Shown piece by piece: positions 1-64,000 of a stretch of DNA of 64,000 nucleotides; within the stretch, counting starts at the first letter, position 1; the number at the start of each line of letters is the position of its first letter. A program made the position numbers and the translations under genes. The DNA is from Candidatus Altimarinota bacterium. Lineage in GTDB: Bacteria; Patescibacteriota; Gracilibacteria; UBA4473. The notes under the pieces were generated by a model. The model made no database searches. It was given only the letters and a program-made list of their open reading frames with translations, and had not been told where the DNA came from. Location of the stretch: positions 896,001 to 960,000 of the forward strand of contig OZ246423.1 in NCBI GenBank assembly GCA_965231215.1. Reading direction: 5' to 3'.

Positions 1-1296
1 TCCAGGGCCTGGGAAGGGATGCCTCCAGACGAGTTCATGAGGCAGTCCCATAAGTTCTCCAAGAGCTCGAACTTCATCTTTATAGAGATCAGAAAGAGGT
101 TCTATGACTTTACCTTCATCGATAAGTTTTTGGATTTCAGGGACCCGGTTGTGATGCGTTTTAATCTTGGCAGAATTTTTGGTGCCGCCCGTTTCTATCG
201 TATCGGGATAGATAGTTCCTTGAGCTAAAAGCCACTCTGTTTGAGGAATTTCGGCGTTATCGTCTGCGGTACTCCCTCGCCCTATTGATTCATAGGGCTC
301 AGTCTGTTCCTCGTCGCTGCCTTGAACTTCACTCAAACCTAGGGCTTTTCCGTGCTGCGCGAAAAAGTTTCGTTGGACCTCTAAAAAAGTATTTCCAATG
401 ATTTCTCGTTTAGCTTCTGGATCGTACATATCCTTGAGATTACCGAGGAATCTGTCTGACTCTCGCATAACGGTGAGGTTGGCCCCGATGTCGGTAAGGG
501 CTTTCTCTACATATTCAACTTCGTCTTGTCGCAGGAGGCCGGTATCTACAAAGAGACCTTGGACTTTGTCGGCCCCCAAAATTTTAGAAAGTAAGGCAAA
601 AGCAACGGTTGAGTCCACTCCGCCAGAAACAAAGAGGACAATGTGTTTATCACCAATTTGTTTTTTGAGTTTGGCTTGATGGGCTTCATAAAACTTTTCA
701 ATGGTCCAGTCACCGCTGACTTGGCAGATATCCAGAAAATTTTGGAGGATTAGGTGACCGTATTCTGAATGGGTTACCTCTGGATGAAACTGAATTCCAA
801 AAAGGTTTTTGGTAGGATGCCACACAGCGGCGTTAGGGCAGAGATCTGTATCTCCACAACCTTCAAACCCGGCTCCTATTTCGGATACTTCATCTCCGTG
901 GCTCATCCAGAAGGTAGAGGTCGTGGGAATATTTTTAAAAAGAGGGCATTGGCCGTTATGAGTGAGTTCAGCTCGTCCAAATTCTTTTCCAGAGTCTTTG
1001 CCAGGAACTACTTTTCCACCGGTGGCTTGGTTGAGGAACTGGTGTCCATAACAGATACCAAGAACCGGTTTGCCCAGTTCAAAAATAGCCCGATCGCATG
1101 AAGCACTCCCTTCATCATATACACTTTGTGGTCCTCCAGAGAGGATGATGCCCTTAATGAGATCATCTTGGAAAAACGCTAAATCCACTTCATCGGGCTG
1201 ATGAATTTCTGCCAGGACATTTTCTCTTCGTATCCGGCTAGCAATCAGGTGAGCGTATTGTCCGCCAAAATCGAGAATGATGATCTTTTCGTTCAT
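1..1296 (-). CDS. guaA: GMP synthase (glutamine-hydrolysing), 3' end runs off the window
   Basis: Manual translation from ATG at 1296: MNEKIIILDFGGQYAHLIASRIRR...ILSGGPQSVY...LAQGTIYPDTIE...KTHHN...RHPFPGP, all GuaA motifs. Absent from the ORF track because there is no stop inside the window. Confidence 0.95.
   Translation of the reverse strand, partial: MNEKIIILDFGGQYAHLIASRIRRENVLAEIHQPDEVDLAFFQDDLIKGIILSGGPQSVYDEGSASCDRAIFELGKPVLGICYGHQFLNQATGGKVVPGKDSGKEFGRAELTHNGQCPLFKNIPTTSTFWMSHGDEVSEIGAGFEGCGDTDLCPNAAVWHPTKNLFGIQFHPEVTHSEYGHLILQNFLDICQVSGDWTIEKFYEAHQAKLKKQIGDKHIVLFVSGGVDSTVAFALLSKILGADKVQGLFVDTGLLRQDEVEYVEKALTDIGANLTVMRESDRFLGNLKDMYDPEAKREIIGNTFLEVQRNFFAQHGKALGLSEVQGSDEEQTEPYESIGRGSTADDNAEIPQTEWLLAQGTIYPDTIETGGTKNSAKIKTHHNRVPEIQKLIDEGKVIEPLSDLYKDEVRALGELMGLPHELVWRHPFPGPG
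239..338. repeat. Palindromic RPE-like element inserted in-frame in guaA
   Basis: Imperfect terminal inverted repeats gtttgaggaatttc (239-252) / gaacttcactcaaac (324-338) and a central hairpin gccctat-tgattc-atagggc (279-298) share one centre; coincides with ~33 extra residues in GuaA. Confidence 0.7.
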
Positions 1297-1437
1297 GGGT
1301 TGATGGTAAAGATTTTTTCAAATTTGGAAATACGGAGTTTGTACTTTAGAACTCTGAATCATGCCTGAAAGGGGAACGAGTATTGAGCGTAGATTTTTAA
1401 AAATCTGGCAAGTTGACCGGATAATCAAGAGTACAGG

Positions 1438-2421
1438 TTAAACTTTTTTATACTGCATCCACAAGTCATTGCCTAAATTTTGAGTTTCAGTTAATTCGAA
1501 ACTTTTCAAATCTAATTCTTTGCTAAAAGTGGGTTTTTTATCATTTCCTAAAAAGAGAGGTGCGGTAAAGATTTGGATTTCATCAACGATTCCTAAATTT
1601 AGAAGTTTGGTATTCATTGCTCCTCCACATTCGGTCATGAGAGAGTCTCTATTTTTTTCGATGCAATAGGGGATGAGTTCCTCCACATTATCGACTCGAT
1701 GAATGGCTCTTCCTGGAAGCGCAAAAATTTTGGCTTCTTGTGGTATTTCACTTTTTCCTAAAATAATAATTTCTCCGTCAGAGGCGGGGTGGCTTAATGT
1801 TTTCTCGAGCCTACAGTTAAGGCATGGGTCATCTTTTCTTATAGTTTCGGTTGTAGTTAAAATTGCCGAATATGCGGCTCGCATCTGGTGCACTTTTTGC
1901 CGCGAAATTTCATTCGTGATGTATTGTGTGTCACTGGTGATTTTTCCATCCAAGCTCTGGGCTATTTTGAGCGTGATGTATGGTTTTTTCTGGGTAATCC
2001 AGGTTTCAAAAAAAGGATTAAGCCCTTCACAGTCTTTATTTGGGAGGAGCTCAATATCAAGGCCTTTGGCTTTAAGTTTTTTTATATTTTCACCTTTGAA
2101 ATGCGGATCTATCGATCCTACCCATACTTTTTTTGGCTGCATTTTAACAATCAAATCACTGCAGCTTGGGGTTTTTTTCCCGTGAAAGTGATCACAGGGT
2201 TCTAGGGTAATAAACATCTCTAAATCTTGAGTTGTAGTATCCAAATGTTCATAGGCCATTCTTTCCGCGTGATCTTGCCCAAAAGCTACATGCACTCCCT
2301 GAGACACAACCTGCCCGTGACTGGTCAAAATACAGCCGACTCTTGGGTTAGGGGCGGTTCTATGTGGATCAATTTGAGCGGCTAGTTGTGCGGCTTTGGT
2401 GAGGAAGTCTTGAGGGTTCAT
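1438..2421 (-). CDS. ribD: Bifunctional riboflavin deaminase/reductase RibD
   Basis: PNPRVGC, HAE, TLEPC..H.GKKTPSC zinc motifs; K.AQSLDG reductase domain. Confidence 0.93.
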   Translation of the reverse strand: MNPQDFLTKAAQLAAQIDPHRTAPNPRVGCILTSHGQVVSQGVHVAFGQDHAERMAYEHLDTTTQDLEMFITLEPCDHFHGKKTPSCSDLIVKMQPKKVWVGSIDPHFKGENIKKLKAKGLDIELLPNKDCEGLNPFFETWITQKKPYITLKIAQSLDGKITSDTQYITNEISRQKVHQMRAAYSAILTTTETIRKDDPCLNCRLEKTLSHPASDGEIIILGKSEIPQEAKIFALPGRAIHRVDNVEELIPYCIEKNRDSLMTECGGAMNTKLLNLGIVDEIQIFTAPLFLGNDKKPTFSKELDLKSFELTETQNLGNDLWMQYKKV

Positions 2422-2432
2422 GTGAGGTGCTG

Positions 2433-5400
2433 TTAAAATCGCACTGTCTGAGCATCAATCCGGTTAAAATTTGGCTGACCTTTGAGTTTCACATAGAGCG
2501 TAATATTGACGTTGCCTCGAGTTGTTCCTTTGGCAACAAAGACTTGTTTGTATTTGGTGATATCAGTCCATTTTTCATCCAGTAATATTTTTTCTGGTTG
2601 ACTAATAACCACCTGTGCGGCTTCAACGGTTTCAGGTTTAGGGAACACCATTTCTACCGACAAGGTTCTGAATTGTTTATCTACCTTCAAAATACTTGGG
2701 TTTTTAGCCTCAATAAGGCCTTCACGAGTAATCTGAATCGGAATAGATTTTTCGCTCAAATTGTCATGAATATCCCAAGCGCGGATCATGAGGAAGGTTC
2801 GTCCCATGCGTTCGGGAGCCTCAAAGTTTCTCGTAAATGGAGCTTGAGTGTTGGTTCCTAAGCTCTGGTTATTTACAAAAAATTCGGCTTTGCTGACCCG
2901 AGATTGATGGTCTTTGATATCGGCTAAAATTTGAATATTGGAATTAATCGGAATATTTTGATTGGCTAGTGGACCGAGGAAAATGATTTCTGGCCCCGCC
3001 GTATCTTGCTCTACATTTACTCGTACCTCATCTTCTCCGGCGGCGAGATTGGCCGAAATAGCCACGGCTCGAATAGTATGGCTAGAACCCAAATCCGTGT
3101 CTTCTGGAATACTAAATCTTCCAGTGAATGGAGGCTTTTGGGCTCGGTAAATGAGTTCATCGTCAAAGTAGTATTCTACGACCTGAATGTTTTGTGGATG
3201 ATAGTTGATTTGAACTTCAACTTCCCCTGGGGTAATGGTATTTCTTGGACTCAAAATAGAGACTTCTGGCGGGTTGGCTTTGGTTTCAAATTGACTCCAA
3301 TCAATAGTCCCTTCACGTTTCATCATGTTTCTCAGTTTTCGCTGCATAAAGGGAGGCAGGTCTTTGAAATAACTTTCGGTCAGGTCGTTCATTGGATCTT
3401 TAGAATTTTCTGCATCATCTTCGTCTTTTGGCGTGTCCATTTCTACCCCGAGAGTGGCAAAGAAAAGTGGATGTTCTTGAATCCATTTTTCTACGGGTTC
3501 AATCCAATTTGGCAGGTCTGGGCGAAGTGAAGTAAGGGAGAGTATAGGGAGTGTTTTTTTGGCAAAGGCCGGTGTACGAAAATCCGCCTTTTCCCCATTA
3601 AAGATATTAATAGTTTTTACGGCTACCGAATCATCGAGTTCTGTAGGCTGGTTAAAGCTGGCAAAGTATTCTGTGACTTTGAGGTTTTCTGGTGTTTGAT
3701 CTGTGGCTAGTTTTCCTGATAACCGATTAATTTCCATAGCCAATAGGGCTTTAGATTCAAGGTATGGCTTGTCTTTGTCCCCCCCCCGCTCTTTAATGAG
3801 TTGGTCATGAGCTCCTTCCATAAAGTTTTTCCAGAGTGGGGCGGCTACAGTCAGTCCAGTAGCTCCGGATTTCATAGGTTTACCACGATTATTTCCTACC
3901 CAAAAGCCAGTTACCAAATGTGGAGAAAACCCAATAGTCCACGAATCTCCTGGGACAGTAATGAATTTTCGGTTTTCGTCTGATTCTGGTTCGGCTTCAT
4001 TAAAGGCTGGATTTTTAGCGACTCGGTTAGAAGTTCCGGTTTTGGCTCCATTGTTAATCCCTTCTATCTGCAAGAAATTATTCCAGTCAAAGTCATTAGT
4101 GGTGGGTCTTGAAGTTTCATCAGTTAATACGTTGCGTACCAAGGCGGCTACTTCGGGATCTACGGCTTCTTTTTGGTTTTGAGTGTTATCGACTTTTTCC
4201 AGGACTTTCCCTTCAGCATTCCTGATTTCCAAGATGGCAGAAGGGGGGAAGTAGGTTCCGTCATTAGTAAAAGTCTGATAAGCAGAAATGTGAGAGAGCG
4301 GTTCTACTTCGGCTACTCCTACCCCAATAGCGACTCCATGAGTATCCGCATCACCCTCGTATTTGATGCCCATTTTTCCTGCCATTTCTAGTACTTTGTT
4401 AGGCGTGGCAAGAACGGCCATTTTTACAGCCGGGATATTGAGACTCCGATTTAAAGATTCTCGGAAAGAAACTGGACCACTAAAACTTTCATCAAAATTT
4501 TGTGGTGTATATCCAGCTCCAAAATCAGTTTTGACATCAAACACCACCGTGCCTGGAGCATACCCAGCTTCAAATCCCGCAGCGTACACTATTGGTTTAA
4601 AGCTTGATCCTGGTTGGCGAGAGGAAGTCAGCACATCTACCTGTCCGTCACTTTCGGTATCAAAGAAATTTTTCCCTCCGATGTAGGCGAGGATTTCTCC
4701 ATTATCTGGATTGATACTGGTCATAGCTACATTTTCTGCGCCGTAAGTACCGACGTAGTGAGCGGTTTTTTCTTTTACCAAAGTCTCAGCCAAATTTTGA
4801 AGATCTGGGTCTAGCGTGGTGTAGATTCTTAACCCTCCTTGGTCTAGGAATTCTTTTCCGTATTTTTCTTCCAGTCTTTCTCGTACATAAAATACAAAGT
4901 GAGGAGCTTTGATATCAGTTCGGGCACGTTTGAATTCGAGTTCCAAACTTTCAGCCCAGGCCTGGTTGAACTGATCTGAAGTCACATAACCCAACTCTAA
5001 CATTCGTTGAAGGACTATGTCTTTTCTCCCTTTTTTATAAGTTCGTGGTCCTTTTGGTTTGGCTTTTTCATCGGCTTCCTCAGCGGACTCTTCGGCAACA
5101 TCAGAGGTTTGGTTTTCCTCTGCGGCTCGGGCTTCGGCCTCAGTGCTGAATTCTTCATATTCATAAAATCCCATTAAGAGATCTTTGTTTGATCCGTAAG
5201 GGCTAAACCGTGTTGGCGCTACGGGGATACTGGCCAGTATAGCACTTTCAGCGATGGTCAGGTCACGAGCGGATTTTCCAAAATAGGTTCGAGCCGCCGC
5301 CTCGATCCCGTAGGCATTGTTACCGTACGAGATTTTATTGAGATAGAGTTCTAAAATTTCATCTTTGGTATAATGCCATTCTAGTTTTATGGCAATGAGG

Positions 5401-5924
5401 AGTTCCTTGAACTTTCTTATAAATTTTCTCTCTGAGCTTAAAAATACTTGTTTAGCGAGTTGTTGGGTGATGGTAGAGCCTCCACGCCTAGGGCCAATAC
5501 CAAAAAATTCATACAAAACAGCTTTTCCGATACCTCCAATATCAAATCCAAAGTGTGAATAAAATTGATCATCTTCAATCGCCAAGGTGGCTTTGACCAC
5601 CCAAGGAGAAATTTCATCTAGAGGAATATATTCCCGATTTTCATCTCCATGGATTACGTACAAGATGTGTTCAGCGGGATTGGCGGCCGGATTCAAAGCT
5701 TCACGATCATAAATAATAGTAGATTCGGCAAAGCTGAGTTCTTCGGCATTGTCTACACTGGGGAGGAAAATAGAACCATAGGCATATAAGGCCACTAAGG
5801 TGACAATGCTTAAAATCAAGATATTTCGTTTCCAGTGTAGGCAGATTGATTTTTTTCGTTCACGCTTAAAAGGATTAAACTTTTTCCACCAGGCTTGTTT
5901 TCGTCGGAAACGTTTTATGCGCAT
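2433..5924 (-). CDS. Class A penicillin-binding protein (PBP1A family) with C-terminal Ig-like domains
   Basis: AIEDDQF, GGSTITQQL, RKFKE transglycosylase motifs; PGSSFKP, SLN, KTGT transpeptidase motifs; C-terminal beta-rich Big-like repeats. Confidence 0.92.
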   Translation of the reverse strand: MRIKRFRRKQAWWKKFNPFKRERKKSICLHWKRNILILSIVTLVALYAYGSIFLPSVDNAEELSFAESTIIYDREALNPAANPAEHILYVIHGDENREYIPLDEISPWVVKATLAIEDDQFYSHFGFDIGGIGKAVLYEFFGIGPRRGGSTITQQLAKQVFLSSERKFIRKFKELLIAIKLEWHYTKDEILELYLNKISYGNNAYGIEAAARTYFGKSARDLTIAESAILASIPVAPTRFSPYGSNKDLLMGFYEYEEFSTEAEARAAEENQTSDVAEESAEEADEKAKPKGPRTYKKGRKDIVLQRMLELGYVTSDQFNQAWAESLELEFKRARTDIKAPHFVFYVRERLEEKYGKEFLDQGGLRIYTTLDPDLQNLAETLVKEKTAHYVGTYGAENVAMTSINPDNGEILAYIGGKNFFDTESDGQVDVLTSSRQPGSSFKPIVYAAGFEAGYAPGTVVFDVKTDFGAGYTPQNFDESFSGPVSFRESLNRSLNIPAVKMAVLATPNKVLEMAGKMGIKYEGDADTHGVAIGVGVAEVEPLSHISAYQTFTNDGTYFPPSAILEIRNAEGKVLEKVDNTQNQKEAVDPEVAALVRNVLTDETSRPTTNDFDWNNFLQIEGINNGAKTGTSNRVAKNPAFNEAEPESDENRKFITVPGDSWTIGFSPHLVTGFWVGNNRGKPMKSGATGLTVAAPLWKNFMEGAHDQLIKERGGDKDKPYLESKALLAMEINRLSGKLATDQTPENLKVTEYFASFNQPTELDDSVAVKTINIFNGEKADFRTPAFAKKTLPILSLTSLRPDLPNWIEPVEKWIQEHPLFFATLGVEMDTPKDEDDAENSKDPMNDLTESYFKDLPPFMQRKLRNMMKREGTIDWSQFETKANPPEVSILSPRNTITPGEVEVQINYHPQNIQVVEYYFDDELIYRAQKPPFTGRFSIPEDTDLGSSHTIRAVAISANLAAGEDEVRVNVEQDTAGPEIIFLGPLANQNIPINSNIQILADIKDHQSRVSKAEFFVNNQSLGTNTQAPFTRNFEAPERMGRTFLMIRAWDIHDNLSEKSIPIQITREGLIEAKNPSILKVDKQFRTLSVEMVFPKPETVEAAQVVISQPEKILLDEKWTDITKYKQVFVAKGTTRGNVNITLYVKLKGQPNFNRIDAQTVRF

Positions 5925-6016
5925 ACAGAGAGGTTGTATCTAAATTATGATAAATTTCAAATACTTAAAACGAAGAAAACGTTTTTTTATGACATTTTTA
6001 AATTTTAGAATTTTTT

Positions 6017-7255
6017 CTATTCATACCGCAACGCTTCAATAGGACTTTTTTTCGCGGCTTGCCTAGCTGGATAAATACCAAAAATCATACCTATAAAAGT
6101 AGCCACTCCCACTCCCAAAAGGGCGCCTGAAATTGGGAAGACGAAAACCCAGTCCATACCGCTAAAAGTATTAATAGCATAGGTTATTAACCAGGATATC
6201 CCGGTGCCCAGCAAAATGCCAATAACGCCTCCTATACCGGTGAGCATTATGGATTCTAATAAAAATTGGGTCAAAATATCGCTCGAAGTCGCTCCTAAAG
6301 CTTTTCGTAGGCCGATTTCTCGGGTTCGTTCAGTTACACTCACCAGCATAATGTTCATAATTCCGATGCCTCCTACAATTAGAGAAATAGCAGCGACGGC
6401 TCCAAGGAAAAGAGTGAGTGTCCCGGTAACGGTACTAATAATGTCAGCGGCTTGATCCATAGTAGATACATGAAAATCGTCTTTATCTGGATCGGTAATG
6501 TCATGTAATTCTCGGATGGTGAGAGTCACATCTTCGGCTACCTGTTTAATATATTTTTCTTCCGTGGCTTTTAGTAAGATCGCCTGAAAATAATTGGTTC
6601 CAGCTAGGTATTCTTGAACCGTTGAATATGGAATGAGAATAAATTTATCTACATTCTGCATTGAAACTGTGCCGGTTTTGGGGAAAGTTCCAACAACTCG
6701 AAACCATTGTCCTTTAATTTTTATTTTTTCACCAATCGCATTGGAGTCCCCAAAAAGATCATCTTTAAGTTGCCAACCCAGAACTACCACTTTGGACTTG
6801 GCTTCAACTTCTTCATCGCTAAAAAGGTTTCCTTTGTCTGGGTAAACGTTGAGAAAGTCCATGTAATGAGCGGTAGAGCCCAAAATTTGCCCCCGGGTTC
6901 TTTCTCCTTTATAAACCACATTTTCCGAAATAATGACAAGCGGAGTAATATTTTCGACATGGGGCACGTTTGAACCTTTACTCACGGCTTCTAAATCTTT
7001 TTTCCCGACCGAATCGGTATAGATTTCAACCCTATCTGACAACCCCTTTGGAGCGGCTCCTGGTTCAAGAGAAATGGTAGTGGACCCCCAACCACTAATC
7101 TGGTTCATAATCATAGTATTTGCCCCTTTTCCAAGCGACATAACAATAATAATAGCCATCACCCCAATCACAATTCCTAAAATCGTCAGAAGTGAACGAA
7201 CTTTGTTCGTCTTCAGTCCGGTAATAGCCGTGAGAAAGGTATAAAAAAGCGACAT
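6017..7255 (-). CDS. MacB/FtsX-family ABC transporter permease
   Basis: RSLLTILGIVIGV, GGIGIMNIMLVSVTERTREIGLRKALGA, PIEALRYE. Confidence 0.92.
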   Translation of the reverse strand: MSLFYTFLTAITGLKTNKVRSLLTILGIVIGVMAIIIVMSLGKGANTMIMNQISGWGSTTISLEPGAAPKGLSDRVEIYTDSVGKKDLEAVSKGSNVPHVENITPLVIISENVVYKGERTRGQILGSTAHYMDFLNVYPDKGNLFSDEEVEAKSKVVVLGWQLKDDLFGDSNAIGEKIKIKGQWFRVVGTFPKTGTVSMQNVDKFILIPYSTVQEYLAGTNYFQAILLKATEEKYIKQVAEDVTLTIRELHDITDPDKDDFHVSTMDQAADIISTVTGTLTLFLGAVAAISLIVGGIGIMNIMLVSVTERTREIGLRKALGATSSDILTQFLLESIMLTGIGGVIGILLGTGISWLITYAINTFSGMDWVFVFPISGALLGVGVATFIGMIFGIYPARQAAKKSPIEALRYE

Positions 7256-7974
7256 TATTTGAGGGTGTGTTGATTATGGATAGGCCCAGTTATGGCACGA
7301 TCAGTTCCAACTTTTCCATCTACGATTCGAACTAGACGCTCCGCATATTCGGCCGTGCGGGTTTCATGAGTAATAAGAATGATGGTTTTACCGGCTTTGT
7401 GTAGATCTTTGATAACTTGCATGATGGTGATTCCGGTTTTTGAGTCCAGATTACCGGTAGGTTCATCAGCAAAAACCACTGAAGGTTCACACACCAATGC
7501 TCGGGCAATAGCGACTCTTTGTTTTTCTCCGCCTGAAAGTTGACCCGGATCATGATGTATTCTGTGTGAGAGACCAACAGAATCGATTGCTTTTTCGGCC
7601 ATCGAATGCCATTGTTTGGAAGGAATTTGTGAGTACAGCAAGGGAAGCTTTACATTCTCTAAAACTGAGGTTCGAGGGAGTAAATTAAAAGCCTGAAATA
7701 TAAACCCCATTTGCTGGTTTCGGATTACAGCTTTTTCTTTTTCACTGTAAGTATCAATTTGTTTTCCTTTAAAAAAATATTCTCCATTCGTGAGATCATC
7801 CAGTAATCCAATGATATTAAGCAGCGTAGATTTCCCTGATCCCGAAGGCCCCATAATAGTCACAAATTCACCTTCTTTTATAGTTACATCAATGCCATGC
7901 AAAACCTTAGTTTCCAGGTCGCCTGAAAAGTAGGATTTATGGATATCTTTGAGTTCAATAAGCGAAGATTTCAT
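7255..7974 (-). CDS. MacB/LolD-family ABC transporter ATP-binding protein
   Basis: [33 protein letters not shown]; start moved to the internal Met at 7974. Confidence 0.92.
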
Positions 7975-7978
7975 AGCA

Positions 7979-9535
7979 CTATTCGAGTAAAAGTTTGTCG
8001 CCTTCTTTAAGTCCACTCAGAATTTCAATATGGCCGTTGGTATCTCTAATACCCGTTTGGACTCCAACCTCTACCACTTCTTGTGATTGGTTATGGGTTT
8101 CTAAAATTCGAACAATTTTTTCATTTCCGTCCCGGATAACTCGTCGTTGAGGAACTTTAATAATGTTTTCTTTTCGGGCAGTAATAATGTCGACATCTAC
8201 GGACATACCTGAACGAATTTCGAGTTCAATATCCTTTGGGTCAAGTGCAATTTTTACTTGATAATAAGTGACCCCTCCTACTTCGGTTTCAGCAGGTTCA
8301 ATAAATTTTACAACACTTTCGAAGGTGTGATCATCAAAGGCATCAAACATAATCTCTACCGGATCATCAATATTAATTTTGGCTACATCAATTTCCGGAA
8401 CATTGAGTTCAATTTCATAGCCTTCGCCGATCATCGAAATTAAAATTTCTTTAGCCGTCATCAGTGAAATAACTTCACCTTTTTTAGCATTTACTTTAGT
8501 AATAATTCCATCAAAGGGAGCATAGAGAATGGTTTTATTAATTTGAGCCTGGATTTGAGCCACCCGGGCTTGCGCCCCAAGAACCGCTGCTTCGTACATT
8601 TCAATTTGCTCTTCACGTGTTCCGACCTGGGTAAGATTGAGTTCTTGTGCACTTGTATCAAGTGATTTTTGAGCGATGAGTAAATTTTGCCGAGCGTTTC
8701 TGAGTCCTGAAATAGCGGTGTTAATATTGCTTTGAGTGCTACTGATACTATTTTTCCAGCTATCAAGTTTACTTTGGGATTGAGTAACCGTGACGTGAAA
8801 AGTATGGCTGATACCCACTAAGTCATCCACAAACACTTTTAGTTGATCTAGATTTTTCTCCACCTTTTGTGCCGTAAGGTCAAGATTATGCGTTGTTATT
8901 TTATGCATTTCGCTTTCCCAATTTTTCACCATTTGATCCAAATAAAAAAGCTGGTGATTGAGTTGTCCTAACTCGGTAGTATGGGTAGTGGCAAAAGCGA
9001 TTTTTGAACGGTTGTAGCCAGGATTGTAGGTAAGTCCTCGAAGAGTGTTACGAACAATAAAACTGGCAGTAGTAAAAGCTTCACGGATTTCAATTTCTAG
9101 ATCCTGTTCCGCATTTTTGAGAGTGGTTTCCGAAGAAGATTTTTTAGAAATCTGAATCTGAACTTCTTCTTCACGGTTTCCTTTTTGAGCTTCTTTAAGC
9201 TGTGCCTGAACTTGACGAAGATTGGCAATAGCTTCGGTTTTTTGAGCCCAAAGTTCTTGATTGGTAAGTTTTACAAGGGTGTCTCCACTTTTTACAGAAT
9301 CACCTACTTTTACGTACACTTCCTGAATTTTTCCATTATTTTCAAAGGTCAGGTCAGATTCATCAATGGGTTTGACTTTTCCAGTAACACTCACTTTTTG
9401 AGTGATATCAGATTTTTCAATCGTCTGATATTCATAGTCTTTTTGTTCTTCCTGGAATTTTATAAGATAAAGCGTAGTTCCAACACCCAGTAATATGCTC
9501 AGGAGAAGAAGGCGTTTCCAAGTAAAAAATTTCAT
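7979..9535 (-). CDS. MacA/HlyD-family membrane fusion (adaptor) protein
   Basis: N-terminal TM, VKVGDSVKSGD lipoyl-like motif, long coiled coil, APFDGII; operon with ABC genes. Confidence 0.88.
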   Translation of the reverse strand: MKFFTWKRLLLLSILLGVGTTLYLIKFQEEQKDYEYQTIEKSDITQKVSVTGKVKPIDESDLTFENNGKIQEVYVKVGDSVKSGDTLVKLTNQELWAQKTEAIANLRQVQAQLKEAQKGNREEEVQIQISKKSSSETTLKNAEQDLEIEIREAFTTASFIVRNTLRGLTYNPGYNRSKIAFATTHTTELGQLNHQLFYLDQMVKNWESEMHKITTHNLDLTAQKVEKNLDQLKVFVDDLVGISHTFHVTVTQSQSKLDSWKNSISSTQSNINTAISGLRNARQNLLIAQKSLDTSAQELNLTQVGTREEQIEMYEAAVLGAQARVAQIQAQINKTILYAPFDGIITKVNAKKGEVISLMTAKEILISMIGEGYEIELNVPEIDVAKINIDDPVEIMFDAFDDHTFESVVKFIEPAETEVGGVTYYQVKIALDPKDIELEIRSGMSVDVDIITARKENIIKVPQRRVIRDGNEKIVRILETHNQSQEVVEVGVQTGIRDTNGHIEILSGLKEGDKLLLE

Positions 9536-9675
9536 TAATTAAAAAATGGTAGAATTACCCCATTTTATCACATTTCTTGTATATTTACAAAACAAATACA
9601 GGCTGGATCTTTCGGTTCAAAATTGATAATTTTAAATGCATTTGAGTATAGTGTGATCAAATATTATGTTTTTCT

Positions 9676-10311
9676 ATGAAAATTGCGCCCTCCATTCTTG
9701 ATGCGGATTTTGGTAATCTTCAAACAGATATTGATTCTATTGCGACAGCCGATCGTATTCACCTGGATGTTATGGACGGGCACTATGTACCTAATATTAG
9801 TTTTGGTCCGCCGGTTTTAAAAAATATTAAATATCCTGTGCCTTATGAAGTGCACCTCATGGTGGATAACCCAGAAAAATTTGTAGAATATTTTGCCCCT
9901 ATGGGAGTTATGGGAATAACGTTTCATATAGAGAATACAGGGACAGAAAAAGCTCTAGCGCTGCTCGAAACCATTAAGAAAAAAGAAATAAAAGCGGGTA
10001 TTTGTATTGATGGATACACGGAGCCAGAAGCCTTGAGTGATGAAATTTTAGACATCACAGATCAAATACTAGTAATGTCGGTCAAAGCCGGATTTGGGGG
10101 ACAGTCTTTTATGCCCCAGTCAACCGAAAAAATTCAAACACTTCGAGCTCGAGGCTACACCGGAGAAATAGAGGTAGATGGAGGGGTCACCCTGGAGAAC
10201 GTTAAAATACTGAGCGAAGCGGGAGCCGATATAGTGGTAGTAGGAAGTTTTTTAATGAAAAAAGGGATTGAAGAAAGAGCTCAAATCATTAAGAATTTCC
10301 AGGCTATATAA
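9676..10311 (+). CDS. rpe: Ribulose-phosphate 3-epimerase
   Basis: IAPSIL.ADF, HLDVMDGHYVPNISFG, GFGGQSF, EVDGGV. Confidence 0.96.
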   Translation: MKIAPSILDADFGNLQTDIDSIATADRIHLDVMDGHYVPNISFGPPVLKNIKYPVPYEVHLMVDNPEKFVEYFAPMGVMGITFHIENTGTEKALALLETIKKKEIKAGICIDGYTEPEALSDEILDITDQILVMSVKAGFGGQSFMPQSTEKIQTLRARGYTGEIEVDGGVTLENVKILSEAGADIVVVGSFLMKKGIEERAQIIKNFQAI

Positions 10312-10319
10312 GCTCATTT

Positions 10320-10886
10320 ATGTTTACTGGAATTATTCAGCAACTGGGAAAGATTAAAACCATAAAAGGATCACGGTTTGTGATTTCTCATAATTTTACA
10401 GAGGCTCTAGAGATTGGGGAATCGGTGGCCCTGAATGGAATGTGTTCAACGGTGGTAGAATTTTCTGATAAAGATTTGGCTGTAGATATTATGGCTGAAT
10501 CTCGGAGTGTAACTACTTTTGGGACAGCGCAAGCCGGGACCTTGGTAAATCTAGAACGGTCGGCCAAAATGGGGGAACGAAACTCTGGTCATAATGTAAC
10601 TGGACATGTCGATCAAGTCGGGGAAATAGTGAAGATTAAACCCCTGTCAGATTTTTATTTAATACGCGTGAAATTTAATCCGGAAAACCGAAAATTTTTG
10701 GTGCATAAGGGCTCAGTCGCTCTTGAAGGTATCTCCTTAACCATCAGTGGTTTAGGGGATGATTTTTTTGAAGTTTCGATTATTCCACATACTTGGCAGC
10801 ACACAAATCTGTATGATAAAATTGAAGGAGATGGCGTAAACCTAGAGTTTGATATTTTTGGGAAATACGTTCTCAACTTAAAATAA
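10320..10886 (+). CDS. ribE: Riboflavin synthase (alpha chain)
   Basis: MFTGII, VNLER, GH.VTGHVD, KGSVALEGISLT, VNLEFD. Confidence 0.95.
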   Translation: MFTGIIQQLGKIKTIKGSRFVISHNFTEALEIGESVALNGMCSTVVEFSDKDLAVDIMAESRSVTTFGTAQAGTLVNLERSAKMGERNSGHNVTGHVDQVGEIVKIKPLSDFYLIRVKFNPENRKFLVHKGSVALEGISLTISGLGDDFFEVSIIPHTWQHTNLYDKIEGDGVNLEFDIFGKYVLNLK

Positions 10887-10958
10887 GCACTAAAAATTCA
10901 GTCAGTAATTGAGTGACAGCGTATCTTTATTATTTAGGAAAGGCTCTAAACCTACACC

Positions 10959-11222
10959 ATGATAAAAAAAATTCTGAACTTCCCAGATAAACTCATCAGT
11001 CAATTGCTTATTGGCTGCATCCGTGTGTATCAACGTACGATTTCTCCAGATCACTCGGCGCTAGGGAAAACCGAACCTTTTAAGGGCTGTAAGTTCTACC
11101 CGTCTTGCTCACAGTATGCGGTAGAAAGCTTAGAAAAAAAAGGGATTTGGTCTTTACCCAAAATTGTATGGAGGGTTTTGAGGTGTAATCCGTGGAGTAA
11201 AGGAGGCATAGATAAACCTTAA
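10959..11222 (+). CDS. yidD: Membrane protein insertion efficiency factor YidD
   Basis: YQRTISP, CKFYPSCSQY, RVLRCNPWSKGGID. Confidence 0.93.
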   Translation: MIKKILNFPDKLISQLLIGCIRVYQRTISPDHSALGKTEPFKGCKFYPSCSQYAVESLEKKGIWSLPKIVWRVLRCNPWSKGGIDKP

Positions 11223-11266
11223 AATTAAGAATTGCCATTTGATCTGCAATTCTTATCTTTAGGCTG

Positions 11267-12199
11267 ATGGTTTTATTTTCGATTCTCGTTTTCTTTGTGA
11301 TCTTCTCAATCTTGATTCTTATTCATGAGTTTGGGCACTATTACGCCGCCATTAAATCAGGAGTAAAAGTAGAAGAATTTGGATTGGGAATGGGCAAGAA
11401 ATTGTATGGAAAAAAATACGGAGAAACCGAATTTACTTTCAATGCGGTTCCTTTTGGGGGTTTTGTCCGAATGTTAGGAGAGGAAGAAACCTCAAAAGAT
11501 CCACGAAGTTTTGGGCAAGCACCTCTGCTGAACCGAATGATTATTACGCTTGCTGGCGTGTTTATGAATTTTGTACTAGCTATAGGGTTGTTAACGATTC
11601 TTTTTACTATCGGAACCAATCCCATTTTGGTTTCGAAGCAAGATATTGACAGAGCCCATGAAAAAGGCTGGATAGAGTTCCAAAACGAAGCAGGAAACGT
11701 TCTAGAAAAAAATCAGATTGAAGCTGAAAAAGAAGCCGGGAGAACGGTCTCAATCACCTATACTCAAAAGATTAAAAAACCTTTCCCGCAGTCTGTGTGG
11801 TTTGCCACGACCGAAACCGTAAGAATTTCTTATGCCGTGTTGCAGAAAGCGGCCGAGATACCAGTTGAACTGATTAAAGAAAGGCGGATACCAGAAGGGC
11901 TAGCCGGCCCTATAGGGATCGCAGAAGTCACGCATCGGGTTATTCCCCTAGGGTTTTTGGCCTTGGTCAAATTGACCGCACTGCTTTCAATATCTCTTGG
12001 AGTGATGAACCTTTTACCCATTCCAGCTCTGGATGGAGGGCGGTTTATTTTTCAGCTAGTAGAACTGATTTTGAAACCTTTCAAAACCAGACCAAGTGAA
12101 ACTATTGAAAATTTTGTACATTTAGGAGGATTTGTTCTGCTTATGGGGTTGCTGTTGCTCATTACCTGGAACGATATCTATAGGATTTTTGTTTTATAG
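11267..12199 (+). CDS. Site-2 (M50) zinc metalloprotease, RseP-like, no obvious PDZ domain
   Basis: HEFGH, GGFVRM, NLLPIPALDGG. Confidence 0.9.
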   Translation: MVLFSILVFFVIFSILILIHEFGHYYAAIKSGVKVEEFGLGMGKKLYGKKYGETEFTFNAVPFGGFVRMLGEEETSKDPRSFGQAPLLNRMIITLAGVFMNFVLAIGLLTILFTIGTNPILVSKQDIDRAHEKGWIEFQNEAGNVLEKNQIEAEKEAGRTVSITYTQKIKKPFPQSVWFATTETVRISYAVLQKAAEIPVELIKERRIPEGLAGPIGIAEVTHRVIPLGFLALVKLTALLSISLGVMNLLPIPALDGGRFIFQLVELILKPFKTRPSETIENFVHLGGFVLLMGLLLLITWNDIYRIFVL

Positions 12200-12326
12200 T
12201 CCTGCTGGGTTATTTTGTTTTTGTAAGTATGGACTTCTCACACTACAAGAAAATAGAGAGAGGAATTCCGATATTTCTAGAGGAGAACAATTAGCTCTAG
12301 TTGAAACTACTTGGCTTTATTTCTGT

Positions 12327-12354
12327 TTGACAAAAAATTCCTCACTCCTAAACT
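12327..12354 (+). promoter_or_regulatory. Putative sigma70 promoter of rplY
   Basis: TTGACA-16 nt-TAAACT, 22 nt upstream of the start codon. Confidence 0.55.
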
Positions 12355-12376
12355 CGCGCGGCTTATTTGAAGAATA

Positions 12377-13027
12377 ATGGCTGAAACTTTTGCCTTGGCT
12401 GCCGAAAAAAGAGAAATTTCTAAACATTCTGCTCGAAATACTCGTCGTGAATACAAAATTCCTGGCGTGGTGTATGGACACGGCCTTGATCCAGTTCCAG
12501 TATCAGTAGATTATTCAGAATTTTTAAGACTTTTTCGTAAAGCGGGTCAATCTTCAGTTATTGACCTAACTATCGATGGAAAAGCCACAAAAGTTTTAGT
12601 ACAAAAATATGATCTTGATCCGGTAAAAGATACATTTGTTCATGTTGATTTCTTTGCGGTCAACCTCAAAGAAAAAACGATTGTCCGTGTGCCCCTTCAT
12701 TTTGAAGGAGAATCAATGGCCGTTAAAAACCTTGGAGGTATCTTTAATGTGGCTCATCATGAACTTGAGATCCGATGTCTTCCAACCGAAATTCCACACG
12801 ATATTAAAGTAGATATTTCTAGTCTAGAAAATGTCCACGATCATATTTCTATTGCAGACCTAAATCTTTCAGAAACTTTGGAAGTGATGCATCTAGAGGC
12901 TGGAACGGTGCTGTGTACCGTAACAGCGGCTCGAGTTGCGGTCGAAGAAGAAACTACCGCCGGAGGTGAAGAAGGGGAGGGAGCTGAAGGTGCCGATGGA
13001 GGAGAAGCCAAAGCCGAAGACGCTTAG
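12377..13027 (+). CDS. rplY: 50S ribosomal protein L25/Ctc (long form)
   Basis: IPGVVYG, HVDF, VRVPLHFEGES, IP..IKVDISSL, acidic tail. Confidence 0.95.
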   Translation: MAETFALAAEKREISKHSARNTRREYKIPGVVYGHGLDPVPVSVDYSEFLRLFRKAGQSSVIDLTIDGKATKVLVQKYDLDPVKDTFVHVDFFAVNLKEKTIVRVPLHFEGESMAVKNLGGIFNVAHHELEIRCLPTEIPHDIKVDISSLENVHDHISIADLNLSETLEVMHLEAGTVLCTVTAARVAVEEETTAGGEEGEGAEGADGGEAKAEDA

Positions 13028-13072
13028 GGAGTAGTTGCTTATCTCTCGTAATTTATTTAGTTTAGAAGGTGA

Positions 13073-13786
13073 ATGGAGCCTTATGTTTTTGAAACCTTTA
13101 GAACTTTTGATCAGCATAAAATTTTTCAATTAGAAATGCACTTGGATCGACTGTTCCATTCGGCCAGAACTTTGGATATAGAGCTGCCTCAAAATTGCAC
13201 AAAGCCTCATATTTGTACCAAGCTCCAAGAGATATTGAATCTCCATAACCCACAAAAAGATTGGCGTATAAAGATAGAGGCCAGTGCGAAAGACTGGAAG
13301 ATTATTGTGAATCCCTTTGTGCCACTACCAGAAAGTATTTATCAAGAAGGAGTGCGATTGGTAAGTGATAGATGTCTAAGAGATAATCCCACAGCCAAAG
13401 CTAATTCTGAAAGGTACAAGTACTACGCCCAAAAGTGCGAAAAAATCTTTTTTGATGTTATGGTGTTTGATGAAAATCAAAACCTGCTTGAAGGAGGTAT
13501 CACGAATATTTTTGTTGTTTTTGGGAAAACCGTTATAACGCCTAAAGACCATATTTTGTTGGGCACTATGAGGTCTTGGGTTATAACCCAATTGCCTAAG
13601 CTCGGGTATAGCGTTCAAGAAAAAAAAATTACCTATCTGGAGATGAAAAAAGCCAAAGCTATTTTTTGCACTAATGCCCTAAAAGGGGTGGTGCCGGTAG
13701 GTTTCTGGGAAGATTGGGCAAGCCGGGACTTTGAGCTCGCTAAAAAGCTAAACCAAAAACTTCCTTTTCCACGCCCTAAGAGTTGA
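13073..13786 (+). CDS. Class IV PLP-dependent aminotransferase family (D-amino acid aminotransferase/PabC-like)
   Basis: VFETFRT, HLDRL..SA, EG..TNIF, ILLGTMR, TNA..G. Confidence 0.85.
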   Translation: MEPYVFETFRTFDQHKIFQLEMHLDRLFHSARTLDIELPQNCTKPHICTKLQEILNLHNPQKDWRIKIEASAKDWKIIVNPFVPLPESIYQEGVRLVSDRCLRDNPTAKANSERYKYYAQKCEKIFFDVMVFDENQNLLEGGITNIFVVFGKTVITPKDHILLGTMRSWVITQLPKLGYSVQEKKITYLEMKKAKAIFCTNALKGVVPVGFWEDWASRDFELAKKLNQKLPFPRPKS

Positions 13787-13826
13787 AAGATTTGGCTATT
13801 TCTGGTACAATGATCTGGTAAATTTT

Positions 13827-14741
13827 ATGTCCAGTTTTTCTGTTATCATTCCCAGCTATAATGAAGGTGCGTGGCTTGAACGCACTGTTATGGGCGTACT
13901 GGAGAATACCAATTACCCAGAGTTTGAGATCATTATTGTAGCCGATAACTGCACCGATAATTCTACCGATTTTTGTAAACAAAAATCTATTCCCAACGTA
14001 GTGCTCTTGGAAACTTCACACAATTTGGGAGCGATAGAAGCTCGGAATTATGGCGCTTCTATTGCCGAGGGAGAAAACTTAGTCTTTATTGATGCTCATG
14101 AAGTTCCGGAAACCGATAATTGGATTTCGGTGCTATTTGACTTGCTTGAGAAGCCTAATACGGGAGCGGCAACAATACCGATTTCAAGCTTCGAAGACCC
14201 TCAGAGGATTGGGTATGTGTATCGCCTTAAGGATTTGGCGCTAGAGCCTGCTTGGGAGTCGAGAGAATCAAAACATTTACCATTAGTACCGGTTATTCCT
14301 GGGGGGTGTTTTGCCATTAAAAAATCTGTATTTATCGAAACAGGAGGGTTTAATCCTTTGTTAAAAAAGTGGGGGAGAGAGGACCTAGAATATTCGCTTC
14401 GTTTGTGGCGAATGGGATATGATTTGAGGTCGTCAAAGGCAGCTAAGATTGCTCACGCATTTAGCCATAAAAGAGCATTTGAGATTAGTTGGGATCAGGT
14501 GGATCATAATATTTTGCTTATTGCTGATTTATTGTTTTCCTCAGAGGCGTGTAAAAAAGTTTGTACACATTTAAAAAAGATTCGTCCACAGAATTATGAT
14601 AAAATTTATCAACAATTATTAAATAATGAAGCCTACCAAGCTTACAAAGCAAAACTACTGCTAAAGCGTAGTTTTGAGGACTATAAGATCGAGTTTAAAG
14701 ACTATTTACCAAAAAATTATTCTCTTATACCACAAGTATAA
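13827..14741 (+). CDS. Glycosyltransferase family 2
   Basis: SVIIPSYNE, ARNYGA, FIDAH, GGF...WGRED.EYS.R. Confidence 0.88.
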   Translation: MSSFSVIIPSYNEGAWLERTVMGVLENTNYPEFEIIIVADNCTDNSTDFCKQKSIPNVVLLETSHNLGAIEARNYGASIAEGENLVFIDAHEVPETDNWISVLFDLLEKPNTGAATIPISSFEDPQRIGYVYRLKDLALEPAWESRESKHLPLVPVIPGGCFAIKKSVFIETGGFNPLLKKWGREDLEYSLRLWRMGYDLRSSKAAKIAHAFSHKRAFEISWDQVDHNILLIADLLFSSEACKKVCTHLKKIRPQNYDKIYQQLLNNEAYQAYKAKLLLKRSFEDYKIEFKDYLPKNYSLIPQV

Positions 14742-15979
14742 AACATTCCAAGCCCTATATTTTTCCAGTCATTATCACTTCCAACTCTTAATGGAGTAGT
14801 GCTATAGCCAATATAACTAGGGACGATTGATCCAAGCTCTCCATGGTTTCCACTTCCCCAACACCATAAAGCACCATCATTCTTTATCGCACAAGAGTGA
14901 GAGTATCCTGAAGCAACGCTTTCCCAAGTGTTCTCACTTCCTACCTGTGTAGGAACCCTCTTACTACCTGTATAGCGTTTTCCCTGACCAAGCTGTCCAT
15001 AGTGATCTCCCCCCCAACACCACAAAGTATTATCTGTTTTTATCGCACATAAGTGTCTTTTTCCTATACCAATACTTTTCCAAGTATCGGTACCAACCTG
15101 AACGGGAGTACTTCGATCTATAGCATCATTCTGTCCTAGTTGTCCATAACGGTTATCTCCCCAGCACCACAAGGTATTATTATTTTTAGTCGCACAGGCA
15201 AATTTATTTCCAAGGTAAATATTTTTCCAATCGTTATCGCTACCAACTTGCACAGGGCTCGGTTGGTTATCTGATGGATCATTACTACCAATTCCAAGTC
15301 TTGAATCAGAATTACTCCCCCAACACGACAAAGTATTATCAGTTGTTATTCCACAAGTATGATCTAATCCTGCTGAAACATCTTTCCAAGTACCAGGTAA
15401 TCGCTTAGGGTAATGTTCATACTCATGAATTCCTCCTTTTCTGCCTATTCCTAGCTTCCCAAGGTAAGTGTGTCCCCAACACCATAACGTATTATCATCT
15501 TTTATTGCACAAACATGTCCAGCTAAACCAAATTCTATAGTATCTGCCAGACTACTTAAGTATGAAGGACTCATTCCCCAACATTGAAGATTATTTCCAC
15601 TTGAAATAGCACAAAAGGAATTCACCCCAATTCCAACTTTGTTCCAACTACTACTTTCAAACTGCTCAGGCTCATGAGTATTTGATAATCCTGGAAGAGG
15701 TGAGCTTCCCCAGCACCAAAGAGCCTCTGGAACATGGCATGCCGAAAATTCAATATTTATGGGTTTATTATTCAGAAAAGAGTGCCATCCTGTGGTGGTT
15801 TGAGTTGGAACAAATCGTTCTTTCCCATCCAAGCTCTTAATTTTTTTACAAATTCCATGAGCATTAATTATTTTATCGGCTGTTCCAATACGGAATCCAG
15901 TAAGAATGGTATTAATTGCAAAAACCTCGTCAAAAAGAAGCAATAACGAAAGTAAGAAAAATAATTTTTTTGTTCTCAT
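14717..15979 (-). CDS. Secreted RCC1/BLIP-II-like beta-propeller protein
   Basis: Signal peptide; about 7 repeats of H.CAIK.DNTLWCWG.N.YGQLG; start overlaps the stop of the upstream fibre gene. Confidence 0.85.
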   Translation of the reverse strand: MRTKKLFFLLSLLLLFDEVFAINTILTGFRIGTADKIINAHGICKKIKSLDGKERFVPTQTTTGWHSFLNNKPINIEFSACHVPEALWCWGSSPLPGLSNTHEPEQFESSSWNKVGIGVNSFCAISSGNNLQCWGMSPSYLSSLADTIEFGLAGHVCAIKDDNTLWCWGHTYLGKLGIGRKGGIHEYEHYPKRLPGTWKDVSAGLDHTCGITTDNTLSCWGSNSDSRLGIGSNDPSDNQPSPVQVGSDNDWKNIYLGNKFACATKNNNTLWCWGDNRYGQLGQNDAIDRSTPVQVGTDTWKSIGIGKRHLCAIKTDNTLWCWGGDHYGQLGQGKRYTGSKRVPTQVGSENTWESVASGYSHSCAIKNDGALWCWGSGNHGELGSIVPSYIGYSTTPLRVGSDNDWKNIGLGMFYTCGIRE

Positions 15980-17853
15980 AGATTCATAACTTCCTTTAAT
16001 TTATTAATTTGTTCTTGTTGATTTTCAATTAATTTCTGTTGTTGATCCGTTAGTTCTTTCATTTCTTTTAAGGCCTCAACAAGTATGGCATTTATATTTC
16101 CATAGCGAACCGACTTCAGCCCATCCACCTCGCTTGTTTCTACGAGTTCTGGTAGGACTCTTTCAACATCTTGAGCAATGAAACCAATAGAATTTTTATC
16201 AGAATTATTCCATTTAAATTTAACACCTTCTAATTGCTGAATAATTTTTATTGGATTTTTGATTTTCAAAATGTCTTTTTTCAAACGCTTATCAGAGGAG
16301 TAAACAAAATCTGTTGCTAGAACTGTTCCTTCAACATCTAGCTTCTGAGAAGGGGCCGTCGTCCCAATCCCGACATTACCCGTATGCGCAACCGTCATGG
16401 AAGGTGTCCCGCCATAATAGGAATTACCAGCAGCACCATCTACATAAAACCGAATATCCCCTGCATTGGACACCAAACGTATCCAGTTGCTTCCACCTTC
16501 AGAATAAAGCCCTAAATCAGTACCAGAAGCCAACCCCGCTTTGTTGATGATGCCCTCTCGAACCCTCAAACCACCACTACCAATATCCAACGTAGCACTC
16601 GGCGTCGCCGTCCCAAGACCAATATAACCATTACCACCATCAAGCGTAAAGTGCGTATTTTCCCCAACACCACCACCCACATTAATCTTGAATTTATGAT
16701 TATCTGACTGATCCAGTCCTACAGAATACCAAGCATTCCACGGATCATGGAAACGAATTTGCGAGTCAGCATCATTATTCTCAACCTCGATATTCCCGCC
16801 GCGTATCTCTAACTTATTATCCGGATCTGCCGTCCCAATCCCGACATTGCCGCCGACAAGCGCCATGTCAGTTGCAACAGAACGTAAGATAGCCGTATTA
16901 TTACTATCTGTTGTTATATCAAGAATTCTTTGGTCACCCGCTTTATCATTATTAAAAATACTAAAAAATTGATTGTCATCTAGACTTCCTGCTGGCGCAG
17001 CGCCAAGAGCCCTGCCTGCCATTATTATCCCTGAAACATTCAACTTCGCATTAGGAGACTCCGTCCCAAGCCCGACATTGCCATTCGCTGCAATACTCAA
17101 ACCATGATACCAATTGGTACCATCATTATTATAGATAGAGAGCGCATTCGGCGCACCATAAGAAGATGGTCTCTTAACAAAATCTGTAAAGTGTGAGCCA
17201 CCATTGCTACTTTGCAAACGTAACGTATGGCCAGTATTATCCGGCGAAAGAACGTGCAACGGCAAACCAGGCGTCGCCGTCCCAATGCCAACCCTACCGG
17301 TTTCTGTCACTCGCATAAGTTCAGCCCAGTTACCGCCTGGGCCAGCGGCATTTTTTCCGATGACGAGGGCTCGGTTATCATTATCATCATTATTCCAGTC
17401 CATAGAAAGATAAACATTGTCTTCCCCATTTAGCTCTAGAGCTCCATTACTGTCATAAATAGTGCCGCCTCTTACCAGCAGTGTACCATCTATTTGAAGA
17501 TCTCCGTCTTCATCAATGTTGGCTTTATCTGCATCGGCTCCTGTTCCAATCTGAAAGAGTTTTTCATTGGCGGTAGGAGAGGCTTTGTGAATTGAAAAAT
17601 GTGCCGGAAAAGTATCGGTTCCAATACCGACTTTCCCATTAAGATAATAGAGGTCTTGACCGCTGAAATTCCAAACCTGATAGCCTAAAATATCAACAGC
17701 GGTAGAGAGGCTTAGGAGATCAGTTCTTACCTTGTTCCAATCTGAGGCCCGAATAAGTTCTCCACTATTGACAGTGGGAGTGGTTATTGTCACCGCAGCG
17801 TAAGAAGTATTTGAGAAACTGAACAACAGCCATGCAAGCAATAGAGTTCTCAT
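15976..17853 (-). CDS. Secreted tail-fibre-like adhesin A (GNVGIGT repeats, C-terminal peptidase S74 chaperone domain)
   Basis: Signal peptide; repeated G[NKR]VGIGT..P...L junctions; SSDKRLKKDI...IGFIAQDVE.VLPELV...Y..I.A.LVEALKE plus coiled coil. Confidence 0.85.
   Translation of the reverse strand: MRTLLLAWLLFSFSNTSYAAVTITTPTVNSGELIRASDWNKVRTDLLSLSTAVDILGYQVWNFSGQDLYYLNGKVGIGTDTFPAHFSIHKASPTANEKLFQIGTGADADKANIDEDGDLQIDGTLLVRGGTIYDSNGALELNGEDNVYLSMDWNNDDNDNRALVIGKNAAGPGGNWAELMRVTETGRVGIGTATPGLPLHVLSPDNTGHTLRLQSSNGGSHFTDFVKRPSSYGAPNALSIYNNDGTNWYHGLSIAANGNVGLGTESPNAKLNVSGIIMAGRALGAAPAGSLDDNQFFSIFNNDKAGDQRILDITTDSNNTAILRSVATDMALVGGNVGIGTADPDNKLEIRGGNIEVENNDADSQIRFHDPWNAWYSVGLDQSDNHKFKINVGGGVGENTHFTLDGGNGYIGLGTATPSATLDIGSGGLRVREGIINKAGLASGTDLGLYSEGGSNWIRLVSNAGDIRFYVDGAAGNSYYGGTPSMTVAHTGNVGIGTTAPSQKLDVEGTVLATDFVYSSDKRLKKDILKIKNPIKIIQQLEGVKFKWNNSDKNSIGFIAQDVERVLPELVETSEVDGLKSVRYGNINAILVEALKEMKELTDQQQKLIENQQEQINKLKEVMNL
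16364..16616. repeat. 253-bp internal cassette identical to 19152-19404
   Basis: Base-by-base comparison showed no differences; encodes ATPSATLDIGSGG...AHTGNVGIG. Confidence 0.95.
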
Positions 17854-17944
17854 ATTTATTTTTTTTCACACTTTATAATACAGGTATTTGTTTTTAGTTT
17901 AAAGTTAAATTTTCTGACTTGTTTTTTTAAAATTTTGGATGGAT
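17276..17944. repeat. ~670-bp near-identical direct repeat (5' constant region plus promoter) of 20304-20971
   Basis: Only a handful of substitutions seen; covers the first ~192 codons and ~90 bp upstream. Confidence 0.95.
17862..17914 (-). promoter_or_regulatory. Conserved fibre-gene promoter (copy 1)
   Basis: Minus strand TTTAAA-17 nt-TATTAT-aaagtgtg; identical at 20890-20942 and related at 26904-26959. Confidence 0.55.
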
Positions 17945-18019
17945 ATCAGCAAAATTCTCTGTTGATAAACTTTATCTGATCATTGTATCAGAAAACCCCT
18001 AAAAAATAAAGTGAGGATT

Positions 18020-20881
18020 CTATTGATTTTCCAAAGCTTCAACACGAGCTTTGAGGGCATCATTTTCAGCCTTGAGCTCTTGAATTGCTTTGACGAGGAT
18101 AGGCGCCATCTGACCATAGGCCAAAGACTTCGTGCCCATCTCATCATCCGCCGTGCTCACCAGCTCCGGCACCAAAGCCTCAACCTCTTGCGCCAAGAAA
18201 CCAACCTGATGCACTTGCTCCGCCCGCTGCGCCTCATCGATCCAATCAAACGCCACCGGCTTCATCGCCATCACCGTATCCAAACCATAATCCAGATCCA
18301 CCACATTGGTCTTCAACCGAGCATCAGAAAAAGTCGACCAAGTCGACCCCGTATTCGCCCCGCCCCCCCCACCAAGTGAGGACTGAGCCACACAATTACC
18401 TCCAGAAGTATCACAAATTTGATTCGTGCGTACTCCTCCACCGTCAGCTCGAATACCCGCCCCTGAATAAAGCCACTTATTTCCATAAACTCTCAACCAA
18501 GTAGAATCGGTCATATGGAATCCTCCTCCATAATTTTGGAAATAAATTCCATTATTTCCATTCACTCGAAGCCAATCTCCTAGAATCTGAACTCCATTAT
18601 GGATGAAAATACGCCCACCAAATGTAGCATCGTTATTTTCCATATTTATAGACAAGGGCCACTGTCCATTGTATTGACACCAATTATTACCCCCTCCAAC
18701 GCCATCATTACCACAACCTCGTAAAAAATACATTACATTAGCATTCATATGTATCATGGCCGAACGATGATCTACATCTCTAAAGTAAATGGTTGGGTAA
18801 TTACTTCGAATGGTTAACCCATTGGCATATCCATCGCCTCCATTCCCAACCTGAAGTTTGGTAGTTGGGCTTGAAGTTCCAATCCCGACATTGCCCTGCA
18901 TACCAAAATAACTTAGGTTAGGCCTAAAAACGGCATACTCTGTATATTCTCCGGGATTATCTCTCCATCTAAAAATCCTTAACCCTTGATCATAATTATC
19001 AATGGTAATTCGCCCATTTCTATTGCTTTCTGGATCAGCATTCATTAACACCATTTCACCTCCTTCAGTAGCTGTGTTTTGAGAGTCTATTCTCAAATAA
19101 TTGGTTCTCAAATCCCCAGCTACCTGTAGTTTTGAGGTTGGATTAGCGATTCCAATCCCGACATTACCCGTATGCGCAACCGTCATGGAAGGTGTCCCGC
19201 CATAATAGGAATTACCAGCAGCACCATCTACATAAAACCGAATATCCCCTGCATTGGACACCAAACGTATCCAGTTGCTTCCACCTTCAGAATAAAGCCC
19301 TAAATCAGTACCAGAAGCCAACCCCGCTTTGTTGATGATGCCCTCTCGAACCCTCAAACCACCACTACCAATATCCAACGTAGCACTCGGCGTCGCCGTC
19401 CCAATCCCGACATTACCAGAAGGTTTAATAGTTACTTTTTCAGAAAATGAACCAAAACCAATATTAGGGGCTAAGCCTTCAGTATTCCAATGTCCTAATC
19501 TTATATCTGTTGTAGAGCCTGCTGCAATAGCCGGATATTGCCCATTCTTTTTCACAAACCCTAAACGAGAATTAACACCAGAGTCAGCTCCCATATAAAT
19601 ATCCTCTCCAGTGGCTACTACATTTCCTCCAGCTACTAATTTTGTCTTGGTCCCAAAAGGGCTCGGAGATGTAGCAGTACCAGCCAGAACGATACCCCCT
19701 GTTGGGTTAAGCAGAAGATTCCTGGCGTTATTAGTCGCATTAAACTCTTTATGGTAAGCCTGTAACCAAGGCCCTCCATCAGCAACACCTATATCCATAA
19801 CATTTGTACTATTTACAGTCTGAAATCGAGCTATAGCCCCAGGACTAGGGGTAGTAGCATCTGGCAGCGATTGTCCAGACGATGTTACATGTAATTTTTC
19901 CAATGGAGTATTAGTCCCAATCCCGACATTGCCAGAAGCCCGAGTAACGTTGCTACCACTTTCTGTCCAGGTAGAACTCCCGCCACCACTACTCAAACTT
20001 CCAGCGGGAACACAGTTACCTCCATTTTGATCACAGTACTCTGTAGCGCCTATTTTCCCTTCAACATCTAGCTTTAGCCCCGAGGAGGGGCTGATTGTAC
20101 CAATCCCGATATTCCCATTTCCTAGATTCAAGGTCATCATATCACCGCCACCACCAGTAGAAGAAAATCTAGCTGTATCCTGAGCTCCTGCATAAGTTTT
20201 TATTCTTAATGAGTCTGTAGCATTACTAATAATTAAGCCGTCATCACTAGCTCCACCATTAACTTTCATATCTCCGACCACCTGAAGCGCATGAGATGGA
20301 TTTGCCGTCCCAATGCCAACCCTACCGGTTTCTGTCACTCGCATAAGTTCAGCCCAGTTACCGCCTGGGCCAGCGGCATTTTTTCCGATGACAAGGGCTC
20401 GGTTATCATTATCATCATTATTCCAGTCCATAGAAAGATAAACATTGTCTTCCCCATTTAGCTCTAGAGCTCCATTACTGTCATAAATAGTGCCGCCTCT
20501 TACCAGCAGTGTACCATCTATTTGAAGATCTCCGTCTTCATCAATGTTGGCTTTATCTGCATCGGCTCCTGTTCCAATCTGAAAGAGTTTTTCATTGGCG
20601 GTGGGAGAGGCTTTGTGAATTGAAAAATGTGCCGGAAAAGTATCGGTTCCAATACCGACTTTCCCATTAAGATAATAGAGGTCTTGACCGCTGAAATTCC
20701 AAACCTGATAGCCTAAAATATCAACAGCGGTAGAGAGGCTTAGGAGATCAGTTCTTACCTTGTTCCAATCTGAGGCCCGAATAAGTTCTCCACTATTGAC
20801 AGTGGGAGTGGTTATTGTTATCGCAGCGTAGGAAGTATTTGAGAAACTGAACAACAGCCATGCAAGCAATAGAGTTCTCAT
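18020..20881 (-). CDS. Secreted tail-fibre-like adhesin B (GNVGIGT repeats, PilV-like segment, C-terminal peptidase S74 domain)
   Basis: Same N-terminus as A; many GNVGIGT junctions; FSDARLKTNV...VGFLAQEVE.LVPELV...LVKAIQEL. Confidence 0.85.
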   Translation of the reverse strand: MRTLLLAWLLFSFSNTSYAAITITTPTVNSGELIRASDWNKVRTDLLSLSTAVDILGYQVWNFSGQDLYYLNGKVGIGTDTFPAHFSIHKASPTANEKLFQIGTGADADKANIDEDGDLQIDGTLLVRGGTIYDSNGALELNGEDNVYLSMDWNNDDNDNRALVIGKNAAGPGGNWAELMRVTETGRVGIGTANPSHALQVVGDMKVNGGASDDGLIISNATDSLRIKTYAGAQDTARFSSTGGGGDMMTLNLGNGNIGIGTISPSSGLKLDVEGKIGATEYCDQNGGNCVPAGSLSSGGGSSTWTESGSNVTRASGNVGIGTNTPLEKLHVTSSGQSLPDATTPSPGAIARFQTVNSTNVMDIGVADGGPWLQAYHKEFNATNNARNLLLNPTGGIVLAGTATSPSPFGTKTKLVAGGNVVATGEDIYMGADSGVNSRLGFVKKNGQYPAIAAGSTTDIRLGHWNTEGLAPNIGFGSFSEKVTIKPSGNVGIGTATPSATLDIGSGGLRVREGIINKAGLASGTDLGLYSEGGSNWIRLVSNAGDIRFYVDGAAGNSYYGGTPSMTVAHTGNVGIGIANPTSKLQVAGDLRTNYLRIDSQNTATEGGEMVLMNADPESNRNGRITIDNYDQGLRIFRWRDNPGEYTEYAVFRPNLSYFGMQGNVGIGTSSPTTKLQVGNGGDGYANGLTIRSNYPTIYFRDVDHRSAMIHMNANVMYFLRGCGNDGVGGGNNWCQYNGQWPLSINMENNDATFGGRIFIHNGVQILGDWLRVNGNNGIYFQNYGGGFHMTDSTWLRVYGNKWLYSGAGIRADGGGVRTNQICDTSGGNCVAQSSLGGGGGANTGSTWSTFSDARLKTNVVDLDYGLDTVMAMKPVAFDWIDEAQRAEQVHQVGFLAQEVEALVPELVSTADDEMGTKSLAYGQMAPILVKAIQELKAENDALKARVEALENQ
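19152..19404. repeat. 253-bp internal cassette identical to 16364-16616
   Basis: Direct comparison. Confidence 0.95.
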
Positions 20882-20971
20882 ATTTATTTTTTTTCACACT
20901 TTATAATACAGGTATTTGTTTTTAGTTTAAAGTTAAATTTTCTGACTTGTTTTTTGAAATTTTGGATGGAT
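20304..20971. repeat. Second copy of the ~670-bp constant region plus promoter
   Basis: Direct comparison with 17276-17944. Confidence 0.95.
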
Positions 20972-21113
20972 GTCCCCAACAGGATTCTCTCTAATTTTTA
21001 TGGTTTATCCTGGCATAAGATTAAAGGTTCGCCCTGCGGCTCTGAGCTGGTTTATAGTTTTCTCACTACAATAACTATCACCGAGGAATCCTCCGCTGTT
21101 AGTTCCTATCTCA

Positions 21114-24100
21114 TTAGTTTTTACGGCAATAGAGTACGGCGACATTCTTTGGTCGGGTTTCAGCGCCACCAACGGCGTTTGATGCATTCGCAATGACGCC
21201 GTTATTATAGCCTCGTTGATAATGCCCGCCAAAGGACCAACCGCTGCCATTATAGGAATTTTGCGGAATATGCTCGTGTGACTTAAATTCATCTTCTTGC
21301 GTGCTTCCCGGCGCTCTCACCCCGCCAGGGTCAATGGTTCCGGTGCTGTCAATACCCCGCAAGAAGCGTCCGCGTGCAGCGGTATATTCGCTCCATCCAG
21401 CAGGGCAGGACGTCAAGTCAAACGCCTGAATCTCTCCAGAAATTCGGCCGCCACCCGAACTGCCGCCGGAGCTGCCGAAATAGCCACAACGGCCCTCATC
21501 ACAAATATCGGCCAAATCCACACCGGCACCATCCGTGGCACCACAACGGGTGCTTAAACCACTAATACCAGAAATATTTCCAGTTCCATCAAAGGCGATA
21601 TACCGATTAAAATTCCCTACAATTGCATACCAAACCGAGTCATTCTTGTGTTCCGACATAACCAGAATCTGACCCCATGTTCCCGAGCTGTAATTACACA
21701 TCAAGTAATCCGGCCACTTCGAAACACCCGCAGGCGCGACCGGTAACTTCAGTGTCGACGCAAGATTAGACCCCGCGATAGCATCAGAAATAGCCGCCCC
21801 CGAACTCGAACCCGACCCGCCGCCGGGTACAACTTTATATACCTTATAATCCACCGTGCCGCCGCAGCCTGCATTGTTGTAGATGGTCATGGAGATTTTA
21901 CTCGAGCCATCCGTTCCAAAGGTGGCGTACATATAGCCGCAGCCTGCCGTGCTATAGGTCGGTTCAAGTGCGGCGATGTATTCGTAACCGTTTGCTAGCC
22001 CCGTTACGGCAGAGGCGTATGAATTACCTGGGACAGTGGCGGTACCGGACGCTACTTCTTCCAGCCCCAGTGCGCTGCCACCCCCCGAACTCGACCCGCC
22101 GCCACCGAAATAGATGACTTTACCTTCGCTGATGAGCGTATCTATCGATTTGCCGTTACAGTCTGAGCCGGTGGCATGCGTCTGATAAGCCGCAGTCTGC
22201 GCCTTAGTCGTGGGATGGAAGATGAACTGCGCATTGTCCGAATCACTCGGGTCGGAATTCGCGACATAATAGACGCCGTTGGTTGCGTGGTCATGATCGG
22301 CGATAAACATTCGTGTGTAGCCATTTTGCGTACATTTTAGCGCATCCGGCCAGCCGGATTTGAACACACCGGTTGGTGTGCTCGAACTCGACGAACCCGA
22401 GCTGCCGCCGACTTTAAAGCCGGAGAAATGGGATTCCCTTACGGTTCGTGCGGTGCCGCCATTGTGATAGACAATGACTTCAACCACATCATTGGCATTG
22501 AGATAGGCTATTCCAGAACAGCTAAATGCTCCTGAATTGCCTGACACTGTGGTGTTATGTCGCGCATAACAAATACTATCTGCTGCCGCGGATTTGCCAG
22601 CATGATTCTTCTGAATTCTAATGATTTGATCGGAGCCAGAGGCCTCAATTTCAGCAGAGGCGTTAAATTGGTAAAAACCTGTTGACGGCACGGTAAATTT
22701 GCCGGTTGATGTATCGTAATTGTTGCCTCCCTCCTCCTGTATCTCGGTCGCAAAAACAAGGTCGGACCATGTATTGTGTGTGGCAGTTTGTGTCCCATCC
22801 CCAATCGCCTGGAATGAAACAGCCGACCCCCCACCCGAACTCGACGAACCCGACCCGCCGCAGTTTTTCTGGAGCGATGTGACGGCAGAGTCGGTGCTAT
22901 AACTTGCTGTCCCTTCAGTACGATAGCGACGCGTACCCTTAGCGCTGCTTTGAATCGTATATTCAAAGTTAGTGCCAGAACTCGCAAAATCCACGAAGAA
23001 TATCTCAGCAGCTTTTACTTTATAGGCATACATAATATTGCCACTACCCTGCTCTGCACGATAGTCGCAGCTTGTATCAAAACTATTAGTATCACTTAGG
23101 CTGACCTCTTCCCAGCCCCCACCCAAACTCGACGAACCCGATCCGCCGCTTCCCCATTCCTTCCAGGCAATGGTTTTGAACTGTAGGGTCTGCGCATATT
23201 GTTGGTCGTTGGAGGCGACTTCAAACAAGGTCGTGTGATAGCTGAACATGATATTGGTGGCGTCGTAGCCCAGAGCGGAGCCGCGCTTGGTGGCACCGCC
23301 GTTGAATTGGTTGCCGTCGGAGCTGAGATGCTGGGTGATATTGCCGGAGCTGTCCTTTAAATACCCGACCGCAAAGACCGGCTCGGCCCCGAACCCATGC
23401 GCGAAGTTGCGGGTATTCGTCCCGGCTGCCAGCGTCACCCAGCCGGAATCGAAGTCCGGCGTGCCAAGCGCACCGCCGGTGCCACTGCCGCCCGAACCCG
23501 ACCCGCCGCCGGACATTTTGAAGCCGGAGAAATGGGTGTGGTAGGCGCCTGCGCTTCCATACGGGGTTTCAGCGCCGGCAGCCCGAATGTCGATCTGGTC
23601 GCCCGCTGTCAGTTCCAGAATGAAGGAGGCATCGCTTCGCCGATATCTAACACTGCCGCCAACGCCTCCGTAGGATGCGATCAGCATGTTGACGCCATTT
23701 TTATAGACCCAGTAGTCTGAGTTGTCTGTATTGTTCTGCCCCAGAATCTCATAGGAGAAATGATAGGTGCCGTCGGACGGGGCGACATAGCGGTTGTTGG
23801 TGAGGTCGAAATCATCACCGATATTGGTCAGCGCCAGATCCCAGGTCACGACATCACCGGTAGACGCGGACTGATGTGCGGTTTTGACGACGGTGAAGGC
23901 GGATTCCGGCGTCGACGAACTTGATCCACCGCCAGAGCTGCCGCCGCCGAGCATGTAGCCGTAGAAGAGACTATCGGCTGGATGTCCAAGATTCACACGC
24001 CCGCGATTGCTGAAATAGATACTGAGTTCATCATTCACCGCCGCATCAATCAACACACATCCAGAATTTGTTTCTGCGTTCGGATTGTTATATTGGCTGG

Positions 24101-26840
24101 ACTGTCCACCATTAACAACAGCGCCATTCTTATGAATTTCCGTGTGGAACTCAGCATTATTATGATTGTAATATTGCCAACAGACATTGTAGATCCCCTT
24201 CGTCGGCACCGTATAAATCCCCGTCGTAGCATCAAAACCACTATCCGTGTCCAAATCCACCGTGTCATAAACCATGGCCCCCGCACCACTTTGCACCGCC
24301 GTCTGACGCGCTGAAAACGCCACCGGAGAAGCAGAATCTGATCCACCGCTAGACCCCGACCCGCCGCCGGAACCAAGGAGATACGCTTTCATCGTCGCGG
24401 CAACAGACGGCGTAGCATCGTTGCTATGTGCAATAACACTAAGATAATCGGTCGTACCGTTCATCTCCACAACTTGTGTAATACTGTGATAAGCATCACT
24501 ACCATTAAGGTTTACATATCCAGAATCGTTAGCAACAGATGCACCATTTTTGCTAATAGTCGTAGAACACCACTTATTCGCATCGATACTCCGGCAAACA
24601 ACATTGGCTATCACGAGATATTTACCGGCAACATTCGGGGTAAAACGCCCTGTCGCCGTGTCATGCAAATTTCTGGAATCGGAACCCACTGAGTCAAGAA
24701 CAATCTCTGTCCATGCATTCTGCGGTATCGACTTCGCCGCCGAAGTTGCAACATGAACATAAACCTCCTCCCCCGAAGAACCACCGCTAGACCCCGAACC
24801 GCCGCCGGAGATTTTGAAGCCGGAGAAGTGGGTGTTTGCGCCTTCCAGATTGATCGAGGCGCCGTTAGTATTATACCCAGAAACCTGAACCACATCTCCT
24901 GCAGCCAGTTCTACCACGGCAGAGCAGGATGGTGCGTGGTCAAGGTTTGAATTTTTACCTCTAGCACTGCTGAGACAGAGCGTTTCGATATTGCCACCAC
25001 CCAAATCCTTATAGATGCGTATCAACAGACCATTATTATTGGAGCTGCCATTCATCAAACTCGACGTAAATAGATAGGTACCAGTACTTGGGGCGGTAAA
25101 TTTTCCGGTTGAGGCGTTGTAATTTGAACCGCCATTTTGATGTTGTATCGTTGGAAAGATTGTATTTGCCCAGGTCTGTGAGGCAATTGATGTAGTCGAA
25201 CCTGTCGCCCTGAATGAAATTTCTTCACCCGAACCGCCCGAGCTGCCGCCGCAGTTTTTCTCGACTTGATTGACCGTGAAGCTTCCTCCCCAAGAGGCAC
25301 CCGTTCTGAGATTGTAGCTATTTTTGCTGCCTTTGGGGATGCGGAACTCGATCTCCGTACCGCTGGAATTCCATTGGGTAAAGTAGGCGTAATCGGCAGC
25401 GACCAATGTCGCGTAAAATTTTTGTCCGCCTGAGGGGCTATCCAATGTCGTACGATAATCGCAGGCAGTGTCAAAGTCTGCCGTGTCGCTTAGGCTGACC
25501 TCTTCCCAGCCGCCGCCACTACTCCCTCCACTCGCTAGGGATCCCCAAGTTGATCCATCACAGACTTGGACTGCCCCTCCTTGGTATCGGATTGTTCCGG
25601 CTTTCGTGTTGTCACAGGCAGCTGTATCATCTCCAATCTTGACTCCTCCAGCTATATCTAATAGCGCTGCTGGAGTAGCGGTTCCTATCCCTACTTGACC
25701 ATCTTCATCGACTCTCATTAATTCTACCCAATTGTCTCCTGGGCCCGGACTATTCTTTCCTATAATTAAGGCTCTTGTGTCTACATCATTGTTATTCCAG
25801 TCCATTCCGATGTAAATGTCATCTTCTCCACTTAATTCTAGGTTTCCGTAACTATCATAAACATCGCTGCCTCGTACCAATAAATCTCCATCCAAAAAGA
25901 CGTCTCCGTCTTCATCTATGGCGAATCTATTATCGTCTCCACTAATGCCTACCTGAACCAGTACTTGGTTGGCCGCAGGAGTATCCTGGTAGACATAAAA
26001 GTTTGCTCCAGGACTAGTAAGGCCTATCCCGACCTTTCCACTACTATAATGAATGTCTCCTGAGGGGCTGCCCTCTTCCCACTTTCCGCCTCCTAAAACT
26101 TCCCAACTACTTCCATCATAATAAAAATATTCATTACTTGAAGTATTGTAATATGTATCTCCTGCATCTGGGCTCTCTGGCGGAGTTGTATCAGTCACGG
26201 AGTTACTAATTTCTACCCAGCTACTTCCATTATAAAAATAGATTTGATTATCTGTTGTATTATAAAAAACATCTCCTTCACTGCCACTGCCTGGATTACT
26301 CCCCCCACGCTGAATAGCACTTGCGCCGCCTCCGCTTGCAATGCTGGAGGCTACGTCCGAGGGCACTACACAATTATTTCCCAAAGCATCACAGTATTCT
26401 ACGGCTCCCACTTTTCCTGCTATGTCTAGTTTTAGTCCTGGACTTATACTCGAGGTACCAATACCTACATTACCTAAGGGGTAATTAATATCACTAGAGG
26501 ATTTTATCCAATACTGTTCTGGAAGATTGGTCAATTGTGATCCATCTCCTATAAATCTAGTGGCTTTTACGTTTCCGTTTACCTCTAGTTTTTGGGTTGG
26601 TGAAGCTGATTCTAGGCCAATTCCAAATCGATCATCACCTAAAGCGCTGGTGCCTTGATCATTTCGTTTAAGCCCCTTCACTACATTTACTAAAGTATTT
26701 AGCTCTGTAGCGGTAAAAGCATCTCCCGTTTCTTTTGCGGGTATAGACGAGGCATCATATTCTGCGGCTTTAACTGGCTCAAATACAGTCAAAACGGTCA
26801 TAAGTACTATCACGCAAACGCTAAGAGAGATGTGGCGCAT
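21114..26840 (-). CDS. Giant secreted mosaic fibre/adhesin C (1908 aa): fibre stalk, ~12 Gly/Ser-linked modules (several C1q-like), terminal tail-collar-like domain
   Basis: Signal peptide; GNVGIG stalk; modules with TGKFTAP..G.Y.F and HFSGFK (C1q-like); C-terminus GEIQAF...CPAGW...GRFLRG...GSTQEDEFKSH.H...ETRPKNVAVLYCRK typical of phage tail-collar proteins. Confidence 0.8.
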   Translation of the reverse strand: MRHISLSVCVIVLMTVLTVFEPVKAAEYDASSIPAKETGDAFTATELNTLVNVVKGLKRNDQGTSALGDDRFGIGLESASPTQKLEVNGNVKATRFIGDGSQLTNLPEQYWIKSSSDINYPLGNVGIGTSSISPGLKLDIAGKVGAVEYCDALGNNCVVPSDVASSIASGGGASAIQRGGSNPGSGSEGDVFYNTTDNQIYFYNGSSWVEISNSVTDTTPPESPDAGDTYYNTSSNEYFYYDGSSWEVLGGGKWEEGSPSGDIHYSSGKVGIGLTSPGANFYVYQDTPAANQVLVQVGISGDDNRFAIDEDGDVFLDGDLLVRGSDVYDSYGNLELSGEDDIYIGMDWNNNDVDTRALIIGKNSPGPGDNWVELMRVDEDGQVGIGTATPAALLDIAGGVKIGDDTAACDNTKAGTIRYQGGAVQVCDGSTWGSLASGGSSGGGWEEVSLSDTADFDTACDYRTTLDSPSGGQKFYATLVAADYAYFTQWNSSGTEIEFRIPKGSKNSYNLRTGASWGGSFTVNQVEKNCGGSSGGSGEEISFRATGSTTSIASQTWANTIFPTIQHQNGGSNYNASTGKFTAPSTGTYLFTSSLMNGSSNNNGLLIRIYKDLGGGNIETLCLSSARGKNSNLDHAPSCSAVVELAAGDVVQVSGYNTNGASINLEGANTHFSGFKISGGGSGSSGGSSGEEVYVHVATSAAKSIPQNAWTEIVLDSVGSDSRNLHDTATGRFTPNVAGKYLVIANVVCRSIDANKWCSTTISKNGASVANDSGYVNLNGSDAYHSITQVVEMNGTTDYLSVIAHSNDATPSVAATMKAYLLGSGGGSGSSGGSDSASPVAFSARQTAVQSGAGAMVYDTVDLDTDSGFDATTGIYTVPTKGIYNVCWQYYNHNNAEFHTEIHKNGAVVNGGQSSQYNNPNAETNSGCVLIDAAVNDELSIYFSNRGRVNLGHPADSLFYGYMLGGGSSGGGSSSSTPESAFTVVKTAHQSASTGDVVTWDLALTNIGDDFDLTNNRYVAPSDGTYHFSYEILGQNNTDNSDYWVYKNGVNMLIASYGGVGGSVRYRRSDASFILELTAGDQIDIRAAGAETPYGSAGAYHTHFSGFKMSGGGSGSGGSGTGGALGTPDFDSGWVTLAAGTNTRNFAHGFGAEPVFAVGYLKDSSGNITQHLSSDGNQFNGGATKRGSALGYDATNIMFSYHTTLFEVASNDQQYAQTLQFKTIAWKEWGSGGSGSSSLGGGWEEVSLSDTNSFDTSCDYRAEQGSGNIMYAYKVKAAEIFFVDFASSGTNFEYTIQSSAKGTRRYRTEGTASYSTDSAVTSLQKNCGGSGSSSSGGGSAVSFQAIGDGTQTATHNTWSDLVFATEIQEEGGNNYDTSTGKFTVPSTGFYQFNASAEIEASGSDQIIRIQKNHAGKSAAADSICYARHNTTVSGNSGAFSCSGIAYLNANDVVEVIVYHNGGTARTVRESHFSGFKVGGSSGSSSSSTPTGVFKSGWPDALKCTQNGYTRMFIADHDHATNGVYYVANSDPSDSDNAQFIFHPTTKAQTAAYQTHATGSDCNGKSIDTLISEGKVIYFGGGGSSSGGGSALGLEEVASGTATVPGNSYASAVTGLANGYEYIAALEPTYSTAGCGYMYATFGTDGSSKISMTIYNNAGCGGTVDYKVYKVVPGGGSGSSSGAAISDAIAGSNLASTLKLPVAPAGVSKWPDYLMCNYSSGTWGQILVMSEHKNDSVWYAIVGNFNRYIAFDGTGNISGISGLSTRCGATDGAGVDLADICDEGRCGYFGSSGGSSGGGRISGEIQAFDLTSCPAGWSEYTAARGRFLRGIDSTGTIDPGGVRAPGSTQEDEFKSHEHIPQNSYNGSGWSFGGHYQRGYNNGVIANASNAVGGAETRPKNVAVLYCRKN
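26071..26762. repeat. ~690-bp constant region of fibre C, inverted paralogous copy at 63058-63749
   Basis: Colinear and ungapped, high identity by eye (roughly 85-90%). Confidence 0.9.
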
Positions 26841-26903
26841 TGGTCTTCTTTTTTAATTTATTTTTTTGAGAAAAGTATACCATTAATAGCTTAAAGGAAA
26901 TCT

Positions 26904-26959
26904 TTTTTCTCACACTTTTATAATACGAGTATCCATGTTGGGTTCAAAGCTAAATTTTC
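26904..26959 (-). promoter_or_regulatory. Diverged copy of the fibre-gene promoter upstream of fibre C
   Basis: tcacacttttataatac.agtat...ttcaaagctaaattttc aligns with tcacactttataatac.ggtat...tttaaagttaaattttc. Confidence 0.5.
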
Positions 26960-27005
26960 CAAAAAAATTAGAGTTCTAATTTTTTATTTCTAAAATGCTG
27001 CCAGT

Positions 27006-28127
27006 ATGGACTATAAAAAAGCTTCGGTTTTAGCGCGCCAAGAGACAGGAGGACAGATTGAAACGGGTTTAAAAGCCTCACTGGATACGCAGGATGATTT
27101 GGCGACTTTTTACAGTCCTGGGATTGCAGGACCCTGTATGGTTATTGCCGATGATGTTACCCAATCAAAGAAATTAACTATCAGAAAAAATACCGTTGCG
27201 GTTATCTCAGATGGGAGTGCTGTTTTGGGGCTTGGGAACATAGGGCCAGAAGCGGCTTTACCCGTTATGGAAGGAAAGAGTATGCTGCTCAAACACTTTG
27301 GAGGGGTAGATGGATTTCCCATTGTATTGAAGACTCAAGACACAGAAGAAATTATAGAAACGGTTAAAACAATAGCGCCCACTTTTGGGGGGATTAACCT
27401 AGAAGATATAGCAGCGCCTCGTTGTTTTGAAATTGAACAGCGCTTGATCGAAGCCCTAGATATTCCTGTATTTCATGATGATCAACATGGAACCGCTATC
27501 TGTACACTCGCGGCTCTAATCAATGCCCTGAAAGTAGTTGGAAAATCGAAGGAAAATATTCGTGTGGTTATTGCTGGGGCAGGGGCGGCTGGAATTGCGA
27601 CGGCCAAATTGCTTCGCTCTTGGGGAGTAAAAAATCTAGATTTGGTAGATTCTCAAGGGGTTATTGATTGTCGTCGAGAAGGCCTGAATGAAACAAAAAA
27701 AGAATTTTGTAGCTTTAAAACTGGGGATCTGGCTTCAATGCTGATCAAGGCGGATGTATTTATTGGCGTTTCAAAAGCGAATATTTTAACACCAGAAATG
27801 GTCCAATCAATGAACGCTGATCCTATTGTTTTTGCCCTGGCCAATCCCGATCCAGAAATGCCTCCAGATTTGGCTGAAGAAGCCGGAGTTGCGATAATGG
27901 CAACGGGGCGTTCTGATTATCCGAATCAGATTAATAATGTACTTGTTTTTCCTGGATTATTTAGAGGATTATTGGATGCCGGAATTAATAAAGTAGATGA
28001 AAAAATGAAGCTGAAAGCGGCTATCGCTTTAGCGGGCTTGGTTCCTAATCCAAATCCTGGGAAAATCATCCCACAACCATTTGAAGATGGCATTGCTCAA
28101 ACCGTTGCTCAAGCCGTTGGGACCTAA
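27006..28127 (+). CDS. NAD(P)-dependent malic enzyme
   Basis: DGSAVLGLGNIGP.A.LPVMEGK, NLEDI, FHDDQHGTA, GAGAAG, ATGRSDYPNQINN. Confidence 0.95.
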   Translation: MDYKKASVLARQETGGQIETGLKASLDTQDDLATFYSPGIAGPCMVIADDVTQSKKLTIRKNTVAVISDGSAVLGLGNIGPEAALPVMEGKSMLLKHFGGVDGFPIVLKTQDTEEIIETVKTIAPTFGGINLEDIAAPRCFEIEQRLIEALDIPVFHDDQHGTAICTLAALINALKVVGKSKENIRVVIAGAGAAGIATAKLLRSWGVKNLDLVDSQGVIDCRREGLNETKKEFCSFKTGDLASMLIKADVFIGVSKANILTPEMVQSMNADPIVFALANPDPEMPPDLAEEAGVAIMATGRSDYPNQINNVLVFPGLFRGLLDAGINKVDEKMKLKAAIALAGLVPNPNPGKIIPQPFEDGIAQTVAQAVGT

Positions 28128-28149
28128 GTGTAGAGGTTTCATATTTGTC

Positions 28150-28178
28150 TTTTTGATTCCTATACTTAGAATCAAAAA
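28150..28178. terminator. Inverted repeat, possible terminator
   Basis: tttttgattc-9 nt-gaatcaaaaa just after the malic enzyme stop. Confidence 0.35.
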
Positions 28179-28226
28179 AGTAGATGTTGGAGACCCAAAA
28201 AATTAAAAACTAAATTAGAAAATTTT

Positions 28227-29636
28227 ATGCCACACTATCAACGAAATATACGATTTATTTTCTTTCTTATACTTCCTATATTGGGATTTTTACTTGGGTG
28301 GAGTTTGAGCCAAAAAAATGCAGCCACAGAGAGTGAAACCCAAATTTCAGAAGTGGCAGAATCTATGGATGAAGCCAATAGCCGAAGCGTTTTGAAATCT
28401 AAGCCAGCGCTTTTTCGCAAGACCGATCCAAAAGATGTAAACTTGGATATTTTTTGGGAAGTATGGCATTTGATGGAAGGCAATTATTTGAACCCAGAAA
28501 ATCTAGAAACCAAAGAACAAGTTTATGGAGCCACGAAAGGACTTGTAGACTCTTTGGATGATCCGTACAGCGTATTTATGACTCCAGATGAAATGGCTGA
28601 ATTTGAAGAGTCTATGTCTGGCGAATTCCAAGGGATTGGAGCTGAAATTGATAAACGTGATAACCAAATCGTAGTCGTGAGTCCGCTCAAAGGAAGCCCG
28701 GCTGAATCTGCCGGTCTCAAAACGAGAGATATTATTTTCAAAGTGAATGATGAACCTACCTTTGGAATGTCTATTGAGGAAGTCGTCACTAAAATTCGAG
28801 GCCCAAAAGGAGAAAAAGTGGTACTCACCATTATCCGAAAAGAGGAAAGAAAACCAATAGAAATTTCGATAGTTCGGGACAACATCATTCTGCCAACATT
28901 GGAATGGAAAATGGAAGACGGAGACATAGCGCATGTTGCTATGTATCAGTTTGGAAACAATGCGGTTAAAGACTTCAAAAAAGCCGTTCCAGAAATTTTA
29001 CTGAAGTCCCCCAAAGGAATCATTATGGATTTCCGCGGCAATGGGGGAGGGCTTTTGGATGCTTGTATAAAAATTCTTTCGGAATTTATAGATAACCAGG
29101 TAGTGGTAAAAACCAAAGGCCGTAAATTTGGAGACACAGGAGATCTTGTGAGTGCTCGTGATGGGGCTTTCTTGGATGTGCCACTTGTGGTTTTAGTAAA
29201 TGAAGGGTCAGCCAGTGCTTCTGAAATTTTTGCAGGCGCTATTCAAGATCACGAGAGAGGGGTCATCCTTGGGCGAAAAACATTTGGGAAGGGGTCAGTA
29301 CAAAATGTAATACCACTCTCAAATGGATCAAGTCTAAAAGTCACAGTAGCCGAATGGCTTACGCCAGACGGGCGGTCTATTCATAAAAATGGAATTACTC
29401 CAGATGAAATAGTTGAAGATGAAGTAGATCCAGAAACTGAATTTGATCCAATGCTTGAGAGAGCGCTTCAGCTCATAGGCACCGAAGAAGCGCTAGAGCT
29501 TATAGCTCAAGAGTCTGAAGCCATAGAAGAAGATACAGGTGAAGTAGCGGAAAAAGTTGAAAATTCGGAGAACAATGATAATACTGAAGATCCAGAACAA
29601 ACCACCGACAAAACTTCAGATGAAGACACTCAATAA
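28227..29636 (+). CDS. C-terminal processing peptidase S41 (PDZ) CtpA-like
   Basis: LDDPYS, GIGAEI, D.RGNGGG, SASASEI, TFGKGSVQ. Confidence 0.93.
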   Translation: MPHYQRNIRFIFFLILPILGFLLGWSLSQKNAATESETQISEVAESMDEANSRSVLKSKPALFRKTDPKDVNLDIFWEVWHLMEGNYLNPENLETKEQVYGATKGLVDSLDDPYSVFMTPDEMAEFEESMSGEFQGIGAEIDKRDNQIVVVSPLKGSPAESAGLKTRDIIFKVNDEPTFGMSIEEVVTKIRGPKGEKVVLTIIRKEERKPIEISIVRDNIILPTLEWKMEDGDIAHVAMYQFGNNAVKDFKKAVPEILLKSPKGIIMDFRGNGGGLLDACIKILSEFIDNQVVVKTKGRKFGDTGDLVSARDGAFLDVPLVVLVNEGSASASEIFAGAIQDHERGVILGRKTFGKGSVQNVIPLSNGSSLKVTVAEWLTPDGRSIHKNGITPDEIVEDEVDPETEFDPMLERALQLIGTEEALELIAQESEAIEEDTGEVAEKVENSENNDNTEDPEQTTDKTSDEDTQ

Positions 29637-30906
29637 ATTTACATTCTTGATTCTAACCTGCCTATTTACGCTTAGTGCCGGAGCTCAAGAGGTTTCAAAA
29701 TCTGTACCAGGTAATATTCGTTTACTGTTTGGTGATCGAGTTTTAACCCTCAATTTTAAAGCTCATCCAGAATTATTGGTGCAGAGCCCCAAACATTTTT
29801 TTAGGTTTAATGATCAACGGATTCCTCTAGATTTAGACCAAAATTTACCATTTGCCTCAAGCATTCCGCTGGAGACAGAGTTTGTAACCGAGATTGCGCC
29901 TAAATCGTTGGAAAAGTACTTTCAAACCACTTCTATTTTAGGGAACAAAAATCAGAAAAATATGATTGAAATTACTCAAAATAAAAACGGGTATATCAAT
30001 ATTTCTGGACGTCCAACTTCTGGGAATTTTTCTGTAGACATGGATCGGCTAGTAGAACTCATTAATACCGCTATTTTAGAGCAAAATAAATTTGTGAGAG
30101 TCCCCGCTAAAAAGGTGTATGCAGAGGTAGTTGCGGATCAAGATTTAGCCAAAAAAGGAATCCGAGAAATTGTCGCTATTGGGAAATCCAATTTTGAAGG
30201 TTCTTCAGATGCTCGTATTCAAAATATTTTAGCTGGCGCGAGAAAATTTGATGGAACCTTGATTAAGCGCGGAGGTACTTTTTCATTCAACCATATTTTG
30301 AAATCAGTCGAAGAAAAAGATGGGTTTGTCAAAGAATTGGTCATTAAAGGAAACGATACAGAAAAAGAACTAGGAGGAGGGGTATGTCAGGTATCTACAA
30401 CGGTTTTTCGAGCCGCATTTTCAGCCGGTTTGCCCATCGTAGAGAGGCGAAACCATTCTTATGCAGTGCCCTATTACAAGCCTCATGGTCTAGATGCGAC
30501 GATCTATTTAGGTGGGCAAGACTTCCGATTTAAAAACGACACTCCTGGAGATTTATTAGTACAGTCATTCGCGCAAGGCAATGATCTTTATTTTGTGTTT
30601 TATGGAACCCGGGATGACAGAAGTGTGGCCTTTGAGGGGCCATTTATTTCTGAATATAGAAAGGCTCCAGAGCCAGACATTATTGAAACAGTTGAACTGC
30701 CAGAAGGAGAACTAGTAGAGGCTAGTAGCGCTCATGATGGATTCAGAGCTGAATGGGTAAGACGTATCAGAAAAGATGGAGAAAAGACAGAAGAATCCTG
30801 GGCTTCAACGTATCGTCCTTGGGCAGCCAAAATTTTGAGAGGAACCGGGCCAGAAGCAGTCGCTGAAGACCATTTATCATTGCCGCAGGAAATTGCCTCT
30901 GAGTAA
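29620..30906 (+). CDS. VanW family protein
   Basis: FSFN, GGGVCQVSTTVFRA, ER.NHSY.V.YY, G.DATIY; start moved to Met 29620. Confidence 0.88.
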   Translation: MKTLNKFTFLILTCLFTLSAGAQEVSKSVPGNIRLLFGDRVLTLNFKAHPELLVQSPKHFFRFNDQRIPLDLDQNLPFASSIPLETEFVTEIAPKSLEKYFQTTSILGNKNQKNMIEITQNKNGYINISGRPTSGNFSVDMDRLVELINTAILEQNKFVRVPAKKVYAEVVADQDLAKKGIREIVAIGKSNFEGSSDARIQNILAGARKFDGTLIKRGGTFSFNHILKSVEEKDGFVKELVIKGNDTEKELGGGVCQVSTTVFRAAFSAGLPIVERRNHSYAVPYYKPHGLDATIYLGGQDFRFKNDTPGDLLVQSFAQGNDLYFVFYGTRDDRSVAFEGPFISEYRKAPEPDIIETVELPEGELVEASSAHDGFRAEWVRRIRKDGEKTEESWASTYRPWAAKILRGTGPEAVAEDHLSLPQEIASE

Positions 30907-30956
30907 AGGCTATCAGGCTTTACATTTCTTCTGGTTTACCGGAAAATACCAGTAAT

Positions 30957-33407
30957 ATGCGGTTTTTGTGGTTTTTTGCTTTTTTTGCTTCTTTTTGCCT
31001 AAGTGGTTTGGCCTTAGCTCAAACGACTTCGTTAAAAATAGTACAGCCTGAAAATATTCGCAGAGTTCCTACTTTAGAAGTACAACCACTTCAAATTTTG
31101 TTAAAAAAACCACATCCAGATATCCCTCTATCTGGAGAAATTTTAGCTCGAAAGCCTTTGAAAGCGAAAGGTATACAGTTTTCTTTGTACAATGATCAAG
31201 GGGCTAAAGTGTGGGAAGATGAGCTAAACTTAGAATATAAAATTTCTAAAATTATTGCGTTTTACTATTCAGACTTAGAGGTGTTTGGCGAATTGACCTT
31301 GAGTGTGAAAGCCTATGATGAATTTTCTAATACTATTGGAGCTGGAGAGCGGAAGATAGTGTTTCCAAAAGGAACCAAAAAGCCAGAAATTTTACACGCT
31401 GATAGTTACCTCTCTGAAGATCGTAAATTACAGTTTTCGCTGTTTGTACAAAACGGAGCCTTTGATCAGATATTATTTCCTCAGGTAAAGGTTTATAGTC
31501 AGGCTATCAATGATGAAAATTTGGTCATTAGCTATGACGCTACTCCTCTGCGTTTGCGCCCAGAACAAAAGCAAAAGATAGAGTTTGCCCTAGAAGAATT
31601 TTTGGCACCAGGAGTCTACGCTACAGAAGTAGGGTTAATAGATTTTAGGACTCAAAAACAAATTTCAGGCCTGCGTACTGACCAAATTTTTAATGATGGG
31701 GATTATTTAAAAATACTCAGCTTTGATAGCTTTGTGGACGAAGAAAATCCACAAAAAGCCGAAGTCAAACTCTTTGGCCTGGCGGTTATTCCAGATGAAG
31801 TCACACTTATGGCCAAAGTGGTGATTAACGTAAAAGGGGAAGTTTTATTTGATAAAACGATTCCCGTTCCCTTGGAGCAGGGATATTTTTCTCAAAATTT
31901 AAAGTTGGATTTTCCAAAACCAATTGATGGTTTTGATGGCACCTTACAGTTTTTCATGGGAAATGAGTTGTTACTTAACAAAGATTTTTCAGTTAATGGA
32001 GAGGGATATGATCCTTTGGTAGCCAACTATCAAGAAACCGAAACCTCGGTGGAAGGATCTGAACCCACTAAGGTGAAACGGACACGCCCAGCTAAAACCA
32101 AAAAAATTCTTTGGTGGGAAGAGTTTAAAGCCTCCCCTAAATTGTGGATGGCAGCAGTTGGAGGGGTTATGGTGTTATTGGCGTTAGTGATACTGATTAA
32201 ATCTAAGGGGCTAGGGTTAATGCTCTTTTTTGTAGGGATGTGTTTGTTTATGTTTGGGATAAGTCAAAAATTGTTAGCGGCCAATTCGCAAACGCGCGTA
32301 TTTCCAGTAATTGAATGGACGGACCCTAGCAGTAATCCCATTTGGGCCTTTAACCCTGAAAATGTGAGAGGCTTCCAAATCCTTCCCATAAAAGGACGAG
32401 TGTATAATTTTTTAAGTGGCAATAGCCTCTTTAAACAAAACCGTATAGATTCAATGCGATTTAATCTCTATAGTCCCAGTGGTAAATCTTATCAGTTCCC
32501 CATAAACTCTAAGGTATTAGTGCCAGAATCAGAAATATCGATTGATCAATCTAACGGAGCATATTCGTTTTTATTAGATTTAGGGAAACTTAATAATCTA
32601 TTTCCTATTGCCCAAGAGTCTCAATTGCTATGGGAAGATGGTGAATGGCAGATACAGTTACTTTTTCACTACAAAGACAAAGTGGAAAATATTGACTTCT
32701 GGTTTGCGACAGATCAGCGTAAATTTGGAAGCTTTATAGTAGATACAAAAGCTCCAGAATTAGAAGTGGCCTTTTTTAGCGCCAGTAACAAACCTTTGCA
32801 AAAAGGAAGATTCACCAATAAACCCGTTAGAGCTAAAATTAAATGTACTGATGAATTTGCTGGCTGTGCCGAAGATGAATTGGAGCTACTTATTAAAGGA
32901 AATTTCTGCTCAGATGAATCTAAATGTAATACCGAGGCCTCAAGATATATCCAGGTTTGTGATACGGTTGAAAATTGTACCCAAAAAGAAATTATCGTAG
33001 ATTTTTATGATCCAGTCCCCCCCAAACTCTTTGACTTTAACTTTGATAATAAGCTCTCGATACCTGTAAAAAGTATTTTTGATATTTATGTGCGATACGT
33101 AGATCCGGCTACAGTAGAGGATGAACAAGAGTTGGAGCAATGGTTTGAAGATTCACTGTGTACCGACAATCGATTTTTTGTAGAAGATCAAGCTACTGGA
33201 TTCTGTAAAGAAAAAAACCAGACCTGTATTACAAAAGACACCTCTACTCTCTTCAGAGGGAAGGTTGATTCACAGGCAAATTGTAGTGTGGAATGTCCCG
33301 CGGGATATGAATTTAGAGAGGGACTTTGTCTTAGAGAGTGTGGATATAATCAGTTTAAAGACGGGCAAGTGTGTTTTCCCTGGAATTTAGCCCCTCCTGC
33401 GTCATGA
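30957..33407 (+). CDS. Large exported hypothetical protein with internal TM pair and Cys-rich C-terminus
   Basis: 816-aa ORF with signal peptide, mid-protein hydrophobic segments and many C-terminal Cys. Confidence 0.75.
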   Translation: MRFLWFFAFFASFCLSGLALAQTTSLKIVQPENIRRVPTLEVQPLQILLKKPHPDIPLSGEILARKPLKAKGIQFSLYNDQGAKVWEDELNLEYKISKIIAFYYSDLEVFGELTLSVKAYDEFSNTIGAGERKIVFPKGTKKPEILHADSYLSEDRKLQFSLFVQNGAFDQILFPQVKVYSQAINDENLVISYDATPLRLRPEQKQKIEFALEEFLAPGVYATEVGLIDFRTQKQISGLRTDQIFNDGDYLKILSFDSFVDEENPQKAEVKLFGLAVIPDEVTLMAKVVINVKGEVLFDKTIPVPLEQGYFSQNLKLDFPKPIDGFDGTLQFFMGNELLLNKDFSVNGEGYDPLVANYQETETSVEGSEPTKVKRTRPAKTKKILWWEEFKASPKLWMAAVGGVMVLLALVILIKSKGLGLMLFFVGMCLFMFGISQKLLAANSQTRVFPVIEWTDPSSNPIWAFNPENVRGFQILPIKGRVYNFLSGNSLFKQNRIDSMRFNLYSPSGKSYQFPINSKVLVPESEISIDQSNGAYSFLLDLGKLNNLFPIAQESQLLWEDGEWQIQLLFHYKDKVENIDFWFATDQRKFGSFIVDTKAPELEVAFFSASNKPLQKGRFTNKPVRAKIKCTDEFAGCAEDELELLIKGNFCSDESKCNTEASRYIQVCDTVENCTQKEIIVDFYDPVPPKLFDFNFDNKLSIPVKSIFDIYVRYVDPATVEDEQELEQWFEDSLCTDNRFFVEDQATGFCKEKNQTCITKDTSTLFRGKVDSQANCSVECPAGYEFREGLCLRECGYNQFKDGQVCFPWNLAPPAS

Positions 33408-35620
33408 AAATATTTTTAATGCTAGCGTTGATGTTTTTCCCCTGGGCAACCTGGGCGAAACTTTCGGTGCCAAATTCGGGGATTGATTGGAAAAGGTCTA
33501 CCCTGACTATTGAAAATTTTGAGACTGAACATGAAAGCCACTTTGATCTCTTTAAATGTTTTCGCCAAGACGCTAAAAAACTACCGATAAAACTCACCTT
33601 TGAGAACCTAGGGTTCTCTGGAACCGATAGTGGACCTATCACCATAGTACAGGAATTTGAGACCAATCAGTGTTTTCAAACCGCTGGAAAATATGATCTT
33701 AAAATCCGTCTTTTTGATCTGGCGGGGAATGTGACAGAAACCTTGGTAAGTTTAGTGGTTTTACCTGGGCAGTTAAACCTGGATAAAAGTGAAATAGTTC
33801 CCTTGAGCACGAATCGTTATATTAAGCCTGGCTCCTTTGTAGAAAATATTTCTGATGACTGTAATAAAGCGCTTTTGGTAGCAAATAATCAGGACACTTG
33901 CCGTTTAAAGTTATTGGTAAAAGATGACTTTGGAAACATCATTAATGGGGATACAGTTACCAAAGATATTGGAGTAAATATAAAAAATAATAAGTGGAAC
34001 AATACCGTTATTGAAGTAGCGAGAAATCCAGAACAAGCCTTTTTGGCTGGGTTAAGGTTTGAGAACGATCAGACTGAGACTTTGCTTAAACTAAATGAAG
34101 CAGGGGATCTAAATTTTGACATCAAAGCGGCCATTCCTTCTCTCAATGTACACCCCAAAAAATTGGGAGAAATCCGGTACGGTCAAGCGGACACTTTTAG
34201 TTTGCCAGCGGTATTTGAGTTCTTTTCTCAGGACAAAATTGATGAAGATACATCTGAAAAAGAGCCGCCGCTGAAGAGTAAAGGGGTTGAAAAAAAAGTT
34301 CAGCTCACCTTCGAACCCTGGGTGAAAACTATGGTAGATATGGATAAAGAGACTCCACAACTACAGTATATACCTTTCAGGACTTGGACTTCTTTCCCTG
34401 TTCGGTTTACTACTTTTACCTCAAGTGTGTTACCAGCGCTATTTAATGTGAAATTTAAATCGATTATAAAAGAACCACTTAGTATTCAGTTCTTTAAAGA
34501 GGTAGCAGATGAAGAGCGACCAGAAGTGGAAGAAAAAGTGCTGAGCGTCCAAAACAATGAAAGTAATAACTACTCGACAGAGCTCAATATGAGGGTACAG
34601 GGGCCAGAACATTTATCGGTTAACAAACCTTTTGTATTACTCCCTTCAGTAATATATCCACTGCTTCATGAAGGCGAAAAGAAATTAGTAGAATATCCTA
34701 CCAACATTGTCTGGGGAGAATCAGGTAAAGATATGACCTTTACTATCTTGGGTATCAGAGCTGATATCGAAGGAAAAACTTCAAGTGCCAAAGATACCAG
34801 TGGGATCTTACTTTCTAGTAGTGGAGTTTATAGAGATGCACGTGAAGAAATTACTCGTAATGCGTTTACCATGGTTCGTGGGCGAACTCCAAAAGCGGTA
34901 ACGGAATTTAATGTAAACAAAGATTTTGAGGAAGACTATGATGTGATCTTTATTAAGGATCAAACAGTAAAACTTACGGGCGATGGAGAAGATGATTCTC
35001 CGATTGTATTTGATCAAGGCACTAAAACTATATTGATAGAAGATGGAAATTTATTGATCGATAGAGACATGGTTTATGGAGGGAATGAGGACTCACTTGG
35101 CATTATTATGGTCAATAAAAATACAAATAATCGAGTCGATGGAAATGTATTTGTAAATGCTAGAGTTCAAGAATTTGTAGGAACCTACTTTTTAGATGGA
35201 AGTTTGATGAGTACCGAAAAATTTCAAACCCCGAGTGTTTCTGACGATATAGAAAACAGAACCATTAGTAATAATGAAAATCCTAATGCGCCTTTAGGAT
35301 TGCAACTAGTTTTAAACGGAACCATCATTTCCCAAAACACTATTGGTGGAGCAGATCAAAGTCCCTCTATGGGCCCATGGGGGAAACCTTTAGATCGTGT
35401 TTTGGCTCTGCGGTATGATCTAAATTATATAAGGCGTTATGAACCAACACGAGATTTAAACAACGGAAGAATTGTGGATGACAGCTTTAATAGCTATTGC
35501 CGAAAAGTCGATGATAAATGTGATCCAAATCCATATGCGTTTGTTATACGTCCAGACGGGCGGATAAACGTGCTTCCGCCACCAGGGTTTTTAAGCGTTC
35601 CAGGTCTCAGCCTGAATTAG
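33404..35620 (+). CDS. Large exported hypothetical protein (C-terminal QL.LNG...NTIGG...RYDLNY motif)
   Basis: ATGA overlap with the previous gene; signal peptide MKIFLMLALMFFPWATWA; Ig-like segment DLAGNVT. Confidence 0.75.
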   Translation: MKIFLMLALMFFPWATWAKLSVPNSGIDWKRSTLTIENFETEHESHFDLFKCFRQDAKKLPIKLTFENLGFSGTDSGPITIVQEFETNQCFQTAGKYDLKIRLFDLAGNVTETLVSLVVLPGQLNLDKSEIVPLSTNRYIKPGSFVENISDDCNKALLVANNQDTCRLKLLVKDDFGNIINGDTVTKDIGVNIKNNKWNNTVIEVARNPEQAFLAGLRFENDQTETLLKLNEAGDLNFDIKAAIPSLNVHPKKLGEIRYGQADTFSLPAVFEFFSQDKIDEDTSEKEPPLKSKGVEKKVQLTFEPWVKTMVDMDKETPQLQYIPFRTWTSFPVRFTTFTSSVLPALFNVKFKSIIKEPLSIQFFKEVADEERPEVEEKVLSVQNNESNNYSTELNMRVQGPEHLSVNKPFVLLPSVIYPLLHEGEKKLVEYPTNIVWGESGKDMTFTILGIRADIEGKTSSAKDTSGILLSSSGVYRDAREEITRNAFTMVRGRTPKAVTEFNVNKDFEEDYDVIFIKDQTVKLTGDGEDDSPIVFDQGTKTILIEDGNLLIDRDMVYGGNEDSLGIIMVNKNTNNRVDGNVFVNARVQEFVGTYFLDGSLMSTEKFQTPSVSDDIENRTISNNENPNAPLGLQLVLNGTIISQNTIGGADQSPSMGPWGKPLDRVLALRYDLNYIRRYEPTRDLNNGRIVDDSFNSYCRKVDDKCDPNPYAFVIRPDGRINVLPPPGFLSVPGLSLN

Positions 35621-35664
35621 GCTTTGCAGATGTTATAAGGGCTCAGTATACTAAAAATTGTTAT

Positions 35665-36663
35665 ATGGAACTCAGTTTCTGGCATTGGGGAATTTTGGGA
35701 GGCATATTGTCTTGGTTTTTAACCTGGTGGAGTGTGAAGTTTTTTCCGCTTTTGGGCCTTTTGGACTTCCCTGAACGCTATGGCCTTAAAAGAGCTCGAA
35801 AGCCTTACCCCGGAGGTATAATGATTGTTTTTTTGAGTTTAGGTTTAATCTCTATTGACCTTCATTTTTGGCCTTTAATTTTGCCATTGATGATATTGGG
35901 AGGAATTTCTTTTATTGACGATAGGCAAGGGGTTTCTCCTTGGGTTCGGTTAGCGGTGCATTTGTGGTTGGCGACCTTTTTGTGGATGGTCGGAGTCAAG
36001 ATTTACTATGTGACGAATCCTTTTGCGGCTACCAACTTTGAAATTACACAAATATTCCCACATGTGGCCTTCTTTCTGACCATCTTTTGGATTGTAATGA
36101 TCCAAAATGCTATCAATTGGATGGACGGACTTCCCGGTTTGAGCGTCGGGGTTTCAGGTATAGGTTTTTTGACGCTTGGAGGCTTAGGGCTCTTTAAACC
36201 AGAACTGGCCTTTGATCCAGCGCACCAAACGCTCACTTTTGCCAATCTTTATTTAGCGGGTATTTGTGTAGGTGCTTTTTGGTTTTACTGGAAGGGAAAA
36301 ATTATCCTAGGCGATACGGGCTCCCAAATTTTAGGATTTTTGTTGGCGGTTATGGCTATTTTTTCTGGAGCCAAAATTGCGACAACACTGATGGTGCTTT
36401 GCATCCCTATTCTAGACTTTTTCTGGGTAATCTTTAGACGCTTAATTTTAGAAAAACGTTCTCCATTAAAGGGAGATACCAAACACCTGCATCATAATCT
36501 AGCCAAACATTTTAGTGCTGAAAACACGAGCCTCTTTTTAGTAGGAACCTCCGCACTGTTTGGAGCCATCGCTATTTTCCTTTCGGGAGCAGAAAAAATG
36601 TGGGCGTTTGGAGTCACCGCTTTATTGGTCTTGAGCCTAAATCTCTACTTATTTAAGAAGTAG
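35665..36663 (+). CDS. MraY/WecA-family polyprenyl-phosphate HexNAc-1-P transferase
   Basis: FIDD, NAINWMDGLPGL, LGDTGS, HLHH; multi-TM. Confidence 0.9.
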   Translation: MELSFWHWGILGGILSWFLTWWSVKFFPLLGLLDFPERYGLKRARKPYPGGIMIVFLSLGLISIDLHFWPLILPLMILGGISFIDDRQGVSPWVRLAVHLWLATFLWMVGVKIYYVTNPFAATNFEITQIFPHVAFFLTIFWIVMIQNAINWMDGLPGLSVGVSGIGFLTLGGLGLFKPELAFDPAHQTLTFANLYLAGICVGAFWFYWKGKIILGDTGSQILGFLLAVMAIFSGAKIATTLMVLCIPILDFFWVIFRRLILEKRSPLKGDTKHLHHNLAKHFSAENTSLFLVGTSALFGAIAIFLSGAEKMWAFGVTALLVLSLNLYLFKK

Positions 36664-36665
36664 TT

Positions 36666-37559
36666 TTAGCTAGCAGAAGCGTCGTAAATACTCTGAATGG
36701 AGTTGTTGAGTGTGTCTGAGAATTCAGCATCACTTTGTTGGGCCGACAACCCTTCACTCAGGGCTCGAGAGAAACTGGCTACCATGCCGTTGTTTTCACT
36801 AAGGCGTCGATTCGCTTCGTCTCGAGAGTATCCGCCAGAGAGAGCGACTACCTTCACCACATTTGGATGTGCTTGGCAGTCAGCGTAGTGATTTGGTTTT
36901 TCTGGAAGCGTAAGTTTAAACATTACCAATTGGTCTTCATCAAGCCGACTAAGTTCGTCGAGCAAGGCCTCTCGAAGTAGTACTTCACAATCAGCTTTAT
37001 CAGGGGCATGAATGTCTACTTCAGGTTCAATAATAGGAACCAATCCATGAGCAATAATCTGTGCCCCCACCTCAAACTGTTGCGCCACAATGGCGGCAAT
37101 TCCGTCTGGGTCAGCTGACTTAATCACAGAACGCATTTTAGTGCCGAAGATTCCGGCGGCTTTGGCTCGTGTCAGCAGAGCGTCTAGCTCTGGCATAGGT
37201 TTCATCATTTGTACTCCATGGGCTTGTTCAGCGAGTCCTTTATCTACTTTGAGGAATGGAACCACATTCTTTTGTTCCCAAAGGTAAGTGGCAGTAGGGA
37301 TTCCTTCAACCTTCCTATCCATGGTCATTTCAAAGAGAATCGCTCCGAAAATTCGATCCCCCTCAAAGCTTTGGTCAGTCATGATCCTGGTTCTCATTTG
37401 ATGAATCCTATCAAACATTTCATCTTCTCCCGAATATTGATCGGCATCAACGCCATAGAGCTTTAAAGCCTTCGGCGTACTACCACCACTTTGGTCTAAA
37501 GCGGCAATAAAACCATGAGAATTACGAATTTTTTGGAGTTGATCGTCAAAGGTAGACAT
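36666..37559 (-). CDS. Fructose-bisphosphate aldolase class I (bacterial type)
   Basis: [50 protein letters not shown]. Confidence 0.93.
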
Positions 37560-37657
37560 GTTTGTGGAGGATAAATTTCGTTTAAATTTTGTTCAATTTA
37601 GATGAAAAAGTCGAGCAATTTTTATAAAATTTGTTACACTTGCTTTTGAAATTAAAA

Positions 37658-37990
37658 ATGCCCGATTGTCAAAAATGCGATTGTAGTGGAAATTCTCCAC
37701 TTTTTAAAGCCTTAGACACCATTGCAAAACGGTGGTCTTTGTTGATTCTGATGACCATTCATAACGGAGAAGAAAACTACAATGCGATACAAAGAGCTAT
37801 CCCAGAGATAAATACTCGCATTCTCTCCCAAAGGCTTAAAGAACTAGAGACTGAAGGGTATATAGAAAAATTTACTGATAAAAAAAATATCCGAAAAACC
37901 AGCTATAAACTCAGCCAAAAAAGCTTAGATCTCAAGCCTATAATGATGGATATGTCCAAGTGGGCTGGCAAATGGGATTCCAAGGCCTAG
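37658..37990 (+). CDS. HxlR-family winged-helix transcriptional regulator
   Basis: AL..I.KRWSLLIL, ..RILSQRLKELE..G; divergent from aldolase. Confidence 0.85.
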   Translation: MPDCQKCDCSGNSPLFKALDTIAKRWSLLILMTIHNGEENYNAIQRAIPEINTRILSQRLKELETEGYIEKFTDKKNIRKTSYKLSQKSLDLKPIMMDMSKWAGKWDSKA

Positions 37991-38093
37991 AAAACACTGT
38001 ATTTTTTGTTGCTTTAAACTACTCGCTTTTTAAAACTTAGAGTGAGAACACATTGATTCCAGAAATTTTTCATTTATATTTGTGTTTCGAAGT

Positions 38094-39341
38094 ATGCAGT
38101 TTGAAAAATTTAAGAACGCTCAAAATATTTGTATCTATGGATATGGAGTTGAGGGAAAATCCTCAGAACATTTTTTATCACAACATTTTCCACATCTAAA
38201 TATTCAGATATTTGAGGATAGTGATGGCCAAACTTTAGATTGGGAGGCTTTTGATATAGTCATTAAGAGCCCTGGGATTCCGCCCAGTCATGTGCCTCCT
38301 GAGCACGTAAATAAAGTCACTTCTAATATTCGTATTTTTCTCGCTAACCTGCCGGAAGAAAGGCGGATGAAAGTCATTGGGATCACAGGATCAAAGGGGA
38401 AATCAACCACGACCAAATTCTGTCATGAATTGCTTAATCAATGTGGGAGAAAAGCCGTTATTGGAGGGAACTTTGGGACGCCATTTTTGGATATATTTAA
38501 TGATTTTATAAAAGGGGAGTACGAATTTGTGGTAGCAGAGTGTTCAAGCTTTCAGCTCTATGACTTGGATATTTCACCTGGGATAGCCATTTTTCTTTCT
38601 TTCTTCCCAGACCATCTAGACTGGCATGGAACTCAAAAAAAATACTTAGAAGCCAAAAAAAATCTCTGGGCTCACCAAAAATTAGGGAATGTGTTTCTCA
38701 TTACTCCAGCAGTGCAAGATATAACTCAAGGAGGACATGTATGTGAAAAGCCCGCTACTAGATTATTCCCTGAAAAGGCTATTTTGCAGGCGGATCACTT
38801 TCGGCAAAATTTAGGAACGATCTGGACTTTAGGAGAAATTTTGGAACTCCCCAATTTAGAACGAAACTGGCAAAAAGTAGCCGAAAATTTTGAAATGATT
38901 GAACACCGTTTAGAACGTTTTGCTCAAAAAAAAGGGATTACATTTTATAATGACTCGATTGCTACAAGTCCAGAGGCAGTAGAGGTAGCGATTAAATTTT
39001 TTGGGTCCCAGTTGGGCACCCTTATTTTGTGTGGTCAAGATACCGGAATTGGAGGGTTTGGAGGCGTTGTAGAAAATCTAAAGCGATACGCCCCTCAAGC
39101 CAAAGTTTTACTTATAGACTCAGGGGTCTCTGAAAAATTTATAAACGTGGCTCAGGATCAAAATTTTGAGGCTTTCCAGGTCTGTGAAGATATACAGACG
39201 GTGGTTTCTCAAAGTTTCGAAATTACACCTCAAAATTCAGTCTGTTTATTCAGTCCAGGAGGCAAAAGTTTTGATCAGTTTGAAAATTACAGAATACGCG
39301 GTCGAGTTTTTAAAGAATCTGTGAATAATTATGGAATATGA
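38094..39341 (+). CDS. murD: UDP-N-acetylmuramoyl-L-alanine--D-glutamate ligase
   Basis: KSPGI, GITGSKGKSTT, GGNFG, E.SSFQL, DHLDWH, HRLE, NDSIAT, SFDQFENY..RG. Confidence 0.93.
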   Translation: MQFEKFKNAQNICIYGYGVEGKSSEHFLSQHFPHLNIQIFEDSDGQTLDWEAFDIVIKSPGIPPSHVPPEHVNKVTSNIRIFLANLPEERRMKVIGITGSKGKSTTTKFCHELLNQCGRKAVIGGNFGTPFLDIFNDFIKGEYEFVVAECSSFQLYDLDISPGIAIFLSFFPDHLDWHGTQKKYLEAKKNLWAHQKLGNVFLITPAVQDITQGGHVCEKPATRLFPEKAILQADHFRQNLGTIWTLGEILELPNLERNWQKVAENFEMIEHRLERFAQKKGITFYNDSIATSPEAVEVAIKFFGSQLGTLILCGQDTGIGGFGGVVENLKRYAPQAKVLLIDSGVSEKFINVAQDQNFEAFQVCEDIQTVVSQSFEITPQNSVCLFSPGGKSFDQFENYRIRGRVFKESVNNYGI

Positions 39342-39619
39342 AACTAGTAAAGAAAATTCAGTCTAAACTTTTAGATCACTACAAACAGGTATTGGTTTTT
39401 GATGAAAGAGGGGATGGGCACTTTGTCCAAATAATCTGTGTTGATGTTGGATTTGAAGGGAAATCTTTACTGGTAAAATCACGAGAGATTTTTACTCATT
39501 TAGGGAATGAAAAGTCAAAAGTTCACGCCCTTTCGGTAAAAGGATTTACCCCGGCAGAGTGGGAGGTAAAGTCCAAAGATTTCGAACTTATTAAATATCA
39601 GCACTACCCAAAATCATAA
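39338..39619 (+). CDS. BolA-family protein
   Basis: GDGHF.....FEGKSL.....I...L....HALS...TP.EW; adjacent to monothiol glutaredoxin. Confidence 0.8.
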   Translation: MKLVKKIQSKLLDHYKQVLVFDERGDGHFVQIICVDVGFEGKSLLVKSREIFTHLGNEKSKVHALSVKGFTPAEWEVKSKDFELIKYQHYPKS

Positions 39620-39933
39620 TGAACCAACTCTATCCGCATTCAGAAATTCAAACACTCATAGAGTCACACAAAGTAATTATCTTTGGGAAAGGCGATAAAA
39701 CCCAGCCTATGTGTGGTTTCACCGCCCGGGTGCAGGAAGTGTTTGAAACCCTCCCATACGATTATCACATGGTGAATGTATTAGAGGAACCAGCACTGCG
39801 ACAAGAACTCAAAACTTTTTCAGACTGGCCCACCTTTCCTCAAGTCTATATCCACCAAGAATTTGTGGGGGGATGTGATATTATTTTAGAAATGCATGCA
39901 GAAAAACAACTCCAAGAGTTATTAAAAGCTTGA
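39619..39933 (+). CDS. grxD: Monothiol glutaredoxin (Grx4 family)
   Basis: KG...PMCGFT, LK.FSDWPTFPQVYI..EFVGGCDI. Confidence 0.9.
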   Translation: MNQLYPHSEIQTLIESHKVIIFGKGDKTQPMCGFTARVQEVFETLPYDYHMVNVLEEPALRQELKTFSDWPTFPQVYIHQEFVGGCDIILEMHAEKQLQELLKA

Positions 39934-39946
39934 ATTTTTTTAAGCA

Positions 39947-40126
39947 CTAGAAGTCGTCGTCTTCTGAGAACAATTTAATCCGAATAGGGTCTTGTTGGGT
40001 GACCAAAATTTCAGCTCCACAAAGAGGACACTCCAATACTTCATCTTCATGAATATCAGAGGTTTCTACCTCAAATCGTCCGCGACAATCGGGGCAATAA
40101 AGTGAAACGAGGGTTTCAAAGTCCAT
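39947..40126 (-). CDS. LysW-like small zinc-ribbon protein (59 aa, not in ORF track)
   Basis: Manual translation MDFETLVSLYCPDCRGRFEVETSDIHEDEVLECPLCGAEILVTQQDPIRIKLFSEDDDF. Confidence 0.75.
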   Translation of the reverse strand: MDFETLVSLYCPDCRGRFEVETSDIHEDEVLECPLCGAEILVTQQDPIRIKLFSEDDDF

Positions 40127-40239
40127 ATGTGTGGGAAAAAGACTTGTCTGGATTTTTTTACCGTTTTTTGGGGCAATTGCAAATTTTTGGCAGCAATGAG
40201 CCGGAATGTGGTTGAGGGTTTTTTAGGATATGGTTTTGA

Positions 40240-40812
40240 TTACTTTTCTATATTTTTATTTTTTGTAATCACCATAATTCCATCATCCAAGTCTAGAGGA
40301 TGTATTTCGTAGTGCCACTCGGTTTGCGATTCTAAAAAATTCCAAAAAGCCTCCATCTTGTACCGAAATTTTAGCACATCATCTACCACAATTATTCCAC
40401 CAGAATTAAGTTTGGGGGTACAAATCTCAAAAAATTCTAAGGTGCTTTTTTTAATGCCATCAATAAAGATGAAATCAAACATCTGATCCATATTTTGAAT
40501 AATTTCTTGAGCTCTTCCAAAGTGCATAGTGACATTTGTAAGTCCTGTGGTAGCAATATTTTCTTGAGCTATTTTAAAGCTAGGGGTGGAGTGATCTATG
40601 GTATGGATATGGCCTTTGGTAGTTTCTAAAGCATCAGCAATCCAGATAGTGGAATAGGCATGAGCACATCCAATCTCTAAAACCGATTGGCATTTTTTTT
40701 CCAGAATAAGCGTATGCAAAAATTTAGCTACTTCAATAGAGATGCTCGGTACATCTCCAGCGAGATCTTTAACTTTTAGTTTTTCTAAAAACGTGGTGCG
40801 TTTTTCCTCCAT
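40240..40812 (-). CDS. O-methyltransferase (Methyltransf_3/YrrM-like)
   Basis: VLEIGCAHAYSTIW, FDFIFIDG.K, GGIIVVDDV. Confidence 0.87.
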   Translation of the reverse strand: MEEKRTTFLEKLKVKDLAGDVPSISIEVAKFLHTLILEKKCQSVLEIGCAHAYSTIWIADALETTKGHIHTIDHSTPSFKIAQENIATTGLTNVTMHFGRAQEIIQNMDQMFDFIFIDGIKKSTLEFFEICTPKLNSGGIIVVDDVLKFRYKMEAFWNFLESQTEWHYEIHPLDLDDGIMVITKNKNIEK

Positions 40813-40898
40813 ATGCAGAAGTATTGTACCCTCTATCCAAAATTTGTAATAGTCTAGGATTTATTTCTAATTTATTACTAAGCACTCATAAAACTTAA

Positions 40899-43445
40899 CT
40901 ATTTTTTGTCAATTTTCTTTAGTTCATACCACTTTTCTAAAGCTTCTTTTGGGGACAATTCATCCGGGTTCACTGACTGAACGAAGTTTTCAACTTCAGA
41001 TACTTTTTCAACGACTGGTTCTCGAGGTACTTGAGCAAAGAGATTTGGTTTTCCAGAAAGCAGATTTTCAGATTCTAATCTGGCTAAAACCTCTTTAGCG
41101 TTCTTAATCACTTCCGTTGGAATGCCCGAAAGTTTCGCTACTTCAATCCCAAAACTGTCGGCGATACCTCCTGGTTTTATCTGCCGCAGAAAAACAATCC
41201 CGTTTTTATTTTGGGTGACCGATACCTGAAAGTTTTCTGCTGCACTCAAATCATGAGCCAAATCAATCAGCTCATGATAGTGGGTGGCAAAGAGAGTTTT
41301 TGCCTTAGTTTTATCATGTAAAAATTCCGTGATAGCCCAGGCCAAGGAAATTCCATCAAAAGTAGAAGTTCCTCGGCCAATTTCATCCAAGATAATAAAA
41401 CTTTTGTCAGTTGCAGCATGCAAAATAGTAGCGGTTTCGGTCATTTCTACAAAGAAGGTAGATTTACCAGCTGCTAAGTTATCACTTGCTCCTACACGGG
41501 TAAAAATCCGATCAAAAGTAGACCAGCTCGCTTCACTGGCGGGGACATAACTTCCCATTTGTCCTAGCCAAATAATCAGCGCATTTTGTCTGAGGAAGGT
41601 GGATTTTCCAGCCATGTTGGGACCAGAGATCAAGTGGAAACGTGACCTTTCCCCACACATTCTGAGATCATTGGGAATAAACCTTTCGGTACTCAGATTT
41701 TCTACCACTGGATGTCGACCATCTTTAATCACAAATTTGGTATCAGTCTCGCTAATATTGGGTTTGTGCCATCTTTGAACTTTTGCGGTTCTACTCAAAG
41801 ACTGAATTGCATCTAGAACCCCAATCTGTCGAGCCGCATTTTGGAGCTTGGTGATTTCATTTAAACATGATTCTCGTAGCTCTAAAAAGATTTTATGCTC
41901 AAGAGCAAAGCTTTCACTTTCGGCACTTAACACCTTTTTTTCATAGGTTTCTAGTTCGGGGGTGGTGAATCTTTCGGCATTTACCAATGTTTGGCGACGA
42001 ATCCAAGAATCTGGTGCATTTTCAGCTTGAGCTTTGGATACTTCTAGGCAGAATCCAAAATTTTTGGAATACTTAACCCGTACATTTTGGATACCCGTTT
42101 CGGCCTTTTCGCGATCCAAAAAATCCTGGAGCCAGGCATCAGAGTCCTGACTGAGTTGTTTGAGTTCGTCGAGTCTTTCATTAAAGCCCGTAGCAATCAT
42201 GCCGCCTTCAGTAATTTCTAGAGGAGGATGATCTACTAAGGCGTGGGAAAGTATTTCATGCAAGACTTCAAATCCTTGTAGCGATTGGGCAATATTAAGT
42301 AGGGGGCTGTTAGCGGATTTAACCAGTTCTTTTAGCGGAGAGAAAACCGCTAAACTGTTTCGAACAAAGCTTAAATCCCTAGCGTTCCCTCGACCACTCG
42401 CGAGTCGGGCTAGGATTCTTTCGATATCGCCAATGTTTTTAAGGAAGCTCGGAAGGTCTTGCTGGAATGCTCGGTCATTCAGACATTCTTCCACGGCTTT
42501 AAGGCGGTTGTTTATGCCTTCAGTATTTTTGAGTGGGTAAGCGATTATTTCTCTTAGTTTTCGGCTTCCCATTGGCGTGTAAGGTTTTTCAAAAACCTGA
42601 TAGAGCGAGACTTTTTCAGTAGGGTCAATGGAATCAAAAATTTCTAAATGCCGGAAGGTCTGTCCGTCTAAAGACATTCTATGGCCTGGGGTGTAGTGAT
42701 CAATTTTTTGGATGTGATCTAAATCTGATTTTTGAGTTTCATTCAGATAATTCAAAATCACTGAACTCACTACAATTAAACTAGATAAATGTGCTATTCC
42801 AGAAACCGATAAATGATTTTTTGGGAAGTGATCATTAAGGGTTTTAGTGGCGTCTTTGATGGTTGGAAAAGTCTTTGGAACTATCAAACTTTTGGGGAGT
42901 TTTTTACTAAATTCATCATCCTGAAATTGAAGGATGTCACATAAAATTTCTTTCGGATTTAGACGATAGAGTTCATCAAAAAACGAAATTTCATTTTCAA
43001 ACTGAGCGGTTTTAAAAACCCCTGTAGAGCAATCCGTATAGGCTAAACTGTAAATTCCTTTGTCGAGTAATATCGCCGCCAAAAAATTGTTTTGATCACT
43101 TGGTAAATTCCCACTTTCGAGGGTTGTTCCTGGAGTGATAACACGATCAATGATACGCGAAATTTTACCGTCACGGTCTTCTTTTTGCTCTGCTACAGCG
43201 ACTTTATAGCCCAATTCTACAAGTTTTTCTAAAGGTTGTTTATGCGCATGATGAGGAAATCCTGCCATCGGCATTTCGTTTTCGGTATTTTTATGTCTGG
43301 CAGTCAGCGTCAATCCCAGTAATTTTGAGCACAACACGGCATCTTCAAAAAACAGTTCATAAAAATCTCCCAGACGGAAAAATAAAATCGCGTCTGGATT
43401 TTGAGATTTCAAATCCCAATACTGGCGTTGAACCGGTGTAGACAT
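40899..43445 (-). CDS. mutS: DNA mismatch repair protein MutS
   Basis: FFRLGDFYELF, GPNMAGKST, STF.VEM, DEIGRGTST, FATHYHEL. Confidence 0.97.
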   Translation of the reverse strand: MSTPVQRQYWDLKSQNPDAILFFRLGDFYELFFEDAVLCSKLLGLTLTARHKNTENEMPMAGFPHHAHKQPLEKLVELGYKVAVAEQKEDRDGKISRIIDRVITPGTTLESGNLPSDQNNFLAAILLDKGIYSLAYTDCSTGVFKTAQFENEISFFDELYRLNPKEILCDILQFQDDEFSKKLPKSLIVPKTFPTIKDATKTLNDHFPKNHLSVSGIAHLSSLIVVSSVILNYLNETQKSDLDHIQKIDHYTPGHRMSLDGQTFRHLEIFDSIDPTEKVSLYQVFEKPYTPMGSRKLREIIAYPLKNTEGINNRLKAVEECLNDRAFQQDLPSFLKNIGDIERILARLASGRGNARDLSFVRNSLAVFSPLKELVKSANSPLLNIAQSLQGFEVLHEILSHALVDHPPLEITEGGMIATGFNERLDELKQLSQDSDAWLQDFLDREKAETGIQNVRVKYSKNFGFCLEVSKAQAENAPDSWIRRQTLVNAERFTTPELETYEKKVLSAESESFALEHKIFLELRESCLNEITKLQNAARQIGVLDAIQSLSRTAKVQRWHKPNISETDTKFVIKDGRHPVVENLSTERFIPNDLRMCGERSRFHLISGPNMAGKSTFLRQNALIIWLGQMGSYVPASEASWSTFDRIFTRVGASDNLAAGKSTFFVEMTETATILHAATDKSFIILDEIGRGTSTFDGISLAWAITEFLHDKTKAKTLFATHYHELIDLAHDLSAAENFQVSVTQNKNGIVFLRQIKPGGIADSFGIEVAKLSGIPTEVIKNAKEVLARLESENLLSGKPNLFAQVPREPVVEKVSEVENFVQSVNPDELSPKEALEKWYELKKIDKK

Positions 43446-43523
43446 GTGGGTTTAGTGAAAAGATTCTGTAGAAAACCGATTTTTTTTGCAACTGTTTGTT
43501 TGGTTTTGTACATTGGGTTCCGC

Positions 43524-44759
43524 ATGCGTTACTTTTTTTGGCTGTGTCTGCTGTGTATGATTCCTGGACTTTTGATCCGAATTCCGTTTGGTGGAGGAGG
43601 GATTTTGCTCTCCGATATTGTCATACCCGCCTTTGCGGGAATGTGGGTATTTAAAAAATTGTTTTTGGACCAGTTTGTGAAGTTTTCAAAATTTTTGCTT
43701 CCAGGATTTATGTTTGGAGTGGTGGCTTTGCTTAGTTGGATTTGGGGGGCTTGGGATTTAGAATTTAAGGCTCAAGTTTTGTCTTTTTCTTATATTGTGC
43801 GATTTATTTCGATTCTGGTTCTGGCTTGGGCGGCTTCAGAAATGGTGCAAAAAAAAGCAGAAATAGAACCTTTCTTCTACAAGATTTTTGCGATTGTTGG
43901 GATTATTATTTTGACGGGATATATACAGTTTTTTGTATACCCAGATATTTCTAAATTCTCCACGGTGGGAGGATTTGACCCACATACGGGGAGGCTTCTT
44001 GGTACGTGGATGGATCCCAATTTTGTAGCGGGGTTGTTAGGCTTTTTCCTCCCCTTGATGTGCGCTGTGTGGTATGAAACTAAGTCTCAAAAGAATAAAA
44101 TTATCCTCGGGGGATTCATTGTATGCTGTCTGTATGCGCTCTTTTTAACCTTTTCACGAAGTGGATATTTAGCCGCGATGGGAGGCCTTGGGTTATTCTT
44201 TTTATTCCGAGATCCTAAGATTATTTTAGTGGGCATTATTGTGGCAACCCTGGGACTGGCGAGCAATGAGCGAGCGCAAAAACGAGTGGGTCAGCTGGCT
44301 GGGACACTCGCGGCGGTACTCTTCCAGGAAACCGATGAAGTGGATGCTACCGCTAAACTGCGGGTAGAGAGTTGGAGCAAAAGCCTCACGCTTTTTGAAA
44401 AATACCCAGTGCTCGGAATTGGATACAACACCTACCGGTATCGGGCAGCCGAAGAGGGAATTGTGGATGAAACCTATTTTTCTGCGGGAGGATCTGATTC
44501 TACTTTACTCACAGTGTTGGTCACGACTGGTATTATAGGATTTTTAGTTTTCATGTGGTTTTATTGGTCTCTCTGGATTCGTCATTTTTTGATATATTGG
44601 TCTACAAAGCACAGTTTGCATTTAGGATTTGTAGCCGGCTGGTCGGCAATATTAGTGCACAGTGTATTTGTAAATTCACTACTATTTCCGCTGATTTTTA
44701 TGCCCATTTTAGTTGTATTGGCGGTACTGGAATCTACCAGTAGCCTAAAAGAGGAGTAA
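43524..44759 (+). CDS. O-antigen ligase (Wzy_C)-family membrane protein
   Basis: Multi-TM; R..GTW.DPN, LTFSRSGY, R...W......P.LGIG; start moved to 43524. Confidence 0.85.
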   Translation: MRYFFWLCLLCMIPGLLIRIPFGGGGILLSDIVIPAFAGMWVFKKLFLDQFVKFSKFLLPGFMFGVVALLSWIWGAWDLEFKAQVLSFSYIVRFISILVLAWAASEMVQKKAEIEPFFYKIFAIVGIIILTGYIQFFVYPDISKFSTVGGFDPHTGRLLGTWMDPNFVAGLLGFFLPLMCAVWYETKSQKNKIILGGFIVCCLYALFLTFSRSGYLAAMGGLGLFFLFRDPKIILVGIIVATLGLASNERAQKRVGQLAGTLAAVLFQETDEVDATAKLRVESWSKSLTLFEKYPVLGIGYNTYRYRAAEEGIVDETYFSAGGSDSTLLTVLVTTGIIGFLVFMWFYWSLWIRHFLIYWSTKHSLHLGFVAGWSAILVHSVFVNSLLFPLIFMPILVVLAVLESTSSLKEE

Positions 44760-44950
44760 GGCTTTATTAACTTCCCCCAAATGCATTCCTCATAGAAGGC
44801 TAGACTATGGTTCCTTAAAATTTTTGCTGATGCCGTATTTTGACTCTTTTTTAAGGAGGCCCCTGAGCCTGAAAATATGGGTGACAAGTTTTTTGGTTCA
44901 AAGAGCGTTAAGGGATTGAAAATATACCCACTACGATTTACAATCGAATT

Positions 44951-46738
44951 ATGTGGCGGATAATAGGGTTTTTGCTCGTGGTTGGAGGCATATTTGGTCT
45001 AAGCCAAGAAGTTCTCAATAACCAAATCCCAAAGTGGAAATCTACCACTATTTCTTTGGTGCAAGAAGCCCAGAATGCGCAACTGGACAGAGACGCCTGG
45101 AAAGAATTAAACGTTCGAGTACGCGAGGAACTCCCTTGGTTTTATCCGTTTTCACGGATGCGTTCACTGTTCGCAGAAGGGGAGTATATGGTGCATTTGG
45201 TACATGAAGCGCAGCATAATTTTTCAATTAATTTTTCATTCGAGGATCGCACTATGAGCACAAGAGATCTAGAAAAGGTCTTTTGGTTTTTGGCGCAAAC
45301 AGAAGTTTCGATTGATAATATTTTGTATGACTTGAGGGCTTTGCCTACCTGGCTTTTAGAGCCCGAAGAACTAAAAATTTTTCAGTCTCAAGTAGCGTGG
45401 CTGGAGTACCTGCAAGATCAGTTGCAAGATGCTCAGCGCTTTGAAAAAATTTTTCAACGGTTCGTAAAAGACAAAGAAAGAGTTTTAATTTTGCTGCAAA
45501 ACCAAAATGAACCCAGATCTACCGGTGGGTTTGCTGGAAGTTTAGTATTGCTCGACTTTGACAAAGATAAAATTACCTGGGAGTTTTTGGATATATATGC
45601 GTTAGACCGTTTGGTGCCTGGAGAAGTTCAGCCAGCCGCTCCAGCATTTTTTCACGACCTTTCCAAAACCATTTCGCTCAGAGATGCTAACTTTTGGCCT
45701 GACTTCAGGCAAAGTGCTCAGAGCTATCGGTTTTTCTTTGATGCTATAGGTGAGCGTCCTCCTAAAACCGTTGTAGGAATAAACCTCAATAGCATTGAAG
45801 AAGTACTTAAACTCACCGGCCCTGTAACCCTTGATAAATGGGGATTAGAACTCAATCAGCATAATTTTGATACGATGCTTCAGTTTTTAGTGGAGTCTAA
45901 AATTACAGGACGTTATAACGTAAAAGCCCCGGTAGAAATTTTTGGCTCTCAGTTGTTTTCGCCTGAAAGTATGGCCAGGATTTCCTGGCAAGACTGGCAG
46001 CGTTTTAATCTCAAAGCATTTTTACAGGCAAAAAATATACTGGCACATTCTCAAAATATCCAACTCCAAAAACTATTTGAAAAGTGGGGAATCGATGGCC
46101 AAATTCGCCCAAAAGGTGACGCTGACAACTTTATTCACTTTGATTTTATTTCTATCGGTGCTAACAAATCTGAAAAATTTATGTGGACTAAACTGCATCA
46201 TGACAGCGAGATTTTGTCTGATGGAAGAGTCTTGAACACGCTTGATATCAAAAGAACTCATGCCCTTCGAGCAGGAGAACTCAATGACTTACTAGGAACC
46301 AATACGATGCCCCCAAATGTAAAAGATCTCATTACAGAAGACCTTTGGTGGAAACTGGGAGCGGGCCAAAATAGAACCATTATGCGTGTCTGGGTTCCAG
46401 CAGGCAGTCAGCTTGTAGATCAGGTAAATCCAAGTGGAGGGATAAACGTAAATACAGATTTTGAGGGCTTTACGGTCTTTGAAATACCTCTGTTTGTGGT
46501 GCCCAGCGAAACGGTAAACGTAACACTGAAGTATCAGACTCAGATTGATCGTGGAGCGAGTAATTGGCGTCCGTATTTCTTGGAGCTTTTAGGGACTCCA
46601 GGGAAAGATAAAACAGCATTTATAGCGAGTATTTCTACAGGCTCAAAAGGGGCTTTTAGTGCAGAAACTCAAAACATAGGCAAACCTCAAGATTTGGTCG
46701 ACTCAGACTTTAGAGCCGTTGTGGAATTTGAAAATTGA
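44951..46738 (+). CDS. DUF4012-family protein
   Basis: LILLQN.NE.RSTGGF.GS, LRDANFWPDF..SA, ANKS. Confidence 0.8.
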   Translation: MWRIIGFLLVVGGIFGLSQEVLNNQIPKWKSTTISLVQEAQNAQLDRDAWKELNVRVREELPWFYPFSRMRSLFAEGEYMVHLVHEAQHNFSINFSFEDRTMSTRDLEKVFWFLAQTEVSIDNILYDLRALPTWLLEPEELKIFQSQVAWLEYLQDQLQDAQRFEKIFQRFVKDKERVLILLQNQNEPRSTGGFAGSLVLLDFDKDKITWEFLDIYALDRLVPGEVQPAAPAFFHDLSKTISLRDANFWPDFRQSAQSYRFFFDAIGERPPKTVVGINLNSIEEVLKLTGPVTLDKWGLELNQHNFDTMLQFLVESKITGRYNVKAPVEIFGSQLFSPESMARISWQDWQRFNLKAFLQAKNILAHSQNIQLQKLFEKWGIDGQIRPKGDADNFIHFDFISIGANKSEKFMWTKLHHDSEILSDGRVLNTLDIKRTHALRAGELNDLLGTNTMPPNVKDLITEDLWWKLGAGQNRTIMRVWVPAGSQLVDQVNPSGGINVNTDFEGFTVFEIPLFVVPSETVNVTLKYQTQIDRGASNWRPYFLELLGTPGKDKTAFIASISTGSKGAFSAETQNIGKPQDLVDSDFRAVVEFEN

Positions 46739-46741
46739 TAG

Positions 46742-46852
46742 TGCCATAGCGAGGCTTGTTTATTTTTAACTCAATGACCAGGAAATCTACTTCCTAAAAG
46801 GAGATTGCCGCCCTTTTTTTAACTTAGATTTTTACTTCGTTACACAATCACA
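46742..46852. repeat. Degenerate palindromic intergenic repeat (copy 1)
   Basis: Aligns with the reverse complement of 50074-50182 (shared gcttgttta, aatgac, ttgcc, atttttac, ttcg, caat.aca). Confidence 0.65.
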
Positions 46853-46894
46853 GAGAGTTGTGTTTTTTATGTTTCTCCCTACATTACTCATCGT

Positions 46895-47848
46895 ATGTTA
46901 GAGTTATTGATTCTCGCTTTTATGTCGCCAGAGGCCCAAGAATTCTTTGGACAACTTCCGTCAGGGAGTCGCGCAGGGATTGAAGTTTTAGAACCAGCAG
47001 AGCTCCCCCAAAAAAAAGAAAACAAGCTCGCTCCAGAACTCTTAAATGATCCCTATCTGGCTATTTTTGCTAAAGATATAAATTCAGGAAAAACTTTATT
47101 TGCTCATAACGTAGATAAAGCTCAGCCCATTGCGAGTCTAACCAAAATTATGACCTATTTAGTCATTCGTGAAAATTTTGACCTAGATGAGGTTGTCTCA
47201 ATCCCTCTAGAAGCTACCCGTATAGAAGGTGCTAAAGCCGGACTTTATGCCTACGAAAAAATGACAATCAGAACTCTTTTAGAAGCTATTTTGATTCCTT
47301 CTGGAAATGATGCAGCGGTGGCTTTGGCCATTGCCGACAGCGGAACAGAAGAAGTCTTTGCACAAAAAATGAACCAAAAGGCCCGTGATCTAGGTCTGGA
47401 TTCAGCCCAGTTTTATAACGCTACCGGATTGGATATCCTAGAAGCCCCAAGAGAATGCGTGATTTCAGAGAATATTGAAGACTGTGATGCCTCTGAAGTT
47501 GAGGTATACGGCAACAAAATGTCGGTCCGTGAAGCGCTGATGATGGCTCAGATAGCCCTGCAGGATGACTTTTTTAGGGAAACGGTTCAAAAAGATACGT
47601 TTTATGGAGAATCGGCAGACCAAAAATTCGTTCATGAAAAGAAATCTACCAACCAACTGCTTGGAGCTTTTATAAATTCTAAAGGCGTTAAAACAGGGTA
47701 CACAAATCTAGCAGGGCAGTGTTTTATTAACCTATCGGTAGATGAAGAGGGAAGAGAAATTTTAACCGCAGTACTGGGTTCTTCCGATAGATTCGGGGAG
47801 ACCAAAAAATTGATGCACTGGATTTGGGAAAGTTTTACCTGGAGATAA
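46895..47848 (+). CDS. D-alanyl-D-alanine carboxypeptidase (peptidase S11)
   Basis: ASLTKIMT (SxxK), SGND (SxN), KTGYT. Confidence 0.92.
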   Translation: MLELLILAFMSPEAQEFFGQLPSGSRAGIEVLEPAELPQKKENKLAPELLNDPYLAIFAKDINSGKTLFAHNVDKAQPIASLTKIMTYLVIRENFDLDEVVSIPLEATRIEGAKAGLYAYEKMTIRTLLEAILIPSGNDAAVALAIADSGTEEVFAQKMNQKARDLGLDSAQFYNATGLDILEAPRECVISENIEDCDASEVEVYGNKMSVREALMMAQIALQDDFFRETVQKDTFYGESADQKFVHEKKSTNQLLGAFINSKGVKTGYTNLAGQCFINLSVDEEGREILTAVLGSSDRFGETKKLMHWIWESFTWR

Positions 47849-47997
47849 AAAATTTCAAATGCGTATAAATAAAAATACGCTTATTTTAAAAATCACTTTG
47901 TTCCTCGAACTTTTCGTTTTTTATTCTCCAGACTCTGCTAGTTTTTATTTAGATATGGCAAATCATCTTTTTTTCTCTTCCAAAAACGCATTTTTTC

Positions 47998-48006
47998 TGC
48001 TATAAT
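47998..48006 (+). promoter_or_regulatory. Extended -10 promoter of the pilin-like pair
   Basis: TGCTATAAT 20 nt upstream of the ATG. Confidence 0.55.
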
Positions 48007-48026
48007 AATGTGATTTAAATAGTTTC

Positions 48027-48455
48027 ATGAAACATTTATTCGCCCTTTGTGCCTTCTTTCTGACTTCAATTGCAGCACTGCAAGTAAGTCCTCCTGTAGT
48101 GCATGAAGCTGAAGCTTTTCATGTGAAAATGTCTGTAGCCGCTTACGTTAGGGGGAGCGATAGATTCCAAATTGGTCTACTCTCTGTAGGGAGTGAAGCT
48201 GGACTAGAATTTGGAACCGCTAGTCCACGAGATATTGTGTGGAGAGCGATTCGAATTATGGCTAGTATTGCCGGTACTCTGGCTATTTTGCTCTATATTG
48301 TGGGAGCGTATTTTATTATTATTTCACAGGGGAATGAGACCCAATTTCAAAAGGGAAGAGATGTTATACTCTATACCTCGTTAGGGGTAATACTGGTCTT
48401 TACCGCCTACATTATTGTACAGTTTACTCTTGGTATTATTTTCTTCGCAGGCTAA
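48027..48455 (+). CDS. CPR-type pilin-like protein (TrbC/VirB2-like)
   Basis: Signal peptide plus two TM helices, GA..II.SQGNE....KGR..I.Y...G..L. Confidence 0.75.
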   Translation: MKHLFALCAFFLTSIAALQVSPPVVHEAEAFHVKMSVAAYVRGSDRFQIGLLSVGSEAGLEFGTASPRDIVWRAIRIMASIAGTLAILLYIVGAYFIIISQGNETQFQKGRDVILYTSLGVILVFTAYIIVQFTLGIIFFAG

Positions 48456-48823
48456 TGAAAAACTATGGCATGATTTCCGCTTTCCTACTGATGTTCATTG
48501 TGGCAATGATGCCCGAACTAGTAGCCGCTTATACGGTAAAACTTCAAGAACCAATTGCGGGGGTAAGTTCGGTGAGTGGAGGAAATGGTTTTGATCTCAT
48601 CAAAAAATATATTTCTCTGATCTACCGATTCTTTGCTTCTCTTATAGGGATTACCGCAGTACTTATGATTGTATTTGCAGGAACTCAGATTATCTTTGGA
48701 GGAGCGGAACAAGGGTTAGTTCAAGATGCGAAAGAAAGGATTAGAAATGCTATTCTGAGTTTGATTCTGCTTTTTGGTACCGCGTTACTGCTTAAAACGG
48801 TTAATCCTCAATTCTTCAACTAA
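48455..48823 (+). CDS. CPR-type pilin-like protein (TrbC/VirB2-like)
   Basis: AVLMIVFAG.Q.......AKERIRNAI..LILL....LLL.TVNP. Confidence 0.78.
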   Translation: MKNYGMISAFLLMFIVAMMPELVAAYTVKLQEPIAGVSSVSGGNGFDLIKKYISLIYRFFASLIGITAVLMIVFAGTQIIFGGAEQGLVQDAKERIRNAILSLILLFGTALLLKTVNPQFFN

Positions 48824-48850
48824 AAGTCCCTAGTTTTGAGTATTTTTTCG

Positions 48851-50059
48851 TTAAAACTTTAAAGCTTCCCCTGAAGCACCACCCTGGATACTACCGTCAA
48901 AAACCACCTGTCCTTTTAGCCAGGTTTTTTCAGTGAGCCCTTTAATGGGCCATCCTTCAAAAGGTGTCCATCGACATTTAGAAAATAATTTTTCAGCTTC
49001 AACGCTCCGTTCTACCTTCGGATCAAGCAAGAAACAATCAGCATCATATCCTGATTTAATGAGTCCTTTTTTGTCTTTCACATTAAAAGTCTGGAAAGTT
49101 TTGAGTGAGGTCATCGCTGATAGTTGTTTCAGATCGTATCCACGATTTACAAATTCGGTATAGAGCAACGGGAAAAAGGTTTCTACTCCAGGAATTCCAT
49201 AAAAGATTTGGTCCGATAACTTTTCTTCTCGAGTATGAGGGGCGTGATCGGTTGCAAAGAAATCCATCGTTCCGTCCTCTACGGCTTCCCACATAGCTTC
49301 AAGGTCATCGTGAGTCGCTAGCTCAGGTTTCATACAGCAAAAAGCGCCGTGTTTCATTCGGTCTTCATGCGTCATAAATAGATGATGTGGGCACACTTCA
49401 ATAGAAATTTTATCTTTGAGTTCTGGATCTTTTTTAATTTTTCGGACTAGTTCTACTTCATTCCTTAGACTGGCATGACAGAGGTGTAGTTGGCATGGAG
49501 CTTTTTCTTCTAACCAAATTTCGACAGCTCTGTGAAACACTGGCCCTTCTGCATGTAAAGCCACTTTTTTACCCACGTTAAATATCTCTCTCCATCTAGA
49601 TTCATCATCCATTTTGAGGTTTCCGGTTGTGGTATTGAGATAGAGTTTGGTCCCTGGGACTTGTTCTACAGCTTCAATTTCAGTTTGGTTGTCTGGCCCA
49701 GCTCCAAAATAAAATCCATAGTGCGCATGAGATTTTTTAGCTCCCAGGGCTTTTTTATCCGCGAGTAATTCACGGGTAAAGGTGGGAGGGTCGGTGTTGG
49801 GCATATCAAAAAAAGCAGTTACGCCCGCAGAAATGGCAGCCTGCGAGCCACTCTTTAAGTCTTCTTTGTATTCAAATCCTGGGTCTCGAAAGTGGACGTG
49901 AGGATCAATACATCCTGGGAATAGTATTTTTCCACTTCCATCAAGGGTTGCATACGCACCGTCTAGGGAGTCTACAAATATACCATCAGCTATATAAATA
50001 TCTTTTACTTCATCGGTGTGAGCATCGATGACACGGACGTTTTGGATTAGATAATTCAT
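48851..50059 (-). CDS. pyrC: Dihydroorotase
   Basis: PG.IDPHVHFRDPG, DMPNT.P, EVCPHHL, ATDHAPH. Confidence 0.92.
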   Translation of the reverse strand: MNYLIQNVRVIDAHTDEVKDIYIADGIFVDSLDGAYATLDGSGKILFPGCIDPHVHFRDPGFEYKEDLKSGSQAAISAGVTAFFDMPNTDPPTFTRELLADKKALGAKKSHAHYGFYFGAGPDNQTEIEAVEQVPGTKLYLNTTTGNLKMDDESRWREIFNVGKKVALHAEGPVFHRAVEIWLEEKAPCQLHLCHASLRNEVELVRKIKKDPELKDKISIEVCPHHLFMTHEDRMKHGAFCCMKPELATHDDLEAMWEAVEDGTMDFFATDHAPHTREEKLSDQIFYGIPGVETFFPLLYTEFVNRGYDLKQLSAMTSLKTFQTFNVKDKKGLIKSGYDADCFLLDPKVERSVEAEKLFSKCRWTPFEGWPIKGLTEKTWLKGQVVFDGSIQGGASGEALKF

Positions 50060-50073
50060 TAGTTACATTTTTA

Positions 50074-50182
50074 TGTCATTGAGAGCGAATGTAAAAATTA
50101 AATTCAGAAAAAGCCTGGCAAGCTTTCCTAAATGAGATAGCTTCGTCATTTTGCAGTACATTAAACAAGCTTCGTAATGACA
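50074..50182. repeat. Degenerate palindromic intergenic repeat (copy 2)
   Basis: tgtcatt...aatgaca terminal inverted repeat; resembles the gtcattgcgag...gcaatc...gattgcttcg...ctcgcaatgac pattern. Confidence 0.7.
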
Positions 50183-50206
50183 GTTAAGGGCCAATTTCTA
50201 AGGGGT

Positions 50207-51109
50207 TTAAATTAACTCCAATCCTCGAGCAATCAAGGCCATTCTGATGGGGACTCCATTTCGGGCTTGTTCAAAGTATTTGGCTTGAGGAAGTGAGTCT
50301 ACCTCAAATTTTATTTCATCTACTCTTGGTAGTGGATGCATCAAAATAGCATTTGATTTCATTTTGCTTACTTTTTCTTTGTCAAAACAAAAGGCATTTT
50401 TATGACGCTCGTATACTGCAGGATCTAATCTTTCTTTTTGGATTCTGGTATCATAAATTATATCCGAAGTTTCTAAGATATTGTCAGTAAGTTCAAAATA
50501 TTTAGTGTCAGTTTTTGGGTCAAAATATTTATCTGGAATTTGAATTTCTTCTGGAGCCACAAAATTGACGGTAATACCTGGGAATTTTTTTATTAGCTGA
50601 GAACTAGAGTGAACAGTTCGCCCGGTTATAAGCTCTCCAACATAAGTGACCGTAAGGGGATCTTCTCCGAGGCGGAAGTGTTTAAATATGGTATATAAAT
50701 CCAAAAGACCTTGTGTAGGATGTTCGGCAGGACCATCTCCAGCGTTAATTACTGGTACCCCAGAGTGATCAGCTATAACTTTTGCGTCTCCGGCATTTTT
50801 AGATCTAACGGCTATAATATCTGCGTATCCACCAACCATGGTGGCCGTATCCTGTAAAGCCTCCCCTTTGGCTTGAGAAGAAAATGTTACGTCAGTTTCA
50901 GAAATAACCCCTCCGCCAAGTCTGTGCATAGCCGCTTCAAAACTCAGTCTAGTTCGAGTAGAGGGTTCATAAAAAAGAGCCGCTAAGATTTTTCCTTTAG
51001 CCATCTCAGAACCTCCTTTTAGGAGTATTTCATCCATCTCTGTGGCTTGGGCCAAAATTTGCTTGAGTTCAGTATGGTCAAATTGTCCGGCAGCAAGTAC
51101 ATGTTGCAT
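50207..51109 (-). CDS. pyrB: Aspartate carbamoyltransferase catalytic subunit
   Basis: FYEPSTRTRLSF, NAGDG..EHPTQ.LLD, TRIQKER, MHPLPR. Confidence 0.96.
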   Translation of the reverse strand: MQHVLAAGQFDHTELKQILAQATEMDEILLKGGSEMAKGKILAALFYEPSTRTRLSFEAAMHRLGGGVISETDVTFSSQAKGEALQDTATMVGGYADIIAVRSKNAGDAKVIADHSGVPVINAGDGPAEHPTQGLLDLYTIFKHFRLGEDPLTVTYVGELITGRTVHSSSQLIKKFPGITVNFVAPEEIQIPDKYFDPKTDTKYFELTDNILETSDIIYDTRIQKERLDPAVYERHKNAFCFDKEKVSKMKSNAILMHPLPRVDEIKFEVDSLPQAKYFEQARNGVPIRMALIARGLELI

Positions 51110-51204
51110 TTGTAGGAAGTGAAATTTTATCTGAATAATCCTACTCTATTTTTAAAACCCTTCAACCCTCTTCTTTTTGACTTTTAAACTGTATCACTTT
51201 CACA

Positions 51205-51232
51205 TTGACAATTATGCACATAAAAGTACTTT
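51205..51232 (+). promoter_or_regulatory. Putative sigma70 promoter of rplU
   Basis: TTGACA-16 nt-TACTTT. Confidence 0.45.
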
Positions 51233-51312
51233 TCGGCCACATATTTACTATTTGTTCGGGATATAAGCGCCATCTCTGGCCTCCGACGAATGTTTCTTAA
51301 CCTCATTACATA

Positions 51313-51738
51313 ATGATTGCTGTTGCAAAGATAGGCGGTCACCAAGCCCTCATAAAAAAAGGTGACAAAATCCAAGTAGACAAACTTGATGTTGAAGTAG
51401 GGAAAAAAGTGAACTTTGATGTACTGCTTGTCTCTGAAGAAGATGGGACTGGCTTCAAAGTGGGGAAACCATTTATTGATGGTATGAATGTGGAAGCGAA
51501 AGTGCTTTCCCATGGGAAAGGCGAAAAAATCCGAGTATTCAAAATGCAACCTCGGAAACGATACCGAAGAACCCAAGGACATCGTCAAGATTTTACTGAA
51601 ATTGAAATTACAGATATCAAAACAGGCAGTGCTAAAAAAGCCGCTCCCAAAAAAGAGGAAAAAGCACCAGCCAAAAAAGCCGCTCCAAAAGCTAAATCTG
51701 CAGAAAAAAAAGTTGCTAAAAGCGCCAAAGAGAAGTAA
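51313..51738 (+). CDS. rplU: 50S ribosomal protein L21 with Lys/Ala-rich tail
   Basis: GGHQ, GKP, KGEKIRVFK...RKRY...QGHRQ.FT. Confidence 0.96.
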   Translation: MIAVAKIGGHQALIKKGDKIQVDKLDVEVGKKVNFDVLLVSEEDGTGFKVGKPFIDGMNVEAKVLSHGKGEKIRVFKMQPRKRYRRTQGHRQDFTEIEITDIKTGSAKKAAPKKEEKAPAKKAAPKAKSAEKKVAKSAKEK

Positions 51739-51798
51739 AAATATAAAGCTTTCTTTATTTTTAGAAGAAGGCTTAGTACGTGAACGAGACTTATAATC

Positions 51799-52386
51799 AT
51801 GAACGATCAACAACCCGTACCCCCGCAACCACCACAAAGTGGTCAACCTGGAGACACTCCGCAAGGACAAAATTCTGGGGCTCAACAGCCCGTACCTCCA
51901 GTACAAAATCCTCAACAACCGACACCACCTGCAGCTCAGCCGTCACCGGCGCCTCAACCGGCTGCACCACAAGTACCAGCCGATCCAAATAACCGAGTTG
52001 GACAACTTAGTCAGCGTGACGGGAATATTTTTATAATTCCACCGCACCCAAATACGCAGTTTGATGAAAATTATTTTTTGGCACTTCTAGAGGGATCAAT
52101 TTCGCTCACCATGGAAGAAAAGCAAAGAGTTATTGATGCTATTCCTCGCCTTTCAATTGAGCAGATTAACGAACTCATCTCTATCTTTGAAGAAGAGAAA
52201 CAAAAATTTTCAGAACTAGAAAAAGAGTTCGCTGATGATGTAGCTAAACTCAAAGCAGAACGAGAAAAAGAAATTGAAATGACGGAAACCAAAAAAGAAG
52301 AAGAAAGTGAAGCAGATGCGGATGCTGCCGCAGCGGAAGCCCTTAAACGTCAGATGATGGGAGGGGACGATCAGCCACAGCAATAA
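51799..52386 (+). CDS. Hypothetical protein with Pro/Gln-rich N-terminus and helical domain
   Basis: 195-aa ORF co-oriented with rplU and followed by a terminator. Confidence 0.75.
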   Translation: MNDQQPVPPQPPQSGQPGDTPQGQNSGAQQPVPPVQNPQQPTPPAAQPSPAPQPAAPQVPADPNNRVGQLSQRDGNIFIIPPHPNTQFDENYFLALLEGSISLTMEEKQRVIDAIPRLSIEQINELISIFEEEKQKFSELEKEFADDVAKLKAEREKEIEMTETKKEEESEADADAAAAEALKRQMMGGDDQPQQ

Positions 52387-52404
52387 ACTTTTAACACATA
52401 ACAG

Positions 52405-52431
52405 AAAAAGCGGCCTAAAGCCGCTTTTTTT
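52405..52431 (+). terminator. Rho-independent terminator (possibly bidirectional)
   Basis: aaaaagcggc-ctaaa-gccgcttttttt. Confidence 0.85.
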
Positions 52432-52506
52432 GTGCCAATGGGATTTGCTTTTTGGTTCAGCTTAGCGCTTCATTCAACAAATCCTTCAGGCTTTGCGAAG
52501 TAGTAG

Positions 52507-53193
52507 TTATTTGCCAATTTTATCTAAGAGTTTTCCCGCTCTGTCTTTGCCCCCGAGTCCAAACGCAATACCTCCTGCAATGGCGAACATTGCTACGACT
52601 CCCGTGAAGAAGGTTTCAATTAAACTCTGCGCGATTCCCAGTTGTACGAGAGCCGCCATAAGTGAGAAAATAATGATAGCGGCATTAGCAATTTGTCCGA
52701 GAGTTCCGGCTTGTTTTTTGCTGAGATTCAGACTGCTGGTTCCATGTACAGACACGTCTTGAACGATTTTCCCAATAGCCATTCCAAAGGCCAGGATAAC
52801 AATAGCGACAAATACATTTGGTATATAAGCCAAGATTTGGTTGATAAAGTCATTGAGCTGTTGAATTCCCAGAATATCAATCACTACAACCAGCAGCACT
52901 AACACCAAGAAAATCTGCACTATCTTGGTAAGTAATTTAGTAAGTGAGATAGTAATTCCTAGCTTTTTAAGTTCATCAGTAACCCCTATGCTTTTAAGCA
53001 TATGGTCTACTTTGAGCAGAGATAAAACTTGCTCAGTGACAGTGGTAAGGGCTCGAATAATAATCATGCCTACCATCAGTACGATAAGGGCGGTAATGAC
53101 TAAAGGCAAAAAGCCCATGATTTGGAGGCCGAGCTCCTTGAGAGGGGTAAGAACTAAGCTTCCCCAGGTAACCAGTAAGTTCGTTGGATCCAT
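52507..53193 (-). CDS. Conserved TM-helix-repeat protein (MscS-associated TM_helix family)
   Basis: Two repeats of ..[FY][LI]P....A.++L..G; AIAGGIAFGLGGKD. Confidence 0.8.
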   Translation of the reverse strand: MDPTNLLVTWGSLVLTPLKELGLQIMGFLPLVITALIVLMVGMIIIRALTTVTEQVLSLLKVDHMLKSIGVTDELKKLGITISLTKLLTKIVQIFLVLVLLVVVIDILGIQQLNDFINQILAYIPNVFVAIVILAFGMAIGKIVQDVSVHGTSSLNLSKKQAGTLGQIANAAIIIFSLMAALVQLGIAQSLIETFFTGVVAMFAIAGGIAFGLGGKDRAGKLLDKIGK

Positions 53194-53288
53194 GATGTAG
53201 AGGGTTAAAAACTAGATCATCCTCCATTTTATGGTAATAATCCCTAAATCCAAAAACATTTTTGCTTCTTGCTTCATATTTAACTCAC

Positions 53289-53318
53289 AAAAAAAACGGC
53301 CCAAAGGCCGTTTTTTTT
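53289..53318 (-). terminator. Rho-independent terminator of rplJL
   Basis: aaaaaaaacggcc-caaa-ggccgtttttttt. Confidence 0.85.
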
Positions 53319-53340
53319 AGTAAAAATGTAAAAGAAAAAA

Positions 53341-53751
53341 CTATTCAAGTTCAATAGTAGCTCCAGCTTCTTCAAATTGTTTTTTGATTTCTTCAGCTTC
53401 TTCAGCTTTAACATTTTCTTTAATAGTTCCTCCGTTATCAGCCAATCCTTTAGCGTCTCCCAAGCCTAGGCCTGTAACTTCTCGGATTACTTTAATAACA
53501 GCGATTTTTTGTCCTCCAGCATCTTTAAGAACGATGTTGTAGGCAGATTTTCCTTCATCAGCAGCGTCGTCGCCTCCAGCAGCTCCAGGAGCGACAGCAA
53601 CGGCAACAGGGGCACTCGCTGTGATTCCGTATTTTTCTTCAAAGTATTTAGCAACGTTGTTGGCTTCAAGAACACTGAGTTTCTCAATAGCGTCTACAAC
53701 GGCTTGTTCGCTCTTAGAGAGCTCAACGGTAGCAGTAGTTTCTTCTGACAT
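53341..53751 (-). CDS. rplL: 50S ribosomal protein L7/L12
   Basis: KIAVIKVIREVTGLGL.DAK, AEEIKK.FEEAGA. Confidence 0.96.
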   Translation of the reverse strand: MSEETTATVELSKSEQAVVDAIEKLSVLEANNVAKYFEEKYGITASAPVAVAVAPGAAGGDDAADEGKSAYNIVLKDAGGQKIAVIKVIREVTGLGLGDAKGLADNGGTIKENVKAEEAEEIKKQFEEAGATIELE

Positions 53752-53781
53752 GATAGTTAGAATTAAAAGTTAATTTAAAAA

Positions 53782-54333
53782 TTAAGAGGCCGTAGAAAAT
53801 TTTTCGGCGTCTTTGAGGGCCATAGTGATTCCGCGAAGACCATGCGTAAGACCCGCATGAATGCCTCGAGGACCATGGCGAAGGGCACCAACGATTTTTG
53901 AAAGAGATTCTTCTCGAGTAGGAGTGTTGGCAAGTGTAGCAGTAGCACTCTCGTCTAGAAGTTTCCCTTCATAAATAGCACCCGCAAAATCGAATTTTGA
54001 GTGACCAGATTCTTTATTAGTATGCTCTTTTTTTAGATTTTTGATAGCGGTAGCTGGAGCAATTTCATCTTCAGGAGATACAATTACAGCAACAGGGCCA
54101 TCTAGATCATCAGAACTGAATTCAGCTAAACCAGTTTCTTTAGCCGCCAGGGCGATCAAAGTTTTTTTGATCACCGTGTAGCTCATCCCTTGTTCTCGGA
54201 GGCCTCTTCTGGCAGCTTGCACTTCCATCACAGTAGCTCCATCAAATTTGAGGAATGCCACACCTTTTGCGTCTTTGAATTTTGCTTCCAAAGCTTTGAG
54301 CTGATCGGTCTTTTTGGCTTTTGAGGTGGCCAT
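53782..54333 (-). CDS. rplJ: 50S ribosomal protein L10
   Basis: VIKKTL..LA, GP.AV, LA..PTREE; directly upstream of rplL. Confidence 0.94.
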   Translation of the reverse strand: MATSKAKKTDQLKALEAKFKDAKGVAFLKFDGATVMEVQAARRGLREQGMSYTVIKKTLIALAAKETGLAEFSSDDLDGPVAVIVSPEDEIAPATAIKNLKKEHTNKESGHSKFDFAGAIYEGKLLDESATATLANTPTREESLSKIVGALRHGPRGIHAGLTHGLRGITMALKDAEKFSTAS

Positions 54334-54482
54334 GATTTTAATTTGGTTAGTTTAGGGCGAAAATAAAATCGCCTTGGTGCTTGGCACAAAGACGTACGAT
54401 TTGAAACGACCTAAAGGGGTTAATTTCAGGCTCTAGAGCACAGGCTCCGAGCGCTAAAGATTGAAATCACACTTTCCTTTTT

Positions 54483-54522
54483 TCATCTCGGCCAGGCTCA
54501 CTTGCATGCTGGCGGTCTTTGA
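54483..54522 (-). promoter_or_regulatory. L10 leader (autoregulatory RNA)
   Basis: Minus strand aaagaccgccag...cctggccgagatg resembles the AGACCG.AG...CCUG.CG/AGA kink-turn core of L10 leaders; in the rplJ 5' UTR. Confidence 0.65.
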
Positions 54523-54544
54523 TAAAGCGAGGTGAATATAGGGA

Positions 54545-55093
54545 TCAGGCAGTACTTGTCAAAAAATTTTCGAGGATAAAAATGCCCGCCACACTTCCCG
54601 CCGTGGTTTTTGTTTCAGAGTTTAGAAGTAATTTTTTGGCCGCTTCTATATTGGGCACGGTAAAAATTTCTATTTGTTCGGCCTCTTCTAGTTGCGGTTC
54701 AGCGAACTTTTTAGCTTCAAGAGCTACTACATAGTGATACTGCATTTTTGATCCGGTAGGGTTACTAAAGAGGGCTCGGACCTCCTCAAATTTGGACGCG
54801 GTAAATCCAGTTTCTTCTTTGAGTTCTCTAATGGCGGCTTTAAGCGGAGTCTCCCCTTTGTCTATCATGCCGGCACAAAACTCAGTAACCACTTCACCAC
54901 TGCCGTGCTTATAATTTCTCTGCAGTAATATTTCCCCTTTTTTTAAAATTGGCATAACCAGAACCGCGCCTTCATTTAAGTTGATATACCATTCGGTAGT
55001 TTTGCCGCTAGGCAGTTCTACGATTTGTTTTTCTATAGGACAGAAGGGACTGTCTATGAGTTGTTTTCGACTGAGTACTTTGAAGGGTTTCAT
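54545..55093 (-). CDS. NUDIX hydrolase (ADP-ribose pyrophosphatase-like)
   Basis: AGMIDKGE....AAIRELKEETG. Confidence 0.9.
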   Translation of the reverse strand: MKPFKVLSRKQLIDSPFCPIEKQIVELPSGKTTEWYINLNEGAVLVMPILKKGEILLQRNYKHGSGEVVTEFCAGMIDKGETPLKAAIRELKEETGFTASKFEEVRALFSNPTGSKMQYHYVVALEAKKFAEPQLEEAEQIEIFTVPNIEAAKKLLLNSETKTTAGSVAGIFILENFLTSTA

Positions 55094-55096
55094 GTG

Positions 55097-55645
55097 TTAA
55101 AAATTTCCAATAACCGTGATATTCTGACCCTTTTTAAAATTTTTGTCACGTCGCCAACTGGCTAAATTTTGATCATCAAAAGTAGAGCGGTCATCCAATT
55201 GAGCTTGGGGTAAAAGGGCTTTTAGGCAGGCTTTATATTCAAACATAATGAGGCCATTATCTTCCGTAAAAAATTGATTCCCAAATTTTGTAAAAATCAC
55301 GTCGTAACAATCATCTTTTTGGATTTCAAAACGAGGATAGAGAGGACCAATCCAGATGTGAGGGTCAGCAAATATCTCCAAGAGGTTCTCAATAATACCA
55401 TTCACACAGCCTCGCCATCCGGCATGAATAATGCCGTGTTTTTCATTATCCCAGAAACAAATAGGCGCACAGTCTGCGGTTTGTACTCCGAGGAGAAATT
55501 CAGCATTCTGAGTCCACAATCCATCACAGTTATTTAAATCTTCATTACCGGTGATCACTTCTTGGATATTAGAACTATGGGTTTGTTTTGGGAGTATAGT
55601 CCCATTGGGGAGAGTGTGTCCGGGTAAAAATGTGTGAATGTTCAT
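55097..55645 (-). CDS. YfiH/PgeF (laccase-domain) family protein
   Basis: QTHS, DGL.T, TADC.PI, HAGWRG, IGP, SWRR. Confidence 0.88.
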   Translation of the reverse strand: MNIHTFLPGHTLPNGTILPKQTHSSNIQEVITGNEDLNNCDGLWTQNAEFLLGVQTADCAPICFWDNEKHGIIHAGWRGCVNGIIENLLEIFADPHIWIGPLYPRFEIQKDDCYDVIFTKFGNQFFTEDNGLIMFEYKACLKALLPQAQLDDRSTFDDQNLASWRRDKNFKKGQNITVIGNF

Positions 55646-55772
55646 TGGATAGAGTCTCGTACTAAAATCTCATTAGAGTGAGGTGCAGCCTTTCAGTTTC
55701 TAGAACAAGATTTTTGGGTTTGGGATCCATTATGATAATCTTAGCGTGCTTATTTTAGAACCTCCAAATTTT

Positions 55773-56429
55773 ATGAAGTTTTACCACTATTCTCACTGTC
55801 CCTTTTGCCAAAGAGTTAGATTGTTTTTAGGCGCCAAAAGGCTGCCTTTTGAATCTATAGTGCTCAGTTATGCAGACTTTGAAACTCCCGAATCACTTAT
55901 CGGCAAAAAAATGCTGCCTATCATACAATTTGATGATGGAACCATTATGGCGGAGAGTCTAGATTTAATTTATGAAATTGAAAACAGATTCCCAGAACAT
56001 AAGCTCATTATTGATGATACTTATGCTAACATCCAATGGGCGGCGACCAAAATGCTAAATATCCCGAGATATTTTGACCTGCTATTGTCCTGGATGCTAG
56101 ACGGCTACAAAGACGCTCCAGAAATGGATGAAGCCGGCGCAAAATATTTTCGTGAATCAAAAGAGCAAAAACGAGGGGTGAGTTTTGAGGATCTTAAATC
56201 CGAAAGTATTTCGATTTTTGAAAACAATGTGGCTCCAGTACTCCAGGAAGTAGAAGAGCGCATTGCCGATACGGGATTTGTGGGAGCGTCTTTTGGCGCT
56301 GCTGATTGTGTACTGGTTTCGGATATGAGTAGTCTGCGTTTGGTTCCAGAAATAGCCCTTTCAGAAGAAATTATGGACTATTTTGAAAGAGTCGAGAGTT
56401 TCTGTGGAGATCAGTTGTTGAAGTACTAA
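55773..56429 (+). CDS. grxB: Glutaredoxin 2 (GST fold)
   Basis: Y.HCPFC.R.R, IGKKMLPI..DDG..MAESLD. Confidence 0.8.
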   Translation: MKFYHYSHCPFCQRVRLFLGAKRLPFESIVLSYADFETPESLIGKKMLPIIQFDDGTIMAESLDLIYEIENRFPEHKLIIDDTYANIQWAATKMLNIPRYFDLLLSWMLDGYKDAPEMDEAGAKYFRESKEQKRGVSFEDLKSESISIFENNVAPVLQEVEERIADTGFVGASFGAADCVLVSDMSSLRLVPEIALSEEIMDYFERVESFCGDQLLKY

Positions 56430-58505
56430 TCAATTTTCGTGACCTAACTGATTAAGCGGGTTAATCCCTCGTTCTGGGTTGCCCCAAACAAATTGGTTCA
56501 GGCGAGCATAACTTGGGGGAGTGTAATCGAGGGTAGCCCATTCACCATGAATTTGCTGTAGGGGTTCTGGAGCTTTAAATTCGCTCGCATGATGGGGATA
56601 ATTTTCGAGGAAAATGTTAGCCAAATCTCGCCACACAGATCCAAGAGCATAAATCGCCACGCTCCCAGGCTTCAGAGCCTGACCATTAGTGTTTCCCCCC
56701 CACAGCATCACCGTGGCTTCGGGGGTATAACCAATTACAATATCATCTACTGGCAGGATCAAATTATTGACTCTTTTAGAAGAAGTTCCGGTTTTCACCG
56801 CCATAGGTTTATTGGTATTGATGTGTTGATTCCATTCGGGCGGTCGAGCTTCTTTATTAGCTAAAATATCAGAGATAAAAAATTGGGTTTTAGGTGAAAT
56901 TTTTCGAGCAATTTTGATACCACAAGGGTTACTCAGTTTTTGGCCTTTCAGGTCTCTAATTTCTATGATGGGACAAAGGGGTAAATGTTCCCCGCTCCCA
57001 AGAGTGGCATAGGCATTAGCTAGATCGGTCAGCTTTACGTCGGCGGTTCCCAGTGAAAGGGTCCACCCAAAAGCATGATTTTTAAAGTTTTTCCAAATAT
57101 CAAATCCAAACCGCTGATCTAGATATTTTTTCATACGGGCTTCCCCTCCAGCCAAAAGGAGCGCTTTGGCGGCTGGGATATTTCGTGATTGAGCCAGAGC
57201 CTGAGTCATCCGAATGCCCCCTTGAAAGTGGCCATCAGAATTTCTGAGCCTGAAGTTATCGCCTCGGAAATTTACTACCGAATCGTAAAAGATGGTGGGG
57301 GGTTGGTAGCCTTGCTCAATAGCGGCCGCGTAAATGAAGGGCTTAATAGTAGAACCTGTTTGACGCCTGGATCGTAATAGGTCTACTTGTCCAGAAATAT
57401 CAGAATTCCAAAAAGATTTTGACCCAATCCAAACCAATGGCCCGCGAGTTTCGTGATCAAGAATTAATACGGCTAAATTGGTCATCCAGTGGTCGGCAAA
57501 AAGTTGTCCGCTTTGGATTCGTATTTGATTATAGATTTTATCTTGGAGATCAGCATCTAATGTGGTCTTTACGACTAGACCTTTGGCTTCGCTTTTGAGG
57601 TCTAGTCCTTTAGATTTCAAAAAATCTTGAATATAAAACCGAAAATGCTGGTAATCATCATGAACCCATCTTCGGTGGTTTGGAATTTCGATTTTTCTTA
57701 GATCTTCCCAGACGCTTTGAGCATATTCTGGTGACCAATTAAGGTTTTTAGCGACGGCAAAAAGAAGGGATTCTACCCGTGAAAAATCATAATTAAGATC
57801 CCGAAAAGGAGAACACGTATCATCTACAAAATCTATCGGACAATTTCCAAGCCAAGCGGCGACTTCGCCCTGTTTGGTCAGCCTTACTGGATCTTTTGGG
57901 AGCACGGCTAAGACCAAAGCTTCACTATCGGTAAGTGCAATTGGATCTTTATCAAAATACATTTTTGACGCTACAGCTACTCCATTAACCCTTGGGCCGT
58001 AGGGAACAGTATTGAGATACATCTCTAAAATTTCTTTTTTGCTATAGTTTGATTCAACCCCTAAGGAAATAAAAACTTCTCGCAGCTTTCTTTCATAGCT
58101 TTTCTCGTCATTTAAAAAGACTTTTCGAGCTAACTGTTGGGTGATAGTTGACCCTCCTTGGGCCGTTCTGCCAGACTGCCAATTTACAAAAGCGGCTCGC
58201 AAAATCCCTTTAGGATCAATCCCTTTGTGGGAGTAAAATCGCTTGTCTTCGGCCATAACCGTAGCAATCTTTAGTGTTTGGGGAATGACTTCAATGCCAG
58301 CCCATTCTCGGTTTTCTTGGGTGAAGTTTCGGTATATTTCACGGTCGTTTCTATCAGTTACAATAAGCGAAAATTCCAGATCGTCTAGCGTTAGGTTTTT
58401 CCCTCTTATGAAATCGGGTTGCCCCCATTCTATGAGACTATCCAAACAAATAAACCCGCTTACGAGAAAGGCTGTAAAAAAAGTAAAAAATAGGTGCTTT
58501 ATCAT
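56430..58505 (-). CDS. Class A penicillin-binding protein (PBP1A/1C-like)
   Basis: AEDKRF, GGSTITQQL, RKLRE, GSTIKP, SRN, KTGT. Confidence 0.9.
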   Translation of the reverse strand: MIKHLFFTFFTAFLVSGFICLDSLIEWGQPDFIRGKNLTLDDLEFSLIVTDRNDREIYRNFTQENREWAGIEVIPQTLKIATVMAEDKRFYSHKGIDPKGILRAAFVNWQSGRTAQGGSTITQQLARKVFLNDEKSYERKLREVFISLGVESNYSKKEILEMYLNTVPYGPRVNGVAVASKMYFDKDPIALTDSEALVLAVLPKDPVRLTKQGEVAAWLGNCPIDFVDDTCSPFRDLNYDFSRVESLLFAVAKNLNWSPEYAQSVWEDLRKIEIPNHRRWVHDDYQHFRFYIQDFLKSKGLDLKSEAKGLVVKTTLDADLQDKIYNQIRIQSGQLFADHWMTNLAVLILDHETRGPLVWIGSKSFWNSDISGQVDLLRSRRQTGSTIKPFIYAAAIEQGYQPPTIFYDSVVNFRGDNFRLRNSDGHFQGGIRMTQALAQSRNIPAAKALLLAGGEARMKKYLDQRFGFDIWKNFKNHAFGWTLSLGTADVKLTDLANAYATLGSGEHLPLCPIIEIRDLKGQKLSNPCGIKIARKISPKTQFFISDILANKEARPPEWNQHINTNKPMAVKTGTSSKRVNNLILPVDDIVIGYTPEATVMLWGGNTNGQALKPGSVAIYALGSVWRDLANIFLENYPHHASEFKAPEPLQQIHGEWATLDYTPPSYARLNQFVWGNPERGINPLNQLGHEN

Positions 58506-58643
58506 TTCTTTGTTTCTTTTTATAATATTTAATAAAAAAGTCAAATAAAAGTAAGACAATCTTTTTACCTGTGACCTTTTTTGACAAGGAGCAAAAGGGG
58601 TTTGTAGAATTGCGCCAAAGGCTCATCTCTAATTCACAAAAAC

Positions 58644-58793
58644 AGGCGGGAAGAATTTAAAGCTTTTTTGATCAAAGGGAATGCGGTTGATATTGATTTC
58701 ATCCAATCAGAATACGTCCTTAAACCCGCTCCCCCTGCCGCGGATGTGGTGCTGCTTACCAAAATTCGAGATCTTCTAAAAAAGCAAAAATAA
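58644..58793 (+). pseudogene. mscL: mscL remnant lacking start codon and both TM helices
   Basis: Translates RREEFKAFLIKGNAVDIDFIQSEYVLKPAPPAADVVLLTKIRDLLKKQK*: MscL N-terminal EFK.F..KGN.VD and C-terminal LL..IRDLL motifs, no ATG in frame after upstream TAG. Confidence 0.75.
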
Positions 58794-58927
58794 AACGATA
58801 AAAGTAATTGGTTAATAAGCTTATCCCAAAACTATTCCAGGCGCTAAAACCTCCCAGTGTTTAGCTAGGTTTTTGTTTTCCAACATTAAGATTTTATTTA
58901 AAATAAAGTTTGAAAAATAAAAACCCA

Positions 58928-60478
58928 ATGTACATTCACTTTAAGCTTATTGTGTCAATATGGCTTTTAACCTTCCTTTTGGGAGGCGTCCCAATAGTTT
59001 TAGCTGCAGAATTTGAAGTAAATAATATTCCCCAAAAAAGCACAGGAGACGCTATATCGGCTGTAGAATTCAACACTATTGTTGATACGCTCAAAGGGAT
59101 TAAGCGGAATGATTACGAGACGGTTACGTTAGATGATGATCTTTTTGGGATTGGACTTGCGCTGAGTTCCCCCTCGGAAAAGTTAGAGGTAGGCGGAAAT
59201 ATAAAAGCGGATAAATTTATTGGAGATGGATCAGAGTTAACAAACCTTCCAGACAGCCATTGGATCAAAACCGGAAGCAGTATTAACTATCAAGAAGGTA
59301 AAGTAGGTATTGGAATAGCCACTCCCTCCGCCAGGTTTCAGGTAGAAGGAGGGGTGATAGTGGACTTGCCAAGCACAGGAAGTTATTCAGATTTTTTGGT
59401 AAACCTCTTTGATGGAAGTGCGGCTCTTAAAGTGCAGCCAAATGGAGCAGTAGGAGTGGGAACTTCAACGCCTACACCAGGATTACTTATGGACATAGAA
59501 GGGGCTTTAGGAGTAGGGCAACTCTGTGATGAGAGTGGCGCTCACTGTCTGGAGGTTTCTGATATTGTGACGGGCGGGGGAATCGCGAATCTTTGGACGG
59601 ATAACAGTGGTAAAATTTACTATAATTCAGGCAATGTAGGTATTGGAGCTACAGATCCTGAAATGTGTGTAGGATGTACTAATAAAACTTTAGAAATCAA
59701 AGGTGAAAATCCAGGGATAGCCCTGAATGACCAAACAGGTTCCACCCAGAAGAAATTCAGAATTTTTAGTGATGATGGGTTTTTGCGTTTTGCTTCAACC
59801 GAGAGTGCTTCGAATCTTTCAAAATACGTCCAAATAGACACGGAGGGGAATATGAGTATTGGGAGTCCTACCGCTGCCAGCAAATTAGAGGTGAATGGCG
59901 GATTGAAACTGGGAACCGATACCAGTGCCTGTAGCGGTATTAAAGAAGGAACACTGCGTTACAGTGGAGGTCATGTGGAAGTATGTAATGGAACTTCTTG
60001 GATCGCTCTTGGATCTGGCGGAGGTGGGGGGAGCCTCTCTGTAGGCCCTGGATTTTATGCCCATAGAACAGCTTCTCAAAGTATTTCAAGCGGCAGCTGG
60101 ATACGGATAGATTATACGGCTGAAGAATTTGATAAAACCAATGACTTTGATCTGTCAAATGATCGTTTTGAGCCAAGTGTAGCTGGACGCTATATCCTGA
60201 CCGCTCAAACTCGGTATGAGGGAATGAGTTCGCAAGATATCGTCTTTATTCAGATCAAAAAGAATGGACAGGTTATTGCACGTGATCGAGTACGAGTTAT
60301 TGAATCGGGCTACACCAACCGGTATCCAGTTACAAAAGTTTCGGTGGTAGCTGAAGCCAATGGAACTTCAGATTACTTTGAGGTAGAGACCTACCATGAT
60401 TTTGGAGAAAACCGTAATCTGAATGCGAATAAATATTATACCAATTTTACTGGCTCTTTGGTGAATGCTGGTGCTTGA
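58928..60478 (+). CDS. Secreted tail-fibre-like adhesin D (GNVGIG stalk plus single C1q-like head)
   Basis: Signal peptide; N-terminus homologous to fibre C (P.K.TGDA..A.E.NT+V..+KG+KRND); C....EGTLRY....EVCNG..W; C-terminal RF.P.VAG.Y...NGTSDY.EV module. Confidence 0.8.
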   Translation: MYIHFKLIVSIWLLTFLLGGVPIVLAAEFEVNNIPQKSTGDAISAVEFNTIVDTLKGIKRNDYETVTLDDDLFGIGLALSSPSEKLEVGGNIKADKFIGDGSELTNLPDSHWIKTGSSINYQEGKVGIGIATPSARFQVEGGVIVDLPSTGSYSDFLVNLFDGSAALKVQPNGAVGVGTSTPTPGLLMDIEGALGVGQLCDESGAHCLEVSDIVTGGGIANLWTDNSGKIYYNSGNVGIGATDPEMCVGCTNKTLEIKGENPGIALNDQTGSTQKKFRIFSDDGFLRFASTESASNLSKYVQIDTEGNMSIGSPTAASKLEVNGGLKLGTDTSACSGIKEGTLRYSGGHVEVCNGTSWIALGSGGGGGSLSVGPGFYAHRTASQSISSGSWIRIDYTAEEFDKTNDFDLSNDRFEPSVAGRYILTAQTRYEGMSSQDIVFIQIKKNGQVIARDRVRVIESGYTNRYPVTKVSVVAEANGTSDYFEVETYHDFGENRNLNANKYYTNFTGSLVNAGA

Positions 60479-60577
60479 GCTTTAGAAATGCCTTAGATTT
60501 CTTTCCTGATTTTTGAGTATTGAAGTTGTTCAAAAAATATTTGTTTTTCCTCTATTTATGATACAATTTTTTTCGAC

Positions 60578-62866
60578 ATGTCTTTGAATCGAATTTTTAC
60601 ACGTTATTTCTGTGCTGTTTTGGCTTTATTATGGGCCTTTTCTGCGGAAGCGTTGTTTTTTCAAGTAGATGACACTGTAGCCGCTGACAATGCGGCTTTT
60701 AGAGTTTCAGGATTACAGTCTAATGAAACGGTTGGCTTTTGGCTCGATAGACCCGAAGGTGAAGGTTTAACTTTTTCAGCTAAGGCCGATGAGTTCGGAG
60801 TGATTAATGAAGAGGTGTATGGACTGCACCTGAAAAAATCAGGCAAATATACCCTAAGCCTAACGCGGCCGTTGCTGCCGTATGATCCGGAAAGCGTAAG
60901 TTTTACCGTGAAACCCGGAGCGCCTTCGGCCTACCGGTCAGAACTAGTGGCTCATATAAAATCTCTGCCGGCCAATGGTGAGGCGGAGGGACCGTTTAAA
61001 GTAGTGGTGCGCGATGCTTATGGAAACCCTGTCTCAGATCAGAGCGTAAAAGTCTTCTCTTCACGAAAAGAAGACTGGATCGTAGCCTCTGGACGAACCG
61101 ATAGCGAAGGGATTATAAGAGGAAAAGTGACTTCACAAACACCTGGAGTTTCAGTGCTTTCAGCGCTTGTGGGAGAGGTTACTATTTTTGAGCGCACAGA
61201 GCTTATCTTTCACCTTCCCGCTAATCAACTTGGAAACGTGGGGCAATCAGACAATATTGGCCAGTTTCTTAAAGCGCAGTTATTTCAAGAAGAAGGGTTT
61301 GATGAGGTCGCTTATTTCACGCTAGAAGAAATAGAAAACGAGGTGATAACCGATCGAAACTATACCGTAAAAATAGTGGCTAAAGACGCTGACGGAAACA
61401 TCGTAAAAAACTATAAAGGAAAGATTAGATTTTCTTCAAGTGATAGCGAGGCTCAGCTCCCAGCCGATTATGAATTTGAAGACGAAGATCAAGGAGAACA
61501 TACCTTTGCCTTGGCCGTTACCTTTGGAACTCCAGGACAGCATACACTCAGTGTCGCCGACTTTAATAACTCGGTGATTCGAGGGCAAAAAACCTTAGAA
61601 GTATTTGATGAAGATCAATTTGGCCCAGAAGGAGAAGATGGACCTCTGACAATTATTACTCCGCTTGAAGGTACCTACAGTTCGCCAAGAATGACCATTA
61701 CGGGGAAAGGGCCATCAGGTTCTACTATTAAACTCAGCGATGGGCCAACACTGCTTATTGAAGACCTTATTATTGATACTAACGGGGACTTTGTATACCA
61801 AACTCCAGCACTAGCCGATGGACTGCATAAGTTTTTCGCATCCACACTGGATGAATCTCAGTTTTCAAACGAAGTAACGATTCGTATTGATCAGACTCCA
61901 CCGAGAGTATTGGCGGTAGAAGTAGACCCGCCAGAGGGCGTAGATCCAGGATCCATATTCCAGGTAAAAGTATCTTCAAATGAACCGCTCTCAAGTGCTC
62001 GGTGTGTGTTTAATGAAATTGCTCAAGTGCTGACTCAGTCTGGAGAAATCTTTGTCGGAAACTATCAGGCTCCACAAAGTTGTGGTGAATACCCAGTAGG
62101 ATGTACCGTCGCTGATGTGCTAGGGAATGAGTTGCAAGAAGACAACGCCGCCGTCGTAAAAGTCTGTAAAGAAGGGCAAGAAGAAGCTGATAAAGATACG
62201 GATCAAGATGGACTTAGCGATATTTCTGAAGGGTATGAACTCGATGATGACGGAGATTGCGTGCCAAACTGGCTGGAATCTATTGTTGCTGATAGTGATG
62301 GGGATGGCATAGTAGACCAAAAAGACCCAGATAATGACACCGATAATGGAGGGATTGATAATACCCGAGAATGTAGAGAACTTGGAACTGATCCACTCAA
62401 TCCAGATGATGATCAACAAGGAGGGATTCGCCCAACAGCGGTGCCTAATTTGTCAGCGGAACCTGGAGATAAAAGAGTTACGCTTTTCTGGTCCCCCGCT
62501 AAAGACGATAAAGAAGTAGTAGCCTACAGTATTAGCTACGGGCTCTCTTCAGACGCCCTAACCCTGACCAACAAGACGCCAGATGCGCGTACACAGTGGT
62601 ATATTGATGGACTCGAACCAGCGACAAAGTACTTCTTTCAGATTAGAGCTATAGATGATGGAGGGGCTCAGGGAGTGCCGAGTAATGTGGTGGAAGCCGC
62701 AACCTTCGATGCTAATGGGAACCCCGTAGAAGGAAGCTCCGTAAAGGGAGAACGCAATTTTCACTCTTCAGCAGTACCAAGGACTGGAGCTCGTAATTGG
62801 CTTCCGTATGGATTAGCTATTTTGGGAGGTATTTTCTTTTTATACGTCAGCCGGAAAAGGAGCTAA
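60578..62866 (+). CDS. Cell-surface protein with Ig/invasin-like domains, DxDxDG Ca-binding repeats, fibronectin III domain and LPXTG-like anchor
   Basis: Signal peptide; RDAYGNP, DADGN; DTDQDG, DSDGDG; L.W.P....Y....GLEP.TKYFFQIRA; C-terminal VPRTG, TM helix, RKRS. Confidence 0.8.
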   Translation: MSLNRIFTRYFCAVLALLWAFSAEALFFQVDDTVAADNAAFRVSGLQSNETVGFWLDRPEGEGLTFSAKADEFGVINEEVYGLHLKKSGKYTLSLTRPLLPYDPESVSFTVKPGAPSAYRSELVAHIKSLPANGEAEGPFKVVVRDAYGNPVSDQSVKVFSSRKEDWIVASGRTDSEGIIRGKVTSQTPGVSVLSALVGEVTIFERTELIFHLPANQLGNVGQSDNIGQFLKAQLFQEEGFDEVAYFTLEEIENEVITDRNYTVKIVAKDADGNIVKNYKGKIRFSSSDSEAQLPADYEFEDEDQGEHTFALAVTFGTPGQHTLSVADFNNSVIRGQKTLEVFDEDQFGPEGEDGPLTIITPLEGTYSSPRMTITGKGPSGSTIKLSDGPTLLIEDLIIDTNGDFVYQTPALADGLHKFFASTLDESQFSNEVTIRIDQTPPRVLAVEVDPPEGVDPGSIFQVKVSSNEPLSSARCVFNEIAQVLTQSGEIFVGNYQAPQSCGEYPVGCTVADVLGNELQEDNAAVVKVCKEGQEEADKDTDQDGLSDISEGYELDDDGDCVPNWLESIVADSDGDGIVDQKDPDNDTDNGGIDNTRECRELGTDPLNPDDDQQGGIRPTAVPNLSAEPGDKRVTLFWSPAKDDKEVVAYSISYGLSSDALTLTNKTPDARTQWYIDGLEPATKYFFQIRAIDDGGAQGVPSNVVEAATFDANGNPVEGSSVKGERNFHSSAVPRTGARNWLPYGLAILGGIFFLYVSRKRS

Positions 62867-62991
62867 ATAGAAAAGTCATTTAAAATGAAGGCTTTGTTTT
62901 GCAAGGTTCTTTTGTCTATAAGCTATTCAGGGCCTTTTTTTTATGCTAGAATACAGGAGGATTTTCAGAATTTAAGTAAAAATAAAATCAA

Positions 62992-64000
62992 ATGCACTTT
63001 TTCTCTTTCCCCTTAATTTTATGCGGAGTCTTTTTGTTTTCTGTTGTTTCTGCTACAGAATATGATCCAAGCATTATACCATCAAAAGTAACCGGTGATG
63101 CTTTCACCGCCACAGAGCTAAATACTTTAGTAAATGTAGTGAAGGGTCTTAAACGAGATGATCAAAATACCAGCACTTTAAGTGATGATCGATTTGGAAT
63201 TGGTCTAGAATCAGCTTCCCCAACCCAAAAATTAGAGGTAAATGGGGGCATAAAAGCCACTAGATTTATAGGAGATGGATCACAATTGACGAGCCTTCCA
63301 GAAAAATACTGGATCCAAATTGGAGGAGATATTAATTACCCTTTAGGGAATGTAGGCATTGGTACCTCGAGTATAAGTCCAGGGCTAAAACTAGACATAG
63401 CGGGGAAAGTGGGAGCCGTAGAATACTGTGATGCTTTGGGGACTAATTGTGTAATGCCCTCAGATATAGCCTCCAGTATTGGAAGTGGCGGTGGCGCGAG
63501 TTCTATCCAGCGTGGGGGGAGTAATCCAGGGAGTGGCAGTGAAGGAGATATCTTTTACAATACCTCAAATAATCAAATCTATTTTCATGATGGAAGTAGC
63601 TGGGTAGAGATTAGTAACTCCGTGACCGTTACAACTCCGCCAGGGAGCCCAGATGCAGGAGATACGTATTACAATACTTCAAGTAATGAATATTTTTATT
63701 ATGATGGAGACAGTTGGGAAGTTTTAGGAGGCGGAAAGTGGGAAGAGGGAACAACGCTAGGAACCATTTATTATACTGGTGGAAATGTAGGGATTGGCAC
63801 CTCAAACCCTAGTTTTAAACTTACTATAGTTGGTGATGCAACTGCTTCATGGGTAAGTGCAGCAGCCCTATTGGCTGATACTAGTGCTGGTGGTAGAGCT
63901 TATTCAATTGGGAGTCGGAATGGAGTAGGATTTCATATAGGAGATGAAACAGCTGGAGTTTCATTATTGGTAATTGACGCTGCTGGAAACGCCGGAATTG
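62992..64000 (+). CDS. Secreted tail-fibre-like adhesin E, paralogue of fibre C (runs off the window)
   Basis: Manual translation MHFFSFPLILCGVFLFSVVSATEYDPSIIPSKVTGDAFTATELNTLVNVVKGLKR...GGKWEEG then a different module; TGCTAGAAT extended -10 at 62944-62952. Confidence 0.85.
   Translation, partial: MHFFSFPLILCGVFLFSVVSATEYDPSIIPSKVTGDAFTATELNTLVNVVKGLKRDDQNTSTLSDDRFGIGLESASPTQKLEVNGGIKATRFIGDGSQLTSLPEKYWIQIGGDINYPLGNVGIGTSSISPGLKLDIAGKVGAVEYCDALGTNCVMPSDIASSIGSGGGASSIQRGGSNPGSGSEGDIFYNTSNNQIYFHDGSSWVEISNSVTVTTPPGSPDAGDTYYNTSSNEYFYYDGDSWEVLGGGKWEEGTTLGTIYYTGGNVGIGTSNPSFKLTIVGDATASWVSAAALLADTSAGGRAYSIGSRNGVGFHIGDETAGVSLLVIDAAGNAGI
63058..63749. repeat. Inverted paralogous copy of 26071-26762
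   Basis: Colinear, ungapped comparison. Confidence 0.9.

Follow-up and report, generated by a model that had tools for sequence, protein, structure and literature searches.

Two adjacent genes, A and B, lie on the minus strand of a 64,000-nucleotide stretch (the window) of the genome of a Candidatus Altimarinota bacterium (G000; 1,326,059 bases), with housekeeping genes as neighbours. Gene A (15976–17853; 625 amino acids) comprises, in order, a signal-peptide-like N-terminus, a constant region, modules A2–A5 and a tip with a Peptidase_S74 chaperone. Gene B (18020–20881; 953 amino acids) has the same N-terminal constant region, followed by modules B2–B6, a 291-amino-acid tip and Peptidase_S74. 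The modules are roughly 60–290 amino acids in length and each opens with GNVGIGT. Both Peptidase_S74 (PF13884) matches, at A residues 520–571 (E = 3e-15) and B residues 852–908 (E = 1.2e-15), are above the curated cut-off, with no others in the genome, and the two domains match the S74 regions of 6F45 and MyRF (7DC3). Membership of this family suggests homotrimeric fibres with chaperone autocleavage. The Candidatus Altimarinota label is often linked to genetic code 25. This code, in which TGA is a sense codon, was rejected here: open reading frames of at least 100 amino acids under table 11 already cover 92% of the genome, the 1908-amino-acid gene C contains no in-frame TGA and the TGA stop of gene A overlaps the ATG start of the gene that follows (ATGA).

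The junctions between modules carry a fixed DNA word, CCAATCCCGACATTRCC. Six exact matches are present in the window, all on the plus strand as written, so that the coding strand is minus. They lie at 16364–16380 (junction A j5, between module Y and tip A, encoding GNVGIG), 16835–16851 (A j3), 18879–18895 (B j6, between module B6 and tip B), 19152–19168 (B j5, between modules Y and B6; identity with A stops inside it), 19401–19417 (B j4, between B4 and module Y; identity with A and with a congener, G004, starts inside it) and 19917–19933 (B j3). An earlier note, made from the letters of the sequence, had reported the word at these six positions; the recurrence at fibre-module junctions is confirmed, and no copy is expected by chance (mean 0.00 and maximum 0 in 100 dinucleotide shuffles of the window). 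When up to three mismatches are allowed, 16 matches are found against 0.21 expected. The two close variants placed by the note at about 17065 and 20100 are present at 17066–17082 (A j2, one mismatch, GNVGLGT) and 20100–20116 (B j2, two mismatches, GNIGIGT; the end of module X, where public contigs contain an alternative join). At junction A j4 (16609–16629), the start of module Y, GYIGLGT is encoded by other codons, and identity with B and G004 starts at TTGGGACG. A search for the word outside fibre genes, as the note had suggested, found in the whole G000 genome only the six copies in A and B. A and B share a segment of 253 nt at 100% identity, with the copies at 16364 and 19152 at its end, so that no more than five copies can count as independent. 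Among 43 genomes of the family, G000 contains six copies, three genomes contain one each and 39 contain none; the relatives do not conserve the word as a site. A role resembling that of an uptake signal or Chi was considered and rejected, most 8-mers of the word being near expectation genome-wide; among them GGGATTGG alone is about three-fold over expectation, and the 10-mers of the word are almost confined to the fibre copies. Literature keyword searches did not find a codon-fixed junction word in such fibres, which is not proof of absence.

The codons of the motif are uniform in A and B beyond what codon usage predicts. The core AATGTCGGGATT (AAT GTC GGG ATT) is used in six of six GNVGIG motifs in these genes and in one of 44 elsewhere (Fisher 4.4e-7, a statistic that assumes independent copies, some of which are linked by duplication and so not fully independent). 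Outside A and B it is found in none of 12 motifs in the other G000 fibre genes and in one of 32 in ten loci of four same-genus genomes (G001–G004), this lone copy lying inside a block shared with A. Genome-wide in G000, GTC accounts for 12.8% of Val codons and GGG for 23.2% of Gly codons, with AAT at 65% and ATT at 60%, which gives p = 0.0116 for the four-codon core; motif usage elsewhere gives an expected frequency of 0.026, and five independent copies would all carry the same codon combination, whichever it is, with a probability of 1.2e-6. Around the six copies the sequence is random: over 60 nt, identity is 27% on the upstream side and 38% on the downstream side. Within the motif, synonymous variants occur at none of the four core codons, and codons vary at five of the five adjacent conserved residues G1, G6, T7, P10 and L14 (both counted by hand). 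As the earlier note had stated, the remaining G000 fibre genes encode the same peptide differently: AAT GTA GGT ATT at 26454 and 59630, AAT GTA GGC ATT at 63346 and AAT GTA GGG ATT at 63781. Uniformity no greater than background usage had been named beforehand as a possible refutation of DNA-level selection or homogenisation, and the observed uniformity exceeds it.

It is conceivable that the codons are selected in the mRNA, with the rare GTC–GGG pair slowing or tuning translation at module boundaries for co-translational folding. The low shares of GTC and GGG and the position of the word exactly at module starts are consistent with such an effect, but other codons are used for the same peptide at the same position in 12 of 12 cases in the other fibre genes of G000 and in 31 of 32 in the congener loci examined, and the ends of identity blocks at the motif (described below) are left unexplained, which makes this explanation very unlikely. 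Homogenisation is not general in such fibre genes, as seen from the mixed codons in, for example, a 2667-amino-acid fibre gene of G002 with many GNVGIG motifs. In a 1089-amino-acid gene of G002, the core AAT GTT GGG ATT is common to four of six GNVGIG motifs; three of the four read GGG AAT GTT GGG ATT GGA in full, the fourth deviates in the first and last Gly codons, and two of the four come after duplicated modules. This gene is no clean parallel to the word uniformity in A and B.

Comparison of A with B, and of both with two genes of G004 (G4a and G4b), reveals a mosaic of high-identity blocks. All nine block ends inside S74 fibre genes are located 0–24 nt from a GxVGIG motif, eight of them within 3 nt (individual distances 3, 0, 1, 0, 0, 24, 2, 0 and 0 nt); random placement of alignment breakpoints had been the second possible refutation. 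A duplicated block in A (17276–17944; 578 coding nt and about 90 nt upstream) is 99% identical to 20304–20971 in B (99.1% over gene positions 1–578), and stops 2 nt past the GRVGIGT motif at 17278–17298 in A, with its end in B at the GRVGIGT motif 20306–20326. Module Y in A (16364–16616) is 100% identical over 253 nt to 19152–19404 in B (A 1238–1490 and B 1478–1730 in gene positions) and 97–99% identical to G4a, the block between B 1464–1730 and G4a 1254–1520 showing 97.4% identity. Module X in B (20097–20321), with motifs on both sides, is 98.2% identical to G4a and 97.8% to G4b over 225 nt, and B 561–782 is 98.6% identical to G4a 1050–1271. The block between A 1219–1878 and G4a 1249–1908 is 98.6% identical, and G4a and G4b are 99.6% identical until 24 nt beyond a motif. 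Among the loci of G001–G003, and between them and A and B, no DNA block reaches both 88% identity and 120 nt. The claim in the earlier note that the modules between the copies are unrelated holds in part: shared blocks aside, most module bodies lack significant pairwise similarity, yet several pairs stand above background (B2–B6, z 7.9; B3–B7, z 13; A6–B3, z 6.6; three pairs, z about 4). Six modules are 70–91 amino acids long and match the repeat of Bd2133, a fibre protein of Bdellovibrio bacteriovorus, so that the modules are probably repeats, very distantly related, of a single structural unit. Crossovers are also found at versions of the motif that lack the word (GRVGIGT, GKVGIGT, GYIGLGT and GNIGIGT), where the shared part is the 3′ half, [A/C]TTGGGACG, of 8–9 nt, so that crossover does not need the exact 17-mer.

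The motif recurs as a structural element in solved fibres. The mosaic adhesive trimer (MAT) fibres of B. bacteriovorus are described as having a conserved base and diversified tips, some with an S74 chaperone-protease end (PMC10769870, available in part), and A and B resemble them in being surface fibres with a conserved base, diversified tips and an S74 end. The Bd2133 structure 8OND is matched by A (E = 5.9e-12) and B (E = 8.8e-07), with the alignment sitting on the GNVGIGT-x-x-P-x-x-KL repeat, and 8OML, 8OJN and 8OL4 are matched by A alone. Three Bd2133 repeats are aligned by phmmer to modules of A over G-x-V-G-I-G-T-x-x-P-x-x-x-L. MAT members also contain a conserved β-rich domain of about 130 amino acids directly after the signal peptide, according to the accessible part of PMC10769870; a shared-word search with B residues 20–195 gave 14 proteins, none named Bdellovibrio, the solved MAT structures covering C-terminal parts only. 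In the portions of that paper at hand, mosaicism is handled at the level of protein and structure, 'recombination' appears in the methods only, and 'shuffl', 'junction' and 'GIG' do not appear.

These structural parallels raise the possibility of a purely structural filter, in which joining occurs anywhere, only chimeras joined at module boundaries fold as a trimeric fibre, and the word, inherited from a recent common source, plays no part in exchange. The alignment of the Bd2133 (8OND) and MyRF (7DC3) repeats over the motif, the capping-loop consensus V-G-G/N-π-x-x-P-x-x-x-L in the consulted part of PMC10769870 and the formation of junctions even where 8–9 nt are shared are all in keeping with it, and selection for folded chimeras alone would concentrate surviving junctions at the motif. 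Since crossovers can be placed no more finely than the letters shared, mapping cannot separate recombination from selection for folding. However, the ends cluster on partner-identical letters and not over the whole conserved motif of roughly 18 amino acids, the core codons are invariant next to conserved residues with variable codons, a pattern not predicted by simple inheritance with neutral drift, and the module bodies adjoining the word are unalignable. Taken together, these points make a structural filter without further cause rather unlikely.

The relationship with G004 extends beyond single modules. Three modules are 97–100% identical between G000 and G004, against 75% for the fibre N-terminus, 73–83% for neighbouring genes and 65–70% for a housekeeping stretch. 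A tract at 14685–16634, comprising an RCC1-like gene, tip A and module Y, is likewise 97–100% identical against this 65–83% background, and one of its ends is junction A j4. In public sequencing runs from two samples, contigs join 16612 to 20100 in run X2 (depth 44) and 19400 to 20100 in run X3 (depth 69), placing module X directly beside module Y at motifs; regions that X2 and X3 leave uncovered carry no evidential weight. In run X1 the depths are 794 for module X, 727 for module Y and 540 for tip A, against about 226–230 for A-specific and B-specific modules, and loose contig ends match G4a-type flanks. The same runs also contain a G004-like relative that has modules X and Y and tip A. No public contig joined two exact word copies, which is uninformative either way since contigs drop rare variants. 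Further relatives are distant: scanning metagenome contigs with B gave five loci, all distant (44–66% identity over short parts), and scanning genome contigs with A gave two, G004 and a 49-residue match. A protein search with B residues 190–850 scored 8000 candidates, of which 366 reached E ≤ 1e-10 and none was closer than the two G004 proteins. All close comparison is thus based on a single congener genome and on the runs of one study, one of which may be the source of the assembly.

The co-occurrence of this G004-like relative also bears on whether the tandem genes and repeated junctions are an assembly chimera of co-occurring strains. In X1, the modules specific to A, those specific to B and the beginning of the next gene are covered to equal depth (226 to 230). 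Short-read contigs of X1, which may be the assembly source, bridge the B junctions (17994–19181 and 19375–20138), and a contig of X2 (17276–18023) bridges the region upstream of A to the 3′ end of B. An artefact of this kind is scarcely credible.

Modules have been exchanged at their joints, both within the genome and with a related species. The reading that we favour, at a probability of roughly 0.65, is short-homology recombination at the motif-coding DNA together with local homogenisation. The products of A and B would be secreted fibres of the phage-tail-fibre type ending in Peptidase_S74, with a shaft formed by a string of modules that each open with the structural motif G-N-V-G-I-G-T-x-x-P-x-x-K-L-x-V. 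Since the DNA encoding this motif is the sole stretch common to otherwise unalignable modules, it would serve as the crossover point, and recombination there could swap, insert or delete whole modules in frame. Exchange would have involved the tandem pair itself as well as a co-occurring congener, in the latter case probably following DNA uptake. Repeated exchange or conversion limited to a 14–21 nt island would homogenise the synonymous sites within an exchange group, yielding GGY AAT GTC GGG ATT GG[G ACG], while codons just outside the island would drift freely. The earlier note had proposed DNA-level selection or homogenisation at crossover sites of module exchange, and the uniform codons and block ends support it. 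Nucleotide identity probably guides the crossover and conversion may account for the uniformity of the word; the identity could be either cause or result of the exchanges. Transformation is the likely route, and RecA, ComEC and DprA are encoded elsewhere in the genome. MutS, which is also present, should act against recombination of diverged sequences. The identity shared is short, 14–21 nt with the word and 8–9 nt at word-free junctions, and does not exceed the shortest length at which RecA-dependent recombination is efficient in model bacteria; the exchanges would thus call for a different pathway or have to be very rare.

A dedicated site-specific system would make the word the target of a recombinase, as in shufflons and tail-fibre invertases, or part of a diversity-generating retroelement. 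A fixed 17-mer repeated within a surface-adhesin locus and a 4-nt inverted pair in the word (CAAT...ATTG, found by eye) are suggestive of such a target. Shufflons and invertases have inverted sites with an adjacent recombinase, whereas all copies here are direct repeats on one strand and the window contains no recombinase or reverse transcriptase gene matching the Phage_integrase, Resolvase or RVT_1 profiles. The nearest integrase is at 883 kb in the genome, about 29 kb from A, and in place of the nearby reverse transcriptase and template repeat of a diversity-generating retroelement, the only RVT_1 matches in the genome are at 327–329 kb, about 585 kb away. With housekeeping genes on either side and the word nowhere else in the genome, a system of this type is highly improbable.

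Comparable systems are known elsewhere. In Borrelia vlsE-type loci, short direct repeats conserved in DNA bound variable surface-protein cassettes, as they bound the variable modules of A and B. No silent cassette archive is found in the G000 genome, where A holds the only additional copies of modules from B; unlike in a vlsE archive, the modules seem to be donated by other genes and by other genomes. In the distal tail-fibre and adhesin genes of T-even phages (gp37/gp38), short conserved glycine-rich motifs lie between hypervariable receptor-binding segments and have been proposed as recombination hotspots for modular shuffling (PMC12032242, accessible in part, citing Tetart et al., 1998; Trojet et al., 2011). 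The exchanged modules of A and B are likewise bounded by short DNA encoding a Gly-rich motif, with 9/9 segment ends 0–24 nt from conserved motif DNA, and a module exchange of the kind known from phage tail fibres is the best reading. Unlike the phage genes, A and B are chromosomal genes of the Patescibacteria group amid housekeeping genes. Their products, judged by family, are trimer-type fibres ending in S74, unlike the monomeric gp38; the junction in A and B is a shaft-repeat boundary, at which codon-for-codon fixation of a word was measured.

A life attached to other cells is assumed for Patescibacteria-group bacteria, and the determinants of their partner range are largely unknown. A and B, whose fibres presumably bind host cells, show module exchange of tail-fibre-like surface genes at nucleotide resolution, with three modules shared at 97–100% with a congener that is otherwise 65–83% identical and co-present in samples. 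They are a concrete and testable candidate for rapid change of attachment specificity. They also offer a clean natural setting in which to examine if short DNA words located at domain boundaries direct recombination or only keep a record of it. The available part of PMC6851277 describes another kind of variable surface gene in a Gracilibacterium. As a more speculative and rather doubtful extension, the word may be a maintained, portable linker that concerted evolution keeps uniform and that is favoured for enabling co-occurring small-genome, probably host-dependent species to trade cassettes of host-recognition fibres by DNA uptake and short-homology recombination, with one exchange group per shared word. 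In a second fibre subfamily, all seven proteins examined switch from the constant N-terminal part to variable modules at the motif, and the return to the constant tail occurs at the motif in four of the seven.

A 17-mer coding for GNVGIG recurs at the joints between modules of A and B, two adjacent minus-strand fibre genes (15976-17853, 625 aa, and 18020-20881, 953 aa, respectively). On the plus strand, the pattern CCAATCCCGACATTRCC is matched exactly six times in the window, at 16364, 16835, 18879, 19152, 19401 and 19917, and never in 100 dinucleotide shuffles; allowing up to three mismatches raises the count to 16, where 0.21 would be expected, and brings in the variants at 17066 and 20100. 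The pattern scan and the shuffles thus confirm the six sites and two close variants proposed in an earlier note. All copies are direct repeats lying inside A and B, and when the word was sought outside the fibre genes, a scan of both strands of the whole 1,326,059-base genome returned no copy beyond the six. Among sub-words, GGGATTGG is about three-fold over-represented genome-wide, the rest not being enriched beyond the fibre copies. Across 43 family genomes a 14-nt core occurs six times in the present genome, once in each of three genomes and in none of 39; the word itself is local to this genome rather than family-wide.

Both proteins begin with a stretch that resembles a signal peptide, as judged by eye, and carry a terminal Peptidase_S74 chaperone domain, the sole S74 matches in the genome. 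Cutting at G-x-[VI]-G-[IL]-G divides them into a two-piece constant N-terminal part, modules ranging from 61 to 172 aa, and a tip that is 134 or 291 aa long. In phmmer searches, modules of both match the Bdellovibrio MAT fibre piece 8OND (Bd2133), and A alone matches the MAT pieces 8OML, 8OJN and 8OL4, the phage long-tail-fibre tip 6F45 and MyRF 7DC3. The chain alignments printed for Bd2133, 8OML and MyRF fall on the motif G-x-V-G-I-G/N-T-x-x-P-x-x-x-L-x-V; that of 6F45 rests on the S74 chaperone region, not the motif. Since the motif aligns with solved fibres and is related to a capping-loop consensus described for Bdellovibrio MAT fibres (PMC10769870), amino-acid conservation at the junctions is structural. 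The neighbours of A and B are housekeeping genes (ribulose-phosphate epimerase, M50 protease, ribosomal protein L25, family 2 glycosyltransferase, malic enzyme and S41 protease), and the locus is not a prophage. Congener G004 bears the label Candidatus Altimarinota, with which genetic code 25 is often associated; that code was rejected for the present genome, which fits table 11, with ORFs of at least 100 aa covering 92% of it and TGA as the stop in 92 of 795 long frames.

Codon usage counted in 531 long ORFs (GTC 12.8% of Val, GGG 23.2% of Gly, AAT 65.4% of Asn and ATT 59.7% of Ile) gives the core AAT GTC GGG ATT an expected frequency of 0.0116. Of the 18 GNVGIG hexapeptides in long frames of the genome, this core encodes all six in A and B and none of the 12 in other fibre genes; in congeners it encodes one of 32 (10 loci, four congeners), and that single copy sits in a block that its gene shares with A. 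The suspected uniformity above background usage is therefore real (6/6 versus 1/44). Fisher's test on 6/0 in A and B versus 1/43 elsewhere gives 4.4e-7, and five independent copies would agree in some single codon combination with a probability of 1.2e-6. Both figures overstate independence: the copies at 16364 and 19152 are parts of the same duplicated segment, and several genes in the comparison are paralogues. Independence is not needed when core codons are compared with those of neighbouring conserved residues: by hand count, each of the four core codons is the same in all six copies, whereas all five flanking conserved residues (first Gly, last Gly, Thr, Pro and Leu) vary in codon. The 60-nt flanks of the copies are 27% and 38% identical, and the word forms a sharply bounded island of identity amid unalignable sequence. 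The 3′ half of the motif likewise shows exceptional uniformity in this group: [A/C]TTGGGACG is present in 7/12 motifs of A and B and in 5/5 of two genes of congener G004, but in only 2/13 of the other fibre genes of the present genome. Selection on the word at the level of translation is unlikely, because 43 of the 44 occurrences of the same peptide elsewhere are written with other codons.

Two tandem fibre genes at 961-970 kb of the genome, just past the window end (1241 and 1245 aa, 94.6% identical over 4.3 kb), carry four GNVGIGT motifs each, in four different codon sets, in contrast to the uniform A and B. A 1089-aa gene of congener G002 (locus L027, G002:C9:1-6000) uses the core AAT GTT GGG ATT in four of six GNVGIG; three of these motifs read GGG AAT GTT GGG ATT GGA, the fourth differs in the first and last Gly codons, and two of the four come after duplicated modules ending NNSEKMRIQTN.

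Breakpoints were located by blastn among A, B and two S74 fibre genes of G004 (Candidatus Altimarinota, Patescibacteria group), namely G4a (635 aa, syntenic with A) and G4b (624 aa, elsewhere in G004). The shared blocks are A 1-578 with B 1-578 (99.1%), A 1238-1490 with B 1478-1730 (100%), A 1219-1878 with G4a 1249-1908 (98.6%), B 561-782 with G4a 1050-1271 (98.6%), B 1464-1730 with G4a 1254-1520 (97.4%) and G4a 59-1299 with G4b 65-1305 (99.6%), the fibre N-terminal regions of the two genomes being only 75.5% identical. In side-by-side alignments every switch between identity and noise falls within the motif, 21 nt long, or just a few letters past it. By automatic tally, the nine block ends inside the four genes lie 3, 0, 1, 0, 0, 24, 2, 0 and 0 nt from a motif, positions within 3 nt of a motif making up about 7-9% of each gene; breakpoints do coincide with the motif, as anticipated. 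Three block ends lie outside the fibre shaft: upstream of the A and B start codons, in the signal-peptide region of G4a and G4b, and near the far end of an RCC1-like gene. The proposal that the word is the crossover site holds in so far as ends fall at motif-coding DNA, but some junctions do without the exact word (GRVGIGT, GKVGIGT, GYIGLGT and GNIGIGT), their partners sharing 8-9 nt, TTGGGACG or ATTGGGACG. The crossover site is therefore motif-coding DNA in general, with the exact 17-mer as its most uniform form. In the main rival explanation, junctions are confined to the module boundary by constraints on folding alone. Since a crossover can be mapped no finer than the letters its partners share, this reading may still apply, but invariant core codons beside varying conserved-residue codons, and the clustering of ends on identical letters, argue against folding as the whole story.

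Identity to G004 is 73-83% in neighbouring genes and 65-70% over 8 kb of housekeeping sequence, against 97-100% in 150-nt steps over 14685-16634, which spans the RCC1-like gene, tip A and module Y, shared by A and B. Module X of B (225 nt) is 98.2% identical to G004, has the motif on either side and occupies a different position in the G004 genes. The RCC1-like beta-propeller gene (14717-15979, minus strand, 420 aa; WD40_RLD and RCC1 repeats) has a start codon that overlaps the stop codon of A, ATG and TGA together reading ATGA. From its position inside the 97-100% tract, it travels with fibre tip A, and its product may be a partner of that tip. Three public runs, X1 to X3, contain the stretch; they come from one study, are available as contigs and do not constitute independent replication. 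An X2 contig (depth 44) joins 16612 to 20100 and an X3 contig (depth 69) joins 19400 to 20100, both placing module X beside module Y at motifs, as in G4a. In X1, a possible source sample of the assembly, depth is 226-230 for A-specific and B-specific modules, 540 for tip A, 727 for Y and 794 for X. Loose contig ends resemble G4a-type flanks by eye. These joins, raised depths and loose ends indicate that a G004-like relative with these modules lives in the same samples. The close comparison draws on the genome of a single close relative and on contigs from a single study.

General short-homology recombination at motif-coding DNA is the best-supported mechanism. It would act between the tandem genes A and B, whose identical blocks of 669 nt and 253 nt show recent duplication or conversion, and on DNA taken up from co-occurring relatives. 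For tracts of the 1.95-kb type, a long homologous anchor on one side and a short motif match on the other would suffice; homology-facilitated illegitimate recombination has such a long anchor on one side and a short match at the other. Concerted evolution is the best explanation of the uniform word; it would be confined to the sole stretch where unrelated modules can pair, a limit that would account for the word's sharp edges. DNA-level homogenisation at crossover sites, as proposed in the earlier note, agrees with the uniformity and the motif-bound ends, and we infer a causal role of nucleotide identity in exchange. RecA, MutS, ComEC and DprA are present in the genome, which has no further copies of B modules as silent cassettes. 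The word does not lie next to recombinase genes: the window has no Phage_integrase, Resolvase or RVT_1 match, the nearest being about 29, 99 and 585 kb from A, respectively.

The closest known process is the modular shuffling of T-even phage adhesin/tail-fibre genes at conserved glycine-rich motifs, as stated in the introduction of PMC12032242 (citing Tetart 1998 and Trojet 2011). The principle is already known in those phages, whereas the present case concerns chromosomal fibres of a Patescibacteria-group bacterium. Bdellovibrio MAT fibres (PMC10769870) are the closest protein family, having the shaft repeat and S74 end in common with A and B; the search gave no link between them and the A/B N-terminal domain, which matched only 14 proteins in a 5.8-billion-sequence collection. 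The setting is apparently new, combining Patescibacteria-group chromosomal fibres, module exchange with a congener from the same samples and a codon-fixed island that is measured here; keyword searches of a literature library found no description of it.

Motif-bounded module replacement is wider than the word itself. In a second fibre subfamily of the genus (P0123 and P0125-P0130; P0124, of different architecture, was excluded), all seven proteins have a constant N-terminal part of some 575-585 aa that is replaced by differing modules from the motif onward, and the return to a constant Cys-rich tail falls at a motif in four. This tail reads …GTCT.AP..SG.C.CS, with two to three differing modules, starting at the motif, upstream. 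Among the non-S74 fibres of the genome (C to G), the motif marks the ends of high-identity blocks in some cases only. Gene C (21114-26840, minus strand, 1908 aa) is fibre-like and has four C1q domains with Gly/Ser linkers between them, and GC in its region reaches 0.545 at 22-24 kb. At its N-terminal end (about 26208-26854) it shows 95% identity to two fibre genes just past the window end, and the blocks it has in common with these genes mostly end away from GNVGIG motifs. Between the RCC1-like and malic-enzyme genes, G004 (locus L021) has one fibre gene and the present genome three (A, B and C), B and C being extra at this site relative to G004.

What the first reader, a model, noticed from the sequence alone, without database searches (positions are those of the whole stretch)
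16364..19404. An identical 253-bp cassette sits in different module contexts in fibres A and B, with both ends in the junction motif
Seen: 16364-16616 and 19152-19404 are identical. Identity starts and stops inside G.[VI]G[IL]G codons, and the flanking modules are unrelated (A: DPDNKLE... before and the S74 cap after; B: NTPLEKL... before and IANPTSK... after). This is direct evidence of a recent single-module copy or gene-conversion event rather than whole-gene duplication.
Basis: seen in the sequence. Interest (0 to 1): 0.8.

Follow-up and report, generated by a model that had tools for sequence, protein, structure and literature searches.

The report
Module swapping between bacterial surface fibres
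Two neighbouring genes for phage-tail-fibre-like surface fibres in a tiny-genome (Patescibacteria-group) bacterium carry an identical 253-base building block in different positions, one visible case of a wider trade in fibre modules, within this genome and with a related species, that is cut and pasted at one conserved loop motif.

Summary
Window 16364-16616 and 19152-19404 are identical over 253 nt. Both copies lie in frame in two tandem minus-strand genes: fibre A (15976-17853, 625 aa) and fibre B (18020-20881, 953 aa). Both ends of the identity fall inside G-x-V-G-I-G codons.

The genes are chromosomal, not phage. Each encodes a signal peptide, loop-delimited beta-helix modules and a C-terminal Peptidase_S74 chaperone. 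The closest solved relatives are the Bdellovibrio MAT fibres, and the junction motif is their "capping loop".

The cassette is one of several shared blocks:
- A and B also share a 652-nt 5' block with 5 mismatches.
- The congeneric genome G004 carries the cassette (4 of 253 nt differ) next to the same S74 cap (393 of 393 nt identical), against a 70-82% genomic background.
- G004 also carries B's module X at 98%.
- Eight of ten internal block borders lie within 8 nt of a motif core.

In fibre A the cassette sits between the last two capping loops, just before the S74 cleavage serine. It is therefore the tip module of mature A, and it is internal in B.

Best reading: segmental gene conversion and inter-species recombination at the motif. 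Duplication followed by module replacement is not excluded. Spanning reads were not available.

The parts
15976..17853 (-). Fibre A gene (625 aa, P0001): signal peptide, N-terminal anchor-like domain, modules a3-a5, cassette, S74 cap
   Evidence: ORF and translation. Peptidase_S74 at aa 520-571, E 3e-15. Module map.
18020..20881 (-). Fibre B gene (953 aa, P0002): same N-terminus, module X, b4, b5, cassette, b7, a different tip, own S74 domain
   Evidence: Peptidase_S74 at aa 852-908, E 1.2e-15. Module map.
16364..16616 (-). Cassette copy in A (aa 413-497). It lies between the last two capping-loop motifs, 23 aa before the S74 serine S520, so it is the predicted tip module of mature A.
   Evidence: Position compared with Bd3182 loops R656-H669 and F752-H765 and cleavage at S782 (passages of PMC10769870; alignment to 8OJN).
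19152..19404 (-). Cassette copy in B (aa 493-577). It is internal, 275 aa upstream of B's S74 serine S852.
17276..17927 (-). 5' block of A: promoter-like site, ribosome-binding region, signal peptide and N-terminal domain, ending in R-V-G-I-G-T-A
   Evidence: 652 nt, 5 mismatches to B. Border 2 nt from the motif core. Promoter-like site 17903-17875.
20304..20955 (-). 5' block of B, the paralogous copy of 17276-17927
   Evidence: Promoter-like site 20931-20903.
20097..20321 (-). Module X of B (aa 187-262). It is 98% identical to a module of both G004 fibres and has both borders in motif cores.
14610..16635 (-). Tract about 99% identical to G004: cassette, S74 cap of A, the whole RCC1-like gene and the 3' end of a GT2 gene. 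Its upstream border lies at the cassette's 5' motif.
   Evidence: 19 mismatches in the 2,000 nt from 16600 to 14601, against 94 in the next 500 nt. Flanking genes are 70-82% identical. Cap 393/393 identical.
14717..15979 (-). RCC1-repeat protein gene (420 aa, with signal-peptide-like N-terminus). Its ATG overlaps A's TGA, and it lies inside the tract shared with G004.
15979..16296 (-). S74 intramolecular-chaperone cap of A, with S-D-K-R-L-K at aa 520-525
   Evidence: The SDxxxK motif is as stated in PMC10769870.
18023..18328 (-). S74 cap of B, with S-D-A-R-L-K at aa 852-857. It is only 32% identical to A's cap.
16364..16377 (-). One of six copies of the 14-nt motif core AATGTCGGGATTGG. The others have high ends at window 16848, 18892, 19165, 19414 and 19930. 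All six in the genome lie in A (2) and B (4).

Best explanation
**What the genes are.** A and B encode secreted, homotrimeric, phage-tail-fibre-like surface fibres of a small-genome bacterium of the Patescibacteria group. Each fibre is a string of beta-helix modules. Every module is closed by a 'capping loop' (G-x-V-G-I-G-T-x-x-P-x-x-L), and the fibre ends in a self-cleaving S74 chaperone.

**How the cassette arose.** The 253-nt cassette is exactly one loop-to-loop module. It was copied between the two paralogues by homologous recombination (segmental gene conversion). The crossovers resolved in the short stretch of identical DNA that encodes the loop, so the product stays in frame and foldable.

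**The same process elsewhere.**
- It homogenised the 5' anchor block of A and B.
- It moved modules between co-occurring congeneric species: X, and the cassette together with the cap and the RCC1 gene.

**Home context.** The cassette's home is next to A's S74 cap. There it would be the exposed distal tip after autoproteolysis. B's internal copy is the derived one.

**Shown:** the identities, the borders, the module map, the family resemblance, and the presence of RecA and ComEC.

**Inferred:** the recombination mechanism, the direction (A-type context into B, about 0.55), surface display, and a ligand-binding role for the module.
For: **Exactness and rarity**
- 253/253 identity in the same codon phase.
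- Only two copies in the genome.
- Among about 5.8 billion proteins, only A, B and G004's P0004 carry the cassette at 92% identity or more. The next best is 42% (14 hits among 312 candidates).

**Borders**
- 8 of 10 internal coding borders of near-identical blocks, in six gene pairs, lie within 8 nt of a 21-nt motif core. Five lie inside a core. Cores make up 2-7% of each gene (the g958 row is counted by its g961 partner).
- The two exceptions lie at the signal-peptide/mature boundary and in a Gly/Ser linker.

**DNA-level microhomology**
- The 14-mer core occurs 6 times in 1.33 Mb, all in A and B, and once in G004.
- All seven G-N-V-G-[IL]-G motifs of A and B use GTC for Val and GGG for the next Gly. 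Background use in these genes is 17% and 21%.

**Concerted evolution**
- The A/B 5' block is 99.2% identical.
- G004's two fibres share about 1,225 nt at 99.5-100% although they lie 400 kb apart.
- Between the genomes the same region is about 76% identical.
- A B-type S74 relic lies behind P0005. It is 41% identical to B's cap and 28% to A's, and a 71-nt stretch of 3' flank is 85% identical.

**Inter-species exchange**
- 19 mismatches in 2,000 nt across cassette, cap and RCC1.
- Cap 393/393; X 98.6%.
- Flanking genes 70-82%.

**Home context**
- Cassette-cap adjacency is seen in A and in G004.
- It is also seen in a contig of run X2 that joins cap, cassette and X.
- The B context is seen only in this genome.

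**Family**
- PDB sequence hits: Bd2133 8OND (E 1e-12), Bd3182 8OJN/8ONB/8ONC (2.4e-5), MyRF and a phage long-tail-fibre tip.
- A's loops align to the Bd3182 capping loops (with passages of PMC10769870).

**Trimer**
- Complex prediction on A aa 400-625 in three copies: score 0.89, best of 3 controls 0.00.
- The mark was reached by 21 of 30 proteins solved as pairs of one chain and by 0 of 23 solved as single chains. These counts hold only roughly for three copies.
- The runs agree in at least 90% of contacts, and pLDDT is at least 82.
- Like complexes are solved, so the pass may reflect likeness only.

**Machinery and context**
- RecA and a ComEC-type channel are encoded.
- The neighbourhood is housekeeping.
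Against: - No read or contig spans the whole cassette in the B context. Logan contigs stop 30 nt inside it from each side, below the tool's 31-nt bridging rule. The three runs come from one study and may include the source sample.
- The divergence of the two shared A/B blocks (5/652 and 0/253) is compatible with one age, so a duplication origin is not excluded.
- Borders at the motif could reflect selection for foldable chimeras rather than a mechanistic preference. Breakpoints also cannot be resolved inside already-identical DNA.
- 14-17 nt is short for RecA-dependent exchange (recalled knowledge of minimal homology lengths).
- Two of ten borders are not at the motif.
- The direction rests on two genomes plus metagenome contigs.
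- Recent exchange with G004 is not fibre-specific. Six other tracts of 95% identity or more include ValRS and an AddA-like helicase.
- Surface display, autoproteolysis and ligand binding are untested.
- The N-terminal domain shows no detectable link to Bdellovibrio MATs.
Confidence: 0.68

Rival explanations
1. Relic of a recent whole-gene duplication. An ancestral gene N-X-cassette-cap (the G004-like order) was duplicated in tandem. The downstream copy then swapped X for a3-a5. The upstream copy gained b4-b5 and swapped the cap for b7-tip-S74B. The cassette and the 5' block are what is left of the duplication.
For: - Both shared blocks have compatible divergence: 5/652 and 0/253.
- The block from -74 includes the promoter-like site, as expected for a duplicated unit.
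- G004's syntenic locus has a single fibre with the order X-cassette-cap.
- B carries X directly after the N-terminal block.
Against: - It needs at least three later imports from donors that are not in this genome, all within the time in which 652 nt gained 5 changes. No a3-a5, b5 or b7 relative of 60% DNA identity or more was found among the four genes or in the genus.
- A B-type 3' end exists in G004 as well, so the A/B split looks older than the 99-100% blocks.
- G004's two paralogues show the same 5' homogenisation while 400 kb apart.
- Even under this reading, every later replacement is again a module exchange at the motif.
Confidence: 0.2
2. Assembly artefact. Only one context is real, and the second copy was created by mis-joining contigs of this genome and a co-occurring relative that shares X, the cassette and the cap.
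For: - The samples do hold a relative with the order cap-cassette-X: joints 16612>20100 in X2 and 19400>20100 in X3.
- No contig spans the cassette in the B context.
Against: - In X1, contigs run from each of the four flanks into the cassette: 15625-16393, 16587-17305, 17994-19181 and 19375-20138. All four junction word sets therefore exist.
- With two direct copies on one chromosome, the only other pairing of flanks gives a deletion plus a circle, not a linear path (my reasoning).
- Both reading frames run through both junctions with intact motifs.
- The genome is one 1.326-Mb contig at 99.3% completeness.
- Weak hint only (per-contig depths, my arithmetic): the cassette contig has depth 727, against about 228 for the unique parts and 540 for the cap contig. 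This fits two copies here plus one in the relative.
Confidence: 0.04
3. A dedicated, programmed variation system (silent-cassette gene conversion as in pilE/pilS or vlsE, a shufflon-type recombinase acting on the 14-17-nt core, or a diversity-generating retroelement) produces the pattern.
For: The cassette is flanked by short conserved direct repeats of the motif core. This recalls the short direct repeats around the vlsE cassette (recalled, not checked here). The core is kept identical against codon usage.
Against: - There are no silent or promoterless copies. The cassette has two copies, both inside full-length genes. The degenerate 20-nt motif pattern hits only the fibre-family genes (16 hits).
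- All cores are in direct orientation, so inversion switching is impossible.
- The copies are identical, with no adenine-biased differences.
- No recombinase or reverse transcriptase appeared among the ten flanking genes scanned. The rest of the genome was not searched for one.
Confidence: 0.04
4. Old shared module kept identical by purifying selection, with no recent event.
For: The module may be functionally important, since it is the tip of A.
Against: - All synonymous sites are identical over 84 codons, while G004's copy differs at 4 sites.
- The neighbouring modules have no DNA similarity.
- Selection on protein cannot freeze third-codon positions.
Confidence: 0.01

Closest known systems
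Bdellovibrio bacteriovorus MAT (mosaic adhesive trimer) fibres, S74 subgroup such as Bd3182 (Caulton et al. 2024, PMC10769870; passages read)
   Same: - Signal peptide.
- Trimeric intertwined beta-helix stalk punctuated by capping loops. The junction motif aligns to Bd3182 R656-H669 and F752-H765.
- C-terminal S74 chaperone with SDxxxK.
- Alternative tips in paralogues. Here these are C1q domains in the 1,908-aa neighbour and a Gly-rich tip in G004 P0005.
- Several paralogues share one N-terminal domain.
- The authors infer that tips are 'swapped out in evolution'.
- The best PDB sequence hits are MAT structures.
   Different: - The host is a 1.3-Mb bacterium of the Patescibacteria group, not a deltaproteobacterial predator.
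- The N-terminal domain is lineage-restricted. Of 14 hits, none is named Bdellovibrio and none has a Pfam or NCBIfam family.
- Only two S74 members are present here, against 13.
- What is seen here is nucleotide-identical exchange of internal loop-to-loop modules, within a genome and between species. The passages I read describe only tip exchange inferred from protein comparison.
Mosaic phage tail fibres that recombine at conserved motifs (T-even distal fibre locus; Tetart et al. 1998, recalled; its title phrase occurs in papers listed, the paper itself was not read)
   Same: - Short conserved motifs inside fibre genes act as crossover points.
- These crossovers swap adhesin segments in frame between otherwise diverged genes.
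- The fibres are trimeric and some carry S74-type chaperones. PHROG tail-fibre families match A and B.
   Different: - The genes here are chromosomal genes of a cell, flanked by housekeeping genes, and carry signal peptides.
- The motif is the capping loop rather than His boxes or Gly islands.
- Exchange runs between paralogues of one genome and between co-occurring bacterial species.
Segmental gene-conversion antigenic variation (Neisseria pilE/pilS, Borrelia vlsE; recalled)
   Same: Cassette-sized conversion tracts bounded by short conserved repeats inside a surface-protein gene.
   Different: No silent donor archive. Both partners are complete genes with a promoter-like site. There is no evidence of high-frequency switching.

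Membership tests
MAT (mosaic adhesive trimer) superfamily, Caulton et al. 2024 | N-terminal signal peptide | tested here: met
   By inspection: charged start, hydrophobic core, S-Y-A | A-V site. No signal-peptide predictor was run.
MAT (mosaic adhesive trimer) superfamily, Caulton et al. 2024 | Conserved beta-rich domain of about 130 aa directly after the signal peptide, shared by all members and homologous to the Bdellovibrio one | tested here: inconclusive
   A domain of about 170 aa is shared by A, B, G004's fibres, a 370-aa ORF and the C1q giant. A search with aa 20-192 gave 14 hits, none named Bdellovibrio. Pfam and NCBIfam gave nothing. Bdellovibrio N-terminal sequences were not on hand for a direct comparison.
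MAT (mosaic adhesive trimer) superfamily, Caulton et al. 2024 | Trimeric beta-helix stalk with capping-loop motif | tested here: met
   - Sequence hits to 8OND (1e-12), 8OJN/8ONB/8ONC, 8OL4, 8OML and 8ON4, aligned on the loops.
- Homotrimer model: score 0.89 against best control 0.00. The mark was reached by 21 of 30 pairs and 0 of 23 single chains. Contacts agree in at least 90%, and pLDDT is at least 82. The pass may be from likeness to solved S74 fibres.
MAT (mosaic adhesive trimer) superfamily, Caulton et al. 2024 | C-terminal S74 chaperone/protease with SDxxxK, or an alternative adhesive tip | tested here: met
   PF13884 at 56.7 and 58 bits, against a cut-off of 22. S-D-K-R-L-K at A 520-525 and S-D-A-R-L-K at B 852-857.
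MAT (mosaic adhesive trimer) superfamily, Caulton et al. 2024 | Display on the cell surface and binding of prey or host surface molecules | not testable with these tools
   Needs microscopy and binding assays.
Phage virion tail fibre or tailspike with S74 chaperone | Peptidase_S74 domain and tail-fibre-like stalk | tested here: met
   PHROG tail-fibre families matched down to E 1e-30 for A and 5e-35 for B.
Phage virion tail fibre or tailspike with S74 chaperone | Encoded among virion or prophage genes | tested here: not met
   The ten flanking genes are housekeeping: ribulose-phosphate epimerase, riboflavin synthase, M50 protease, ribosomal protein L25, aminotransferase, GT2, malic enzyme, S41 protease, VanW and an HlyD-like protein. 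Both proteins carry signal peptides.
Silent-cassette antigenic variation (pilE/pilS, vlsE type) | Archive of promoterless donor cassettes | tested here: not met
   The genome holds only two cassette copies, both in full-length genes. Motif-pattern hits occur only in the 8 fibre-family genes.
Diversity-generating retroelement target | Template and variable repeat pair differing at adenines | tested here: not met
   The copies are identical. A reverse transcriptase was not searched for.

The most novel reading that the evidence does not exclude
The capping-loop codons act as a maintained DNA-level splice site. A 14-17-nt core is kept identical in six loops of A and B, against codon usage. This would let naturally competent, co-resident Patescibacteria species trade ligand-binding fibre modules in frame. 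The result would be a population-level cassette system for changing host or prey recognition in ultra-small episymbionts, built from phage-fibre parts. The 253-nt cassette would be the ligand-binding tip of fibre A, now also displayed laterally on fibre B.
Probability: 0.25. Interest if true: 0.8.

Novelty: new variant of a known kind. Interest (0 to 1): 0.6.

Why it matters
How Patescibacteria recognise their hosts is largely open. The abstracts listed by my searches discuss type IV pili. I found no paper linking Gracilibacteria or Patescibacteria with S74 or tail-fibre-like proteins:
- none of the 15 papers listed holds either lineage term;
- 0 of the 8 papers meeting the search held 'endosialidase' or 'tail fiber';
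- none of the 12 papers listed holds 'mosaic adhesive trimer'.

This locus offers concrete candidates for host recognition. These are MAT-like fibres whose modules, including the predicted distal tip, are exchanged at nucleotide identity between paralogues and between species found in the same samples.

It also gives unusually clean material on how trimeric fibres evolve. The unit of exchange is exactly one capping-loop-to-capping-loop structural module. That is also a practical rule for engineering chimeric fibres.

The general principle, mosaic fibres recombining at conserved motifs, is already known from phages and was inferred for Bdellovibrio.

Tried and rejected

- The look-up of sequencing runs was unreachable four times and answered on the fifth identical request.
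- NCBIfam gave 0 families for A, B, P0005 and the C1q giant.

**Reads**
- Read laying served only Logan contigs of 3 runs from one study, and X1 may be the source sample.
- No record spans the stretch, and none bridges a cassette border in the B context with 31 letters on both sides.
- The spanning-read test therefore remains undone. Stretches without cover in X2 and X3 say nothing.

**Readings rejected**
- Prophage or virion origin: rejected on the housekeeping flanks.
- Genetic code 25, considered because G004 is titled Candidatus Altimarinota: rejected. Table 11 gives 45 ORFs of 150 aa or more that cover most of the window, and 10 of them end in TGA. A TGA-terminated aminotransferase ORF matches its Pfam model to position 220 of 223.
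- DGR, shufflon or silent-cassette systems: see the rival explanations.

**Weak or negative leads**
- G004's 1,146-aa fibre P0006 shares B-like protein stretches (58% over 71 aa) but no DNA-level similarity. It gave no information on what preceded the cassette in B.
- Protein atlas on the N-terminal domain: the best hit is a phage T4 gp9/10 N-terminal cluster at 0.93, with 150 shared features. That is below the 170 typical of true family members, so it is a lead only.
- One search was a mistaken reference that errored and was dropped.
Full report
**1. The observation**

Window 16364-16616 and 19152-19404 are identical at all 253 positions. The repeat finder found the pair independently. Outside the block only 24 of 60 nt and 25 of 60 nt match.

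Both copies lie on the minus strand, inside two tandem ORFs: fibre A (15976-17853, 625 aa, P0001) and fibre B (18020-20881, 953 aa, P0002). They are in the same codon phase.

Identity begins in the L/I codon of G-Y-I-G-L-G-T (A) or G-N-V-G-I-G-T (B). Between the two genes, blastn finds only two blocks of at least 80% identity.

The genome is G000, one contig of 1,326,059 nt at 99.3% completeness. It holds exactly two full copies of the cassette.

**2. What the genes are**

Each protein starts with a signal-peptide-like N-terminus (by inspection). Each ends in a Peptidase_S74 intramolecular-chaperone domain, at 56.7 and 58 bits against a cut-off of 22. The S-D-x-x-x-K motif sits at A 520-525 and B 852-857. 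These are the only two S74 matches in the genome.

The ten flanking genes scanned are housekeeping, so this is not a prophage. PHROG tail-fibre families do match both proteins.

The only solved structures found by sequence with B are Bdellovibrio Bd2133 (8OND). With A aa 400-625 the hits were 8OND (1e-12), a phage long-tail-fibre tip (6F45), Bd3182 (8OJN/8ONB/8ONC), MyRF (7DC3) and three more Bdellovibrio fibres.

Passages of Caulton et al. 2024 (PMC10769870) define the MAT family as follows:
- a signal peptide;
- a conserved N-terminal domain;
- an intertwined trimeric beta-helix;
- 'capping loops' with a consensus motif;
- S74 or other tips.

In one search, A's two loop motifs align to the two Bd3182 capping loops that the paper gives as R656-H669 and F752-H765.

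A three-copy model of A aa 400-625 scored 0.89 against a best control of 0.00. The mark was reached by 21 of 30 proteins solved as pairs of one chain and by 0 of 23 solved as single chains, counts that hold only roughly for three copies. The runs agree in at least 90% of contacts and pLDDT is at least 82. S74 fibre trimers are already solved, so this shows likeness rather than proof.

**3. The organism**

The congeneric genome G004 is titled 'MAG: Candidatus Altimarinota bacterium'. That phylum sits in the Patescibacteria group. Standard stop codons fit the window.

**4. Position of the cassette in the fibre**

In Bd3182 the tip beta-helix with its surface cleft lies between the two capping loops, and S74 cleavage is at S782. 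In A the loops start at about aa 410 and 493, and the serine is S520.

The cassette (aa 413-497) is thus the module that would become the distal tip of mature A. In B the same module is internal, 275 aa before S852. That it binds a ligand is inference.

**5. The cassette is one block among several**

- A and B share 652 nt, from -74 to +578, with 5 mismatches. The block ends in R-V-G-I-G-T-A and includes a promoter-like site.
- Cutting A, B and the two G004 fibres at the motif gives this module map:
  - A = N1 N2 | a3 | a4 | a5 | CAS | CAP
  - B = N1 N2 | X | b4 | b5 | CAS | b7 | tip+S74B
  - G004-a (P0004) = n1 n2 | g3 | X | CAS | CAP
  - G004-b (P0005) = n1' n2 | g3 | X | Gly-rich tip
- DNA identities between the genomes: CAP 393/393, X 98.6%, CAS 249/253, N2 77%.
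- From window 16600 down to 14601 there are 19 mismatches in 2,000 nt. This tract holds the cassette, the cap, the whole RCC1-like gene and the 3' end of the GT2 gene. The next 500 nt have 94 mismatches. Flanking genes are 70-82% identical.
- In G004's syntenic locus there is one fibre, followed by the RCC1 gene. Fibre B and the 1,908-aa C1q protein are absent there.
- Other members of the eight-gene motif family in G000 show the same patchwork. One example is 695 nt at 99.86% between g958 and g961/g966, at different positions. Its 5' border lies in V-G-I-G-T and its 3' border in a Gly/Ser linker.

**6. Borders**

I examined ten internal coding borders of near-identical blocks in six gene pairs. 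Eight lie within 8 nt of a 21-nt motif core, and five lie inside a core. Cores occupy 2-7% of each gene.

If each border has a chance of 0.1 or less, eight of ten has a probability of order 1e-7 (my arithmetic). The borders are not all independent.

The breakpoints can only be resolved to the stretch that was already identical. Selection for foldable chimeras would give the same picture.

**7. DNA-level conservation of the motif**

- The 14-mer AATGTCGGGATTGG occurs six times in the genome, all in A (2) and B (4). It occurs once in G004, in the shared tract.
- All seven G-N-V-G-[IL]-G motifs of A and B use GTC and GGG. Background use in these genes is 17% and 21%.
- The modules between these loops are otherwise unalignable at DNA level.
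- So the loop DNA is either repeatedly homogenised by exchange or kept for it.
- RecA and a ComEC-type channel are encoded.

**8. Conversion or duplication?**

The divergence of the two A/B blocks (5/652 and 0/253) does not separate the two readings.

Three observations favour conversion:
- G004-b carries, behind its stop codon, an S74 relic closer to B's cap (41%) than to A's (28%). It also has 71 nt of B-like 3' flank at 85%. A-type and B-type genes therefore appear to exist in both genomes.
- Within each genome the 5' parts are 99-100% identical, while between genomes they are about 76% identical.
- In G004 the two genes lie 400 kb apart.

This is the pattern of concerted evolution. The cassette-cap linkage is seen in A, in G004 and in metagenome contigs. 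The B context is seen only here, so B's copy is probably the derived one.

**9. Further copies**

| Search | Scope | Result |
|---|---|---|
| | Own genome | 2 full copies |
| | 41 genomes of the class, including G000 | 23 of 41 match B somewhere, but the cassette part matches at 88% only in G000 and G004 |
| | 5 genomes of the genus | DNA-level copies only in G000 and G004 |
| | About 5.8 billion proteins | Only A, B and P0004 at 92% or more; next best 42% |

The module type as such is very common. 121,805 representative clusters match A aa 400-625 at E of 0.001 or less, including giants of 7,000 aa or more with about 50 matched stretches.

**10. Reads**

Three runs from one study hold the stretch, and X1 may be the source sample. 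Only k-mer contigs were available.

In X1, contigs run from all four flanks 30 nt into the cassette, and a separate contig covers 16364-16604. None counts as bridging under the tool's 31-letter rule.

X2 has a contig that joins cap-cassette directly to X (16612>20100) and carries the G004-type base at 16534. X3 has the same joint (19400>20100). A G004-like relative is therefore present in the same samples.

The per-contig depths fit two cassette copies in this genome plus one in the relative: about 228 for the unique parts, 419 for the 5' block, 727 for the cassette, 540 for the cap and 794 for X. This is my arithmetic on figures the tool warns are coarse.

**11. Exchange with G004 is not confined to fibres**

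Genome-wide megablast gave 32 alignments of 90% identity or more, 16 of them at least 150 nt long. Outside the fibre locus, six tracts reach 95-99%. They include ValRS, an AddA-like helicase-nuclease and a RibD_C/TetR/hydrolase trio. rRNA-sized segments are only about 90-94% identical.

**12. Literature**

The searches listed no paper that links Gracilibacteria or Patescibacteria with S74 or tail-fibre-like proteins, or with MAT fibres. I saw only listings and abstract starts.

Recombination at conserved motifs in T-even fibre genes is recalled. Its title phrase appears in papers listed.

**13. Verdict**

The locus is a new variant of a known kind: mosaic trimeric fibres that evolve by motif-guided module exchange. 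It is notable for three things: the lineage, the exact loop-to-loop unit of exchange, and the nucleotide-identical sharing between species.

Noticed in passing
window 21114-26840 (-): A 1,908-aa protein directly upstream of fibre B carries four C1q domains (E 8.4e-45), a BclA_C-like stretch, three capping-loop motifs and an A/B-like N-terminal domain (51% to B aa 54-216). Its first 645 nt are 95% identical to two genes just beyond the window (G000 961729-965454 and 966456-970193). It is absent from G004's syntenic locus.
   Followed up: partly
window 62986-64000, continuing to G000:C1:961598; also G000:C1:961729-970193: Three more motif-family genes of 870, 1,241 and 1,245 aa. A 695-nt patch is 99.86% identical between the first gene and the other two, at different positions. 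It starts in a V-G-I-G-T motif and ends in a Gly/Ser linker. The two large genes are 93.7% identical overall.
   Followed up: partly
G004:C1:704781-705131 (L031): Behind the stop codon of G004's second fibre (P0005, Gly-rich tip, no S74) lies an out-of-frame relic of an S74 chaperone domain without its catalytic start. It is closer to B's cap than to A's, and is followed by 71 nt that are 85% identical to B's 3' end. This looks like a fossil of a tip replacement.
   Followed up: partly
G000:C1:305777-308052, 548503-550694, 634751-636511, 689221-689679, 741269-743380, 747951-751022: Six tracts outside the fibre locus are 95.7-99.3% identical to G004, against a background of about 70-82%. They include valyl-tRNA synthetase, an AddA-like UvrD/PD-(D/E)XK helicase-nuclease, GAF plus oxidoreductase genes, and a RibD_C/TetR/hydrolase trio. 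Recent inter-species recombination seems to be general in this pair of genomes.
   Followed up: partly
G000:C1:271059-278025: A 7-kb segment aligns to G004 at 93% without gaps. It contains a tandem array with a period of 609 nt, seen as repeated 126-aa frames on the minus strand. It is probably a giant repetitive gene and was not examined.
   Followed up: no
window 14717-15979 (-): The RCC1-repeat protein has a signal-peptide-like start, and its ATG overlaps fibre A's stop. It lies entirely inside the tract that is about 99% identical to G004. It thus travels with the fibre cap, which hints at a functional link.
   Followed up: no
P0001 aa 20-192 (window 17278-17796, -): The N-terminal anchor-like domain has only 13 relatives in the large protein search, all unnamed. 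By language-model features it resembles phage T4 gp9/gp10 N-terminal domain clusters (0.93, 150 shared features). This is a weak lead.
   Followed up: partly
window 15500-21500 in runs X1-X3: In X1, contigs for module X, the cassette and the cap have per-contig depths above those of the genome-unique parts. In X1 the cassette and cap contigs show none of G004's four cassette differences. A co-occurring relative may therefore carry a cassette and cap identical to this genome's.
   Followed up: partly

Follow-up and report, generated by a model that had tools for sequence, protein, structure and literature searches.

The gene called Fibre C occupies 21114..26840 on the minus strand of the window, the whole 64,000-nucleotide stretch of DNA that was analysed (C1:917114-922840 in contig coordinates), and is a single uninterrupted ORF of 1908 aa. 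Its product runs from a signal-peptide-like start through a 436-aa stalk (M0) to twelve modules of 83-139 aa (249-417 bp) carried on twelve Gly/Ser linkers. Five of the modules are C1q-like, two are of a WEEVSLSDT..KNC kind, two are of a WPD..C kind, and the remaining three are a PDFDSGW module, an orphan, and a tail-collar-like module. An earlier note had read this gene as a beads-on-a-string chain of heterologous modules, arrayed in frame and translated as one polypeptide, and that description was borne out. A scan with the pattern [GS]{5,} found the 12 linkers, each of 8-13 residues; ten lie where they had been placed previously, and two further ones were found at 21447-21476 and 25509-25532. 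The features of the gene are listed in order of translation.

26766..26840, minus strand: signal-peptide-like N-terminus, residues 1-25, hydrophobic, ..VKA/AE, as read from the translation
25533..26840, minus strand: M0 stalk, residues 1-436; GC3 0.317, genome-like codons
25533..25724, minus strand: neck motif, residues 373-436, two Cys, directly before linker 1
25509..25532, minus strand: linker 1, SGGSSGGG
25251..25508, minus strand: M1, WEEVSLSDT..KNC, 86 aa; GC3 0.605
25227..25250, minus strand: linker 2, GGSSGGSG
24810..25226, minus strand: M2, C1q-like, 139 aa, C-terminal HFSGFKI; Pfam C1q 51.3 bits
24771..24809, minus strand: linker 3, SGGGSGSSGGSSG
24375..24770, minus strand: M3, C1q/BclA-like, 132 aa; C1q 16.9 bits, E 0.0074, under the Pfam cut-off
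24339..24374, minus strand: linker 4, GSGGGSGSSGGS
23949..24338, minus strand: M4, C1q-like, 130 aa; Pfam C1q 41.3 bits
23913..23948, minus strand: linker 5, GGGSSGGGSSSS
23514..23912, minus strand: M5, C1q-like, 133 aa; Pfam C1q 51.7 bits
23481..23513, minus strand: linker 6, SGGGSGSGGSG; homology with paralogues stops within it
23154..23480, minus strand: M6, PDFDSGW module, 109 aa
23127..23153, minus strand: linker 7, GSGGSGSSS
22860..23126, minus strand: M7, second WEEVSLSDT..KNC, 89 aa
22824..22859, minus strand: linker 8, GGSGSSSSGGGS
22410..22823, minus strand: M8, C1q-like, 138 aa, C-terminal HFSGFKV; Pfam C1q 36.5 bits
22380..22409, minus strand: linker 9, GGSSGSSSSS
22107..22379, minus strand: M9, WPD..C module, 91 aa; WPD HMM 2.7e-22
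22074..22106, minus strand: linker 10, GGGGSSSGGGS
21825..22073, minus strand: M10, LEEVASG orphan module, 83 aa
21798..21824, minus strand: linker 11, GGGSGSSSG; exact copy of the 17-nt motif discussed with the linker DNA
21477..21797, minus strand: M11, divergent WPD..C, 107 aa; WPD HMM 5.6e-17
21447..21476, minus strand: linker 12, GSSGGSSGGG
21117..21446, minus strand: M12, tail-collar-like C-terminal module, 110 aa

PHROG tail-fibre matches were obtained on M0, which is also the part matched by same-genus genomes, and a neck-type motif precedes tip modules in many related fibres. Logan contigs are identical to the gene (0 differences) over 21114-23799 and 23874-25605. Of the comparison of module order that the earlier note had suggested, the reads side was covered by contigs of three runs of one study, which show the assembled order alone; no alternative order or recombination event was seen in them.

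The five C1q-like domains that had been claimed are present. M2, M4, M5, and M8 pass the Pfam gathering cut-off for PF00386 (C1q; 23.7 bits), and M3 groups among the C1q modules by a custom HMM and a tree and is 43% identical to one module of P0019. The proposed pairing of modules held as well, with M1 and M7 43% identical and M9 and M11 both matching one WPD HMM. Relatives of M6 are the PDYDSGW tandem-repeat proteins P0035, P0037-P0039, and P0041. M12 matches two PHROG tail collar fibre families (phrog_523, 1.2e-12; phrog_6459, 8.6e-6) and shares 45-56% identity with modules of 14 proteins. Membership of M12 in PF07484 was rejected after a Pfam search gave no PF07484 match at E <= 5, and from its sequence M12 appears to be collar-like and not a member of that family. 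No Pfam or PHROG family was found for four module kinds (M1/M7, M6, M9/M11, and M10). Searches with M10 return M10 alone, and the Atlas lead for it is to phage clusters (0.89). The AF2 model of M7 is all-beta (pLDDT 92.1) and gave no match in PDB or BFVD, and a PDB search with the AF2 model of M9 (pLDDT 79.9) was likewise without a match. Because M1/M7 and the WPD modules lack a fold match, their designation as putative binding domains is drawn purely from context. These four family-less kinds are leads for new lectin-like folds, and the twelve-module array as a whole is a concrete domain set for ligand tests.

Module composition and ancestry

The earlier note had also described a rise in GC past the constant half of the gene. 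Per-module values agree, with a GC of 0.437 for M0, 0.455-0.593 for the modules, and 0.744 for the linkers in a genome of 0.399. In terms of GC3, the modules range over 0.402-0.771, and the genome has a mean of 0.335 (sd 0.066, maximum 0.61) over 5408 windows of 100 codons; M5 (0.669) and M6 (0.771, the highest) lie above every one of these windows. The twelve modules are heterogeneous (chi2 63.4, df 11, p 2e-9), whereas GC3 is homogeneous within M0 and within both neighbouring fibres (p 0.88, 0.6, and 0.16). The modules also differ in ancestry. The closest relatives of M2, M3, and M8 are proteins of other organisms: M2 is nearest to P0004 (39% identity), and M8 is closest to P0004 as well (51%, versus 38% to M2). 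M5 is 63% identical to a relative in P0008. A tree built from 96 C1q modules requires 5 changes for the five that belong to Fibre C, and an AU test rejects one clade for them (delta lnL 171.9, p 0.0014). This test and the GC3 heterogeneity together rule out Fibre C as a recent tandem-repeat protein. Elsewhere in the genome, a 2718-aa ORF at C1:272388-280541 is a true recent tandem-repeat protein, with 6 SGSSGS runs that are identical in DNA and spaced 203 aa.

The 1.33-Mb genome encodes about eight fibre paralogues including Fibre C. Those in and next to the window include the following.

18020..20881, minus strand: neighbouring paralogous fibre, 953 aa, C-terminal Peptidase_S74 chaperone
15976..17853, minus strand: neighbouring paralogous fibre, 625 aa, Peptidase_S74
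58910..60478, plus strand: paralogous fibre, 522 aa, with a related stalk, a GSGGGGGS linker, and one C1q-like tip
62992..63999, plus strand: start only of a paralogous 868-aa fibre that runs past the window end
L001 7729-11454 and 12456-16193, just outside the window: paralogues of 1241 and 1245 aa

Over residues ~1-296, three paralogues share 74-77% identity with Fibre C and a fourth shares 38%; at the neck (residues 381-435), identity with two paralogues is 96%. The paralogues differ in their C-terminal domains, and the Peptidase_S74 of the 953-aa and 625-aa neighbours is not found in Fibre C. One module of the array recurs among these genes. M5 is 82% identical in amino acids to P0009 and 81% to P0011, two paralogous fibres, and a DNA block of 403 columns is 88.8% and 88.1% identical to the two paralogues with flanks at 36% and 40%. 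Homology of this block stops in linkers 5 and 6, and the paralogue contigs diverge at 23501 (linker 6) and 25521 (linker 1). Since M5 is present on two paralogues as a linker-bounded block, at least one module moved alone.

The array as a whole was not found in 40 relatives, 19 of which match Fibre C solely within residues 1-471, and 0 of 400 further genomes of the phylum match it (E <= 1e-5). Large fibres of the same genus consist of the stalk only, with GC3 of 0.26-0.34. Farther afield, M12-type modules occur at 43 genome loci (labelled 22 alphaproteobacterial, 5 Bdellovibrionota, 7 Patescibacteria-type, and 9 other) and on 8 viral contigs. Twenty-four foreign proteins of 1062-2916 aa mix modules of the C1q, collar, WPD, and S74 kinds, with G/S linkers present in many, and any one of them covers at most 34% of the array. 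In relatives such as P0003 and P0005, the WPD and collar modules are located between stalk segments, an arrangement that fits trimerisation in register.

Linker DNA and module exchange

TCG accounts for 47.4% of the 57 linker Ser codons versus 6.9% genome-wide, and GGC for 48.5% of the 68 linker Gly codons versus 15.5%; GGA falls to 7.4% versus 42.8%. The other G/S runs of the genome (n=44) use TCG at 4% and GGC at 17%. The linker codons had been singled out as odd, which holds in that TCG and GGC are minority codons genome-wide but not in the sense of a linker-only property. The modules are GGC-rich too (40%), and the odd composition thus extends beyond the linkers to the whole array. The further claim that the linkers are conserved as DNA was borne out. 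A 12-mer is common to 14 of the 66 linker pairs, and the expectation is 2.64 +/- 1.85 pairs under the linkers' own synonymous usage and 0.96 under module codon usage. The null model redrew synonymous codons in 2000 simulations, and 0/2000 reached 14 pairs, which places the sharing above what amino acids and codon bias produce. A genome scan with the 17-nt linker motif GGCGGCGGGTCGGGTTC, as the earlier note had proposed, returned 8 matches at <=3 mismatches in 1.33 Mb. All 8 lie inside the Fibre C gene and none outside it. Additionally, linker DNA sharing beyond chance was not found in five comparator arrays from other genomes (L045, L047, L040, L017, and L027; P 0.1-1.0). This DNA grammar is therefore not general to the architecture and could be homogenisation inside the Fibre C gene alone.

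The linker codons raise the question of a donor. Their GGC and TCG usage resembles that of GC-rich alphaproteobacterial arrays and fits a single GC-rich donor, at least for the linkers. Array and linkers might then have been built in such a donor (e.g., an alphaproteobacterium) and then joined to the native stalk in a single fusion at linker 1, with linker likeness inherited and no later additions. The G/S linkers of arrays in 55-63% GC loci have GGC at 0.30-0.77 and TCG at 0.10-0.33, values that the 48% and 47% of Fibre C resemble; the switch from stalk to array at linker 1 is sharp; and the array was not found in the 40 relatives or the 400 phylum genomes. However, a transfer in one block does not sit well with module GC3 of 0.40-0.77 when native genes split alike are homogeneous, with M5 as a linker-bounded block on two paralogues, or with the 24 foreign proteins, whose coverage of the array stops at 34%. 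From the 43 related loci the exact linker motif is also nearly missing (2 matches at <=2 mismatches). We consider this history unlikely.

The likeness among linkers is not confined to them, as linker-like DNA similarity reaches ~10 codons into the module edges. In M1 versus M7, identical codons at identical residues number 9/13 at the edges and 4/25 in the interior (Fisher p 0.0028), and at the HFSGFK C-terminal edges identical codons are 16/20 versus 44/103 (p 0.0029); pairs in the edge test overlap and are thus non-independent. The direct-repeat families D1, D2, D3, D5, D7, D9, and D12 are located on linkers and module edges. Likeness beyond codon bias combined with such an edge effect is what conversion tracts are expected to leave, and could be read as ancient tandem duplication within the gene followed by divergence, gene conversion having kept linkers and edges alike with no foreign input. 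The pairing of M1 with M7 and M9 with M11, the fivefold occurrence of C1q, and the comparator arrays without the DNA grammar all suit this scheme. What makes it improbable in our estimation is that the array holds at least six unrelated module kinds that are compositionally foreign and heterogeneous, that the AU test goes against a single C1q clade, that M2 and M8 are each nearer to P0004 than to one another, and that the true repeat protein of the same genome looks different.

The codon clusters could instead be a translational device, in which rare TCG and GGC slow the ribosome between domains and the DNA likeness is convergent. The linkers coincide exactly with domain boundaries, and these minority codons dominate in them. 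Yet the 44 other G/S runs do not share this usage, 12-mer sharing exceeds expectation even under the linkers' own codon usage, synonymous-site likeness continues into module edges, and the module bodies are likewise GGC-rich. We give this explanation little credence, marginally less than tandem duplication.

The earlier note had likened the array to an integron, and an integron-like or shufflon-like arrangement would have a site-specific recombinase insert or invert cassettes at the linkers. The resemblance, ordered cassettes with a repeated junction sequence, is formal and fails as a mechanism. The only two tyrosine recombinases (PF00589; C1:883210-883737 and 818248-818751, 330-339 aa each) lie ~34 and 99 kb away, no integrase is adjacent, and the adjoining genes are housekeeping. 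The linkers have no attC-like inverted repeats and share one strand and one frame, and individual cassettes lack start and stop codons within what is one uninterrupted ORF. The chance that such a recombinase built the array is very slight. By the placement of reverse transcriptases, a diversity-generating retroelement target was also rejected, as both RVT_1 matches are at C1:327-329 kb, ~590 kb from the gene.

Our preferred reading, which we hold to be probable, is that Fibre C is a secreted surface fibre, phage-tail-fibre-like or mosaic adhesive trimer (MAT)-like and without S74, that became a polyvalent adhesin as modules were shuffled in frame at the linkers. The paralogues would share an N-terminal anchor, stalk, and neck and vary in their tips, with one tip or an S74 chaperone elsewhere, and in Fibre C a series of twelve tip-type modules, each folding by itself, would be spaced by flexible Gly/Ser linkers. 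These modules are predicted to comprise jelly rolls of the C1q/TNF-like kind, a cap resembling a tail collar, and small beta domains of four kinds with no known fold match. The modules may have been taken at different times or from different donors, out of a fibre-module pool that appears to be common to Alphaproteobacteria, Bdellovibrionota, Patescibacteria-labelled MAGs, and phages. Modules could be joined and exchanged by ordinary recombination, either homologous or through microhomology, or by gene conversion, within the DNA that encodes the linkers and within ~10 codons of either end of a module. All linkers are in one codon phase, so every linker exchange would be in frame. Growth by insertion at linkers, as had been proposed, draws indirect support from the GC3 heterogeneity, the C1q polyphyly, the M5 block, and the array being missing in relatives; insertion events themselves were not observed.

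A homotrimer is the most likely state of Fibre C, with in-register trimerisation of every module, and the PHROG tail-fibre matches on M0 and the homology to S74 fibres would fit a trimeric, surface-exposed stalk. Alternatively, M2-M5 might associate within one chain as a single-chain pseudo-trimeric C1q head, leaving the array monomeric. The best PDB sequence matches are the fused chains 5hkj_A (C1q A, C, B; E 1.2e-19) and 5kca_A (three Cerebellin-1 units), which we take to be engineered single-chain trimers, and the alignments cross natural junctions located at the connecting segments of the fused chains. The C1q runs of Fibre C, however, are of 4 and 1. Across 27 proteins, runs of length 1 (32 runs), 2 (11), 3 (3), 4 (3), and 5, 6, and 10 (one each) follow no multiple-of-three rule; 32 of the 52 are single and 4 are of length 3 or 6. 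With a stalk homologous to fibres that have an S74 trimerisation chaperone, a monomeric array seems a poor candidate. Naturally linked C1q modules also parallel engineered single-chain C1q/TNF binders.

The polyvalent adhesin that we favour would present many predicted receptor-binding specificities on one stalk. More tentatively, and we would not yet bet on it, Fibre C may be an expressed cassette library whose phase-locked linkers and edges form a recombinase-independent grammar for in-frame domain insertion, deletion, and exchange. If so, fibre genes within a genome would exchange modules with each other and with a module pool that spans phyla and phages, and GC-rich linkers and the newest modules could mark frequent recombination or recent import. 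The size of this genome and of its relatives' (0.7-2.0 Mb) suggests a CPR-like symbiont, and a 1.3-Mb symbiont or predator could in this way re-tool and broaden its host range without dedicated machinery. To our knowledge, host recognition by ultrasmall host-dependent bacteria and by bacterial predators has so far been explained by type IV pili and by MAT fibres with a single tip. Twelve tip domains on one stalk suggest a compact way to recognise hosts broadly or combinatorially, and a DNA-level junction grammar would let adhesins shuffle domains by a testable mechanism that needs no machinery.

Comparison with known fibre and adhesin systems

The MAT proteins of Bdellovibrio bacteriovorus are, in the available text of their description, a multigene family of ~1000-aa secreted fibres with a conserved N-terminal part and a diversified tip; they fall into S74 and non-S74 subfamilies, their tips include TNF/C1q-like folds, and 'tip swapping' has been proposed (PMC10769870). 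Fibre C is like them in its neighbours with S74, its paralogues with a common N-terminus, and the occurrence of M12-type modules in 5 Bdellovibrionota loci. In contrast to the single C-terminal tip domain per fibre that the same text gives for MAT (PMC10769870), Fibre C lines up twelve, joined by Gly/Ser linkers. Its host is also a 1.33-Mb genome and not Bdellovibrio, and its N-terminal conservation was measured among its own paralogues.

A second parallel is found in the gp38 adhesins of T2/T6-type phages, in which, by the portions of the report at hand, glycine-rich motifs (GRMs) separate hypervariable segments (PMC3157838). In both proteins conserved glycine-rich junctions alternate with variable specificity units, and the same logic may apply to the linkers of Fibre C. 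The two have no sequence homology, and the units differ in scale. Those portions describe the gp38 variable units as short loops in one domain with the GRMs as structural core (PMC3157838), whereas the variable units of Fibre C are entire domains of 83-139 aa, and its Gly/Ser stretches resemble flexible spacers. With the linker grammar, the gp38 idea of a 'conserved glycine motif' would be extended from loops to entire domains.

Bacterial and eCIS fibres have C1q/TNF-like jelly rolls as terminal receptor-binding domains, sometimes with Peptidase_S74, and horizontal acquisition has been proposed for them in the part of the source consulted (PMC12923769). BclA-type C1q-like tips appear to be comparable terminal C1q/TNF-like domains on bacterial fibres. 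The eCIS-type fibres carry one C1q domain each, as far as that part of the source extends (PMC12923769), while the single chain of Fibre C holds five that belong to different lineages. The scanned neighbours of the Fibre C gene included no contractile injection system genes.

Polymorphic toxins offer a precedent for junction motifs. The VENN motif of CdiA and the PxxxxDPxGL motif of Rhs proteins demarcate swappable C-terminal modules and give recombination homology; one terminal toxin module is replaced at a time, and orphan cassettes are kept downstream. In Fibre C, by contrast, modules accumulate in frame, are all translated, and look like binding domains rather than toxins.

A similar overall layout is found in metagenomic giants (P0002, P0004, P0006, P0008, P0013, P0016, and P0022) of 1.9-2.9 kaa with 10-17 G/S runs, in which C1q, WPD, collar, and other modules are strung together as in Fibre C. 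We found no description of P0002-type giants in print. None has the Fibre C module order, and array coverage is <=34%. Several have pilin-like N-termini or a C-terminal S74 in place of the Fibre C stalk, and many use a Cys-containing 'DTLAGLSC..W.C' connector besides G/S runs. The multi-module architecture itself is already present in metagenomes, and to it Fibre C adds a variant.

Modules of Fibre C and composition of the array

Fibre C heads a minus-strand gene cluster whose surroundings are housekeeping genes. The features of the window that concern us are the following:
21114-26840, minus strand: Fibre C, a single open reading frame of 1908 aa
next in the cluster, minus strand: 953-aa and 625-aa fibres, both ending in a Peptidase_S74 (S74) trimerisation chaperone domain
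14717-15979, minus strand: 420-aa RCC1-repeat protein, next after the three fibres on their downstream side, its gene overlapping that of the 625-aa fibre by 4 bp
2433-5924, minus strand: class A penicillin-binding protein (transglycosylase and transpeptidase) with two C-terminal Big_7 Ig-like domains

Read by eye from the sequence, the Fibre C N-terminus carries a hydrophobic, signal-peptide-like segment. Twelve Gly/Ser runs of at least five residues divide the protein into a 436-aa N-terminal stalk (M0) and 12 modules of 83-139 aa (M1-M12). The earlier note had described an in-frame array of heterologous domains joined by Gly/Ser linkers, and this observation is confirmed as a whole: ten of its linker positions were recovered, two more were found at 21447-21476 and 25509-25532, and its list of domains was borne out by Pfam, PHROG, a custom HMM, and pairwise identity. 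The Pfam C1q model scores M2, M4, M5, and M8 at 51.3, 41.3, 51.7, and 36.5 bits, each alone above the cut-off of 23.7, and M3 is C1q/BclA-like but sub-threshold at 16.9 bits. M1 and M7 (WEEVSLSDT..KNC type) share 43% identity, an HMM built from WPD modules matches M9 (2.7e-22) and M11 (5.6e-17), and M12 matches PHROG tail-collar fibre families (1.2e-12) without a match to the Pfam Collar model. M6 and M10 have no family in Pfam or PHROG, NCBIfam has no name for any of the three clustered fibres, and a promoter and terminator scan gave counts no higher than in shuffles.

The genome (one contig, 1,326,059 bp, 39.9% GC) encodes five further paralogues of these fibres, four of which form a second cluster at and just beyond the right end of the window. 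Common to the paralogues are the first ~296 residues, 74-77% identical in three of them, and a Cys-containing neck spanning residues 381-435 that is 96% identical in two; divergence starts at linker 1. RCC1-like sequence also lies 3′ of a paralogue in this second cluster (locus L001).

The composition of the gene changes at the same boundary. M0, with a GC3 of 0.317, is close to the genome average: 5408 windows of 100 codons have a mean of 0.335, an sd of 0.066, and a maximum of 0.61. All 12 modules exceed that mean, and M5 (0.669) and M6 (0.771) exceed every genome window. GC3 is heterogeneous across the 12 modules (chi2 63.4, df 11, p 2e-9) and homogeneous within M0 and the two S74 neighbours when these are split into like-sized pieces (p 0.88, 0.6, and 0.16). 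In composition, the array is both foreign and heterogeneous. Nineteen of 40 relatives match Fibre C, only within residues 1-471, and 400 other sampled genomes of the phylum gave no match to the array at E <= 1e-5. In two genomes of the same genus, the largest fibres (2667 and 1775 aa) are entirely stalk, with a GC3 of 0.26-0.34 and no Gly/Ser-linked array. Genomes of relatives in the same family or class measure 0.7-2.0 Mb, which suggests a CPR-like, host-dependent bacterium.

Linker DNA and a shared cassette

The earlier note had also called attention to unusual linker codons and to likeness among the linkers at the DNA level, and both proved to be above chance by codon counts, motif scan, and simulation. 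TCG makes up 47% of Ser codons in the Fibre C linkers versus 6.9% in the genome, GGC 48.5% of Gly codons versus 15.5%, and the share of GGA among Gly codons falls from 43% in the genome to 7%. Because 44 other Gly/Ser runs, in long open reading frames outside the fibre loci, use only 4% TCG and 17% GGC, this bias is not the organism's usual way of encoding such runs. A genome scan for the 17-nt word GGCGGCGGGTCGGGTTC that allowed up to three mismatches gave eight matches in 1.33 Mb, all eight inside the Fibre C gene. Simulations that redrew synonymous codons for the same linker peptides, at the codon frequencies of the linkers themselves, gave 2.64 ± 1.85 linker pairs, out of 66, with a shared 12-mer; the gene has 14 such pairs, a value reached in 0 of 2000 simulations.

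This likeness runs into the modules, as direct-repeat families cover a linker together with the adjoining module edge. The M5/linker-6 and M2/linker-3 junctions are 88% identical over 52 nt even though the M5 and M2 proteins are only ~27% identical. At residues identical between M1 and M7, the same codon is used at 9 of 13 edge positions versus 4 of 25 interior positions (Fisher p 0.0028). For M2, M5, and M8, compared at their HFSGFK C-terminal edges, the corresponding counts are 16 of 20 versus 44 of 103 (p 0.0029), from pairs that overlap and are not independent. In five comparator arrays of other genomes, linker DNA sharing was no greater than chance, which makes this grammar special to the Fibre C gene; it may have arisen through conversion inside the gene instead of marking a general site of insertion. 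In codon choice, the linkers resemble arrays from GC-rich Alphaproteobacteria, consistent with a source of high GC content. The interpretation given in the earlier note finds partial support. Its comparison with an integron is no more than a formal likeness, with no recombinase near Fibre C and no inverted repeats at the linkers.

One module can be followed between genes. A counterpart of M5, 82% and 81% identical as protein, ends the 1241-aa and 1245-aa paralogues of L001. In the DNA, the shared block of 403 columns is 88.8% and 88.1% identical to the two paralogues, and its flanks are only 36% and 40% identical. The block starts directly after the upstream linker and ends inside linker 6, after TCCGGCGGCGGGT; in independent Logan contigs of the paralogues, homology is lost at 23501 (linker 6) and 25521 (linker 1). 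These boundaries indicate that M5 is probably a cassette that has moved. The same contigs rule out an assembly chimera, since they agree with the assembled Fibre C order without a single difference across 21114-23799 and 23874-25605. This material consists of contigs from three runs of one study, the only runs with the gene, in which no alternative module order was seen, a result from which the absence of variants does not follow. The only joints in those contigs are in the stalk, at places of cross-mapping between paralogues.

In the region L001 11440-12325 (G000:C1:965440-966325, just past the right end of the window), the 1241-aa paralogue has a TAA right after TCC GGC GGC GGG, within the linker C-terminal to its C1q module. 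Beyond this stop, the +1 frame continues for ~290 aa and encodes an RCC1-like portion and a Cys-rich, acidic C-terminus shared with the 868-aa fibre. GGG-TAA-A may serve as a +1 frameshift site; alternatively, the gene may simply be broken. The +1 frame of the 1245-aa copy stops after ~72 aa. Two observations were made elsewhere in the genome. A 2718-aa open reading frame (G000:C1:272388-280541) has six SGSSGS runs of identical DNA spaced exactly 203 aa apart; this is a classical tandem-repeat protein of recent origin and a useful contrast to Fibre C. At G000:C1:327388-329326, distant from the fibre loci, are two adjacent reverse-transcriptase (RVT_1) matches, in open reading frames of 455 and 674 aa, which may be part of a retroelement or of a diversity-generating element.

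Module ancestry, folds, and assembly

Among 24 array-matching foreign proteins, the nearest to M8 and M2 is P0004 (51% and 39%) and the nearest to M3 is P0019 (43%); M2 and M8 are 38% alike. On a quick tree covering 27 proteins and their 96 C1q modules (138 columns, many forks unresolved), the five Fibre C modules need five label changes, and an AU test rejects a single group for them (delta lnL 171.9, p 0.0014). At the level of sequence, the Fibre C modules are thus not copies of one another. M12-type modules occur at 43 genome loci, by record titles 22 alphaproteobacterial, 5 Bdellovibrionota, 7 Patescibacteria-type, and 9 other, and on eight viral contigs. A phmmer search with M6-M7 against 1.84 billion representatives returned 15 proteins including Fibre C, making both types rare; the M7-type relatives are likewise flanked by glycine-rich linkers and adjoin WPD and C1q modules. 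The M9-M11 query gave one weak match against shorter proteins, M10 alone matched only itself, and viral contigs searched with WPD and M7 patterns held no relatives. Phage clusters, a small number of them carrying H_lectin or Gp53-like_C, came up in Atlas searches with M6 (0.95) and M10 (0.89); as recognition fell short of the trust mark, they serve as leads only. A metagenome scan with P0004 found one 4-kb contig (L058, 49% identity) with a single short Gly/Ser run.

A type IV pilin-like hydrophobic N-terminus opens the foreign multi-module giants P0004, P0010, P0013, P0015, P0016, P0022, and P0031 in place of signal peptide and stalk, so the module pool may also be displayed on pilin-like proteins. 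A Cys-containing connector of ~30 aa (..DTLAGLSC..GQ...W.G..W.C..) recurs between modules of P0006, P0013, P0016, P0022, P0032, and P0034 and precedes the C1q module in the 1241-aa and 1245-aa paralogues, a second kind of junction besides pure Gly/Ser runs.

AlphaFold2 models M7 as a confident all-beta fold (pLDDT 92.1) and M9 fairly (79.9). Foldseek gave no significant match for M7 (best E 0.77 in PDB, 0.36 in BFVD) or M9 (best PDB E 0.9). In sequence comparison with the PDB, the C1q run is best matched by the fused multi-C1q chains 5hkj_A and 5kca_A, which we take to be engineered single-chain trimers. Since their alignments span the natural C1q junctions, they raise the idea that adjacent C1q modules of Fibre C pack within one chain. 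Run lengths argue otherwise: Fibre C has runs of four and one, and the 27 proteins have 32 single modules, with a length of three or six in only 4 of 52 runs. Relatives also carry the same WPD and collar modules set between stalk segments. Together, these two observations favor a homotrimer in which each module would trimerise in register.

Relation to known fibre systems

Searches of the openly accessible literature gave no account of serial multi-tip fibres or bacterial tandem C1q arrays, and the tandem C1q proteins in a search listing were from molluscs only. Metagenomic giants (P0002, P0004, P0006, P0008, and others) have the same poly-module design as Fibre C, so the architecture is recurrent. 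The closest mechanistic precedent is gp38 of T2/T6-type phages (PMC3157838), where hypervariable segments are separated by conserved glycine-rich motifs and exchanges occur in or near those motifs; Fibre C extends this logic to whole domains. The closest family is the mosaic adhesive trimer (MAT) or phage-tail-fibre kind. As described in PMC10769870, the MAT fibres of Bdellovibrio are secreted and encoded by a multigene family whose members share a conserved N-terminus, come in S74 and non-S74 forms, and have swapped tips, some of them TNF/C1q-like; the layout of the fibre cluster here is the same. Fibre C differs from that kind by its serial multi-tip array, with twelve tips in place of one.
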